Origin: Perkinsus chesapeaki ATCC PRA-425
Lineage: Eukaryota > Protista > Perkinsozoa
Reading direction: 5' to 3'
Length of the DNA stretch: 64,000 nucleotides
Assembly: GCA_013115145.1 (NCBI GenBank)
Contig: JAAPAO010000068.1
Location: 1-64,000, forward strand
The notes beneath the pieces were generated by a model. That model was not told the DNA's origin. It saw only the letters and a list, made by a program, of their open reading frames with translations, and searched no databases. The position numbers were made by a program, and so were the translations under genes. This document shows positions 1-64,000 of this stretch, piece by piece (the stretch's first letter is position 1; every line of letters starts with the position of its first letter).

Positions 1-557
1 CCCCCCCCCACCCCCGCGCCCCCCCCCGCCCCCCCCTCCGCCACCATCGCTGCCCCAATCGGTTCCCCCTCCGCCACCATCGCTGCCCCAATCGGTTCCC
101 CCTCCGCCACCATCGCTGCCCCAATCGGTTCCTCCTCCGCCACCATCGCTGCCCCAATCGGTTCCTACTCCGCCACCATCGGTTCCTCCTTCACCACCAC
201 CGCTATCTCCTCCCCAATCATTTCCTTCTCCACCACTATCGCCACCCCAGTCTGTGCCTCCCCCACTATTATCATCTCCCCAGCCGCCGCCACCATCGCC
301 ACCGCCGCCTGCGTCATCCTAAACAAACATCAAAGTCACTCATTCCTACCATCACTTACTCCGAATGGGTTAGCCCCATCAAACGGGTTGGACCTAAAAC
401 ACACAGTACCATACAACAGAAAAGACCCTTCCCTCACTCGTCCGGGCCGCCTCCTGAAACGGGATGCTATCCAGTCGGCATTAAGTTTTATCTTACCTGT
501 GACTGCCACCAAGAGAACAGTTATAATGCAGACCCGCAGGGCCCTTGTGTAGAACAT
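1..557 (-). CDS. Secreted glycine-rich protein, paralogue 1 (3' end runs off the window start)
   Basis: Exon 1 557-497 encodes signal-peptide-like MFYTRALRVCIITVLLVAVTG. GT-AG introns (first is 496-454, 43 nt) join GGPDE, SNPFDGANPFG and then DDAGGGGDGGGGWGDDNSGGGTDWGG...(GTDWGSDGGGG)n. Confidence 0.8.
32..163. repeat. 33-bp coding tandem repeat, 4 copies plus degenerate flanks
   Basis: Unit ccccctccgccaccatcgctgccccaatcggtt at 32, 65, 98 and 131. It encodes GTDWGSDGGGG on the minus strand. Confidence 0.9.
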
Positions 558-614
558 GGGACAAGACAGAACAACTGCGACGATGGGAGTGGTAAACAGA
601 TCCCCACGACCACG

Positions 615-1950
615 ATGGCTGAAGATGATAAGGGGCCTTCAAAAAGAAGAATAAAACTTGACTGGAAATCGAGTTCCGTACGGAAGAGCACGAACGATTA
701 TGAAGAACTGTGTAAAAACGGTCAGTGCGCGAGAAAATCCGAGATAATCGACGCACAATTGCCGGGCATATTGTCAATTGTTGCTTCTAGTGGCGAAGGT
801 CCTTAATGGATACCTTTACGCGATACAGGGCCACCACATATCATCCCAATCCAGTAGTGAGCAGCGCCTACCAAAAGAGCGAGGCTCAAAGGATGAGGAA
901 AAGCCTCGGAAATGTGACCTCCGAGGTAAACCGCAGGGGGCTCTCCGGGGGGACTTCGCAGTCGCAAACTGCACTGATTTCACACTTATAAGCATCGACG
1001 TGGCATCTCGGTGACTCTGGATGGAATCTTGGAGTGCAGGTATTCCGAATGCATCGCTCACCGGTCTACAACTCTTGGCGAGAAAAGTTGCTGCCAAGCC
1101 AGGTGTGGGGACACAGTAGACAGGGAAGGGTCATCAGGGCCGCTAGGTCACCATTCACACCGACATTGCTCAAGTACATATTATGTCAGACAAAAACCAA
1201 TGCCGTCCAATCCTAAATTTCGAGGCGCTGCTGCGGAGAGCACTCGAGGAATCTGCCACACTAATTTGCCGAGCCCCGAAACCGCAAGAACATTATCATC
1301 GGAGCGGAAACTCCTTCGAGTAGATCGCCTTCAAGGCAACCTGCTGGTGGTGATCCCCGAGCTGTCAGGATTGCCGCTTCCGCCGGTCCTTAACAAGCGC
1401 TTCCGCGTTAAATCAAGCACCGCACCCGCCCATCAGGGCCCGCAGCGCTCTTACACGGTCGAAGTCTTCTTTTTGTTACGTAGAAATCAGTCCAGAAGAA
1501 GTCCAGGCGATGGGTGAGCCATAACTGGGCTATTACGATTGACACTGTCCTGTTCAGATGATTCGACAATTGCTGCGATGCTCAAGTCAAAGCAACAAGC
1601 CGCAAGAGAGATAGAGCAAAAGCTAGATCAAACTCTTTACGAGGTAGTAGTCTCTCCTCAAGCAACACCCCGACCCTCGTAATAGGTGCAAGTTCTGAGT
1701 CATCAACAACAGTCTCGACCGGATACAGCTCCTCAGCGCCCTCATGGTCATCCTCACTTTACGGTACCACATCACGCACCCAATATCGCGACGATTTCCG
1801 CTGTCAGGTTCCTGCGAAGCCCGTCGTTGGTCTGGAGCGTCCCAACACCGCTCCTCATGGGGATGTCTGGCAAGAATACTCGCCAAATCGCATGGTAGCC
1901 CGCCCACTGCTGAGCTTGAGCAGTCGCTGTCTTTCTTCAGTCTGATGTCT
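615..1950 (+). CDS. Hypothetical multi-exon protein
   Basis: ATG at 615 (MAEDDKGPSKRRIKLDWK). GT..AG junctions join the 615 and 778 ORFs in frame. No recognisable domain; the 3' end is uncertain. Confidence 0.35.
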
Positions 1951-2100
1951 TAGAAGATGATATGTCAAACCGGCTGCCTTACCATGCCGGCACAATTTGT
2001 GTGTGAGTGTCTCCAACGAATCTTGCGTTCAACGAAGTTACTAGAACTTGACACTTCCTCTGGAGAAAATAATTATTATTCACCATGCAGCTATTGTCAT

Positions 2101-5100
2101 TAACAACAAGTGAAATCCTCCATACCGCAGTCCATTGCCATCATCGACGCATTGCTGCCGACACTCTCTCGCGCTCGGCGGCGGCGGCGGTCAAGGCCTT
2201 CACCCTCCTCTGCGGACTCTTCAATCTCGACATCAGCGAGGTCGGGTGTCATGGCTGTTGGTACGTTGAATGCCTCGAAGTCGTCACCAGGATCTTCCCA
2301 CAGCCCTCTGGTTCGCTCTTCCTCGGTAATGAATTCCTAACAGCGCACTATCATCAGCACAATCCCCTTGTTGTTGCTCACCATTGTTATCCACCTATCC
2401 CCCAGCTCAAAAAGGAGATCATAGGAAGGCACCAATGCAGGAGTCTCCTCCGTGCCCCCAGATGCCTCCTTCAATAGAGCGACCTGACGCCACAACGCGC
2501 ACTAGGAAGACTTGACAATGCGGAAAACGCCAATTATACACTTGAGACCATAATCGCCATTGTAAATTTTCTGTTATATACAGTACAGTATCGTACAAGG
2601 GGCTACCTTTTCGTATCAAGTCTTACTGTAAGTCAGCGATGACTATATTATCATTTTCAGAACACATAGGTGCAGCGTTCAAGTGGAAGTCTATACCGAC
2701 TTTTCGTTCGATCATCTCCTCAGTGCTAACCTCCTTGTTCCCCTGCAGCTGTGTTCCCTTCTCTCGTCGGAGTTTCTCCTACACAACAATTCACTCAACA
2801 ACCGCCTCGCAGGGCCCACCAGCAGTGCTTGCTTCGTTGCTATGGAAGCCTTCAAAGCTTCGACTCTTCGAGTGGCGTTTTCGACTGACGCCTTGCTCGG
2901 GCGGATCAGCCCTCGGTAGCAGAGTTCAAGTCGAGCTTGCTGCCTCAATAACATGCATTTCGTGGAGATGCCGAGAATGCTCTCCCCTCGCCAGGCCACG
3001 ATCTAATAGAGCCTGTTCCAGGAGCCTTTCGGGCATCACGTACCATATTGTCGGCGAAGCTAAGCAGTGCCTGGTGGCTAGCTGACAGGCTCACCCTACC
3101 GGCACCCTCAAAATAGAGCTTTCGAACGGCATCAACGATTCTAAGCCAGCATGAGCGCGGCCGTCGAATGAAGCCAGATCCTCACCTGGTAAAGGCTTCA
3201 GCGTAGAGATGGTGGTCATAGGCGTCTCCGGGCAGGCGGTTGTGGAGTATCTTCTTCAGATCCTAAAATCAACTGGCCATCGGAAGACCCAGGTTCGAAT
3301 CCCAGTCGCACCTCGGCAATCTGCTCTATCCTCAGGAGCCCCTTGCTCAAGAGGATGTTCGAAAGCTTGTCGCGCCCCGGAGGACGGTTGGCCAGACCTG
3401 CCACAGCTAACCCATCTGCAATCCCATAGTCCACACTTTGTAGCATCTCCGCGCTCTTAACAGGCTCGTTGTGTCGCTGTCCCCTCTGGACACAATCCAT
3501 CATTGGACCACTCGACTGGGGGACTTCTCGAGCATTCCGAGCAGCCTGACACCGACTGCCGCCAGTAACTGGCATTTCGACCTACCACATCAGAGAGCAT
3601 GCTAGCATAGAAGCTGGTGTAGGAGCGAGCTGAGCCCTCAACTGGCGAGTCGGACGCGGTCTGAAGGCACGAATATCTCGCTATGACAGCCCGCGGCCTC
3701 GTCCCACCTCTTGTGTCTGAATCGGCGTGGTCGGGTTCCATCGTCCAGAGTTGTCTGAAGCGTAGCCCTCCAGCTCCGTGATTCCTGCCAGCGGCCTCAG
3801 ACCTGCGGCGCGTGAAATCTCACCTCGATGCGAGGGGGCGCTGGGCTCCATTACTCGGGGGTTAAGGGATGGATAACTGAATCTAGCGGCATAGATGACT
3901 AACAGTGGAAACAGCATCCTACGAGACACCGCTGTCCGGTCGAGTCTGCCAAGTGCCTTCCGAACCACCACTTAATGGAGCATTGCTCACCGTGGGAGGC
4001 GCCTGAAGTGGGCCAAGGTAATGACCAGAGTACTGCAGCGGCATCTCTGCCATTAGCAAAAGTAATTCGATCCACAACCTCCCCAGTATTGGTTCGATGG
4101 ATAAGCTCCTAACGACACAGCCTTCCTTATCGACACCCTGTCCAGATAGTAGTGGGATTTATATAAGGATCTTTGGCCACATCGTTGCCGACAAAACGTG
4201 CCATCAGTGGTCTCGCCCGACAGGCTCTTGCTTGAGAAAATAATATCCCCGATATTTAGCATACATACAATATACACTCCAATGCTCTCGACGATAACGC
4301 TACCCCACGGTCAAGCTCCTACCACACGCAGCCCAATCCGGTAGTGAAACCCACATGCTTTTCGATAACCTCTGTCGAGCGGGAGCGACCACGCTGCTGC
4401 TCACGGATAGAACTCACCGGCGGTTGGTAGCTCCGGGCACTCACTGGCGGCGGTGGCGGCGGGCCCTGGGATGCTCCGTAAGGCCTGTACCCAAACTCCG
4501 GCGACGTGTGCTGGCGAGTCGTGGACGAAAATGAAGGAGTCTGCCAACCGAAAGTATGATCATTCCGTAACGGGCCAGCGGTCCTACGGGGCCGGCTTCT
4601 TGTGTGGGCTGCCACTGCGTTTGTGACAGCTCATCGTCCAACGCAGCATCTGGATGCACTTGGAGGAGCTCATAGATTTTCACAACTTACTCCTTTCCCT
4701 ATTCCCTATCACCGAGGCCGGTGTTGGACGAGGATCGTAGTTCGCAAAGCTGTACCTGAGCTTGGATACCCGAGAGCGCCGCAGCCGGCGACTGTACTCG
4801 TTCCAGTTTGGCGGCTCTGAGGGGCGACTGGCGAGGTCAACGGTGGGGGCAACGCTGCGTGCCGAAGCCGAAGAACCCATTGCCTGATCGCAACAAGTTG
4901 TAGATCAACAAGCAGGGATAATCTGCATTCACTCTTTCTTGCTGCGCCACGAAATTCGGTGGTCCGGTGGTAGAGTAGGTCGGTTGGTCAGGGGACATGT
5001 GTTGATACAGGATCGGCGATGGGGACTGAAACCGGATAACGAAGTGGAGGATATCTTTTCCTTATATGGGTTCAGAAAGGGTTCTCAGTAGATATATCCT

Positions 5101-5970
5101 GGAGCTCTCTCTCCCTGTTTAAAATGCTTTATGGGGAATATGTATCACATCATCTAAGAATATAACAGCCTTCATCGTTGAGTCTGTATAAGTCGAGAAA
5201 AGGGACAATTCTATAAACGTTCCTCAACAGCGAAGGCTCTGCGAGATACACAGGCGCCCAAGGGCTTCCGCCACATAGTGCTTTGAGGCTACTCGCGACG
5301 AGCTCTACGGAACAAAGCGAACTGACATCCTGTTGGTCCTCCTCCAGCAGCAGCTCCTCCTCTTGCCATTGCGTGGGATAATCTTCTTCAACCACAGAGT
5401 CGGCAAGATTCACTTCTGAAGAAACCATCGCTCCACCAACCTCTACGGTAATAGATCACCTTCCTTATCGTTAGAGAGGTACACAGAGTCCGCAGATTCC
5501 AGCGAGGAGCGGTTGCCTTTTAACGCCACGTTCTCCTTGTCGTCGTTGGCCTAAGGCGACTCCTAACAAGGAGGCCTGATGAGCCTACCGGTTGAATGTC
5601 TGCTGCATTTCCTATTGAAACATCCTTTATCCCATGACGGAGCCTCGGCTGCGTTACGGGTAGCCTGAAGGAAGTCTAACGTAGACATTGAAAGCCGCTA
5701 ACCCACCGGCCGCCGGTCACTGTGTGCACTCGAGTCAGTCCCGGCGCTGCTCGGCCTTCCGCTGGGAAGACGGGGCCTAAGCGGAAGAAAGCTACCGCCA
5801 GACGACTGTAGTAAATTGCACCCGTGTGAGCTCTTGTTAGATGCCGTCTATTGGGGCTATCCACTCTTCGTCTTTTAGGAGAAACTGCTGAGCTGGTCTG
5901 ATGCTGCTGCGCTGCCGCTAGGTCAGCGGCCACTCTGGCACTTAGCCGCTCTCGAGTCGCCATTGCAGGA
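2101..5970 (-). CDS. Hypothetical multi-exon protein(s), coiled-coil with acidic C-terminus; may be two or more genes
   Basis: Spliceable exons include ...DLKKILHNRLPGDAYDHHLYAEAFTR, IVAWRGESILG...ATKQALL/EKLRREKG, and a terminal EFITEEERTRGLWEDPGDD...DFTCC* with stop at about 2101. The most 5' candidate start is MATRERLSAR near 5970. Confidence 0.45.
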
Positions 5971-6972
5971 CCAACAGGGCTCTCCCATGTGATAGACTCA
6001 GAACAAAAGCCAACAATGGCAGAGAATGTCCCACAAGGTGAGCTCTTCATAAAAGCGTGCATGACAAGAAGACACCAGAAACACACAACAACAGTTATAT
6101 TAAATCAAGTGATCAGCGGCGTCACTGCTCGATCTGGAACGTATAGTAGAAGTGAGGCGAACCTGAAAAGATAATTCCACGAGGGGTTCTTGAGGCCATT
6201 CATAGAGGACCTCGGGCCATTCGGGGTCGCTGCTATCGGAAAGATCGATGGATAAGACTTCGCAAGGCGACATGATCATGCCAGTGTCCAGAATAGACAG
6301 AGGCGGGCCTGAGGTTACCCGACCTAACCACGTCGAAGTGCAGACCTACTATCAGCCGTGATGTCCCTGGCCACACCAATGCGTACTGGATAGCTATTGC
6401 TGAACTCGGGAACGGATAGCAATGCGCTTTCTGGAAGCCCTACGATGTTTCGGAAATCTGTCTGGATTCCAGACTCCATTCTGTACTCGGGCTGCTCGGA
6501 AGATCGACAGTAGTTATACTGTTCATATCGTTTTCGCTACTAGGAGTGCCCAGTAACACCGATTCGCCCGAAGGGTAAAGGAAGCTCTGAAATCCGCAAG
6601 ACTCGGTGTCACAGGAAATTGTAAGGCGAAACCGTCAACGTATCTGCTTACAGCACCGTAACGAGCCGGCAATCATATATCATACAGAGCAGGGAAGTAA
6701 CATGATTGTGGCGTATTACCAAATATATCGGTACAACAATGGTATTGATGCCAGGCAGGAATGGTCCTCACTGAGGACTCCCCAGCAAAGGGAACTGCGA
6801 CACTTTTGGGGAAGGAAAGCGAGTCGCAGGTGGAGCTTTCGAGAAAGCACAGATATTGTTCTCCCTTCCACAAAAATAACCAACTACTTTCGCTTTCCGT
6901 TTCGGAAGAGCATCTACTAGGGCACAGGAGAGTAGAACATGAAAAGTTTTTTGGCCAATAAATCTATATTAA

Positions 6973-7057
6973 CCGGCAATAGCTCAGTTGGTAGAGCGTT
7001 CGACTGTAGTACGAACTAGACATCGAATGGTCCCTGGTTCGATTCCGGGTTGCCGGA
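6973..7057 (+). tRNA. trnY-GTA: tRNA-Tyr (GTA) with a 12-nt intron (7010-7021)
   Basis: Acceptor stem ccggcaa/ttgccgg; D arm gctcagttggtagagc; anticodon stem ttcga/tcgaa with loop CT-GTA-G; intron at canonical 37/38; T loop ggttcgattcc. Confidence 0.97.
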
Positions 7058-7471
7058 CTTATCCGAGAATAAGTGTTCTCACCTCTTCTCTCTCCGGATC
7101 TCGCCTATGCACTGGTACTAGCAATGGTAGCTCAACCAGAGGTACCTGAAGCTCCATTGCTTATCTTTCAGCACGTGACGATATATATAATTTTGTAACC
7201 GAGCAATTTCACGAAAAAAACTGGGCGACCGAAAAATAAACCACTGTTATACGTACAGTATCTGTCATGATTCATTCAGCCTAGAGGCTCAACTGTCAAA
7301 AGAAAATTAACAAATTGAAGGGCTTATTTGAAGAAGTTTCTGATATTCTATAATTTTGTAAAGAAGAGGTTTACATCCTGGGCACAGATAAAATGTGTAT
7401 ATAGATGCAGATCACACGCCAGCATCTGAACCCTACCCCATCGTCACTGGGCAACACAGCCACAGGAGTAC

Positions 7472-7900
7472 TCAAATCTGAATCAGGCTCTGGGTGAGGT
7501 TCTTCACGCGTAACATTCGGTGACGACTGATAGCTCGAACTAGACTCGACCCTCCGCCGCTTGGAACCCTCTGACGGTCCAACATCGGATTCCTTGCAGT
7601 GACCCCGCGGCATCTGGAGCGAAAGCCAATAACTGTTATCGCACCTAACCTACAGCGTGGCAACGAACTCACCTCTTCTTGTTGCTGAGGGGTATCAACT
7701 GCACCGCAGCAAGCTGGAATCTCTTCACCGGGTGTCTTGGGAAGCTCTGGAGAGCCAGTATTGGCATTGGGCGTGACTGCTGGGTACCAGTCCTGCTCAG
7801 CTATCAGGCCATTTCTTCAGGAGTGCCACTTACCTTAACCACAGGCCACTGGTCACTCTCCCGATCAACGCTGTTAGTCGCACGAGGGAAATCAGACATA
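7472..7900 (-). CDS. Small hypothetical spliced protein
   Basis: Strong donors (AAG|gtaagt, AG|gtgagt) link short open exons. The reading frame is ambiguous and no domain is recognised. Confidence 0.3.
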
Positions 7901-8198
7901 ATGAACGGCTATTCTACAGCTAGCACACCCGACTCTGGAGTACCCATGATTGAGATATGTGATTAACCAACGCAAAAGGTCGGGGGTAGGAGGAGCCTAC
8001 AAATGGGATGCCCTCCACTGGGGGGTATACTTCCAGAATAGTCTACTCGACTTGACAAGGCGGCTATAGAGCGTAGCATGATCACGTAACGTGACCAATT
8101 AAAAACGTCTATATCATCAGTCCGCATAGACCGGACAATAAAATTAATGAATGATGGGTGCATAAGCACTGGACTCACGACGACAAAATGTCACCTAC

Positions 8199-8415
8199 TC
8201 AGAAACCGCCGCCCCCACCACCACCGCCCTCGGGATCAGGCGTATCCTAAACACAAACATGCAGGCCAGCCATTACCATAAGAGCTCACTTTGGACGGGT
8301 GACCTCCTGAAACAAGCCATAAAACTATCTACTCGGCATTATGCTTAATCTTACCTGAGACTATCACCAAGAGAACAGTTATAATGCAGACTTGCAGGGC
8401 CCTTGTATAGCGCAT
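8199..8415 (-). CDS. Secreted glycine-rich protein, paralogue 2 (41-aa peptide)
   Basis: Exons 8415-8355, 8306-8290 and 8246-8199 give MRYTRALQVCIITVLLVIVSGGHPSKDTPDPEGGGGGGGGF*. Exon 1 has the same 61-nt length and intron phase as paralogues 1 and 3. Confidence 0.7.
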
Positions 8416-9514
8416 GGGGCAAATACAGGAAAACTGTAATGATGGGAGACTCGTATGTAATAAGGGTAATATACGTCGCCCTATAGAAATATGGTCCACT
8501 CTCCCCAGACATACGTAAGAGATCGTCTCCAACACTGTCACTTGCTCTTTGTTGATGACGAGACAAGGGAGCCAACAAATATTTCAGCCGTGAACGATTA
8601 CAGAGTAATCTCATGCACGCAAGCGCACCGCCTGAGCTAATCGCAGTGTGACCATGGCGCGGCGCATTGTGCCTGCGGGCGAAAAGCCTCGCTCGCAGAA
8701 AAAGAGGGCCTCGAGTAAACGAGCCATCAACAAACAAATAACGATCGACGCGGGGCTACCGATAACCTCGGGAGGTCGTCGGAATCACTCCTCCAGCCAG
8801 CCTCGCCATCTCGAGGTCTTCAACAACCAAAAGTGGAAGAGGTAGACCATAGGCGCTAACCGCATAGTCAGCCTATAACCCACACAGGTGGTACAGCAGC
8901 CGGCTGGTGGTGCTGCTGCTGCCCAGACACTGCATAGCATTCGACTCACTCTCGCACGGCGGCGATGCCGATGTGCACGCATGAACAAGGGATGGTGAGG
9001 CGCACCATCAACAAGGATCCCGATCATAATCGCTGGGAGGTTTCCGGGAGGTGGAGGCGTGACGTCGCGGCCGGCGAGGCGGCAGTGCTGTCACGTCACC
9101 CCTGGCCGCCAGTTTGGCGCCGGGCCGAGTGATCCTTGACCATTGCCAGCGGAAAGATAATAGAACCGGCATTGGCTTCGCAGCTGAGCGAAGCACGCCT
9201 CTATTTAGACCCTCCACTGCACAGCAGGACGATCTATCCTATATATCTAGCCCACTTGATATGTTTGCTCCGACTAGAGATCTACCAATTATAACCTTAC
9301 ACCTATGCGAAACCGGCTTGGGATTCGGACGATTTGCACTTGCATATATTCCAACACCGAACGCAACACGGATAGCCAATTCCTCCCTCCTGAAAACTTA
9401 TCCCCTCCTGATTAACGGTCCACCCAGGAGCTTGTTTTTGCCCATAATAGAAACGATACAAATGATTCAGTTCTCCAATAGTAGCATAATACAGTACAAT
9501 AGCGCAGGCGAATG

Positions 9515-10830
9515 TTACTCGACAGGCGGCAAGTGGGTGTCGCTCTGTCGGCCGCTGTATGGCTGCGCGGTCTTCTCATCGAACCCAAAGGAAGGCTCTC
9601 CCGCAGATCCCGCAGCAAACGGCGTTGGGGCCGGAGGAAGGCATACCGTGTCTCCCATTGATAAATCAATGTCCCAGTTGTATCTGACCAGCTACGAGCT
9701 AGCAGCTCGAGGCAACGGCAACAACTAGCTTACCTGAAGCTCGCGTGTAGGCGACGATTAACCCAATAGAAGACATAAAGGACAGCTAATTGGGGAACAA
9801 GGAGGCTGAAGCCTCGAGTCAGAATGAACCTGAGAAACCGCATAGGAATCCCTCCGAACTCCGTCACTTACGCAGCAGTCTCCGCCCATGGAGCATGAGC
9901 AAGAAAGTGCTCACAACTCTTAACGACCTCATCTCCTTCATCTTTCCTGGCGGCGATTATCAGTACTATGTCCCACACGACGGTTATGAATGCAGCTAGG
10001 GCCTCGAGGCCTACCAAAACCTACACTCAACCACATCTCCAATATAGGGTTCCGCGGAACTTCCGAGGAGCGGAGATGTTACTAGTGGGAGAGGGAATCG
10101 TAATACACCTTACTTCTGAGGGCAATTAATGCTACTCGATGATACATAGTGTAAATAAGTTCTACCACCACTATACCACCAACTCCAATGACTAACCCAA
10201 TATACAATCGACGCACCCAGCGATGTGTTAAAATATGGGCATGTAGGTGGCTAGTTAGAAAATGCAGACATAGCAGATTTCATTCCCTTCATAAAGTCAT
10301 GCTTGTACGAGCACTCCTCCAAGCGGCTTTAAGGCAGTCGCCATCCTGCTGGTGACGTGGGGCGCCGCCGCCGCAACGTTCGTATTGCGAAATTGTTCCT
10401 CCTTCACTCAAAAGGCCATTAGGAAGTTGCAATAATTTATATTCAATAATACTCCATCATGGGGCAGTAGTAACAATAATATATTTTATCCATCTTGGGG
10501 GTTATCTTTAAATATTATATTAGTAATTGATATACTAATTAGTACTTGATTAGAAAGTATGGTGCAAACATAGATTGCAACCAACAATAGACATGCTACC
10601 GGCAACCGCTTCAAGGGTATCTAAATCACTGCTTGAATGTTCTTAACAAACCGCGATTTATGCCAAACCCTACAGCTACTGATAGTAGGTTTTCCTGTGT
10701 TCGCTCCAGACCCTCGTCCTCTACTATTCCGGCTCCCGTCAGAGCAGGCGAAGGCGAAACGCCCGAATCGATGGAGATGCCGTGTGGTCAGGCAGCTCGC
10801 ATCGAACGCCTGGAAGAGCCCGAGTTGGAA
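9515..10830 (-). pseudogene. Partial, probably pseudogenised copy of the membrane-protein gene at 13.1-15.3 kb
   Basis: 9401-10045 is near-identical to 13013-13657 at a constant 3612-nt offset. The upstream homologous exon carries TGA at 10790-10788 where the other copy has CGG. No copy of the 5' TM exons is seen. Confidence 0.6.
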
Positions 10831-11254
10831 CTCCGGCAAAAGAGAGCGGAACCGAAGCCTTCGAAAGGTCAGCGTCTCTCAAGCAGGTAATGCCAGAATA
10901 TTACAAATGATGATTCTACACTGTAGAATCTACAGCAACGTTCACCCCCGCTTTGAGCCTCATCAAAAGAAGCCACCAGATTGACGGTTAAATCAACAGA
11001 TCTTGTAGCGGAAGCGGTAGTTAGTTCTCGCGGGAATTCGTTATCGAAACTGAGACGCAGGCTACAGGGTGGAACTTGGTCAAATAAGCATGATTGAATA
11101 AAAACGCCTAGATCAGTGAGACCAGACGAAGGAAAAAGGATGATGCGTGCGGAAGCACCGTGTAAGTCGGCACGGCAGAGACTCTGCCGCAGAGCTGTTG
11201 TCGCACTGGTGAATTTTGGCGACTCGTTTACTTCGGCACGGTACTATCATCATC

Positions 11255-11650
11255 TTAGCGGCCAGAAGCACCATGGGGACTTCCCCCGTAGCCACCGGAA
11301 GCACCATGGGGACTTCCCCCGTCGCCACCGGAAGCACCATGGGGACTTCCCCCGTAGCCACCGGAAGAACCATGGGGACTCCCCCCGTCGCCACCGGAGG
11401 CACCATGGGGACTTCCTTCGCCGGCCAAACCACTACGGAGTACTCTCCTACCAGGCTCATCGTGACCACTACTATCACTACCGTAACCACTACTACCACC
11501 GTCACCACCGTGACCACCGTCACCTCCTCTGCAGCCACCCACTGAAACATGACAGAATTTCGTCTACTCGGCATTATGTATTATATCACCTGGTTCTGCC
11601 AGCAACAGAACGGCTATAATGCAAACTCGCAGAGCCTCTATGTAACGCAT
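11255..11650 (-). CDS. Secreted glycine-rich protein, paralogue 3 (Gly/Ser/His/Tyr repeats)
   Basis: Exon 1 11650-11590 encodes MRYIEALRVCIIAVLLLAEP; a 48-nt intron follows; exon 2 11541-11255 encodes VGGCRGGDGGHGG...RRVLRS... then five GSPHG(A/S)SG(G/R) repeats and a stop. Confidence 0.85.
11265..11415. repeat. 30-bp coding tandem repeat, about 5 copies
   Basis: caccatggggacttcccccg(t)a/cgccaccggaag units encode GGSPHGASGG(D/Y) on the minus strand. Confidence 0.9.
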
Positions 11651-13126
11651 GAAAAAAAACCTTTAGTGAGCGAACTGTCAGATTAAACCAGTAACGTAGC
11701 TCATAACTGTGGGAGCCGAAGCGTCATTTGTGCGGTGTTGTGTAGCACAGCAGCTCCTCCTCTGTGCCGTTCTGCTCCTTTTGTGTGGTTTACCTTGAAT
11801 CAGCTTTCATAGATAAGGGCTCGCGGATGAGGCTTGTGCTGGCTCGCCGCTTGCGCCGTGAAGTTCACTATTTCCACACAAGATGGCTCCCTCCGCACAA
11901 AGGCCACTCAGTGATCATTATGTGGTCATTTTCGCTACTATTTCTTTTCTATGATGACGCAGTGGCGCCAGTAGGGCTACTGTTATGCCAGCTGTGGCAT
12001 TCATCCATTTTTCTCGTTTAGAGCCCTTGTAGATCGGGCTACTCTGTCTCTCTATTGTCGAAAGAAAGGTGCGTGCGTGGGAGTTGGTCCGCACGCAGGC
12101 GATAGGCGCCATAATCGATTATTCCTTATAAAAGCTTCAGACCAACTTGGGCATAAGTGTCGAGTTGATAAACAGCGATCCTCGACCAGAATCGAGGATC
12201 AGAACTGTGTGTATCATTAGACGGAAGGGAGTAATCTCAAGTTGCTTATTATTTGCTATATAATTGCTGCATATTATTACGGTTTATTATTTGCTATATC
12301 AGCAATCCGTCATAGTCCGGTGTCATTCCTAAATCACCCATAATTCTTTCCTGATGTTCTTCGGGCGCCTCCGGCACCCAGCCCTCCGGGCTCCTCTAGG
12401 GACCTAGCAAGATTCGTGTTCAGCCGCGCGCCTGAAAGTCCCTAAGCTGCCTACATTATGCAGCTGCCTCGTGTCCCCTTAGTCTCAGGTTGAATTATAT
12501 TGAATATAGTACGCCATACGTGATCCTAATAAGACCCCCTCCAGTGGAGAGCCTCCATCTACTCGGCAAAATCTCCCCACACCTCTCGCATATCTTCATC
12601 TCACATACGTGTTCAAGTGTAGGTCAACTTCATTACTCGTCTACTATAACCGCAAAGTTTCACAGCTCAAAAAAGCCGCACGGAAGTTCTCACATAGATT
12701 GTCAGCGTTAGGATAAAATTGCCCAATTTTAAGTATCATTAGTAATATACTGCCCACCGCTGTTCATTACCCATTACCGTAGCTATAATAGGAGGAACCA
12801 AGGAAAAACCCTACGAACCATGGACGCCTGTTCAGGGCTTAAATTTCAGGTTGATGGTATTGAAAATGCTATTTTTACGAAAAAATGGCCCCTTTTGAAA
12901 ATTTCCCTGGTACGGTCTAGCGAGGTCGCCACAGCAGAAGCGACCTTCTTTGCGAAAATTCCTTGGAGTATCTCTAAAAATTTGTTCCCTTGCCAACTTA
13001 TATGAGTTTACTTCCCCTCCAGATTAACGGTGCACCCAGGAGCTTGTTTTTGCCCATAATAGAAACGATACAAATGATTCAGTTCTCCAATAGTAGCATA
13101 ATACAGTACAATAGCGCAGGCGAATG

Positions 13127-15290
13127 TTACTCGACAGGCGGCAAGTGGGTGTCGCTCTGTCGGCCGCTGTATGGCTGCGCGGTCTTCTCATCGAACCCAA
13201 AGGAAGGCTCTCCCGCAGATCCCGCAGCAAACGGCGTTGGGGCCGGAGGAAGGCATACCGTGTCTCCCATTGATAAATCAATGTCCCAGTTGTATCTGAC
13301 CAGCTACGAGCTAGCAGCTCGAGGCAACGGCAACAACTAGCTTACCTGAAGCTCGCGTGTAGGCGACGATTGACCCAATAGAAGACATAAAGGACAGCTA
13401 ATTGGGGAACAAGTAGGCTGAAGCCTCGAGTCAGAATGAACCTGAGAAACCACATAGGAATCCCTCCGAACTCCGTCACTTACGCAGCAGTCTCCGCCCA
13501 TGGAGCATGAGCAAGAAAGTGCTCACAACTCTTAACGACCTCATCTCCTTCATCTTTCCTGGCGGCGATTATCAGTACTATGTCCCACACGACGGTTATG
13601 AATGCAGCTAGGGCCTCGAGGCCTACCAAAACCTACACTCAACCACATCTCCAATATGCATTCCGAGGAGAAGCAATTTTACTAGTGCAAGAAGGAAGCG
13701 AGATATATTTTACTTGCACAATTTAATGTCCCCCTCTACGATAGCAAGGTCGCCCACGTACTCCAGTGTAGAATGTTAAATGGATTCACCCAGGGATTAC
13801 GGGTATGACGGTTATATATAGCACCATGAAAGCGGATATACAGGATGATGATGATGATAAGAAAGTCTCAACAACTAGTACATTTCGACGTGAAAGACAG
13901 CCAAGTACAGGCGCAGTTTTCTCCAGGAGGGGTGGGTACTTTATTCGATCACCCTGTATGATACACTAATGGCTTATATAAGTGTAATGTAAATACATAC
14001 CGTATAATAGTGTTGTGCGACGTAAGGCGCCTCCATAACGTTCGTAATAGGCAGCCGCTTCTCCAGCCTTCGCACGAAGGCCAATTAGAATATTGCAACC
14101 GACAACAAACGCGGAGGTCCAGGAATCGCTTCAAAAATCTTTGAATCGCTACTTGAATGTATTAATGCCAACCTCTACAGCTACTACCAGTAGATTCTTC
14201 CGTGTTCGCTCCATGCCCTCGGCTTCAACTATCCCGGCTCCGGGCAAAACCGGCGAAGGTGAAATGTCCGAATCGACGGACATCCCGTGTGGCCGCGCTG
14301 CCCGCATCGAGCGCCTGAGAGAGAGCTCGCTCGGTGGCTCACTTGGTGCCTCGTCTTCTTACCTTCCGATGACATCCCCCACGAGAACGCTCTGAGATTC
14401 TCGTCGAGACAGAGACCGCAGCTTGCTTTCTCGATACATTTTAACTGAGGGAGATTCTCGAAAGAACTAGATGAGAAACTTCTTACAGGACACTATAACG
14501 AGGGACAGTGCCACAATAAGCCACAAAACTGACATTATCAACCACGAAGAATCTGATCAGAATACCTACCGGGCAATCGTCGCCCAGGCCCCTACCTCGG
14601 CAAACGTCCTTGCTCGGCTTCATTACAAAGGCTGCAAATAGATAGATGAGAACCACCGCTATCGCCACGCCAAGAAACGCTCGATGGAGGGACCTAACGT
14701 GGATGACTTCGTAACACGTAGAAGAAAATTGGCCGCCGACTCCTGGTGCGCAGTGAACCCGGTAAGCTGCAGCAAGTGCTTTCTAATCTCCGCGGAGGAT
14801 TGACTTCTCGATAATTCGATTTTGTGAACTCGTAAGGTACAGGGGAATCAGAGAAAAGGTGTAGATTTTTTGGATAACATTCTCAGCAATGCGAACCTCT
14901 CGGTGCCTCGCCACTGGAGGCTTTCAGGAGAAACTTTTTAGAAGAATCCGGCAGGTGCTGGAGGGAGACCGAACTACCGAGCGGCCTGCAAATTCCACAT
15001 CCTCCGAGCCCACCGGTAGCCTACAGACTGTAGGAAAGCAAGCCGTGGTGGTGTTGCTGCTGCTTACACTGAGTTGTGTACGAGAGGGTCCAGCTGACGT
15101 TGGCCGGCAAGGAGGAGCCAACAGATGAGCAAAGTCTGCAGTATCTTGACCGTTCGAATGAAGAGCTCGAGGCCGATAGATTCTGCGAAGGCGTAATAGA
15201 CGAAGCCAAGGAAGCACTGGACGAAGGACTGAAACAGAAGACGAACTATTAGTGATTCTAAGGTCGTCATAGACAACAGTGTCAACAAGG
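13127..15290 (-). CDS. Hypothetical multi-pass membrane protein (7TM-like hydrophobic pattern)
   Basis: Spliced hydrophobic exons include FLGVAIAVVLIYLFAAFVMK, VLVGLEALAAFITVVWDIVLIIAAR and FILTRGFSLLVPQLAVLYVFYWVNRR, followed by a tail YNWDIDLSMGDT...LPPVE*. The 5' end is uncertain. Confidence 0.6.
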
Positions 15291-15469
15291 ATCAGACGGT
15301 ATGACAGGACCCTAGGAGAGCGACGTCAATATGACGGTAGCAACTTTCTCCAGTGCACAAAGGGAAGTCTTGTACTGCAATGATCACTATTGATCTATTA
15401 GATCTATTCATCTACTCGGGGCTAAAACGACGCGGCTAAACGCGTCGTTACGTTACGGGCTAAACGGAA

Positions 15470-15617
15470 ATTTCCAGCAATGCTCCTCACTGAAACGGAA
15501 ATTTTCAGCAATGCTCCTTCACTGAAAGGGGTATTTTCAGCAATGCTCCTTCACTGAAAGGGGTATTTTCAGCAATGCTCCTTCGCTGAAAGGGATATCT
15601 TTATCAATACTCCCTAG
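15470..15617. repeat. Intergenic 32-bp tandem repeat, about 4.5 copies, hairpin-forming
   Basis: Unit attttcagcaatgctccttcactgaaaggggt at 15501, 15533 and 15565, with a 31-bp variant at 15470. Each unit holds a tttcag...ctgaaa inverted repeat. Confidence 0.9.
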
Positions 15618-15780
15618 TATAAAGTTTATATATTATGAGCTCCTATTTCTATTAAGGCTCTGCCTAGGAGCGGCGACTCTGCATTGCATTTCTAGGCCTT
15701 CCTACAAAGGCAGTCATACCTCGGCAAAGTCAACTACATTGCTAAATAGCCTTCCTTAACGACGGAAATTTCGCTAAGAC

Positions 15781-17020
15781 TCATCGCAATCCCCTTTTAT
15801 TTCCGAGTCCGATCGACGATGAGCTCCAGAGTAGGTCCCTAACCAGCTCCGTTACCAGTGATATGATGAGGACATCAGGAGTCTCCGGTTTAAGGGGGCT
15901 TCGGAATAGCAGCTGCCGAAGGGCCACAAGACAGCAGATCGCCAGGAACAAGCTGCTGAGGCCGAGGGTGTAGTCCCGAGCGCAGTCTAGTGGCTCGCAT
16001 GTTAAGGAGAAAACCATCTGTCGTACTAGAGGTTAGTAGGGATCTTCCGTACTTCTTCACAGGAGAATTTAAGGCCGTAATTTCACATTGTAAAATCATT
16101 TTATAGGGAACTTTTTAGCCTCCTTCCAGATTATGCAGTCGTTGCGACGAATGACTAGACAACACAACATGAGCTTCACCTCCATTAACGAGCCGCATAA
16201 CTTCTTTGATAAAACAGCTATGATGCAATCTATAATAATAGTAGGCAGTAGCAGCCGCAGCAGTCAAACAATCGATCGTCTTCTTAAGCCAGAAATGTTA
16301 ATGACAGAGGATCAGCAATGAAAGGTAGTAGCGTTTTGACAACAGCTATCACTGAGCAATTTAACTTCCTCTCGGCGATCTCAGTTATGAAACAACAAGA
16401 GTCATGAAAAGCTTTCTTTTTTCGTCAGCTCACAGGTTGGGGAATCATAGGCACGTCGAAGCTGCCTGGAGAGCCAGGATCCAAGGGCGACCTGAAGACG
16501 GAAAAATTCATCACGATTCCAGTACCTCAACCTACCCAGAGCGAACAACGGCGCTGCGAGTCTGACCAGCGCACATTCTGTGTGCATTACTGATAGAAAT
16601 GGTCGACAGAATATGAGGCCTCTCAACGGCCGGTATCGGCAGCATCGGCCTGGGAAGGATGGCCGATCCACAACTCGGAGGCGGTGGACTATAGCTGATC
16701 TCGTTTCGGACTGCATGGGCACCACCGTAATAGGGAACGTTCTAAACAAGCAGAAATGATGCCGAGCTGCGAGTAACAAGTGGCTCACCTCCCTGACTTG
16801 TTCAGAATACACTTCTCCTTGAGCTTTCACCAATACCCTCATCGTCTCTGGTGAATACTCGTGCGAGTTCACAGCCAGTTCGCGACGCCTCAGCACCAAA
16901 TGACTTGGGGACGACGGGGACGGCACCCTCGCGATGAGAGAAGTCGCTGCCGGTGAGAAAACAGGAAAGACAGCTTCAAAGGCATCAGCTGATTCCTGCA
17001 TGCCAACAGCCGCCATTATT
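15781..17020 (-). CDS. Hypothetical multi-exon protein
   Basis: Long open frame MAAVGMQESADAFEAVFPVFSPAATSLIARVP...VYSEQ with downstream GT-AG junctions. No recognised domain. Confidence 0.4.
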
Positions 17021-17524
17021 ACTACTATCAAACTAAGGTACGAAGCAGGGTAAGTAAAACCGTCAGAAAGGCTATGTAGATACTGCCAGTGTCCAAGGAC
17101 GACCGAATATAGCTGTTGACAGAGATACAGATTACATCCATTATAGCTTATCGGTGAACTCCGGTTCATAACTCAATATCAAATACAGCTAAAGAAAAAG
17201 ATTGAGAAGTACGGATGGTTGGTAATTGTGCCAAGTTTAGTAAGGTAAGTGATCCGATGATTCTAAGATCTTTTGACACACAACGAAGCTTCAAGTTTGG
17301 CGAGGGATGGTGGGTCAAATTAATGGTACAACCTCATAATGGTTGCCGAAGGGCAATGTGCGGATGATAAGACCGACGGGTGGTGATAGGATATGAGCCC
17401 ACATAAATGCTGGTTCCTTAGGCCGAACTCAGGGCTAGTGCGTAGTTGCCAAACATTCGATATGAGAAAATGAAGGTTTATTGCTTCGCTGAAGAACCAT
17501 CTCGAGCGAGGCGGTAGCGGACCT

Positions 17525-18559
17525 CTAAATGTGAAACACAGGACAGCTTTGATCTTCAAGGGCGTTGCGCGAATCCTGCTTAGTGCGGTGCTTGATATCC
17601 AAAAGTAATGATGTCGACAAGCTGGGAATCTGCCTCATCACCGAATAGTCACGGTAGTTGTATTCGCGATGCTTCTCATCAGCACTATTAATCGGTGCTC
17701 TCCCATCTACCGGAAAAGGGTAAACACTTGAAAACGGATGCGCAGCCAGAATACCGTAATTCTTGGCTGGCCAGTTGTCGCTTTCCACCGTACCGATTGC
17801 TGAAGATGTATCCTCCTGAGAACTACCATCACCATTAGAGGCACTAGCCAAAGCATCCACGACCGCGCGATTAGCCAAAGAAGCAGCTTCGATAAAGGCA
17901 GAGTCAAGTGGCAGCTTACCATACCCAGACTCATTGGTATGCGGAGGCGACTGTAGCCAGCCAATGTGTGATGTACGGGGGGCATAGCTTTCAGTACCAT
18001 GGTAATACTCAGGGAGCCGTCGACTCCCTTCGGCGAGAAGCTGGTTAATAACCTGCATTCCAGCGTCAGAGGAGCTTAGTGGAGAAGCCGATGCCCATTT
18101 GTATGCCAGAAGACTATCACATATGGCTTCTTTAATGCTCACATCAGAGCGGCCACCGGAAGACCGGCGTTTTTGTGGACTGTTACCAAGTCTCTTTTTC
18201 CTCATCTTCCGTTGGGCTTGATCAGCTTCTCCGATAGCAACAGCAATTTCACCAAGCCCGATCGCCTCTGCGATCTGATGTAGTTGCGGTACAGTTGCGA
18301 AGCGTATCTGAAAGACATACAGATATTATTCCAGACGAACCGCCGCCGTATATACCCTTACGGGTGCGATCTTATTAGCAACGTCTCGAAGGTGAGGAAG
18401 AGCTTGTAGTTTGCGAGTGATCTCCCGTCTGAGCACATCTCGACCATTATTGCCGAGACTAGTCTTGCGAGATTGCGGGAAGGCCTCCGTCTCTCGCGTG
18501 CCAGAATGCGGATCCGGTGACCCAAAAAACTGCTGGCATGTTGCGGAGGCGAAATCCAT
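17525..18559 (-). CDS. Helical-domain family member A (putative DNA-binding regulator)
   Basis: SLGNNGRDVLRREITRKLQALPHLRDVANKIAP | intron 18361-18308 | IRFATVPQLHQIAEAIGL, followed by basic RKMRKKR and an S/T-rich tail. Confidence 0.7.
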
Positions 18560-19193
18560 AATGTAACCTGCCTGAGTTGAGAAAATCCCGCAGAGAAAGC
18601 AACTAAAGCGTCTCTAATAATTGAGGTGGAAACCTGATAGAGGTAAAGAGTTAAGACGATGACTAGGCCAGCCGGAGCCGTCTCCGGGCTGTGGGAGGGG
18701 ATGAGTATCATACTCAGGTCCTGTCTCCATATCCAATACCCAATATTTCTGTACGTAAATAATAGAGACTATGATCCCTTATGATGATCTGAGCACTATA
18801 AAAGCCAGCTGGGAACCGGCAACAAGCCCGACAACGACGAGCAATGCAGTTCGCCGTAGTAGAATATGCCGTTGAGAAATGGCATACAATATTCGCCGAT
18901 CGCCGATATCGGTCACACTGGACAAAAGGGTGCCAGATGATACTATTAAGGTGGTTAACGTCGTATGGTAGTAGCCTAATGTGTGGACTTGAACGTATTT
19001 ATATTCCGGAATGGTAGTAGTAGCACAGAAGAAGGATTATCGACACCAGCTTCCGCAACAACAGAAAATGATTGCATAAATAATGATGACCGTAGCCAAA
19101 AGCATATCCAAGGAACCGCCGACAAGCCTAAGTAGTTAAAATGTTACTGTTTGAGGGCGGTGGAATTACAATAATGTCAGAGTGTGCACCAAC

Positions 19194-20117
19194 TCAAAAG
19201 AATTCTACGGCAGGTCCCACAAAAGCACGTGCGCAGTAGGAGAGAAGTCTGAGCTCCTCATTATCAGCGCAGGGATAAATAGGTGCAGAGAGTTCAACAA
19301 CACCGTCACAAGTTGAGACCGACTGAGTGCTTTGGTTGTTGTTGTTCTGCTGTTGGCCAGAAGTAAGGGTCCTTAAACCGATAATATCTTGTTCAGAGAT
19401 GCCATTAGAACTTGAAGCTCTGCTTGTAATGTCCAAAAGACACAAGTCAGTTAGAGTGCAACCAGGTATACTGAAAGCCTCGTGCCCTTCCACAAGCCGG
19501 CAAGGACTCCCCAACTCGTAGCCACCAGTTGAATAAGCCACTGTCCCATAATCGGTACTAAACGTATCCGGGGAGGATTGTATGGTAGAAAAGTTAGAAC
19601 AGGTTATATAGCCTGTAGAGCCTGTTTGGGGCGTAACACCGCCGCGATTATTAATAAGAGTAGCATCAGCTGCTGCTGAATTCCTAATGGGACTGCTCCA
19701 AACACCGTTCTGAAGAGAGACATGCGATGTAGTCATCCATTGTTGAAGCATGTTACTTACTTGTTTGAGAGTAGACGAGAAGGCCTTAGCACTATGGACG
19801 AAGTTGTTCAATCCTGCAATGGACGCCATTTGGACCAGCTCCGGAACTGTCGCCTCTCGAATCTGACAACAAAGTAGACAAAATAACAACAAAATGTCTT
19901 TCTTCTGGCTGCTGCTGCTCACCCTAGCAATCTTCTTGCATTCCTTTCGCACGTGAGAGTCGTTCTTCATAACCTTCGCCAACATGGTGCGCAGCATGCG
20001 TCTGCCCACTACACCAAGAGACACTTTCGTGAACTGGGGCAAGGATGGCAATGAAGTATGGCAATTCGGTGTGGTATCGTGGGCACCAGGGGCAGGAGGA
20101 GACGGAAATGGTAACAT
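19194..20117 (-). CDS. Helical-domain family member B
   Basis: SLGVVGRRMLRTMLAKVMKNDSHVRKECKKIAR | 60-nt intron 19922-19863 (read through in the ORF track) | IREATVPELVQMASIAGL. Confidence 0.7.
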   Translation of the reverse strand: MLPFPSPPAPGAHDTTPNCHTSLPSLPQFTKVSLGVVGRRMLRTMLAKVMKNDSHVRKECKKIARVSSSSQKKDILLLFCLLCCQIREATVPELVQMASIAGLNNFVHSAKAFSSTLKQVSNMLQQWMTTSHVSLQNGVWSSPIRNSAAADATLINNRGGVTPQTGSTGYITCSNFSTIQSSPDTFSTDYGTVAYSTGGYELGSPCRLVEGHEAFSIPGCTLTDLCLLDITSRASSSNGISEQDIIGLRTLTSGQQQNNNNQSTQSVSTCDGVVELSAPIYPCADNEELRLLSYCARAFVGPAVEFF

Positions 20118-20942
20118 TTCAACACAGGAAAAGCCTGACGGTTATTAAAGTTATCCGGTACCGCCGTCGAAAACAACTCAACAATGGCCGAAGCTACTAT
20201 ACTGCTAAAAAAAGTCAATAGTCTAAGGCAACGGACTTAAGATACGAGTAGAATGCACCGTTACCTCATAGAACACCAACAACGTCTTGTGCTACCCCAC
20301 AAAAAGATAGCAGTAGTTTCCAGTAATGCAGAAAAACGCCTCGCTGCGAGGCCGAAAGTAGTCCCCCGCTAAGTAAGTCCAATAGTGAGCTTCCTCCTTA
20401 CTCGTCAATGAGTAGAGGCGAACGATGATAATGAAACAGTATATCTGGCATAGTTTATTTTTACTACGAGACGCCAGCATACTTCTATACCGAGTTGATC
20501 CTCTTTATTCTCAATCTCATCTCCCTACACATACGATTCAAGTACCGGCCGTTTATATTCTCGCCATCTTGGCAAAAAAGATGTAACAATAATAATAATG
20601 GTGATAAGCAATTGTACTTAAGCAAAGGGGCAAATAAACATAAGTATAAAACGAGACTATTGAAATCCCATAAGGTAAACGTAAGGCATTAAGTCCAAAG
20701 TGTTCAGTAAGTTATAGCCCCTAATGCAAGAGACGTCAGAGAATTGGTAAATTGCTCCAATATAATCTTAGTGAGAAGGTAGAATCAACAGCTGTACATG
20801 TAGTATTAAAGATCTTTACGACCACCGAACAACATAGAGCTTGCCGCCGCCATGTTAACATGGCGGCGGCACCACTTCCATCATTATTATCATAGCAATT
20901 ACCATCTAGGGTGATCGCAAGTAGTAAGAGTCGTAGAATCGC

Positions 20943-22046
20943 TCAATCTCGCATAGGGAATATGCCACCAAGTGAGCACCAAGTACTGCTGCCAGCCGTG
21001 GATAATGATGATGAGGTGAAAGGGTTGCTTCTAACCGGACAGGGCGCCAACGAATCACCTAAATAATTATTAGACGGCGGCGGCGGCGGCGGTGGCGTTG
21101 AAGATGATGATACTGCTGGAGCATCTCGGCAAGTCCCGTTTTGATGAGATTGATTATAAATTAAAGGGTTGTCAAAGATGTTGAGCTCGGCTGTTTCGTA
21201 GTTATCATCGTCAGTAGGCTTGCAGCCGTTACAGGCTCCAGACAGCGAAGAAGAGCTCTGTACACCAGACTCCCACGAGGCTTCAGAGGGGTCCGTTATA
21301 GCAGCTCCCAAGTCACCGATACCAGATTCCGTCGGCTTATCTTTACTAGTGGCAGCGTCAAGTAGTTTCAGATCGGGAAGTGGACGATGAAGATGTGCAG
21401 TTAGGAAGAACGAGCGGATGTCCTCTTGGCCAGGCTGAAAGCAACGCAGAGTTATACCTTCTCAGACACTGTTTCTTTCTTACTGGTGATGCGTCTCTTG
21501 CGACTCGAAGGGTATCTCCTTCATCATGAACGTTCTCCCAAAGCTTCTCTCTATCCAACTCAATCGTAGGATCCATTTGTCTTATAGCGTCTTCAGCTAC
21601 CTCGCGCTCGCCAACGATCTCGCACATTCGCAGCAACTGCTTAACTGTTGCTGATTTCACCTGAACAGAGCTCAACTCCGCTCAACTATCGACTTAACTG
21701 ATGCACCCACCGTTGAGACTTGGCGGCACCTTTCGCGAAGCTCTGGCTTCTCCAGCAGGGCTTTTGCTATTGCAGACCGAACCAGTCTTCGACCGTTATT
21801 GCCCAAACGCAATGCCTTCTCGCCGAGCATAGTCTTCGTACGCGGCTTTTTAGCCGAACAGTTTCTCTTCTTGAGTGAGCTCCCAGTTGAAAGGGTGTCA
21901 TCGAGAGCCCATGTTGTACAGGACGAGGGTTTGAGGTCTTCGACGCTCGGTAGCTCTTCTAGCTTAAAACACGGTGGATCAAAAAGAGAGCCAAGATCGG
22001 CCAATGATGAATTTGTTGGAGAGTTTTGACGAAGATAAAGGGACAT
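20943..22046 (-). CDS. Helical-domain family member C
   Basis: RLGNNGRRLVRSAIAKALLEKPELRERCRQVST | intron 21710-21661 | VKSATVKQLLRMCEIVG. A second gtaag intron joins it to the 20943 ORF, which has a Pro/Ser-rich tail. Confidence 0.7.
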
Positions 22047-23186
22047 TGTGTTCAGTGTTGCCCAAACCTAAGTCAGAAAGAGTGGAGCAACAACAACACG
22101 CCCAACACAATACTGTTAAAGGAAGATAACGTTCTTAAGTGAACGAAGATGACGAAACAAAGGTATAAGTGAATAGTCAGGACGTAGCAACATTGCCACC
22201 AAGGCCGCAATGATTACCGGCGAAATCCAACACTTTGCATTCCACCGGCAATTGTGCAATTCAACTGCAGCTGCGATGTCGTCTACAATTGTGCCTTTGC
22301 TGCACTACGCCCAAACTGCATATTATTAAGTTATTGTACAATAATGGTAGAGGGGCTCATTAACAACGACGATGGCCGCGAGTGGCCAGAATCGTAAAGT
22401 AGCGGCGGCCGCAGTAGTAGCAATACCGTAATTACGCCACTCATCATCACCAACCAATTTAACGCTCATAATGTCGATGGTCAACCAGAGAGAGCGTTTT
22501 GTAGGAATTAACGGTTCACAGATTTTCATGATGACAAGCCACCGCTAAAAAGCATGAAGAGATAATAAGAGTAAATAGCACGCAGACCTGTATCATTGGC
22601 ATACCAAACCCGAGGTTATACGGAAAGAGAAAATAGTATCACACTTGATCTGCCAAATAATAACTGAGGCGGCCCCCGAATAGTCGAGACCGTGGTGGTG
22701 GTGGTTCTCGATAGCCGATTATTCCATATCGGCAATCGTAATGCCAGTAGCAGCGAGAGTGAAGGTAGTAGTGGGGGGGGGCATGAAGATGGTAGTAGTC
22801 CGTCCTAGCGGTCCTTAACCATTGAAGCAGATATCATTCCGAGTGAAAAGTATTACCGAACATATGTGTTGTAACAGCATCTATAGGCCATTTTGATGAC
22901 ACTGTACATGCGCTGCACTTAAGAGTCGCAAACGATTAAAACGAAATTATACATGTTGATGATAACCGAGATAGTGAAAGGGTAATGATAGTACCCCAAG
23001 TAGGCTTTGATAATAGTAGGATTACCGTCTCATACGATATAAATCGAAATGCACCCCAAAAGCGTATAGTACACTAACAACCAACAGAGGAAGGGGACAG
23101 CGCTCACCATACATATCTGCACGTGCGGGAAGACCACTGATGCAGCAGCATCAACAGCAACAGCAGCTCTTCCTAGTAGTATCGAG

Positions 23187-23840
23187 CTAAAAGTTTTGAG
23201 GCGGTCTCGATATATCATCAGCCAGCAGCTCCAAGAAGCTCTTATCTGAAGACTGGTGCTCAAGCCACAGGGGAAAGGATGGTGTTGCGGTAGGTAGTCC
23301 CATGCTGGTAGTAGTTGAAGAGTCATTGAAAGACGAGGTTGATATAGCGGCGTTGGAGGTGGCCGAATGTGCTCCTGTATTAGAGGATGCTGTTGGCGAA
23401 CGTTCCACAAAAGCCGAGGTACTGGTCGGTGTTGAGATACGCAGACGGGAGCTATGCATCGCCTGAGACGCTGCGTTCTCTTGGGAAATAAGAATAGCTC
23501 GATCGAGAGTCCCGGTGATGACGCACATCTCGAGCAGCTGAGACTTTGTGGCTTTCTTTATCTGAATACAAGACACAAATAACTCGACAAAATGCGCCTA
23601 CCTGTCCCCATATAGGAGACAGCCTCAAGAAAGGACAATCCACACAAACCAAGATTGATACCATATTCGCGGTGGTCTATTAACTTGCATCCCGAGTAGT
23701 ATTACATCTGGAGCAACCGATTTGCAGACGGCCCTCAGTTCCGGGTTAGCGCGCAGGGCTCTCGATATCTCCTTTCGCACTTTTTGACGCCCGGTGTTTC
23801 CTAAAGGTAGTCGAGGGTTAACAGGATAAGGCGAAACCAT
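23187..23840 (-). CDS. Helical-domain family member D
   Basis: PLGNTGRQKVRKEISRALRANPELRAVCKSVAPD | intron 23705-23562 | IKKATKSQLLEMCVITG, followed by an S/T-rich tail. The start is uncertain. Confidence 0.65.
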
Positions 23841-24401
23841 TAGCCGATAATAATAAGCCTGACAAGGTCCCCTTATAATAGCAGCAAGCATCAACCTAAG
23901 ATACTCCCGCGAAATAACCACCCCCACCGACTAAGAATTCCTATTGGCATTCTTTATGGCAAAACAAGCAACGACATGAGTCATGTCACCATAATGTCGA
24001 TAATGATATTATAAAGGGCGTCACGTGAGCAGCGTCTGCATACCCTAAAGGATAACGTGAAGTCGAGACGCAACTTCCCTGGTGCTCGCGTACAATTTCG
24101 AGAAAGCGCGCGCCATTATAATCGATTATATTCTTAGACTCGCGTTCAGCTCCTGATGATCATATTAACGAAATGCTGCTTACACTGGCTTCCTGTGCTC
24201 TTAGATATCTTGAACGCGTCGAAGCGTAACCCGGGATACTCATACCGATCTCTCCGTCAGAAAATACGCTCTAGGAGGTGTTTTATCTTCAGCTCCTATT
24301 CATCCATACACCAGGCTTTTGCCTTTGCATATCATATTGGTACGTACTAACCGGAATAATGGCAGTCTGTAGAGCGTTGAACCATTTTTGGATAGTAGCA
24401 C

Positions 24402-25367
24402 ATGTCAACCCCTGAAGCAGCTGTTGCTAAACCTTCCGCAGCCCAGCGCTTCGCCAAGATGGGTGCCTCGATCGGTTCCAACTTCAAGCCTGGTAAGCTG
24501 AAATAATAATTATGATGAATATCTCTTTCTTGCGCTGCAAGAATTTCTAGTTTAATTTTCCGTATTAACAACTTTTTTGCGGGTTAGCAAGTAAACGTAT
24601 CTTATATGGTCCTAGCTTGCTTCGATGCTCTCATTAACATTAAATGTATCTTATATGGTTCTAGCTTGCTTCGATGCTCTCATTAACATTCAACGTATCT
24701 TATATGGTCCTAGCTTGCTTCCCCACTTGGTGATGCATCATACCAAAAGCCTTGGTGGAATACCACTTCATTTGTACCTGCCAATATCGCCTAAGGTACA
24801 TTCATCTACTCGGCTCTCTTCGGTGCGGTCATTGGCGTTGGCTTAGCTGGTGCCGATTATATCGTGAGGAACATCAAGGTAGCATCATAGCTCCTCCTAC
24901 TACTCAGCAGCAGCACTTGATCAGGTCCGTTTTGCTGATAAGGAGCACCTGATATTGGCGAGTCGACAGAGGTGGTGTCCGGGCGAATTTTTAGGAGAAA
25001 ATGCGATCGCGTATTCTTATACAGTAAAGAAGATTTCCATAGTAGTGAAGTTTCACGTTTGAATTGAGCGACAAGTCGGAGAAATATCTATTATCGTATT
25101 TTGTTGCAACGGGCAGTAGTAGACTTGGAGGCAGAAGGATTCGACAGCTATTAAAGGGAGTTTATCAATGTACACATGTTGACAGGTACTTGGAGAAGCA
25201 GGCCGTGTTCTATAAGCAGCTCGCTGAGGATCAGGAGATGCATCGGCTCGCAAGCCTGGCGCAGGAGTAATATTTATCGGCGGCGGGAGCTACAACTGAC
25301 GACTAGATACGATCCGGTGGCCACGCGTATGCCATTCTCCCTGCTGGAAGACAAGTACAGGTTTTAG
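24402..25367 (+). CDS. Mitochondrial ATP synthase accessory subunit, homologue of a Toxoplasma ATPTG-type subunit (ATPTG15-like, number from memory)
   Basis: Exons 24402-24492, 24796-24878, 24925-24971, 25186-25266 and 25307-25367 give about 120 aa with one TM helix. It ends SRQRYLEKQAVFYKQLAEDQEMHRLASLAQEYDPVATRMPFSLLEDKYRF*, matching the recalled Toxoplasma motif RLRYAEKQ...LVAEYDPVATRLPF...DRYRV. Confidence 0.8.
24594..24721. repeat. 49-bp tandem repeat (about 2.6 copies) in intron 1 of the ATP synthase subunit gene
   Basis: gtatcttatatggt(c/t)ctagcttgcttc starts at 24597, 24646 and 24695. Confidence 0.9.
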
Positions 25368-25750
25368 AGGTTTTGAAGTGGAACCATTGGTGTGTGTACG
25401 AGTTTTCAAGGAGCAGTTTCCAGGGACGCTATCAGTGTTGTTTGAACTCTAGTTGATGGGGGGGGATCATCATGAAACCGAATAGTGTACTTTCCCGCGA
25501 TGCCTCGGCCATCTGAGGTTAGCGAGTCCGCAGGCTCTGACTCTGATATGGACTGGGAGCAGGTAGGATAAAAGGAGACAACAGTTTTCCTGGTCCTCTT
25601 ATGTATCCCGCGCGAATCGCATTTGCTATCCTTGACGGTGCGCTAAGATATGCAATGTGAGACCTCGCGTATGCACTGCCGAGGTTTGAGATAGGCTCTA
25701 TATAGCATGTGTTCTCCTGACAGGAAGCCAACGCTCGACTGGCCGAGAAA

Positions 25751-27839
25751 ATGGAATCATTCATGTCTTGTTTTGACGACGGTGTTCAACCTAAGAGCGT
25801 AATAGGGCAGGCAGCTGCGGGCGGTATTCTGGTTATTCTTGCGAATTGCTGTTTTGGGCCGCATCAGTACTACTGCGGGTGACGTGAGGGCTCTCCTGTT
25901 CGCCTCGATGCGACGGAGGACGCGGATTGGAAGTGGTGATGATGCAGGTTCTAGCTAAGAAGGGAGCGATTGCTGATAAGGTGAAAAAGACGAAACCAGA
26001 GTCAGACAATTCAGTGGGGAAGATACGTGATTGGAGCATTAAGGCTGATGAGGGGGTGGAGAGGAAAGTCGAGGTGAGGCTAATCGGGATGAATTGCTGG
26101 GATCTCGTTATAGTACTGCTGTTTATCAACGGTAATTGGTGACCACATATAGCCACTTTAAGACATGGATAGTTAATTAATAATCTCCTCAAGTCAATAT
26201 TATCGACTCCATACCAAAGGTGCTTCATCGGTAGCTTTACATCAGTTTTATTAAGGTAGAGCGCGATGTATACTACAACCGCAATGAAACTACTAGTGGT
26301 ATAGCAGATTGTATAAATGGTTTGAACTCTGATCACTGGATTCGAGGGAGGATTCCTCAAGGACCTCAGTTCCTGCTCCATCTTCAGGTGCAGAGAGCAT
26401 CCGCAGGGGATCGCATATCGACCGATGGGGATTTTATGGCCAGCTCAGTTGATAAAATGACAAGTATTAGGAGGGCGACTAAACGAGGTTTCGTCAACTG
26501 TGGTGGGCGGCTAGACTTCATTTCGTTCCCCGTGCCACGCTTATGTTCTACAACGCCTATTTTGTATGCGCAATTGGAACCTATGCACCGATGTCAGTCC
26601 TAAATCCGAATACGAACCGAATTGGGGGTGTTGTCCTGCCCTTTTTCCTCGTTATGAGCGCCCCATAGATATTGGGAACTCGGCAGCTTTCTGCTCGTGC
26701 AGATTCCTTATAGCAAGGAATGCGCCTGGTATACTGTAGCTGGGCGTTTCCCGATTTGGAGGAGATTTGTGAATTGCTCCCAGACTTCAACGACTTGTGG
26801 CGTCTCAGTAACGCCTTTCAAAGCTTGCCTCTGCGAGATTCCGAGGCTACCTTTTTATTCAGATAAAAAAGGTTCCTCCTATATCGCGCCACCACCACCT
26901 GAAAAGAAACCAACTACAGCATCCATTAAAGAGGATGAAGAGGAGAAAGTATTTAATAAGGCTCTGCAGGATATGCTGAACTACGGTAGTAAAACGCCAA
27001 TGGGTATGCCGGTGAGGCGACGAGGCGCCTTCGGGGCTCGCAAGGTGTCTCTTGCGTGAGCAAAGGAATTCGAGCGATCAAGTATAGTACATGGGAGTTG
27101 ACGAAAATGTCTAAAATGATAATTAGAGCGTTGTGTAACGGGGCGAGGTGAGGGCTGTTGTGTATCAGTTTACCCAAAGACTAAAGACAAGAAGTCAAAG
27201 AGGCAGTATATGGATGCAAAGTTCTCTGCACTTGGAGGAAAGGTCATAACTGGGTTTCAAAGGGGGGGCATTGGGTGGTGTAGGTCGGCAAGGAGACAGG
27301 CCATAATATAACCCATTTGCGGCAAATGCGGACAGATCGTAGAAGGTTGGTAGATGCCAGCAAGGAAAAGGTGACAGCCTCCAAGGGCCCCACCGGTTGA
27401 AAGAAATGTGCCATGTCAGGCTCAATATATGGGAGTAAACGTTTCTACTCTCAAGTATACGACTGTGGGGGATGCTAATAGAGTAGGCGAAAATTGGTGA
27501 AGAATGGGATGGAGATTATGTAGGCACGGAAGAAAGCAGCACGCGAAACGCGCGATGAGGCCGATGCCAAGCTGATGGACTCTGTGGGGGCTGTCTTCAC
27601 GAGTGGTCGGGGAGCAGGAGCTAAATCGTATAAGGGAGGTAGCGGCGAACGGCAAGTTGGTCACCACCTTTGGGTTCTTTGGGGGGGGTCTCGAGAGTGA
27701 GGTTTGCGCATGTTTTACTGGGGCCTCCTTAGGTAAAATGAAGGATGGTGTACTATCAGTGTCAAAGGATCTACTCAAAAAGTACGGTGCCAAATCCGGC
27801 GGGGCAGGCGGCAAGCGTAAATCACGCAAAGGGAAATAA
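25751..27839 (+). CDS. Lys-rich nucleolar protein, DUF4602/C1orf131-Faf1-like C-terminus
   Basis: Spliced segments EEKVFNKALQDMLNYG, AKFSALGGK and terminal GKMKDGVLSVSKDLLKKYG...RKGK* resemble the family motifs F.KA...V..FG, LGAK and GK(F/Y)K.G.L.LS...I. The 5' exons are uncertain. Confidence 0.5.
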
Positions 27840-29571
27840 ACTCTACCAACGTATCATACAAAAGTTGTTGTGTTGATCTCTTACCTTCCGACTCGGAAGT
27901 TCCGAGTGACGTCCCGACACCGGAATTGGGGAAGCATGGAGGTCAGGCATACATGAAATGTCGCTCCTGCGAGCAGAGAGCTGACGGGCGACGCCGCGTC
28001 CCAGCTACCACTACTGTTGAGGAACGGAGCACAGATGTTCTTTGATTGCCATTCAATTCATTGAATAAGTTCAAAGGACAACTGCGCGCACGTGACCGAC
28101 TTAAAAGGCGCGCCATTATTGGTAAGGATTCCCTACCAAGGGATTCCCTACTAGACAACACGAACCTCTCCTGTGTTGTTGTCAGTCTGAAATGAGTTTT
28201 CTATTATTAGCTTGTTTTTACCCTATATAGGATGTTATCAACAACGCAAGAATTAGCCTTACCGTCGCTACGCGGTTGCAGGCGGCTGGTGCCAATTGTG
28301 AGGGCTGCTAGTTGCGGGCTCACTCGGTTACCGATGGTGCACCCAACACCTCGATTTTTCTCAACAGCTGATCTTGAAGACACCACGGAGAGACGTCGCA
28401 AGCGAATGATGGGGATACGCTCTAAAGAGGAGATGGCCGAGAGCGCGCGGCGTTACACTGAAGTGCGTCGGATCAGGGTATTTCCCGGTGCGCAAGAGCA
28501 CATCTGTTCAGAATACCGGAGTGGACCCTCATCTGAGCGATGACGAAGATGAGCTCGATGGTAAAACCTTTACGGCTAATCAGCCCGATGAACTGGCCGA
28601 ACTTTGCCTTCGAAAGTAGTTTGTTGCATCGTGAATAGCCTTTGTGAATACGATGTTGGTGTCAGATACCGAACTTTCGAACCAGAGAGGATTACAGACC
28701 GGAAGCTTAAAGTTCTGGTGAGATGGGGATGATATGGCTCTGAGGGTTAGAGCCTCTGACCTGGGCTAATCAAGCCCTATAGCACACTCGTAGGCGTCAT
28801 CTACCGTTTGTAGCCTACGAATGGTAGCCTACGCACCCGCCAGGTGCATCTTCATCGCAGCAGAGGTGTACCTGCGCGCAACAGCAACTCATAAAACCAC
28901 TTGACCTCGGTAGGATGTCAAATAACCGCGTTTATCAGATGTCAACTGGTAAACGCGCTATTTGTCTAGGTGACGGCGTCACCTTGAAGCCACAGAGTGT
29001 CGGTTATATCGCATCACCGTCACAAAACTTGGTACCGGGAGGGAGCTACGGTAGCTACCCCATGCACTGTATCACTGGGTAATGCAATCACGCTGATTGA
29101 GTTACTTCGTGATGTACTTTTTGTGGCACAAACGTTGTGCTTAGTACGCATGCTCAGTTCCACTGAGTCTGCTCCACCGAGTCAGCGGAGCAGATAACGC
29201 ACAATCATTCGTTCGTAATAACGAACGTAACCCTGTATTTTGTTACAGTATGGTACAATACGACGAATTTCCTCGGACGAACCTCAACATTTATTACGTA
29301 TAGCATCACGCGCAACTCTTCGGCTGTAAAACGGAAGCGTATCGCTGCGAGACTCTCGCCATTAGTGTCGCTTCGCATGTCTTGACAATCAATTGCTGTT
29401 TCTCTCTCTCCGCACTGATAGAGGCTTCTTTGAGCTAAGCCCGTAGCTTCATAGGAATTCCTGTAGTTCATTGCAGTGTAATGCTCACATGCGTGGCTAC
29501 TGAGTTGTGCTGTACGTAGAACACTCTTCTTCTACAGTGCGTTGGTGTTTGAAAAACACCAAAAACACTGT

Positions 29572-29787
29572 TTTTTTGGGCAAGTTGATTAAAACTGAAT
29601 AATTCGCGTCGGCTGTAACCTTTAGGGATATCGCTACAAGACAAGGGGAATCGATTAGTATAACTATCATGGCAAAACTCTCAGCCGTTTCATAGTGAGG
29701 GCGAGCGAGAAGAAAAATGACCGTATTCAGGCTGAATAATCGCTGGCTAACGCGAAATATTCAGTTTCAATCAGCTTGCCCAACAAA
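29572..29787. mobile_element. MITE-like element of about 215 bp with about 34-bp terminal inverted repeats
   Basis: ttgggcaagttgattaaaactgaataattcgcgt (29576-29609) pairs with acgcgaaatattcagtttcaatcagcttgcccaa (29750-29783) with 3 mismatches. No ORF is present and no TSD was identified. Confidence 0.6.
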
Positions 29788-29892
29788 GGCGAACGCACTG
29801 TATATCAAAAAATCTTTGACAGCGGCAATATCCAGCGGAAGTGCTACGTCACGTTACATTTTGACGAGAGTAAGTTATGGCAACTGTAGCGA

Positions 29893-30570
29893 TTAGACTC
29901 GCTCGCTCGCAGACCGGGAGTCCGGTGCCTCAATTCGTAGCCTACGGCTCGAATCGCGGAGAATTATGAGGATTGTAATCGAAGTAGCAGGAGACGCCAG
30001 GGATGTCGCAGTACCGCTGTTGATGTGAACTGTCGCCACTGAGGACCCGTCAGCGGCGTGATACTTATCGTACATCTGACTTAATAGCAAAGAACGCTCG
30101 GGATCCGCCGATATAGAACTACGGTCACTCGAGCTTGGACTGCTCATAGCAAGGACGACGAGTTAATAGCAGAGCATTAACGAGAAACCCTACAGTAGTA
30201 CAGTGATAAACAATGGTAGTAAGCTCCTGCGGAAACGCGTATGACCATAGATCTCTCACTATGTCGGGAAATAGATCGGGCAATCGATGTAGACTTATTT
30301 GTCACCAAATATCATCTTGCTCATTTAACCTTAATCACAACAGCTGTGACACCTTTTAGGCGCCGCCGTGCCGCATCGATGTTCGTTTATGGCAACGAAC
30401 ACAAAGCGCGGAGGGAGTTGAAATTAGCACAAGTTGTTCATAGCTCTCGAGGGCGAATCGATCAACACACTGCGCGTGTTCACGCGTGCACACTTTCCTC
30501 CGGGCATGGCCGTTGTGGGGCGAACAGAGCATTCTAACTGCGGGGGCCATGGCTGGCAGGCACTGGCTGC
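29893..30570 (-). CDS. Hypothetical spliced protein
   Basis: Open segments MGSAASACQPWPPQLEC... and MSSPSSSDRSS...ERV* are separated by intron-like gaps. Confidence 0.25.
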
Positions 30571-32336
30571 GGACCCCATCTACAGGCCAAAACTGCAGGC
30601 CCTTCCATTGAATCTCGCAGCGGCTGGAGACTCCAACTCAAAGTTGGTAACCTGGTCACAAATTGCTCTAATCGAAATGCGAGTGCATGAGTCGCTTCCC
30701 GAGACCGATCAACTTGCGAGTGCAGCGAGTGTCTCGGGGTGTTTGGAGCAACTTGCTCCCGGTTTACGGTCTCTGTGTGTGCTACATATGTATTACGCAC
30801 ACATACGGTACGTATGTTATAGTGAATCATCCGCTCATATGACTCGCTTTATTTCCTTACAAGCAGCAAATTGAATGGATCCCCCATTTAGAAGGGTTCT
30901 TTGTCTGTTATCGTGAAGTTTAGCGGGTAGCTATGCCCGACGTCTCAGCTGGCGAGGTGTTACTCATTGAGTAACACTCAAGGCTCCTGATTCGCACATG
31001 ACTTCCCGTTCTTTTATTCGCTCCCTCCCTCGTGGTTTAGCCATGTTGTACGCGCATTTCTTGTGGCGGCGCCCGCTCGCCAGGGCCACTGTGGCAAATC
31101 CGCTACTATACTTTGTCGTTGCTCGCATTTATGTCGATCCTCGGGTCGAGCATCTCAATGGTGATGTCTGTCCCTTAACTTGGCTTTGGGGACTCCCCAA
31201 TGGGGAGTATGTAGGCCCCCGATGATCTTGTATCTCGCGCTGCGCTTTCCGTTCCCAAGCGTCACGCTTGAAGCGTGCCAGAGGTGGTCCTGGTAGGTGG
31301 CATGATTGGGGTCCCAAGCCCGCGATAGTGGCGCTTTTTCACATACAATCTGACTGTTATGCTTTCTAATGGTTGAGGCTAGTGAAAAGAAGTCCTTCGG
31401 TCACTCCCGAATCATCATAATAATTCTGACAGAATTCCCCAATTTGAGTTCAGAGATCCGGCTACAGATGCTACTGGCATGATCAACTTGATCCTCTTCG
31501 CAGAGCCCGTGCGAATCGAAACTTGACATATAGAAATTTGTTTTCAGATACGCAAGCTCCCCGAGTTTAGCGGTGGAGACGGAACGGAAGATATCTCCTC
31601 TACACAGTTGAGAGCTGTTCGCGACAAATGGAGTTCCCTGCGACGCGACGAAGTTGATAGAGTCACATACGACAATTGCGCATCTTATGAGCCTTGAACC
31701 GAAAAACTACTTTGCACCGGCATTAGCCTCAGTCAATTTGCCTCGCTCGTTCCTTGCGTTTGGCGCTACTTCGTGCGTTGTTCCGACTGGGATTTTCTGG
31801 CAGTATGAATAACGAGAGTTCCCCCGCTAATGGTATGGCGCCGCCGCTAGATTCATGTGGTGCAGCACGGTTTACGGCTTCGCCACCAGCTCCAGGGTCA
31901 TTGCCTACTGGCTCAAGTAGGACGGGAGTCTTAATATTTTATGTGTATTCAATATAATTGCGGAGTGAGCAGAGCGAGCGGGGCGTATACTCTCACTTTG
32001 CTGGCACTTTGTGCGTGCGTGCGAATAAATCACCCAGCTCGATGATCTAGAGGGGTTATGATCACAACCTTTGCACCAATCGATAGCTCTTACTCTGGGG
32101 ATACTAGGAAGAATACGGAAAGTGGGTTCTGATTGTATCAGAAGGTCAGCGGGACAAAAAATATTTCTTCTGCAGAAAAATGACAGGCCTGGGGATCGAA
32201 CTTGCTAGATGCTTTGAGAATTCAACGGCCAATTACGGACGACCCCACGCATCTCTTCTATCAGTCCTGAGCTTCTGCAATTTTTACAGGCACTAGTACC
32301 GCCGGGCAGCAGCAGTTCAAGTTGTCCACCGCAGCA

Positions 32337-34767
32337 ATGGCTGCTATTTGTTCGAAGATTAGGATGGCGAATAATCCAGCATCTAATGCTTCCCGGACAG
32401 CCGCTTCAATGATCAATCGTTCGTAAGTGCCAACACTTAGCGGAGCTCTTCATGCGACTCCTGACTCTGGAGTCCTGAGGCGCTCGTCATTAGCAGCTAC
32501 TTGTTCCTCCGTTCTGACCCTTTTTGTTCGTCAGCTCCGTGGCGCCGTCTACGTCTTCTGCTCCCACCAAACCTATTTCACAGCCAACTGTTAATGCAGC
32601 GCTAATCGAGCGGCTCCGAGCAGATATGAGGGCCAAAGGGTACACTACGTCTGGGTCGCCTACTTCAACCGGTTCGGATTCCAGTGCTCAAACGCCACCT
32701 CCGCAATGGCCCTCGTCGTCTACTCGGAACGTAAGCCCGTAAGCTGCCCCTGCACTGACTTGAATGTTTTCACTTAGAGCCACAACCCTGGCTGGCTTCC
32801 GACCTGTCGAATACCCGGCGTCATATGTGCCCACGGTGGCTGCAACAAGGAAGACATCGCATGGAATGATACTGTTCCGACAGAGATATTCACATTTGGT
32901 AAATCCTGCATTGTCAACATATTCCGATGTTACCGCTCGCTTCCGGCAGGAAATTCACGTCCCGCACATGTGGCGTATTCTGTTCGTAGCAGGAGCACAC
33001 TTGTAACATTTGGCCTCTGCCCAGAACACTATAAAGAAATCAAACTGGCCCTTTCTATTTTCCAGGTTAGCAGCTCCGTTACGTACGCCCATCTGAATGA
33101 CTCTCTTTCAGCAATCTAACCTTCCCGTTGAGTATTTGGTCAGTACCGTTCGCGCTATTGATCGATCAAAAGCAAGGTCGTCCACTGCTGATGAACGAAT
33201 CTCTAATCACGGTAGGGATGGAAAGACTGCTGAAAGGCGCCGCGAATGGCTCTCGAGTCATATGCTACTCATTCAGAGCCAAGGAGCTCGCCAACCCAAC
33301 AAATATCTCCTACTGCGGCAGTGAGTAAGACGAACACTGTGAACGGCTCAGTATCCCGGCCGGAAGCCATGTCTGGTGGGCTTATTTCTGAGCTGTTCGG
33401 CCATCGATAACTGTTGATGGCAGGATCACGGCCGATTTCTACGGCCGCTGTCAGCGACTTAGTGAGCGAGAAAGCCGAAGGTGTGGAAGTGATAGCCGCT
33501 GACGATGATGAGGATAGTGATGTATTCGAGGCTATGGTCATCACTGATGAAGGCCCGACAGTAACCCCATCTACAGTGCCCGCAGAGCCTATCCTAGCTG
33601 ATGATTGCCGTGATGAGTGAGTTCTGTTTGTTAGTGCATTTTCATCCCTGCATAAAATCAGGGCATCGATATCGACTGCTCCCGAGCTATCGGTGCCAGA
33701 CCAAACCGAGCAGATCGAGGAAGACGTAGGGGTTCCCGTCACAGCTAATGAGGGGTCGGCTTCACCGGCTTCCGACATCAGCAAGAAGCCCCACGATCTT
33801 GCAGAATGCGAGAGTGCTAAGGCTGAAGATACGGTGAAGGCGTCTACTGACGAGCCTACAGGGCAATTGAGGGAGAAGGCGGCAGGAAAGCGAAAGTTGT
33901 CTGACGATATTCCTCCCAGCGAGGAAGCTGTCGGGAAGAAGCGATCGAGGCGGGGGAGTATATCTAAAGGGAAGTCGGAGGATACGAAAGTGACAGTCGC
34001 GAAGCTGGAAGGGGACAGTTGTGTCAAAAAGGTAAGGGTCCCATACTAAGGGACAGAACTTTAATTCCGGGAAAGCCTTGCCGAGTGAGGTGCGAGGTTC
34101 ATCACCTGGTTGGCTGTTACAGTTGCTATAACAACCAGTTACTGTAATACAGTTGATGCTTCGAGGATCTAGTAGTGGAACTAATATTAGGATGTTTGTG
34201 TTGGCTGGCTGCAGCTAGGCACCAGTGAGGCTACCGGAGCTTGTTCAGGAATCCCCTAAACGGCAGAAAAAGCGCAAAGCTTCGACCAAGGAGGTTGATG
34301 ATGCGATACAGCATGCAGAGCCTACCCCATCCGTCTCCGATGATTCCGTTGATGAAGACAGTGGATCGGAGGAGGAAGTGTAAGCTAAGCAAGCCTTCTC
34401 TAGCACATCGGTGTTTCGGTATGCATTGCGGTGCTCACCGAATAGCCATTGATAGAAAGTGGGATCGTCTAAGTTGCCTAGGTTTAATGTTGAGAAGCTA
34501 CTGCAGTGGAAGCTGGACAAGCATGGACATAGAAAATTTCTTGTTAAATGGGAAGGCTATCCTCTGGCGGAAGCCACCTGGGAGCCCGAGTCCAACTTCA
34601 ACGAGTAAGTTTGTTTTACCCACAGACTGTAAACTACAGTGTGTCTGTGTTCCATCATATTCCTCAGATCTCCGGAAATCGAAGAGCTGAAGAACGTGGT
34701 ACTTGCAAAACCGCCAAGATTACCTCGGCGGAGCCACGTAAATAAGAGAAAGCAACGCCGCCTCTAA
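32337..34767 (+). CDS. Chromodomain protein (C-terminal chromodomain, acidic/basic linker)
   Basis: Exon 34482-34604 encodes FNVEKLLQWKLDKHGHRKFLVKWEGYPLAEATWEPESNFN with an intact F/W/Y aromatic cage. It splices in frame to upstream ESPKRQKKRK...EEEV and downstream SPEIEEL...RRL*. The 5' exons are less certain. Confidence 0.75.
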
Positions 34768-35013
34768 ACCTAATTCTACTTGTCCTATTTCCCACTCTAT
34801 TGAACGAGGTTCTTAGTTCTTGCAAAAATGTCATCTTATAGTAGTTCTTCTGCAAAAAGTCTCTCTATGTATAATTTCAACGAATCATCACTATTATACC
34901 TGAATTCTCCTAAAAGCCTCTGTTGTGTTCGAAGTTGAACTGGACTGCTCGATCATTCACTCCGAATCTTTCGACAAGGGAGCTACGTGGATATTTGATC
35001 CGTATGAAGGAAC

Positions 35014-37086
35014 ATGTCGTACCAGGCTGCTTGCGACCACTCGAGTCACTTTACGTCCTTAGAGACTTTCTGCGCGGGCAACGGTACCCACTCAGTTCGA
35101 AGGTACGAAGTTCCTGAGTCCTAGGGAGGGCATCGACTGTATGTGTGCTTCCGTGGGCAACTAATGATCACGACCTCGACCCTGCCAGCACTATGTCTAT
35201 ACTCCTTTACGCAGGCCCTTGCTGTCGAATGCGGTGGTGACACTTCAGGGCGAGCCCGTGCAACACTTCAGTGCGTCTCCCAGTGGATCCATAGTTTCTG
35301 TAGGAATTCTTCTGGGATAGCTGTTAAGGAATACGGCCCTTTTGAGCTCCTCACGTACGCTGAAAATGATCGTGCAGGACGGGCTCGGAGTTGTCTTCGT
35401 TTTAGGATATACGGTGGCGCTCCCTTGGACATGCTTGAGGCCATTCTGACCGAGGCTACCAGTAAAGTTCATCAAAAGCAAGTTATTATCATTAGAGATC
35501 CAACGGCTTGTTTTGGAACCTCAAGTAGTGCATACTCTGGAGGCTTTGACGACGATGATGAAGGTGACGATGATGCCTGGGATGATAGTAGCGTTGTGGT
35601 AAGCTTATTTCTCTCACCAGTTTATTCATCGCCAATGCCGCTCAGGCTCCGTCAAGCTCAGACTGTGCAACGGGCCTTGCCGTATGGCTCTCTGAGCGCG
35701 TGCCTCTAGGAGTCCGTATCGTTTTTTTGTTGCCTACAGGATCGATGATCGACACTCTGGGGCGGGTGTGCGGTTTAGTACGGCTAAGCATGGCAGAGGT
35801 AACCCTCATTTCTGTGGTGTGGCAATTTCCAATGATGATTCTTTATACCGCATGGATCATCCGTCTTCCTGGAAGACTCTGGAAGACGCTTCCATTTTGT
35901 CATGCGAGCTCAGTAGAAATGATGTCCTGTTCAGGTTCCTGATCTGGCAAGTTGCACAATAGAGACTACAGATTCATCTCCCCGTAGCACGCTCTTCCTT
36001 GGCGGAATCCGGGAAACTGGGAATGACACCGCCCGTGGAGGACTAGTAAGCGCGCTCTATACTCTGTACTGTATACTCTATACTCTCACTCTGCGCTCTG
36101 TACTATCAGTAGTCTGTATTGCCGATTCGTTTAGGTATGTTTATACGGGCGGAGCGGTAGTGGGAAGACGCAAGTGTTGAGGCATCTCAAAGAATCCGCG
36201 ATATCGGGGAGGGTTGTTAATGTAAGTTTCGTGGCCCCTTTAACGGCCTATCGTTGTCCAAACGTCCTCGGATCCTTTTTTTGTAACTTGGTGCTAGCGG
36301 ACCGGCGGTCCGGGACCGCTAGTGCCGGTGCTTTCAGTGGCTTTTAGTCAGATTCGTGAAGTATCTCAGTGAGATTATCCGACGTCGCATTGCAGCTCCT
36401 GGTGTTTAGGTGCGTATTGCCGATATACTGGCTGCAGAGCTAGGAGAGTCCCAAAGACGACTACGCAAAGTATTGTCAACTCAGTCGTGAATGACTCTCT
36501 ATTCTGTTTCGCAGGTTTACAGCGAGTTGGCTTCGTCCTCAAAGTTTCTACCAGCAGCTTTTGTAGCTTGTACATTTGACGATTGCGATTTATGGTTGAA
36601 AAGCTCTGGGAAGATCATTCGGGAGGTCTTATCCCAGTGGACTGGTCTTATCGATAAGCATGGCAACGATATTCTAACAGTAGGCTCCACCGAACAGTTT
36701 TGAACGCCAGCTTCACCGTTCCAGGTTATCACGTGTCAAGACAAATCGGATCTACCTCGAGCTCTTTCGTGCCGGGTCTGCAAGTGGATTGATCTGAATG
36801 GTGATAATGATCTTACTTGATAATTGTCCAAAGAACGAATGTTGTGTTGAGCCTCTCAACTTGGGAGACTATATCCTGTATTGTAGTATGTAGTCAATTA
36901 AGGTGGAATTGCTCAAACTTTCCGGCGCGGAGCACGGGTTTGTTTTATTTGTCTCTAAGTGAGTCGTTCAGTTGATCCTGAATGGATTCTGGAATGTGTT
37001 TTACTCAACTTTACAAACAGTCCGGACGCAACGCAACGGTCATTTACACAGAAAGATCTTGGGATCGTTTAATAAACCGATTTTGA
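35014..37086 (+). CDS. AAA+ ATPase-like protein, apparently two modules with the first degenerate
   Basis: Walker A VCLYGRSGSGKT (36135-36170), Walker B-like ACTFDDCD and SRH-like VITCQDKSDLPRAL..R. The upstream module has degenerate GGDTSGRA and VIIIRD. The region could instead be two genes. Confidence 0.55.
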
Positions 37087-37310
37087 AATTCAGAATCGAT
37101 TCCAGAACTGCTTTTAACACGTAAAATGCGATGCTGGAATCGATCCCGAATCTCAGAATTGGTTTAATGAACATTGGGCTTGTTTTGTAACTTACAAAAC
37201 AAGATTCTGTGTAAATAGCGCGCGCCATAGTAATCTATAAACTGATCTTGAGTGGGTCTGATTCATCGGCGAGGCTACTGGCCCTTGGTATAGTTTATTC
37301 ATCTGCCCAC

Positions 37311-39588
37311 ATGTCCAGTGCACCATCGTCATCTTCCCCTGCCGAGGATCATAAACAGGAGCCCAACTCTAGGGAATCCCAGGAGTTCGAGACTCCTATT
37401 AGTACCCCTCCTGCTGCTGAGCAAGCCGATGATGTGGTAATAAAGTGCTGGTCGGGGCTATGCCATCACCACTGTTAATCAGGCTGCCGAGGAAGCCGAC
37501 ATTAAAAGCATGCTAGACAAAATGCACATCGCTCCCGCGCCTCCGAAGCCGGTAGGTTATCTTGGAATCGCTCGGAGAATAACGAGTGAATTCCGCAATG
37601 GCGAGATTGAAAAGATATTTGCTTTCAGCATAAGTTTTGGAACACACAGCCGGTGCCTCAGCTTGACGCAGATCCCGTATCCGAGGATGCTAGAGGTACT
37701 GGTCAGCTGACTGGTCGGGGATTGGTGAAGAGAGTTCTCATAGGTCCGATTGATGTGCCCAAGAAGGTCTCGGACATACCGAAGGAGCCCTACAACCTTC
37801 CAGCTGCCTTCGAATGGAGCAACATCGATGTTAATGATGCTGAACAAATCCAAGAGGTCTATACTCTTCTCAATGAGAACTATGTTGAAGACGACGAGGC
37901 TATGTTCAGGCAGGAGGGCCTTTGAGTGGATCGTTCCCTTCTCATGGGTTAGTTGCTCAGGTTTGACTACAGCCCAGAGTTCCTCCAGTGGGCGCTCACA
38001 CCGCCTCATTATGTCGCAGACTGGCACTTTGGCGTTAGAGTGAAGTCTAACGGAAAGGTAGCCCTTCTCGAAAGCTGAACTTTATAAACTATCAATCAGT
38101 TGGTCGGTTTCATCACCGGCATTCCCGCTACTATGAGAATCCGTGGCGACGAGATCAGGACAGCCGAAATCAATTTCCTTTGCGTGCATAAGAAGCTCAG
38201 GTGCGGCACAGTAGAGCATGCCCCCGTTCAGGCTATCCTTAGGTCCAAGCGCCTTGCTCCCGTCCTGATTAAGGAGATTACCCGCAGAGTTAATTTGACG
38301 GATCGGTGGCAGGTGATGTGGATACCAACGCATTATAAGCCAGTCTTGCATCTAGGCCGTGTACACTTCCGGAGCCATCTTGCCCCGGCCCATCACTACT
38401 GCTCGATATCATCACAGGTATCCCTGAAAAATCAGACATTTAGTATCTTAAAGTGTAGGTCGTTGAATCCAAAGAAGCTATGCGAGGTTGGCTTCACTAG
38501 GCTGGCCCCTCGGATGACTATGGCGCGGTGCATCAAGCTCTATAAGGTACGGGCTCGTGATGGGAACAGGAGGGGGAATGTGTGACTGACAGGTTCCGGA
38601 TCATCCTAGCACCTCAGGTCTGAGGCCGATGGAAATGAAGGATAGGAAGCAGGTTACTAAGTTACTTAACGAGTAGTCTTTCGGGGAGGGGATGGCTGGT
38701 GAGGATGGCAACTGACATTCCAGGTATCTGTCCAAGTTTAAAGCGCATCCGATTCTCTCCCAGCATGACGTTGGCCATTGGCTCTTGCCTCGAGAAAATG
38801 TCATACAGACTTATGTAAGATCGCACGGAAATCCGACTCGGTGCGCTGACCTCCAACGGCGATGGAGATTTGGCATATGGAGGTCAGCAATTTTTTCATG
38901 AAAAGAAGCGCCTTGTTGACAGATGTATGAGGGCTGTGCTCGGCCATCTTCGGGGAGCCGAGGTCCTGCGCAGAAAAATTCATCGGAGGCTTAGTGCCTT
39001 GCGGCGAATATTTGAGCGTTGGCCCTTAGACAGGGGTGATCTGATCACACTGTACCCATCAGGTCCGCGAGGAAAATGGTAAAATCACTGATTTCCTGTC
39101 TTTCTATTCCTTACCAAGCTCCGTCCTCGGAAACGACAAGCACAAGTGGGTTCCTGTTGTTCGCTTCCACGCCAGTGACTGCCATCAGGACCCTTTACGC
39201 AGCGTACTCCTACTACAACGTGGCCACGACGGTCAGCTTGAAGCAGCTCATGTCGGACGCGCTTGTGCTGGTAGGCTTGTCCGGTCCTTCGATCGGTCGG
39301 GTGGCATTTTCGAAATTGTCAGGCTAAGCAGGAAGGCTTCGATGTCTTCAACGCGTTGAACCTCATGGACAACAACGAGTTTTTAGAGGTACTACCAACG
39401 GGGGATCTCAGGCGGCAATTTCGTGGCGCGCGGTTTAGGATTTGAAATTCGGTCGGGGCGATGGTGACCTCCAGTACTACCTTTACAACTGGAAGTGCCC
39501 CTTCATGGAGCCCAAGGACATGGGTCTGGTAATATGATTCGTTGCTTCGCTCCGCCTTTAATTGTTGATTCCTCAGGTGCTTTTGTAA
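37311..39588 (+). CDS. NMT: Glycylpeptide N-tetradecanoyltransferase (N-myristoyltransferase)
   Basis: [70 protein letters not shown] and [16 protein letters not shown]...GLVLL* across about 15 exons. Confidence 0.97.
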
Positions 39589-39738
39589 ATGACTCAGAGT
39601 TATCGTTACTGTGCGTTCGATCCTACCGAAATTGGTACAATACTACAGATAGTTTCCATCAGCCTTCCTCGTGAACTTGCGCATGCGTGCAAAGATTCAC
39701 ACGATGGCAGTTTCTTTTCCGGGTGAATCCTTTTATAA

Positions 39739-40144
39739 ATGGGTGCAGTAGTGTCTCGTATGTCCGGCTTCCTGGAGGAGCATCCCAAGCTCAAGGTTGC
39801 CAAGAATAGACTTACCAAGGTGCGTTTCCGTCCCATCAGCAGTTGGCCTTGTTTAATAGCCTTTTGCTTGGCAGTTGACTTCTAATGCGCGATGGCTGGG
39901 AGGCAATGTGATCTGGACAGCGGTCGTCTCCGCGATTGTGTTGGCTGTCCCCGTGTTCTTCGAGTAGGTCCAGAGTGATGTTGTTTTCCCTACTTGGCAT
40001 TTAACAGGTACGAACGGGAATGCCAGTTCTTCGACCAGATGAACCAGTTGCAGCAAGCACAGATGAACGTAAGCCGCCGGTTGCCGTGGTGCTGGTGTGG
40101 CGTGGGATTTCCTGTGGTGTTAGGCAGCAGCATCGAGCGCGTAG
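39739..40144 (+). CDS. TOM22: Mitochondrial import receptor Tom22 (short alveolate type)
   Basis: Four exons give MGAVVSRMSGFLEEHPKLKVAKNRLTKPFAWQLTSNARWLGGNVIWTAVVSAIVLAVPVFFEYERECQFFDQMNQLQQAQMNAAASSA*. The W..TM..P..F.YE.E pattern is that of apicomplexan Tom22. Confidence 0.8.
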
Positions 40145-40299
40145 AGGAAGCGTATAATGATGATACAATTTATAGATGATAATGATGAGGCGTCCCTTAC
40201 CACAAACAAACACAAAAGCCGACATCTTTTCAGTTAAACTAGTATGATTGTTATTTGTATAGTCACAGGCCGGGATAAAGTGCTTAATAGAGTTCCCTA

Positions 40300-43200
40300 A
40301 TGTCCCAGGGCCACAGGGTCACAGGGTCAGCATCCTCGAGTGGATTTCGTCACTTCAGAGCTGGCGAGCCAATAGACGAGCGGGAGGCTGCCCGTAATAC
40401 CGGGAGGAGGGATTGGCTGGGCTCGTGTATCATTACTAGTGTCAGCACGCCTATCAGAACGATGCCTTGTATTATTGGCATCCTATTGGCCTCGTTCATT
40501 TTCAAATCGCATCTAACCCAGACATATAAGTTGGAATATGGTAGACGGATGGACTGGCGGAGCTACTGACAATCGACCGTCTTTCCAATTGTGTTCCTCT
40601 TCCCGCCTTCACTGCTTGCTGTTCTACTTCAACTGGATGGACTGGCGGAGCTACTGACAATCGACTCTCCCTCCGATTGTGTTCCTCTTCCCGCCTTCAC
40701 TGCTTGCTGTTCTACTTCAACTGGATGGACTGGCGGAGCTACTGACAATCGACCCTCCCTCCGATTGTGTTCCTCTTCCCGCCTTCACTGCTTGCTGTTC
40801 TACTTCAACTAACGTTCTTCATTGCACTGATGTGTCAGGCACGTGGGAATCGCTTAAGTCGGCAATACAACAGATCCACAGTCACAATGCAAGCCATTTG
40901 TCATTCGAAGAGCTCTACCGCAACGGGTAGCGTCGTCCTTTGCTCCCTCCGCACTATCCCTGAGAGTTAGGTATAATCTTGTTCTACATAAATATGGGTT
41001 GAAGCTATATAAAGGCGTGGAGGAGACGGTGGCCCAGCACTTGATGGAAGTCTCGAAACGGTGTATGGAAAGTACTAATCTGGGAACGGCGAAATGTAAC
41101 ATTTAGTCGAGTCGTCGAGAGGAAAACTCACTGGAAGCACGTTACTTTCGGACGATCGACGTTAGTGCAGCGACGAATCGTCATCGTCGCCGACGATGAC
41201 AAGTATAATACGAAATTTCTACAGTCAAAAAGTGGGACATTCCCACTTTTTCCCTCTGGGAGCCAAATGCCCTTCGTGGGGAGAAATTCGGCAACTCTGG
41301 ACGATCGTTTATTCCACTCGCGCTGGCAGCCTCGCTTGTGAGATCGTACCAATGAAGCCATCCATTTTTCATTAGTAGTGAAATCGAGAGTATATGATAT
41401 GCACACTTTGGAAGCTATTAGTGTAGTATTGGTTACATGCTAGCCAATACCACTATAATAGGGAAGGACGGAAGCGGCAGAACCGTAGAATTGCTACCGT
41501 CGTGGTGTGGTTGGCGTATAGTGAATCTGGCACGTGTGAAGAGTGTGAATTCCAGTCTCATCTAGAATTGATAATTTGTTATCTTACGAAATGGTCTATT
41601 ATTTCTTGATAAAGCTAAAGCCTGATATCAGTACACCAACTGTACATGCCATCCCAGGCCTCGTTCAGCTATTCATTTCTCAGGCACTGATGACGAGCTA
41701 CTCAAGCGTTTAAAGGAGGAGTGGGAGGATCATAAGATGACTATGGGCATGATCAGGGATATCCTCATGTACTGTCATGCGTTATTGAGCCTTCATCTAT
41801 TTCATAGTCACTACCATTATCAATCACTACTATTATTAGGTACATGGACCGTAACTATGTAAAGCAGCACCCACAGCAGTGTGTACCAGTGTACGACATG
41901 GGGCTCCGGGTAGGACGCCGACAGACGTTTGCTCTGCCGTTCGTGTTAAATTTCCGTTCCCTCAGTTGTTCCGAGATCTTGTCATTGGTCATCCTAGAGT
42001 TCGACAGAGAGCTATCGAACTGGTGGGTTTCCGTTGGCCACACGGTCTTCTTAGGCGTTGCTTAGATACTCGGGGAACTCCGTCGAGAACTGTACGGTGA
42101 TACGGTCAGTGATCCGCAGCTTATACGGAGCATACTGTTAATGCTGGTGGAGCTATCGACAATACAGACTTTACCGGAGCAAAGGGTGACCCCTGATTTG
42201 GGTAGAGGGAGATGTCCGGCGCCGGGATCGAACCTGGGTGCCTTTAGGTTATACAGGAGCCTTGTCTTCGCCAGTCTTGGTACAGAATGGAAATGGCAGC
42301 AACAGAGGGAGCGTCGCCAGCTCGGGAGAGGCTGGCAGTGTTGTGGACGGCAACAACGTTTACTACTCATGGTTCGAAATTAGTTATCTTAGGTTGATTC
42401 GTGATCTCTACACCGCCGAGGTAGGAAAATCGGAGCGGAGCGAAGCAGAATTGGAACGATGCATTCAGGCCAACGAGTATGTGGAGAACCATACAGTGGG
42501 GGAGTATCTTGAGAGAGCCGATAGTCGAATGAAGGAGGAAAAGAGGAGGGTGGATGTTTATATGGACAGAGGGCAGACAATGGCAAAAGTAGGAGGCCCC
42601 GGGGATCGAACCAGGGTCGCTTGAAGGACAGTCTGGAATTGGAATTTACTTTGTGAAGGGTTATATCATTTCCCTTCAGCTCTTTCGGATATCTCGCTCA
42701 CTTATACCCTATGTCTCCGGTTCCGCCTTCCCAGCGTGATTCGATGCGAAAGATTAGTCCCTGCGAGACATTAGGCTATACCCAGGCGCAGAAGCAATAG
42801 GTGCTGTATTCAGGTTCAAGAGGTTCTGGACTCGGTATGGATTGGGTACCATTATAAGTCGTTGATACAGAATGAACAGACCGGATGCAAAGCTATGTTC
42901 ACCGAGGGAAGGTGGGCCCCACACTGTGCCTCACTGCTGGAAGATTCCCATTCAGGGTATCCGATCTGCGTCTCATGTACACCCTGTTCTCTCGAACGTC
43001 CGAGGCCTTGACGGATATAGCAGCGGTTATGCAACAGTGTATCACTACGGCAAGTGAGTGTAGGCGAACACGCTGTCCTTTTTTATGGCTCGTGTTGCAG
43101 TCGTCGATCTCATCTCTGATGAGGCTGTGGCAAATGCGCCGGTCACATTCGTGGAGAAATTATTAGCGCTTCGGGAGAGGTAGGTTTTGGCGCGGTTATC

Positions 43201-45205
43201 TTAAAGATTGGCCGTGCCAGGTTCGAACGTATAGTTTCGCAGGCCTTTGGAAGCTCATTGGACTTCTCCAATCAAATGAAGGTCGCATTCGAGAAGTCGC
43301 TCAACAACGATCCTAAGTGCGCCCACTACCTCAGCATGTATCTCGACGAGCTGCTCAGAAAGAGGTGACGCCTGCCAAGAGAGAAACGACACAGCTTAGC
43401 TGTTTCAGGTTCAAAGACATGTCCGATCTAGACTTCCAGTCCTGCATCGACCAGGTCATCAGCGTCTTTCGGTATGACGTTGCTTCGCTCCGCTGTCTTT
43501 TTGTTAAATGTTTACCGGTTTGTTAGGTATCTTATTGACAAAGATGTCTTTGAGTCATACTACAGGTCTAGCTTATGTCGGCGGTTACTGAATTCCAAGT
43601 AAAAGGGCCATCTCTGGTCCATGTGCCATATTCTGCGAACACTTCGCCGCGGTTCGCAGCTCTTCGGTTTCCCAGTCTATGTTTTTGCTGATATATAACC
43701 GTCTCATCGATACATAGGTTCCCCCGTACCAGCGCTGTTCCTTCTGCTATAGCTCATTCTTTTCGGTCAGACCCTCAACCGCCAACATTGAAGAAGCGGA
43801 GAAGCTCGTCGTGAGTAAATTGAGAGCGGAGGTGAGCTCACCCTACTGGCCACTGTCATGATTCCCTCTCTTCAGTGTGGTCAGCAGTACACGTCGAAGC
43901 TCGAGGGTATGCTGAGGGATGTAAGCTTAAGCCAGGTGAGCCGTATTTGCTGTTTCACAGTTCACTTACCATCAATTAGGATATCAGTCGGAGCTACAGT
44001 CAATCCTCAAGAGCGAGCTCACAGGACTGTGAGATCGATGTTAAGGTAAGATTTATCCTGTCCGCAGGTTGCCGCTTATATTACTTATATCAGGTTTGCA
44101 CCTCTGGTTTCTGGCCGACACGCTCTCCTCCAAAATGCGACATCCCAATCGAGATGAAAGTCATGATTGATCGGTGAGCTCGCACTGGCCATTTGCTCGT
44201 TCATCTTTCCGACGCCTCTCTACAGGTTCGAGACCTTCTACTTGTCGAAACATAGCGGTCGCAAACTAACCTGGATGTTCAACTACGGGACTGGTAAGTG
44301 TACATCACGGGTCGTATTATTGACCCTTCCCTCCAGCCGATGTCCGCAGCAGAGCAGGTCGCACCCCACATGTCCTCACCGTTAGCACTTATCAAGCAAT
44401 GATTCTGCTGCTCTTCAACTCTTCCGAGGCCCTCAGGTAAAGGTATACAGAATTTAACCGTAAATAGGATGCTTGATATCAGTTTCGAGCGTATACGGTC
44501 CTCACTCAACTGTGGGAGAGGCGATGACCATGGCAATGATGAGAAGTCTGAGCAGGAGGATGATGTCGAGATTAAGCGCCATCTGATGAGCCTGTACGTG
44601 AACCCTCGAGTGAGGTGAGATGTGGCTTTGTCCATCGTGAATGAATTCATTTTTATAGGGTCCTCTTACGGGAAAGTTGTCGCGACTCTAAGGAGCCTGC
44701 CAATGGTGACATCTTCCGCGTCAACTCGGAGTTCGAGCACCGTGTCCGCAACGTTCGCGTGCCCCTTATAGCGTTACCCAGCATTTCTGTTAATAGAGGT
44801 GAGTTGTGACCCGAGCCCGGAATCTACTCACTCCAACCGGGCCTCTTTAGGATCCAGTGGGAGCGGCGGAAGCGAAGTCCCTCAAGCAGTAGAAGAGGAT
44901 CGAAAGCATCTTGTAGAGGCAGTGTTGGTATGATAGTGTAGCTGTCAGTTGTGCGATTATTATTTTCCAGGTGCGCATCATGAAGAGCCGGAAACAGCTG
45001 GATCACAATTCACTTGTCGTGGAAGCAACTAAACTGTTGGCTCCACGGTATGATCCTGGCTCCATGTGGCGCATGTGTTTTAGATGGTGTCTTCAGGTTC
45101 CAGCCGTCACCGCAGCTCATTAAACAGCGCATTGAGCATTTGATAGAACGAGAGTTCCTCGAGCGCTGTCCGCATGACCATAAGACGTACAACTACTTAG
45201 CCTGA
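40300..45205 (+). CDS. CUL3: Cullin, cullin-3-like
   Basis: [89 protein letters not shown] and neddylation-domain VRIMKSRK...[15 protein letters not shown]...YNYLA*. Confidence 0.95.
40547..40810. repeat. 88-bp tandem repeat, 3 copies, in cullin intron 1
   Basis: ggatggactggcggagctactgacaatcgac... starts at 40547, 40635 and 40723. Confidence 0.95.
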
Positions 45206-45429
45206 TGCTTCCCCCTTTATTTAATATGCACAGCGAAGCCAGATGTAAATAGTGGGGATGTCAAACCGCAATATTTTATCACTGCAATTACCAAGCTTTG
45301 TGTTGTCAGTTTTCCGCATCACCATAATACGCGTGAAGTGTTTCTCTCCCGTTGACTCCCGTATTAACCCAACAACAGTGGCGAATAAGAAATTCTATCG
45401 ATTTGGTCCTGGTGGCAACTGCACATGTT

Positions 45430-48400
45430 CACCAGTTGTCGCTTGTCCGAATAACCTATCGATAGTATGCCTACTGGAGGCAGTCAACGCTCACTCTTTT
45501 AAAGCCTCTATACTGTTGGCGAGTTGCTCCTCGACTTGGTGGCCGAAAGCATCAAGAGAGGAACGCATATCAGCGACAGCGGGTGCAGGCAGTACGCCAA
45601 GAAGTGAACCTCATACTTCAATCTCCGCACTGTGTGGAGTAAGTCTCTTACCTGGATTGCTCCGTCGAACCCCCAGTAGCCGTCGACGCCTGAGGGCATG
45701 AGATCTGAAAGATGCCATTAAATGGGGCTACATGTCCTCGACGTTTTCAATATCAACCTCGGCCTTCCACAGCAGTTGGTCCAACTCACGTTGACGACGA
45801 GTCATATTTTCGGTCGTCTGCACGCCGCCTGCGAATACATCTGAAGAGCAGACCAACAATCACAAGCTTCCGATGGAAAACTGTGGCTCACGTTCCAGAT
45901 ACATGAGGTCCGAGCTGACCCTATCGAGGATCTTCAGAACCTGGAAAGCCAGTCACTCAAGAGTGTGGAGTGATGAAATACATCCTCGGCGAGTTCCACG
46001 GCACGACAGGCTTCCATCTCATCGTCCTCAACCTCTGTTATTTCGGAGAGCAAAGATGCATATCTAGAGTGTGAAGGGGAATGGGCGATACAGTAGCGAT
46101 GGTACGCTGGGCCAGTGCCTGCAGCTAATGACCAGTCAACGCCAGTAATGGGATCCACGCCATCCAACTTGCGCACAACCTCAGTTCCTGCAGAAAGTTC
46201 CAATTGCCACCATGGCGATAGCGGGGCATACCTCTGGTTTCGAGGACCTGGTCCAGCTCTAATTTAGTGTACTTAAGCCGCTCACGTAGGCGGTCCAATT
46301 TCTTTCGAAGGTGCGGGGGAGAAGTGCCTGTAAGGGGCCGACTGAGATACGAATTTTCCGCGACAAACGCATCGTCCAGTAGAGAGGCGTAAAAATGTAA
46401 AAATATTGTGATACATATCATGTGTGTTCAATATTATACTGTAGTTAAAACTTGAACGCTTTAACGAAGTCCTCTCGACCGGGGGCTCTTACTTGGGGAA
46501 ACCTTCACACAGTCGTCAAGGCCTACAGTCCCTCGTTCTTTAACTTCCGCAAGCTCAAGCAACTGATTTGCACAATGGAGGAGGGATAGCCCAGAAACAT
46601 CATACCTTCACACGCACGTTCTTTTCCTTCACCGCCTTCTGGAATCTCCTCGAGTGTGCGAGCAATTGCTCCTTCGATATTGTACCTGCTTCTATGCTTC
46701 TATGAGCTTGTAGCCTTCGCTGGAATCTTTACGGTTGCGCTGGGCGCAGAGGAGAGCTTTCAGGCCGGTGAGCCACGCATCGTATCTGCCACCATCATCA
46801 GGATGAGCCCTTGCGGATGGTCCTACTCGAATTCGTCCTTGCACGTGATGTCTAGGGCACTAGTCTCCCCTTCGGGCACTTTATATATAAGAGAGAACGA
46901 CAGGTGCTCCAGCATCGGCAGCCGGTACCTCAAGAAGCGGGGAGCCTCTAAAACCGCTGGAGACTTTACTTGGCGAAAGTGGAGGTCTGCTGACCGAGTC
47001 TAAGCTCGCATACGTCCGACAGGTTTATCATGCACTCCTTCCGGTCAAGCCCAGCTGAATACCTGAGCCGATGCTCTCGATATTTAGGCATTGACAGTCG
47101 AACCATAATATCCTCTTGTGGTCGTTGGAGAGCTGAAACTGGCGTAGATGCGGGTGTCCGGAATTCCCGTGCTTCAAGAGATTGGTACCGAGCCGCATTC
47201 TGAAACGATCCCACTGTTACCAGTGGGAATATGTCCACGGTTGTGACCCGACATCGTAAGAGGTCGGTGATGTTACTAATATACAGACGGCAACAGAATT
47301 TTCGCATTGCGATATCAGGAGGAGTTGGTTCCGTTGAGTGTATGGGAATCCACGCTAGGAACTGCATCAGTTAAGCGAACGCAGAGCGTAGGGGCGCGGC
47401 GAGGGTACCGATGCAGCGCTTTAGTGGCCTCAATGTGCTTCAGAGGGTCGATCGGAACCTTCAGCCTTCTCCACTTCTCTTCGCCTAGTGAACCAGTAGA
47501 GCCATGGTGAGCGCAGCCACGCTCTCACACTTGTTCGCTCATCCCCGTTACGGCCAGCTGTAAGCCGTTCTCCGACTAGAAGGTCGTAATGCGCTCCTCG
47601 ACGCAGCAGGGGGAGATCCTCATAGGAGTCGAGGTCGATGATAGTCCCTTCAGCGAGACCTCAAAAGGGCGGCACCGAGTATCGCACCTTTTCTGCGCGA
47701 GCGCAGCTTGAACACTTTATCAGTATCATCGGTTATACTGCCAACCGCTGCCAATATGCATTCACGAACATCCTCGGGAGAAGACACATCCGAGAACCAT
47801 CCAACAGCATGCCGGCCATGGCTGAGCAAAGCCCACTCGTCCACCCGATGCGTGGCCGACTATTGATACTCCGAGTGGACGTAGATCCGCATTCTCGTAG
47901 CCTCTTGATCCTCCAAGTCGAACTCAGTGAGCACCGGTGCGCATGCCTAAACCTTAAAGCTCAGAGTTTCCGTCTTGTGCTGCCATTCTACCCTTATTTC
48001 CTGCAAGTCCTCAGACATCACCGATTCTGACCCTGGGGAGCCTGAGCTCGGCGTTGAGGCCGTTTGGACGGTCGATAAAGGGCCAGCATCTTCGATCTGG
48101 TCTAGCGTAGACGCCAAAGGGGATTTTATAATTTTACCGCTTTTTCAATCAGTTCTTCCAGGCCGGGAAGCTCTCTTGTGAGCTCTGGAATGGTCGGACT
48201 CCGCGTGGCGGTGTTTTCTGGTATATTGGTGCCTTCGGAGTTCCCAAAGTGCGTCTCGTCCGTCCTTTCTAGGTGGACCTTTTCTCCGTTTAAAGTCGGA
48301 TCTGCTTCATCCAAATTAACAGCTCACCCCTCACATTAGCTGTCGGACCATCTGGTGCACTAAATCCCACTGGTTGACTCGCAGTAGCTCTTTGAAAGTC

Positions 48401-48484
48401 CTGCCAGGCGTCATCTTGCCCCTCCGCGGTTTCAACGCCCATTAGCGGCCGATGCTGATTTCCCACGCGTGAATTTACTAACAC
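45430..48484 (-). CDS. Large hypothetical multi-exon protein with a coiled coil and a hydrophobic C-terminal segment
   Basis: A series of spliceable ORFs (MLVNSRVGNQ..., HGRHAVGWFSDVSSPEDVRECIL, RKKLDRLRERLKYTKLELDQVLE, FLAYCLHPLSLICVPLLML). Function not recognised. Confidence 0.5.
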
Positions 48485-48685
48485 AAAGCATTAAAGCATG
48501 GATGCATGTTCGTAACCAGTGCGATCTCATAACAACCAAAATCAACAAAGGCTATCAACGAACAAGCTTCAGTTGATGGCAGACCAGCGGCGAAGTGACC
48601 AAATCAGATCCTCCTCGGCATCGCTGCGCCAAGTTTATTAAAATCCCGCATAACGTGTACGGCGAGATAAGCTATAATATCAAAT

Positions 48686-51318
48686 TCACTGATTTAGTGC
48701 TGAGACTGCCGGAGCTGAGCTCGAGGCTTCCGCGCTGCATGGGACAAGGCTGCCCGTAGCATAGGCTACCATCAGCTCCTTGATGCTTGCAAAAACCTGA
48801 GATGGGAGATCATCCAGCGGCTCGGGCGTCACTGGTTGTACGAAGTTGGGGAGAAGAGGGCTCTTTTTGAGCTGCTGCTCGTCGGTGCAACCGCTCATCA
48901 CCAGCGCACAATCGATGCCGTTCTCGATTGCCGTTCGGATGTCCGTGCCTGATAAGAACACGTAATGTCAGTTTATGACCGCTTGTTCTACCGAGCGAGT
49001 CCCCGACAAAGAGGACCGGTCCGAGCGCCGGTGATCGGCCGCGCATACGCTGTGAGAGAAGCCGTTGTCGGGCCATACGCAGCATGTGTGGATTAGGCTT
49101 ACCAAGGTTATAGGAGTCAGCGTTTGTGACCTAAGGCAGCTGATGAGAAAAGTACAATGACAACAGGGCTGAAGAAGCAGTCTGTATTAGTGAGCTGCGC
49201 TCTACTGGCTATCCCTAGAAGCTATCATTCAATGCTGGGAGATTGGAGTATTGGTACTTAAGGTATTCAAGTCCCGGCAGTCTTTGAGAATCTCAATAAC
49301 TAAGCTATCTCCAGTTGAGTTTGCTCAACAAGCTAATATATATAGCTCAGCCTAAACTATAATATGGGCGGGAGTACAGGAATATTTCAACACTGGACGA
49401 CAGTGACGTGCTACTTTTGATATCATCTCAACAGCAGGCATTGGCATGCCGAACTTGTAGCTGCCATCGGGAGTAACCTGGGAAGGATAGGTGAAGAAAC
49501 TGCGTGTAAGCGAGGGCCTACCTCATAGTAGTCTGGGCAGGTGTAGAGAAGTCTGGCGCCCTCCTGGACACAAGAGCACGCCCGCTCGACATATCGAGTG
49601 TTCTCGCTATGAACCTACCAGCAGCGCCTTATCGGGGACGCAGGTTCGATCCCCAGGTTGGGCGTTTACTTACCGAACCAATGAGGACATAATCTACTTC
49701 CTTAGGGGAGCGGCTTCGGCTCGTATCGCCGGTGATGACAGAATCCTCAGACAGACCGTGCTTAACAAATGCTTGCCGAACAGTGGATACCAGCCCGAAC
49801 TGTCGAGACAATTCCACGCATCGGAGGTCACTGTGCCCTACTTCGCCGATTATGAACACGACTCCGGTCCATCCATTGCTTATAAGCCGGGCAAAAAAGT
49901 CGGCAGCACCTGAAGCCTCTCTGAGCTGGTCATGGAGAGCGCCGCCCCACTGTTGGCAGCAGTATAAATTTGGCTCTCTCGTATGTTCACGCCTAGTATC
50001 CCTAAGAGCTTGAGGCTGAGCTCCTCGGTGGTGTAGCGACACTCGTTCGTTAGAAGCATGTACGGGATCTGCAATGCGATACGATGACTGCTCATCTTTC
50101 TTTCGTCACTTGTCCGGCGTTGAGCCGCGTGATAAACTCTCCCGCGCCCGGAATCGCATGCTCGCACTGGTGGAGGACACCATCCATGTCAAATAGAAAA
50201 CCGTGGTATCGACTAAGACGGCTCCACTTTTAAACGCAGCCACGCCGATCAACTTACTCGTGATGAAAGACCGTGCTGAGGGATGTGCTAGGGAACGATG
50301 CTCCAGCTATAATCCTGAAAACTTCGCTCCGCTAACATGGCAGGCAATAATTCAACGGCCTTACCTGTTGGTTTCGACTTCCATATCATCTGTATGGTCC
50401 CTCAGTACGCCCAAAAGGCCCTTGCAGGACTCATTGACAGGTCCCGCCTAAAGGAAATGAGTCACGCGCCACGAAATTCGTTTACTGTTACATTATCTTC
50501 GCCGTCAAAATCTTCCTCTGAAGGCGCGTGGCTCTTCCATTTGTTTCGCATTCGCCAAGTGATGTTTTCGACTCGCAGTGTGTCAATCTACCACAAAGAT
50601 AGCAGCTTATCCACAATAGTAGTATCAAATACAGAGCTACGGTCCAACATATACCCACTGGTGAAATGGTGACATGAGCGCATTGTTGTTCGATCAATAT
50701 GGTACTGTAAGAGTACATTTAGCCGTCTGAAACGTGCCTCAAAAACTCTTGAAAGTTGTTGGATGCGCGCGCGTCTCGTACGATACTTAACATTAGGAGC
50801 TGCAAGTCTATCCGAGTCTTCGTGGAAAGGTTAATGTTTCCTTCGCGAGTGTTTAGCTCCTCCAAAGTATATTTCATATAATCGGTAATAAAGTTCGTAA
50901 ATGGCATTCGCCTCTTCAATATGTTACGAACACTTTTTACAGTCATTTATTCAACTTTGTCTGTTGAGGTGTGTCATCGACTCTAAAAGGCGATTGGGCC
51001 GCTACATCAGCGTTGATGCCGGGACGCATCTCCCTTCTGTTGAGCATCGAACAAGTCCGCCAGAGGTCATCCATGACAGACAACTCTTGCCTTCGAACCT
51101 TCATCATCGTCACAAGCGACTATAAAAAGCAAGAATATTCAATGAACCGTTATAGCGGAGAGCAATAGTGCACCACCCCTCACCTTGCTCTTCAGAGCTA
51201 TCTCCATGCCTAGAGGAAGTCTCGGTTCGCCATTGTCCGTCGAATCCGATGAGGACGTCGTGCTGGCTGCGGAGGATAACCCTTGGACGCGCCTTTTTGA
51301 AACAGTGGATTCACACAT
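48686..51318 (-). CDS. HAD-superfamily subfamily IIA hydrolase (NagD-like) with a probable N-terminal extension
   Basis: Motif I GFLFDMDGVL, YMLLTN, NLGKPNPHM, motif IV FVGDSLGTDIRTAIENGIDCALVMSG. The upstream exons (start MCESTVSKRR at 51318) are less certain. Confidence 0.85.
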
Positions 51319-51576
51319 GAAAGAAAAACTGGTTCAATCTCGTATGAGGAAACCGCTGTAAGGCATTTATGTCGCTAAGGGCGTATTCGATTCACAACGA
51401 GCTTTATCGACTAACAGTCAACCTTCGAACAGGAACCCTTAGTATTCGAGCCCAATGCGTGCGATAGTAGGTATGGGTCCTTAAGGACCGCAGAACGAAA
51501 GATATAATATCACTCACTGAAATGTCTAACAGTAGGCAGATGATAAAGCGATAATGAGACATCAAGAGAGCTACCG

Positions 51577-52659
51577 TTACTCGAGGCTCTTCGATAGGTA
51601 GTAAGTTGTTATCAGGCAGGGCCTACCGTTCCTTCTTCTGGAACAGCCTAGATCTTCAAGCTCGTCATCGGAGACGTCGTCGTAGTCGTAGGAATTGCCA
51701 AAATAGGGGTCATCCTCTATGCAGTAGACAACGTCCTTATGGCCACAGGCAAACTGCCTCCCTCTCCCTCCACTAATGTGCGAATCGCTCCTACGCAAAT
51801 ACCAAGTGTTCCCTACAGACCGCAGCATGTCATCGCACAGTGTCAACCCTCTGGGTCCACGGTTTTGGTACTTGGTTACCGCGACGCGGGTGGATTCATC
51901 CAGAAAATGAACTTCCGACACAGAGTTGAGCTCAGTCGACGCGAAGGAGGTCTCGACTGCACGAAAACTCAGAGGCTCGTGGCGACTCCTCAATTTATAG
52001 GTATACAGGCTGAGCTCGTCCTTACAGTGCGACACCACCTGGGCAGACAGAGGATCTTCGTCGTTCACCATTAGGCAGCTCAATCTGCCCGCGGGTTCAG
52101 CGGGTTGTATCAGTTTGGCTTGCCCCCATTCGGAGTTGACGAGACGATCAATACAGAAGAGATGGCCGGGATCGAAGAGCACAAAGACGAAGTTGTCAGT
52201 GCAGGCCAGACTTGTCTTGGTTTCCCTGACGTGGTCCCTGGAGCCTGGCAGACCGGACACCTCCAGTGTGACGCCAGTGGATTCGGTTCCAGTATTCAAG
52301 TCGTAGTATATCAGCTTGCGATTGACATCAGAGAGGGCGAAGAGGAGGCACTTGGCTCTGTCATAGTAGTAGACGGCTTTACCTTTAAAACCAGGTTGTA
52401 ATACCATCACCTCCTCACCTCTCTCAAGAGGCTTTCTAATATATACACCAGTAGGAGTAGGATAGACACCAAGAAGCTCTTCATTCATAACAAATATAAA
52501 TGATGGTGATGGACTAACCAGAATCTCCTCTCGTGGACAGACTAGAGCAAGCTCCCTCTTTGCGAGGTGTGGGGCGAATTCGTTGGTCATATCAGGCAGA
52601 GGGCCATCCCCAGCAGCCTTCTCAAGCACCACCTCAAAAAGCCGCAAGTCTAGCACCAT
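51577..52659 (-). CDS. Tandem-array family member 1 (intronless; ancestral start broken by TAG)
   Basis: 360-aa ORF sharing CPREEILVSPSPSFIFVMNEELLGVYPTPTG with its neighbours. Confidence 0.85.
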   Translation of the reverse strand: MVLDLRLFEVVLEKAAGDGPLPDMTNEFAPHLAKRELALVCPREEILVSPSPSFIFVMNEELLGVYPTPTGVYIRKPLERGEEVMVLQPGFKGKAVYYYDRAKCLLFALSDVNRKLIYYDLNTGTESTGVTLEVSGLPGSRDHVRETKTSLACTDNFVFVLFDPGHLFCIDRLVNSEWGQAKLIQPAEPAGRLSCLMVNDEDPLSAQVVSHCKDELSLYTYKLRSRHEPLSFRAVETSFASTELNSVSEVHFLDESTRVAVTKYQNRGPRGLTLCDDMLRSVGNTWYLRRSDSHISGGRGRQFACGHKDVVYCIEDDPYFGNSYDYDDVSDDELEDLGCSRRRNGRPCLITTYYLSKSLE

Positions 52660-52896
52660 AGCATGGGCAGGCTACTTCATGAGGTACGGTAAGAAAGACA
52701 ATCCTATATGCAGCTTACAATGATTACATGCGCGGTGCTTCTAGAAACACTCAGATCTTGTTATTATAACAGAAAACACAACACTGAGTAAAGCTAGTAA
52801 AAAAGTGCTTCAGCGTGCTGTCGGTAGTCAATGGTCCTTTATATATTAAAACGTTCAGCTTGAGGGAGAATTGGGTTGGCAATCTTACAGTAGATA

Positions 52897-54222
52897 TCAG
52901 GGATCCATATACATGTAATAAGCTGTAATTTTACATGATGCAGAACACCGACGCCTTTTGAAGGCGCGCCCCGCTGTATGCCACGTAGGCCTATATGCCC
53001 TTGGGAAAGTTAGCCGACTACTAGTTGATCTCACGTAAGACACAACACTGCTGCTGTCTTCGTTTAGCTCTAGTTCTTCATCTTCATCATCTTCATCTTC
53101 ATCATCTTCATCTTCATCTTCCTCGTCATCATCTTCACTGTCTTCATCGTCATCGCTGTGTTCATCGGAGTCCATATCATATTCATTATAGCCTTCGTTA
53201 TAGACGTAGGAGGCTCTGTTGGGGCGGGCGGAGTCACTGGGCAGTGACGCACTATATAGAATATCTTTTCCACCGTAGACCATCTGACGACACTTGCTGT
53301 AGTAAGTATCATACAGCTTGGCTTTGGGACCGAAATGCTTCGTCGGAGGGTGGTACACATGCATATAGGCATCGATTTCGACTTCGACTCGCCTGAACGT
53401 CCGAGTCCTCAAAGCCAGCATATCATCGCCGATAGGATAAACGTCGCAGACGTGTTCGGAACCAGAGTACCCCGGAGGGGCTAGCTGCTCATTTGACACT
53501 TCTCGAAAGCAGAGAGGCTCCATTCGGTGCCTCATCGAAATCTTCAGCAGCCTCCATGTATTAGCGCGCGCGCTGCCAACCACCATGACGCTCAACGGGT
53601 CCTTAGAATCAGCTACTAGGGAGCAGCCTGTGAGCGGGGTGGACTCGGAAGACCATATCAACTTGGCTTGTGCAGATTCACCTATGGCTTCACGGTCGAT
53701 ACAGAAAAGTCTATTGTTGCCAAGCAAGATAAAAACGAAAACTTTGGTGAGGAGCATGCTTGTGGGTTCTGGACGGGATGCATGGTGTTCAATTAAGCCG
53801 TGAACTTTGATGGTAGATTTGGATTTAGGTCCGACTGATAAATCGTACTGGTTGAGCTTCCGCATATCATCATGTAGAATAAACAAGTGGTGGTTCTTGC
53901 TGTCATAATAGTAGACTACTTCACCTTTAAAGCCAGGCTTTAAGACCATAACTTGCTCATCTCCTTTAAGAGGCTTTTTAATATGTAAACCATTACCGGT
54001 AGGATAAACACCAAGAAGCTCTTCATTCATAACAAATACGAATGATGGTGCCGCGCTTGCCAGAATCTCCTCTCGTGGACAGTCCAGTGTGAGTTCCCTC
54101 TTTCCAAGGTGTGGGGCGAACTCGTGAAGCATATCCGGCAGAGGGCCATTCCCAGCAGCCTTTTCGAGCATCTTATTGAACAAGCGCAGCTCTAGTGCCA
54201 TAACATGTGGAGGCAGTCTCAT
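52897..54222 (-). CDS. Tandem-array family member 2 (with acidic tract)
   Basis: 441-aa intronless ORF, N-terminus MRLPPHVMALEL, D/E-rich insert. Confidence 0.9.
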   Translation of the reverse strand: MRLPPHVMALELRLFNKMLEKAAGNGPLPDMLHEFAPHLGKRELTLDCPREEILASAAPSFVFVMNEELLGVYPTGNGLHIKKPLKGDEQVMVLKPGFKGEVVYYYDSKNHHLFILHDDMRKLNQYDLSVGPKSKSTIKVHGLIEHHASRPEPTSMLLTKVFVFILLGNNRLFCIDREAIGESAQAKLIWSSESTPLTGCSLVADSKDPLSVMVVGSARANTWRLLKISMRHRMEPLCFREVSNEQLAPPGYSGSEHVCDVYPIGDDMLALRTRTFRRVEVEIDAYMHVYHPPTKHFGPKAKLYDTYYSKCRQMVYGGKDILYSASLPSDSARPNRASYVYNEGYNEYDMDSDEHSDDDEDSEDDDEEDEDEDDEDEDDEDEELELNEDSSSVVSYVRSTSSRLTFPRAYRPTWHTAGRAFKRRRCSASCKITAYYMYMDP

Positions 54223-54544
54223 TGTAAGGGGTTAAGATTTGTCTATTGGCTGAAATGAGAAGCTTGGAAATGCATCCGGGACATCGCGAAGAATATCAGA
54301 CATAACGTGAAGTCTACCAGTCGCTAACATCCGCTACTAGTGATAGCTGAGCACTATGTGTGACTAAAGCACTGTCCGCTCCTAGCCAGGTCGACCGCTT
54401 GCATAGGTTCCACCAACTCAACAAGCTATTAAGCATAATGAAAGTCATAAAAGTACAGCCATTGAATTGTAATGAACCCATACAATACCCCTTAAGGCTC
54501 AGGGTTAGGCTACAGTAGGATGATAACGTGCATCTTCAAAGCCA

Positions 54545-55654
54545 CTAGTCCTTGTACACGTAATACGTTGTTATCTTGCACGACGAGGCCTGTCGCTGCC
54601 TTTTGTTAGGGCAACCATTGTTGCCAGCGAATCCTGGGTAATCACGCGCTCGAGTCAACTGAGCAGCGGTATCTCCTACAGCGAGAGAATAAATAATATC
54701 GTTTCCGCCGCAGACCACTTGCTTAGTCTTGTTGTAGTAGCCGTCAAATGCCCCGGAGGCGGGACCCAAGACTTTAAGGGAGGAATCGATGAAGTGAAGA
54801 TTAAGCCCTACACGGGTACCACCGAGAGATAGCATTGTCGCCACGATTAAGTCACTGGACAGGGGAAAGATGTGAAGGACTCTGTGGGCGACGTCCACGT
54901 CGGTAGCCGGCGCCATTTCGTCGCTCACCGCACGGAAATAAAGGGGATCTTTTCGGTACTTCAACTCGAAGCGTATTCGCGTCCACCTGTAGTCCGAAGC
55001 GAAGCCCAGTAAAGTAACACCGAGGGCATCACTTCCATGGAGTGACAAGCAGCACTCGCTAAGACCATCGCCTTCGGCGCACCAAATACTTCTGGCCTGC
55101 GCGTAGCTACCTACATCTGCACGATCGACACAGAACAACCGATCGGACGTATCCAGTATGAAAAAGAATTCGTCAGTGCAGATCATCTGAGGCTTCCGTC
55201 CAGTCAACCCGTCGCAGTCTTTATGGAGACCATGGACATCAATGCTGGAAATGGCCTCAGGTTCAGCTGATAAGTCGTACTGGTGGAGCTTCCGCATATC
55301 ATCATGTAGAATAAACAAGTGGTTGTTCTTGCTGTCATAATAGTAGACTGCTTCACCTTTAAAGCCAGGCTTTAAGACCATAACTTGCTCAACTCCTTTA
55401 AAAGGCTTTTTAATATGTAAACCATTACCGGTAGGATAAACACCAAGAAGCTCTTCATTCATAACAAATACGAATGATGGTGATGGACTAACTAGAATCT
55501 CCTCTCGTGGACAGTCTAGTGTGAGTTCCCTCTTTCCGAGGTGTGGGGCGAACTCGTGAAGCATATCCGGCGGAGGGCCATTCCCAGCAGCCTTTTCGAG
55601 CATCTTGTGGAATAGGCGTAGCTCTAGTGCCATAACATGTGGAGGCAGTCTCAT
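54545..55654 (-). CDS. Tandem-array family member 3
   Basis: 369-aa intronless ORF whose first ~130 aa are near-identical to member 2. Confidence 0.9.
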   Translation of the reverse strand: MRLPPHVMALELRLFHKMLEKAAGNGPPPDMLHEFAPHLGKRELTLDCPREEILVSPSPSFVFVMNEELLGVYPTGNGLHIKKPFKGVEQVMVLKPGFKGEAVYYYDSKNNHLFILHDDMRKLHQYDLSAEPEAISSIDVHGLHKDCDGLTGRKPQMICTDEFFFILDTSDRLFCVDRADVGSYAQARSIWCAEGDGLSECCLSLHGSDALGVTLLGFASDYRWTRIRFELKYRKDPLYFRAVSDEMAPATDVDVAHRVLHIFPLSSDLIVATMLSLGGTRVGLNLHFIDSSLKVLGPASGAFDGYYNKTKQVVCGGNDIIYSLAVGDTAAQLTRARDYPGFAGNNGCPNKRQRQASSCKITTYYVYKD

Positions 55655-55935
55655 TATTCAGATGATAGGAGTAGCCGACTACAACCGGAACTTCACGAAT
55701 AAGCAACGAACAATTCTAAACGATTTACATTTCCTGAAGGTTCGGAGGCGACTGTTCAAGAAATCTCTTAATGCTGTCAAACCCGTCGCTGAAGGCAAAG
55801 AAAAATCTATTGCTAGCCGTGGAAACTCGGGGGGTCATTTGACACCGATGGCGCCTTTGCACAGCGCTAGTAACTCAACAGGGATTGATGTAGAAAAATA
55901 TTGGTACCGTAACTTATCGCTTCCTAATTCAAATA

Positions 55936-57039
55936 TTATCTATAAACGTAGCAAGTGGCGACTCGACACCCTGTGGAGAATTCTATTCGATCAAGTCGAG
56001 ACTCGGCAGTCTCAGCAGCATCAGGATCGAAGTCATCCGGTATATAGCACTCAGCCAAAGTGTTGTCCTCTCTGCGAAGGTAGATCAAATCTCCCGGGCC
56101 CAGTACGATCTGCATGCCCTGTACCTTGATATAGTCACTGGTGGTGAGGCTGAGGGCCTTTCCCATAGGGCGCAGAGACCGACTATAAAGTGTGAGACAG
56201 CAGTTGATTTCTCCAGGTCGTCGGCTGACCACTCCGTAGAACAGGCCGTCTACATCGATAACCAATATTATATCCGCGGCTCTACCGTTATTTACCAAGA
56301 CCAAATTGAAGTCGTCAACAGCATAGTCAAAATACAAAGGACACTTCCGCCTTTTCAACTTCAAAGTGTGGACAGAGTTCCGGTTGTAGCCAAGCATGAC
56401 CACTTTTATCGCTTCGGGATCATTGGGAACCGACAGCAACATCCGCCTGGTGCCATTTTCCGAGTTGTAAACGAGCTTGGCTTGAGCAGTCTCACGGATG
56501 TCTGAGCGATCGATACAGAAGAGATGGCCCGATGAAAAGAGGATAAAGACGAACTCGTCGGTGAGCTTCATGTCCAAGGGAGATTTGCTGGACGTCGAGC
56601 CCCGTGGTAATCCGAGGACTTCACTCGAAACACCGTTGCCTGCTAGCCCATCTGCGAGGTTATACTGTATCAGCTTGCGGTTGCCTTCGCAGAGGATATA
56701 TAGCTGGCGCTTCTCGACGTTATAGTAGTGAACGGACATGTCTTTAAAAGCAGGTTGTAATACCATCACCTCCTCACCTCTCTCAAGAGGCTTTCTAATA
56801 TATACACCAGTAGGAGTAGGATAAACACCAAGAAGCTCTTCATTCATAACAAATATAAATGATGGTGATGGACTAACCAGAATCTCCTCTCGTGGACAGT
56901 CTAGTGTGCAGTCCCGAGTTCCCAAGAACTCCGTATAAGGCTCGCCGACTTCCGGTAGCGCTCCGAGCCTGCCCGACTTCTCCAAAAGAACCTCGAACAC
57001 CCGATGCTCCAACGCCATTACGTGAGCGGGCGTCTTCAT
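55936..57039 (-). CDS. Tandem-array family member 4
   Basis: Intronless ORF with homologous start MKTPAHVMALE. Confidence 0.9.
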   Translation of the reverse strand: MKTPAHVMALEHRVFEVLLEKSGRLGALPEVGEPYTEFLGTRDCTLDCPREEILVSPSPSFIFVMNEELLGVYPTPTGVYIRKPLERGEEVMVLQPAFKDMSVHYYNVEKRQLYILCEGNRKLIQYNLADGLAGNGVSSEVLGLPRGSTSSKSPLDMKLTDEFVFILFSSGHLFCIDRSDIRETAQAKLVYNSENGTRRMLLSVPNDPEAIKVVMLGYNRNSVHTLKLKRRKCPLYFDYAVDDFNLVLVNNGRAADIILVIDVDGLFYGVVSRRPGEINCCLTLYSRSLRPMGKALSLTTSDYIKVQGMQIVLGPGDLIYLRREDNTLAECYIPDDFDPDAAETAESRLDRIEFSTGCRVATCYVYR

Positions 57040-58203
57040 AATCAATAACGCTCGCAAACTAAAAAACCAAGTGTAGCGTAGCTCTGTTTACACTGACTAT
57101 GGCGAGAGCACGATCGCCTTCATGTCAGAGACGCTACCACAAAAATTGGCAGCATTCCAGAAAACTGGCATCTCTCGACTCGATTGTTCAATAGCAAAGC
57201 TTTGAGGCTCAAATCAAGCAGATCTCCCAATGAACGACGACAGGTAGCTAATCCGCATCTGTGGTCGGTAGACTAGCCTCACCGATCCGCCAAGGAAACA
57301 CAATAGCTGCTCATCTGGGGATGAAACTATTAATAAGAGACCATGCAGGAGGGAGAGTACTGCACAAGCCCGATTGACGGGGAAGTTGCTTTGCAAACCT
57401 GTCGGGACTGTGAGCGATCTTGTTGATCCCAGCAACCCTCACCTCAGTATCAGGCCTTGTATGATAATACGAAACCAAATCCGGAATTACTCCGGCGGAG
57501 TAATCCATCACTGTTATCAATTAAGACAGAATAAAGCTATCGGAAGATCTGTTGCTCGCTTCAGGCCACTGTGTCCGATTCCTCATCAATACTTTCGAGA
57601 GGTAAAAACGCAGTACCTCCGTGGCAACATAGAATTATCGCTACTACTAGAAGATTGAATATTTCTTTGGCCGACTACAAGTCTCGCAATTCTACGGTTT
57701 CATCGTCAAGTGTGTCATATTGTTCACTCACCACCGCTCAAGTACGACAGCACAGAAGACTACAACGTCCTTAGTCTTGCGAGGACTTCGCTAGTGCGTG
57801 TTGTAGTTCCTTCTTTGTTAGCTGCGCTAGCTGGATGTCAAACGTAAGCAAACAAGTATACGGGAGCCGGAAAGTAAAAGAATTACAAGGGGACCAGATA
57901 CAGTGGAGAGGTAGAGGCAGCTAATTGGGTTGCTGACCGCCTCACGGCGCGCGTGGCATGGTAGGGGTGCGCGGCTGAGTAGCGCCTATACCGGCTCCCC
58001 AGGCTTCTTATCATATTTTATCTGTGCCACTCAGACTAGGTAGTAGTAATGCGATGACGTTATCAACCAATACAGAAACATTAACACTATAATGCTAGTA
58101 CAAATAGAATGACTTTAATCGATCGTATGGCCATTGAAAATACAACGCACCAGCAACATGGAAAGCTGCCAATTAAAAAAGTAACAAATATCTACAACCG
58201 TCC

Positions 58204-59358
58204 TCACGACACCATATAGGGATAATAGACGCTGATTCGCTTCGATTGTTCCCTACCAACATAGTCTCGCACCGTTTCCACCATATCTACTGTGTCGTGG
58301 TCGCTAACATAACTCCCCTCGCTGTCAGAGCTCCACTCGTCCTCAGGCATAAATGACGGCGAGAAGGAGCTGTCATCTCGGAGGATATAAATGACGCCGT
58401 TCGGACCAGATACTATTTGCATGTCCCTCGCATCCACGTACTCCGGTGATAGGATGACCGGATCCCCGATGAACCGGAACATCCTATCCCGCAGCTCAAG
58501 CCAGCACTCCCGAGGCCTACCGTCCACGTTGTGATAGGTGGCTAATGCATAGATATTATCGTCAATAGGGTAGACCATACAGAGCCGAGCGCCGAAGGGG
58601 TCATCATGGTAGAGGTCGTGGGCCTGGTGTGGACGCTCCTTGAAATAGAGAGGGGCCCGGCGACTTTTCATCCTCAAACGCACCACAGTGACACCGGTAC
58701 GATTTCTCAACAGGACACGGAGGCCCTTCGGATACGTCGGGCTCACCAACAGCTGCTCGGCCCGGAATCTGGCACGCCCATTGGACCATATGAGATGGGC
58801 CTGCACACTCCTCCGGGGATGAGAGCGATCGATGCAGAATACATGGCGAAAACCGAACAGAGTGAAAATGAAGGGGCCGCTGCAGACCATCTGGAGGGCA
58901 CTCCGCCTGTAGTCGGAGGCCCTGGGCAAGCCGAGCACCTCCATGATCGGATGTGGCGGTCTATCAGGTTGAAGCTTGTAGTGGATCAATCCACGGTTAC
59001 GATTGCACAGCACCACCAGGCATTTGCGCTTGCTGTCATAGTAGTAGACGGCATTACCTTTAAAACCAGGTTGTAATACCATAACCTCCTCACCTCTCTC
59101 AAGAGGCTTTCTAATATATACACCAGTAGGAGTAGGATAAACACCAAGAAGCTCTTCATCCATAACAAATATAAATGATGGTGATGGACTAACCAGAATC
59201 TCCTCTCGTGGACAGTCTAGTGTGCAGTCCCGAATTCCCAAGAACTCCGTATAAGGCTCGCCGACCAGCTCTGTCACCGCACTGCCTCCACCGCGTGACT
59301 CCAATACGGCCTCGAACAGCCGCAGATCCAGCGCCAACGCATGAGACGGCAATATCAT
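58204..59358 (-). CDS. Tandem-array family member 5
   Basis: 384-aa intronless ORF, MILPSHALALDL. Confidence 0.9.
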   Translation of the reverse strand: MILPSHALALDLRLFEAVLESRGGGSAVTELVGEPYTEFLGIRDCTLDCPREEILVSPSPSFIFVMDEELLGVYPTPTGVYIRKPLERGEEVMVLQPGFKGNAVYYYDSKRKCLVVLCNRNRGLIHYKLQPDRPPHPIMEVLGLPRASDYRRSALQMVCSGPFIFTLFGFRHVFCIDRSHPRRSVQAHLIWSNGRARFRAEQLLVSPTYPKGLRVLLRNRTGVTVVRLRMKSRRAPLYFKERPHQAHDLYHDDPFGARLCMVYPIDDNIYALATYHNVDGRPRECWLELRDRMFRFIGDPVILSPEYVDARDMQIVSGPNGVIYILRDDSSFSPSFMPEDEWSSDSEGSYVSDHDTVDMVETVRDYVGREQSKRISVYYPYMVS

Positions 59359-59852
59359 TTATAAGCCCCTCCTACACAGTAGCTCATCGGTATTAGTAGT
59401 GCGCCATACAACAATCCCGAGAAATTATGCCCCGATGCCCCGATGATGACAATGAAATGATTGTTCGGAAGGAGGTAGAGCAGAAAGCTGTACGTGATTA
59501 AGCTCTAATAGTTGCATCTGACGCTCCTCCGACTGCCATCGCATCATACGACAATTTATTCCAAAACGAACGCGACTTCCCTGAGATTACTACCACACAC
59601 AGTTCTGCAAGGAGCATTGCTGCCTTATGGCCTCCAATCAAAGGAGTTTCTCTTGCCATAATCCATCTGCCTCTAATGAGATCCAAGTCGAGTATAAAGA
59701 ATTACCCGACATCTGTGGCCACGGTCGGCTATATACACGAGCCGGTCCGGCAAACTCCTAGGCTCTTCGCCAGCTCGCCTACAATAAGTACGCGAGCAAC
59801 CGAAGAGCATTTCACAATAACTCAAGGGAAGATGAGGGAAACTGAAATAACA

Positions 59853-60962
59853 TCAATACGTGTGATATACCGTCAACCGCATTGGATCCTCGAGAGGAAG
59901 CATTTCTGAAACAGACGTGTCGATAGAGCTCACCGACTCGTCATCGCCAGCCTCGATGAACCGCCGCTGTACTCGAAAGGACGTATCCCTCCGAAGCACA
60001 TAGACCACATCCCCAAAACCGCAAATCACTTCCATATCGGAGACTTCCCTATGATCTTCAGCCACCTTCGTTGCGAAGCCGATCCTCCTAGAACTGCTAT
60101 CCACCAGTTGAAGCTCACAACTTCTCCTATTAGAGTAGCGGGATGCTGTACGATAAACCATTCCTAGTATGCCATACTCCAGCGGCACCACAGTCATCAA
60201 CTTGTACGATTGTCCGGCTCCAGGCCATGGTACTTCCGACAGCTCCTCAAAGCAGCGCTTGCCCCCTTTATCGACGAGACGGAGGTCGACTATATTGATA
60301 CCGAAGTACCCTAGAACAAGCACTCGGACACGGCGGGGATCGGAGGGGTTGAGGACCAAACGTTCGCAACGATCAGGGTTGTAGCAACCTCGCCAGCCAC
60401 GATAAGCTTCAACGGTATCATGAACGGTCTGTCGATCGATGTAGAAGAGATCGCCGAGCGGTGTTAAGATGTAGATGAAGTCTGTATTCGCAGCCATATC
60501 TAGTTTACGGCTCCGACACAGCCAAGGATCCGGCATGCCGGACACCTCGGAGACTTGCCCAGGTCGATCAGTTGCTTGTATATCGTATATTATCAACTCA
60601 CGGTTATCCTCACATAAAACAAATAGTCTATATTCAATAGTATGATAATAATAGATACCTTTACCTTCAAATCCAGGCTGTAATACAACACCCTCGTCAC
60701 CCTGTACCAGAGGCTTTCTTATATTCAAACCGGTAGGGGTAGGGTAGACCCCATAGAGCTCATCGTTCATAATAAATATAAAAACCGGTGGTGGTGTCAA
60801 AAGCAGCGTGGCACTGACGTAGCTCAATGCGAGTTCCCTCCTTCTCAGTACATTACAGAACTCCTTAAAAACTCCCGACAGGACGCCGTCTCGGCCGCGC
60901 CTCTGCATCAGCTCCATGAAGACGCTTACTTCCAGCGCTAAGACGTGACCAGGAGATTTCAT
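59853..60962 (-). CDS. Tandem-array family member 6
   Basis: Intronless ORF with homologous start MKSPGHVLALE. Confidence 0.9.
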   Translation of the reverse strand: MKSPGHVLALEVSVFMELMQRRGRDGVLSGVFKEFCNVLRRRELALSYVSATLLLTPPPVFIFIMNDELYGVYPTPTGLNIRKPLVQGDEGVVLQPGFEGKGIYYYHTIEYRLFVLCEDNRELIIYDIQATDRPGQVSEVSGMPDPWLCRSRKLDMAANTDFIYILTPLGDLFYIDRQTVHDTVEAYRGWRGCYNPDRCERLVLNPSDPRRVRVLVLGYFGINIVDLRLVDKGGKRCFEELSEVPWPGAGQSYKLMTVVPLEYGILGMVYRTASRYSNRRSCELQLVDSSSRRIGFATKVAEDHREVSDMEVICGFGDVVYVLRRDTSFRVQRRFIEAGDDESVSSIDTSVSEMLPLEDPMRLTVYHTY

Positions 60963-61060
60963 AAAGGGAAACTGACGGCAAGCGTAAGTCACCCTCCAGC
61001 CACCTTCACCTTAACTAAACAGCTACAGGCTACAAAGCCTAGGAAACTCTCATGACACTT

Positions 61061-62215
61061 CTAAGGAGAGTACCAAGTACCAACGTAGACGGCCAGTCTC
61101 TTGGGGTCATCAGGGCAGACGTCAGATATTATAGTGTCGGAGGACTTAACTCGCTTCAACTCCAGATTGACATCCTTTTCCTCATAACGAGGCTGCTCTC
61201 CGAAAGATGTGTCCCTCCTTATTACGAATAAATGGTCACCGAAGCCTTCCAAGATCTGCATGTGATGAACCTCTTTACTGTCCTGCGCCACAGCGAGGCT
61301 ATAGTAATCACTCCTTCGCAGTGAACTGTTGGTGAGGGAAAGATCGCAAACGACTTTGCTACACATATATGTCCGTCTACGCGTCACCACGCCATAAATA
61401 TGATGAGAAATCGGTATGACCGACACCAACGGTTCCAACAGATCGCCCCAGTGCACTTTAGACTCCGGGTAGGAGCCGTACCGCGGCTCTCGTCTCATCG
61501 AGTCGCTTTGGTCGTCCAACAGAACGTCGACAATGTGTATTGTGTCGCGATCTATAGTCAGTACCTTAACCTTATGAGGGTACACGGGGCTCACTAGAAG
61601 GTGGTCACAACGACCTATTACTCCGCCAGCAGACCAGACCAGGAGGGCATGACAGGAGCCACCTCTCACACTATTACGCTGAATGACGAAGAGGTGGCCA
61701 GTCGAAATGAGGATCAAAATGTGTTGGTCGGTGGCAGCCATATCGAACTTCTTACTGTAGCACTGTGACACGGTGGGCATGCCGGACACCTCGGAGACTT
61801 GCCCCGGTCGATCAGTTGCTTGTATATCGTATATTATCAACTTACGGTTATCCTCACATAAAACAAATAGTCTATATTCAATAGTATGATAATAATAGAT
61901 ACCTTTACCTTCAAATCCAGGCTGTAATACAACACCCTCCGGTTCTCGTGCCATCAGCGTCTTTACAGCCACACCGGTAGCGGCAGGATAAGCTCCATAA
62001 AGCACATCATTCATTACATACGCGACCGATGGCGGTGGACTCAGTACAATCTCACAGGCCAGTTTCTTAAAGACGAGCTTCCTCCTTGACATATAGGAGA
62101 AGAAACCCTCAAAGATTCCCGAGAGGTTACTAGACTGACCACGCTTATCTAGTACCTCCTCGAATATCCCCAATTCGAGAGCCAAAACATGTGCTGGAGT
62201 CCTCATTAAATCCAC
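61061..62215 (-). CDS. Tandem-array family member 7
   Basis: 384-aa intronless ORF, M(DLM)RTPAHVLALEL. Confidence 0.9.
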   Translation of the reverse strand: MDLMRTPAHVLALELGIFEEVLDKRGQSSNLSGIFEGFFSYMSRRKLVFKKLACEIVLSPPPSVAYVMNDVLYGAYPAATGVAVKTLMAREPEGVVLQPGFEGKGIYYYHTIEYRLFVLCEDNRKLIIYDIQATDRPGQVSEVSGMPTVSQCYSKKFDMAATDQHILILISTGHLFVIQRNSVRGGSCHALLVWSAGGVIGRCDHLLVSPVYPHKVKVLTIDRDTIHIVDVLLDDQSDSMRREPRYGSYPESKVHWGDLLEPLVSVIPISHHIYGVVTRRRTYMCSKVVCDLSLTNSSLRRSDYYSLAVAQDSKEVHHMQILEGFGDHLFVIRRDTSFGEQPRYEEKDVNLELKRVKSSDTIISDVCPDDPKRLAVYVGTWYSP

Positions 62216-62497
62216 GACTAAAAATCAACTCAGAGCTGCAGCACCCTCATAGAAGAATCAAACCCATAGTACCGACCAGAAACCAGATTTGGCATCTCCG
62301 GTTGAGCCATCACCTTATCCGACACTTCCATTATAGACCGACTGCCAATCCGTCGGTGGCAGGAAATTGACAGGCTTCACCAGACACCCTGGGCATCCTC
62401 ATCCGCCCCGAAATCCGAATAAGGCACACATTAGGTCAGCTCCGATAACGAATTGAACCAACTCAAATCCTAACTAGTTCAAAAGTACTGAGACATG

Positions 62498-63620
62498 CTA
62501 TTGAGAGGGACAATACCAGTGCACAGTGTACACGGCGAGCCTCTTAGGATCATCAGGACACACATCGGAGATGATACTATCTGACGATTTTATCCTTGGC
62601 AACTCCTCGTTATAATCTCTCTCGGTAAATTTCGCCTGCTCTTTAAAGGACGTATCCATTCTTACAAAGTAGAGAGTGTCGCCTGGTCCATCCATTATCC
62701 GCATGTGATAGGCTTCCTTACCATCCATCGCCACCTCCGTAGTACAGGAGCCTATCTGACGGAAGCGACTGTCTGCCAGGCGAATGCTGCAGGTGGCTTT
62801 GCTGCTCATTGTCGACTCATCACGTATGATTACGCCAAATACACCAGGCACTATCGGTATTACGGACGTCAGAGGCTTATCTATATCGCCGAACCACCGG
62901 ATTTCGCGGTGCGGGAACACCTCATAGGGCGTGAGTCGTCGCCAACAGCGCTCATCCAGCAGAACATCGATCACGTACATTTCGTGGCGCGCTGCCGTTA
63001 CAACTCTGACCTGATAGGGGTACCTCGTCCCCATTATGAGATGGTCGCAGCGGCCTAAGGTGCCATCGGTGCTCCACCAGAGGAAGGCTTGGCAAGAGTC
63101 TCGAATCCTTCCGCGCACAATATAAAAGAGATGCCCGGTTGAAATGAGAATCGGCAGCCATGTCGAACTTGCGGTTGCAGCACTGTGACACGGTGGGCAT
63201 GCCGGACACCTCTGAGACTTGCCCCGGTCGATCAGTTGCTTGTATATCGTATATTATCAACTTACGGTTATCCTCACATAAAACAAATAGTCTATATTCA
63301 ATAGAATGATAATAATAGATACCTTTACCTCTTGGGCGTAATACAACACCCTCGTCACCCTCTACCAGAGGCTTTCTTATATTCAAACCTGCGGGGGTGG
63401 GGTAGACCCCATAGAGCTCATCGTCTATCATGTACGTGTACGATGGAGCTGGACTGAGAATGAAGTCGTCAAATGATTTCGCTAGAATATGCATTCTCCT
63501 CGTCATACAGGATGAGATATCCTCAAAGATTCCAGATAGGTCACCACAGCGACCACGCCGATTCAGCAGCTCGTCAATCAGGCCCATTTCGAGGGCTAAC
63601 ACATGGGCAGGAGTTCTCAT
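62498..63620 (-). pseudogene. Tandem-array family member 8, frameshifted
   Basis: Split into overlapping ORFs 62952-63620 and 62498-63118. Alignment to member 7 shows a net 17-nt deletion at about 63151. Confidence 0.8.
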
Positions 63621-63729
63621 TCAAGCTACTTCCGTGAAAACAAGCAAAGCGCGGAGATAGAAGAGCAAATCTTGCTATCTTGTATTTCCTCAACGAGGTA
63701 GCTTAATCGATTTGCCTGTTTGGTGTGGT

Positions 63730-63740
63730 TTATCCTCTAG
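63730..63740 (+). promoter_or_regulatory. Putative (trans-)splice acceptor upstream of RPL29
   Basis: Pyrimidine tract ttatcctctag ending 21 nt before the RPL29 ATG. Perkinsids are known to use SL trans-splicing; the assignment is an inference. Confidence 0.3.
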
Positions 63741-63761
63741 AGTCTCTGAGAATCAGTCACC

Positions 63762-64000
63762 ATGGCCAAGTCCAAGAACCATACCAACCATAACCAGATC
63801 AAGAAGGCCCACCGTAACGGCATCAAGAAGGTAATCAAACATAATGCTCTTTTTGACGGCTTTTTCGTTGCGATTCCTTAAATAAAACCCCGCCAGTGTC
63901 GACGGTAAAAATATGACGTTGCTATTAGGCCCCTACCTACAAGAAGATGTCCACTCGCGGTATGTGCCCCAAGTTCCTGCGTAACGCCAAGTACGCTCTT
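63762..64000 (+). CDS. RPL29: 60S ribosomal protein L29 (eL29), truncated by the window end
   Basis: MAKSKNHTNHNQIKKAHRNGIKK | intron 63831-63928 | APTYKKMSTRGMCPKFLRNAKYAL. Confidence 0.97.

Follow-up and report, generated by a model that had tools for sequence, protein, structure and literature searches.

What kind of proteins are encoded by four neighbouring genes on one strand of a Perkinsus chesapeaki contig, and what is the small domain that they have in common? The original prediction for this locus (the window, a stretch of 64,000 nucleotides) was of a head-to-tail cluster of four paralogues in an early-branching myzozoan, with an unannotated helical domain that is split by a common intron and that resembles the homeodomain-like domain of HDP1. 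The cluster and the organism, a Perkinsus, were borne out by our analysis, and the resemblance to HDP1 was not. In sequence, the window agrees at 100% identity with contig JAAPAO010000068.1 (GCA_013115145.1) of P. chesapeaki, an oyster-parasite relative.

Four tandem genes and their structures

The peptides from which the cluster had been recognised are all present where they had been placed on the minus strand (4/4). D, C, B and A follow one another on this strand (23858 to 17525) as four separate, tandemly duplicated head-to-tail genes, each encoding one copy of a domain of 62-65 residues. A phase-0 intron with GT..AG borders interrupts the domain at the same position in all four genes; in gene D, one extra residue stands ahead of the intron relative to A, B and C. 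The features, all on the minus strand, are as follows.

23187..23858, minus strand: gene D, 169 aa (CDS exon 1 23706-23840, CDS exon 2 23187-23561)
23562-23705, minus strand: domain intron of gene D, 144 nt, GT..AG, phase 0
23475-23816, minus strand: domain of gene D, residues 9-74
23859-23860, minus strand: spliced-leader acceptor AG of gene D, with the spliced-leader loose end of an RNA contig at 23860
20943..22046, minus strand: gene C, 334 aa (CDS 21711-22046, 21484-21660, 20943-21434)
21661-21710, minus strand: domain intron of gene C, 50 nt, GT..AG, phase 0
21435-21483, minus strand: second intron of gene C, from RNA contigs
21574-21815, minus strand: domain of gene C, residues 78-141
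19194..20134, minus strand: gene B, 270 aa (CDS 19923-20117, 19761-19862, 19194-19709)
19863-19922, minus strand: domain intron of gene B, 60 nt, GT..AG, phase 0, in frame without a stop
19710-19760, minus strand: second intron of gene B, from RNA contigs
19773-20027, minus strand: domain of gene B, about residues 31-95
20135-20136, minus strand: spliced-leader acceptor AG of gene B, with spliced-leader letters joined to 20134 at an RNA loose end
17525..18559, minus strand: gene A, 326 aa (CDS 18362-18559, 17525-18307)
18308-18361, minus strand: domain intron of gene A, 54 nt, GT..AG, phase 0
18224-18466, minus strand: domain of gene A, residues 32-94
Within gene A, residues 99-115: basic patch after the domain

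Splicing as modelled is directly supported for B and C, where RNA contigs join 19862 to 19923 and 21660 to 21711, respectively. Furthermore, two transcript-derived proteins that span both introns of their gene are exact matches to the spliced models (P0008 to residues 45-124 of gene B, P0003 to residues 73-200 of gene C). For A and D, the support comes from the splicing of annotated orthologues and not directly from RNA: gene A had an RNA depth of zero in runs X1 and X2, and the RNA coverage of gene D has a hole over the domain intron, but the P. olseni orthologue of gene A (P0001) is spliced identically and the orthologues of gene D (P0005 and P0052, P. olseni / P. marinus) have the same structure. 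A variant RNA contig of gene C carries 12 nucleotide changes in 82 nt, with only 2 amino-acid changes. The Perkinsus spliced leader is added by trans-splicing to the transcripts of B and D at least; the leader letters in the RNA contigs match PmaSL1, ACCGTAGCCATCTTGGCTCAAG (PMC3101222).

In the public annotation, gene C has the same coordinates and length (334 aa) as here. B and A, however, are fused into one 592 aa model, and the model of gene D (P0033) is truncated and starts inside the domain intron, such that two of the four domains are hidden from routine searches. The gene structures given above correct the public models of A, B and D.

The domain is more constrained than its surroundings

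Pairwise BLASTP comparisons of the spliced proteins gave E values of 2e-7 to 9e-14, with the similarity limited to the domain; this similarity greatly exceeds chance. With HMMs of the two half-domains, the 64 kb window yielded precisely four copies and no other match. The domain has the pattern L-G-x-x-G-R ... L-[KR] ... P-x-L-[RK] ... A-[TS]-x-x-Q-L-L ... G.

Outside the domain, serine, threonine and proline account for 25-43% of the residues. The original description of the flanks as unrelated, S/T/P-rich low-complexity sequence thus holds for their composition, but not for the short C-terminal motifs that orthologues keep. Basic NLS-like clusters were confirmed in A, where they lie after the domain, and in C, where they lie before it; B and D are devoid of them. 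Between the P. chesapeaki proteins and their orthologues in P. olseni or P. marinus, identity is 76-91% in the domain and 36-57% elsewhere; the domain is far more strongly constrained than the remainder of each protein. Gene B is the most diverged copy and sits on a long branch in the tree. The P. olseni locus carries syntenic orthologues of D, C and A, which shows that the cluster is old, whereas an orthologue of gene B was looked for at this locus and not found.

Distribution of the domain family

For the family comparisons, A-D were aligned with MAFFT with a P. olseni orthologue added as a bridging row, and in some searches the spliced window genes were represented by database proteins of identical sequence. 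A profile search against 1.84 billion representative sequences returned 40 matches at a cut-off of E<1e-3, about 35 of which we judged to be real relatives. The repeat proteins P0002, P0015 and P0019 were dropped by a clean local HMM; they had been matched spuriously because the first profile kept intron-encoded residues of gene B as match columns. Among the part of the matches that were named, relatives come from other Perkinsus paralogues, Cryptosporidium, Gregarina, Digyalum and compact eukaryotic metagenome genomes, and no Plasmodium or coccidian member was among the matches looked up by name, which were the majority. The domain family is old, with members in three Perkinsus species (at several loci) and in the other groups just named.

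In the family alignment (A4), the residues L, G, R, A and L each occupy an invariant column. No Pfam family was found in 27 full-length members, a word-indexed protein search with the domain of P0001 returned only P0001 itself, and profile searches of the PDB sequences gave no match. The same kind of word-indexed search with the ORF of gene B gave no match either, the fused public model of B and A (592 aa) being too long for the length range covered. As a protein family, the domain is undescribed and is contained in no domain database (no Pfam entry, no solved relative). One member, from C. felis, is named an "AT hook" protein, but the GRP core motif was looked for in it and not found.

It might be expected that the domain intron is conserved across the whole family, but this was ruled out. 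In P0020 the intron lies 7 codons upstream of the A-D position, and P0006, its neighbour and the Cryptosporidium gene encode the domain without an intron. The common intron position therefore marks the A-D subgroup only. The cluster is a Perkinsus-specific offshoot with its own intron position that is older than the split of P. chesapeaki, P. olseni and P. marinus.

Predicted fold and comparison with known domains

An AlphaFold model of the domain (pLDDT 86.2, pTM 0.75) has helices at 10-27, 29-38, 46-56 and 59-69, and a second model, of a distant member, has the same helices (pLDDT 79). With high confidence, the prediction is of four helices packed into one compact unit, and not of the three-helix HTH or homeodomain-like fold that had been envisaged. 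In the models, the conserved basic residues sit on the first two helices and on the loop that leads into helix 3. When the PDB was searched with both models, twice by Foldseek and twice by VIA-align, no solved structure gave a significant fold match. AFDB cluster matches with a probability of 0.9 or more were all uncharacterised proteins, whose accessions appear to be myzozoan, and shape searches of AFDB Swiss-Prot and the ESM Atlas gave no meaningful match.

We now consider it very improbable that the domain is an HDP1-type homeodomain-like DNA-binding domain. There are likenesses to PfHDP1 (PF3D7_1466200). In both cases, a largely disordered myzozoan protein of otherwise low conservation, with NLS-like basic patches, carries one small helical domain, and both are candidate lineage-specific regulators. 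Their taxonomic ranges differ and are complementary: the HDP1 domain was reported only in Plasmodium and coccidia (HDP1 paper), and the members of the present family that sequence searches detect come from Perkinsus, Cryptosporidium, gregarines and Digyalum. In AFDB, coccidian and Plasmodium proteins gave weak structural matches (E about 1, TM 0.6-0.7). None of these matches lies at the C-terminal end of a very long protein, whereas HDP1 is a single protein of 3078 aa with its domain at the extreme C-terminus (HDP1 paper); the A-D proteins have 169-334 aa and are clustered. A homeodomain lead also came from language-model features, where the neighbours of a Cryptosporidium segment were homeodomain clusters at 0.71-0.75, under the lead threshold of 0.9. 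However, this was seen only with the segment that included the basic tail, and the gene C domain alone had no homeodomain neighbours. No match to Homeodomain, Homeobox_KN, Myb or other HTH families of Pfam recurs in 31 domain segments (E<=10) or in the 27 full-length proteins. Homeodomains are abundant in the PDB, yet they are absent from the fold matches of either model in all four PDB searches. Finally, the models have four helices rather than three, and a recognition helix of the WF.N.R type is missing.

A Babesia AP2/ERF protein, whose C-terminal region is a weak AFDB neighbour of the model, raised the question of whether the domain is an ACDC domain (PF14733). ACDC is likewise a myzozoan-restricted four-helix domain without close fold relatives, and its biochemical function is unknown. 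However, its sequence signature is completely different, it is longer (85-150 aa, as compared to about 65 aa), and its fold is an orthogonal four-helix bundle with a kinked helix 3 (8RXA). Tests of sequence, fold and AP2 content ruled out this identity. There was no PF14733 match in the 27 full-length proteins or the 31 domain segments and no AP2 domain in the former; hhalign of A4 against the ACDC domain of PfAP2-O5 gave a probability of 2%; and neither Foldseek nor VIA-align listed 8RXA for either model, although the PDB copy that was searched contains it.

Both models repeatedly have XRE-type HTH domains as weak structural neighbours, with scores at noise level. The A-D domain, by comparison, has no sequence match to XRE or lambda-repressor-like HTH domains, and its helices 2 and 3 are joined by a longer link than a classical HTH allows. 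Its candidate recognition helix, helix 4 after the conserved glycine turn, is poorly conserved among A-D and acidic in gene C, which would be odd for such a role. In the half of the domain with A-T-x-x-Q-L, the Pfam models of SAP, HeH and LEM gave no match at E<=10.

What the proteins may do

The best overall explanation, to which we assign a probability of about 50%, is a cluster of genes with an old four-helix domain family and a putative role as nuclear regulators. We tentatively propose, at somewhat below even odds, that such regulators use the domain as a module to bind nucleic acid or chromatin. Every full-length domain copy has a net charge of +2 to +9 and is commonly followed by a basic tail; we lean towards nucleic-acid binding because of this basic character of domain and tail, the NLS-like clusters in A and C, and the recurring weak XRE neighbours. 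The domain would bind nucleic acid or chromatin through its conserved basic residues and may keep the tails, which are otherwise disordered and evolve fast, in the nucleus, such that the A-D proteins would act as gene-regulatory factors whose tandem copies might have diverged in partners or targets. Judged from the basic domain, the disordered flanks and the NLS-like patches, it is plausible that they form a putative family of sequence-specific regulators.

The main rival is a protein-protein interaction or adaptor module, comparable to ACDC in ApiAP2 proteins or to death folds, that recruits partners and does not contact nucleic acid. We regard this as possible but doubtful. The effector-associated domain EAD7 turned up in the ESM Atlas shape search (TM 0.48/0.53), and this match, like the Babesia AP2/ERF neighbour, would suit an adaptor, but both are at noise level; ACDC itself is excluded, and death folds (CARD, PYD, DED) have six helices as compared to four here. 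P0006 carries two domain copies in one protein, as is often seen in adaptor modules, and the acidic helix 4 of gene C also points this way, whereas the domain and the tail that follows it are uniformly positive in charge, which fits nucleic acid better. Alternatively, the domain could bind RNA or work outside the nucleus, for example on acidic phospholipids or a cytoskeletal partner, in which case the tandem genes would have nothing to do with transcription and would be lineage-specific factors that evolve fast. Basic helical domains bind RNA and membranes as well, the NLS-like clusters are missing in B and D, and both the fast evolution of the flanks and the lack of B from the P. olseni locus would be in keeping with this. 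Nevertheless, we deem it improbable, given that inspection of the translations by eye revealed neither a signal peptide nor a transmembrane segment and that a small conserved domain with a basic tail and disordered flanks is typical of nuclear factors.

Significance

As a category, small basic helical domains of disordered putative regulators are nothing new. To our knowledge, recognisable transcription factors are strikingly scarce in apicomplexans and their relatives once ApiAP2 is set aside, and earlier new domains of nuclear factors in this group (ACDC, HDP1) each opened experiments. The present domain has been kept from Perkinsus to Cryptosporidium and gregarines, and its charge and architecture are as expected of a nucleic-acid-binding module. 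It could even define a new, myzozoan-specific class of sequence-specific DNA-binding proteins, present in single or few copies in Cryptosporidium and gregarines, tandemly expanded in Perkinsus and lost or diverged beyond recognition in Plasmodium and coccidia, though we think this rather unlikely. Perkinsus and Cryptosporidium are both genetically tractable, and since the domain is small and confidently modelled, its function is directly testable in these organisms. If it does represent a new DNA-binding class, this would add a class of transcription factors to a group known for very few.

Structure and expression of the four genes

The four paralogues are transcribed from the minus strand in the order D, C, B, A within 17525-23927, and each peptide quoted in the original prediction is present in its gene. 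The claim that a phase-0 intron splits the domain at one common place in A, B, C and D was likewise upheld; the intron is GT..AG in each gene, and the site lies after the '...I/V-A/S-x' that closes helix 2 and before the '[IV]-[KR]-x-A-T' that opens the next segment.

Introns of the four genes (window coordinates)
18308-18361, minus strand: gene A domain intron, GT..AG, phase 0; based on orthologous models, not RNA
19863-19922, minus strand: gene B domain intron, GT..AG, phase 0; RNA contig joint 19862>19923
21661-21710, minus strand: gene C domain intron, GT..AG, phase 0; RNA contig joint 21660>21711
23562-23705, minus strand: gene D domain intron, GT..AG, phase 0; based on orthologous models, not RNA
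19710-19760, minus strand: gene B second intron, from RNA contigs
21435-21483, minus strand: gene C second intron, from RNA contigs

The spliced proteins have 326 (A), 270 (B), 334 (C) and 169 (D) amino acids. Pairwise BLASTP gives E values of 2e-7 to 9e-14, with similarity limited to the domain, outside of which S, T and P make up 25-43% of residues. Half-domain HMMs find A-D and nothing further in the window. At 51577-63620, the window also carries about eight minus-strand ORFs (360-441 aa) that lack introns and lie in tandem; four of them were scanned without a Pfam match.

Two RNA-derived contig sets contain the region; aligned to 18050-23950, both give zero coverage for gene A, and coverage has a gap over the gene D intron. 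Loose contig ends read ...CTCAAG joined to 20134 at gene B and ...CCGTAGCCATCTTGGCTCA joined at 23858-23860 at gene D. These letters are those of the Perkinsus spliced leader (SL) PmaSL1 (PMC3101222), and B and D are therefore each trans-spliced into an mRNA of their own, with a 5′ UTR of about 17 nt. Two transcript-derived proteins agree exactly with the spliced models, P0003 with residues 73-200 of C and P0008 with residues 45-124 of B. For gene C, a variant contig of about half depth in run X2, one of the two RNA runs, differs in exon 2 (21550-21631) by 12 substitutions in 82 nt, of which 10 are synonymous and 2 change an amino acid, which indicates purifying selection; the contig could stem from an allele of divergent sequence, from a strain variant or from another gene C copy. 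Chimeric or inverted RNA contigs also occur, at 19098, 19833 and 21661/22069; one shows SL letters in plus orientation after 19098, another an opposite-strand joint at 21661/22069, and they are probably assembly artefacts arising via the common spliced leader.

Comparison with the public annotation (JAAPAO010000068.1 of GCA_013115145.1, locus L011, which matches window 15187-31664 at 100% identity) showed the same 334-aa model for gene C. The public model of D (P0033, 23187-23664) begins within the intron and loses the first domain half, and B and A are annotated as a single 592-aa product (17525-20117). This fusion is contradicted by B's own SL site, by RNA coverage that stops near 18688 with none over A, and by a stand-alone A orthologue in P. 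olseni. The D orthologue of P. olseni bears the name 'AP-4 complex subunit epsilon-1'. A Pfam scan of its domain segment gave no AP-4/adaptin family among the recurrent matches; on the segment scanned, the name lacks support but is not refuted.

The domain in other organisms

Because the window offers no uninterrupted copy of the spliced domain as a reference, a profile search was based on a staggered alignment of the window's exon halves, in which the P. olseni orthologue served as a bridge. Among 1.84 billion representatives, it returned 40 matches at E<1e-3, about 35 of which were upheld by a clean local HMM as contiguous full-length domains (~50-100 bits); three repeat-protein matches proved spurious by this HMM. 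Members occur in Perkinsus (P. marinus, P. olseni, P. chesapeaki), Cryptosporidium (C. serpentis, C. felis, C. ryanae), two Gregarina species and Digyalum oweni, as well as on metagenomic eukaryotic contigs that are compact and gene-dense. In the 31-row alignment A4, the domain spans ~65 residues; its L, G, R, A and L columns are invariant, and two G columns almost so. No Pfam domain was found in any of the 27 full-length family proteins scanned. In an initial MAFFT alignment, the last part of exon 1 (P-x-L-R-x-x-C-x-x-V-A; 18362-18400) fell on the first part of exon 2 (V-x-Q-L-x-x-M-C-x-I-x-G; 18260-18300), as it also did at the equivalent positions in C and D. There are hints of a weak similarity between helices 2 and 3, which may be due to chance.

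In P. olseni (JABANP010000027.1), the order D-C-A is retained, with synteny to this related species, and the domain is split at the same place; gene B has no counterpart at this locus. The D orthologue of P. marinus is P0052. A chromodomain (+AAA) gene flanks the cluster in both P. chesapeaki (28334-31664) and P. olseni (L001 1-2280), so that synteny reaches past the four genes. Between species, identity is 76-91% in the domain versus 36-57% elsewhere in each protein, and short C-terminal motifs are retained among orthologues; on these comparisons, the sequence outside the domain is evolving fast.

A tree built on 66 columns places C and D as sister genes (90/84) and B on a long branch, and it joins A-D weakly to a P. 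chesapeaki paralogue that has two domains. Judged from sequence, the common intron position is specific to the A-D subgroup: in paralogue P0020 the phase-0 intron sits 7 codons upstream of it, and the two-domain gene P0006, its upstream neighbour and the Cryptosporidium gene have none. P0006 belongs to a second small cluster (P. chesapeaki JAAPAO010000174.1, L003 5121-6960), in which a 231-aa one-domain gene lies immediately upstream of it and all three domain copies are intronless.

Fold and possible function

From A4, and with the domain of gene C as target, AlphaFold2 (pLDDT 86.2, pTM 0.75) predicted helices at 10-27, 29-38, 46-56 and 59-69; the same helices came out in a model of a distantly related environmental member (pLDDT 79). 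High-probability matches among AFDB clusters were uncharacterised proteins only, with myzozoan-looking accessions, whose ranges we take to be Perkinsus, chromerid and Cryptosporidium; those of weaker matches are presumably coccidian, Plasmodium and Babesia.

The resemblance to HDP1-type homeodomains suggested in the original prediction was not supported: there are four helices, no fold match and no homeodomain motif, and domain segments had no Homeodomain match in Pfam. SAP and HeH models likewise gave no match. The HDP1 domain, compared here by description, is reported in Plasmodium and coccidia only. ACDC, the ApiAP2-associated domain, differs in sequence signature, and its identity with the family was rejected, since hhalign gave a probability of 2%, its structure 8RXA was in the searched library yet never matched, and family members show no AP2 co-occurrence.

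A small basic domain within an S/T/P-rich, fast-evolving remainder is usual for nuclear nucleic-acid-binding factors, and we put this reading first for that reason. Every full-length domain copy has a net charge of +2 to +9, a basic tail often follows, and A and C carry NLS-like clusters; the surface placing of the conserved basic residues is deduced from sequence and helix boundaries. Helix 4 of gene C is acidic, which counts against nucleic-acid binding, and the main rival, that the domain is a protein-protein adaptor, is only somewhat less probable than this reading. Tentatively, with a probability of roughly 0.4, the A-D proteins would be nuclear nucleic-acid-binding factors.
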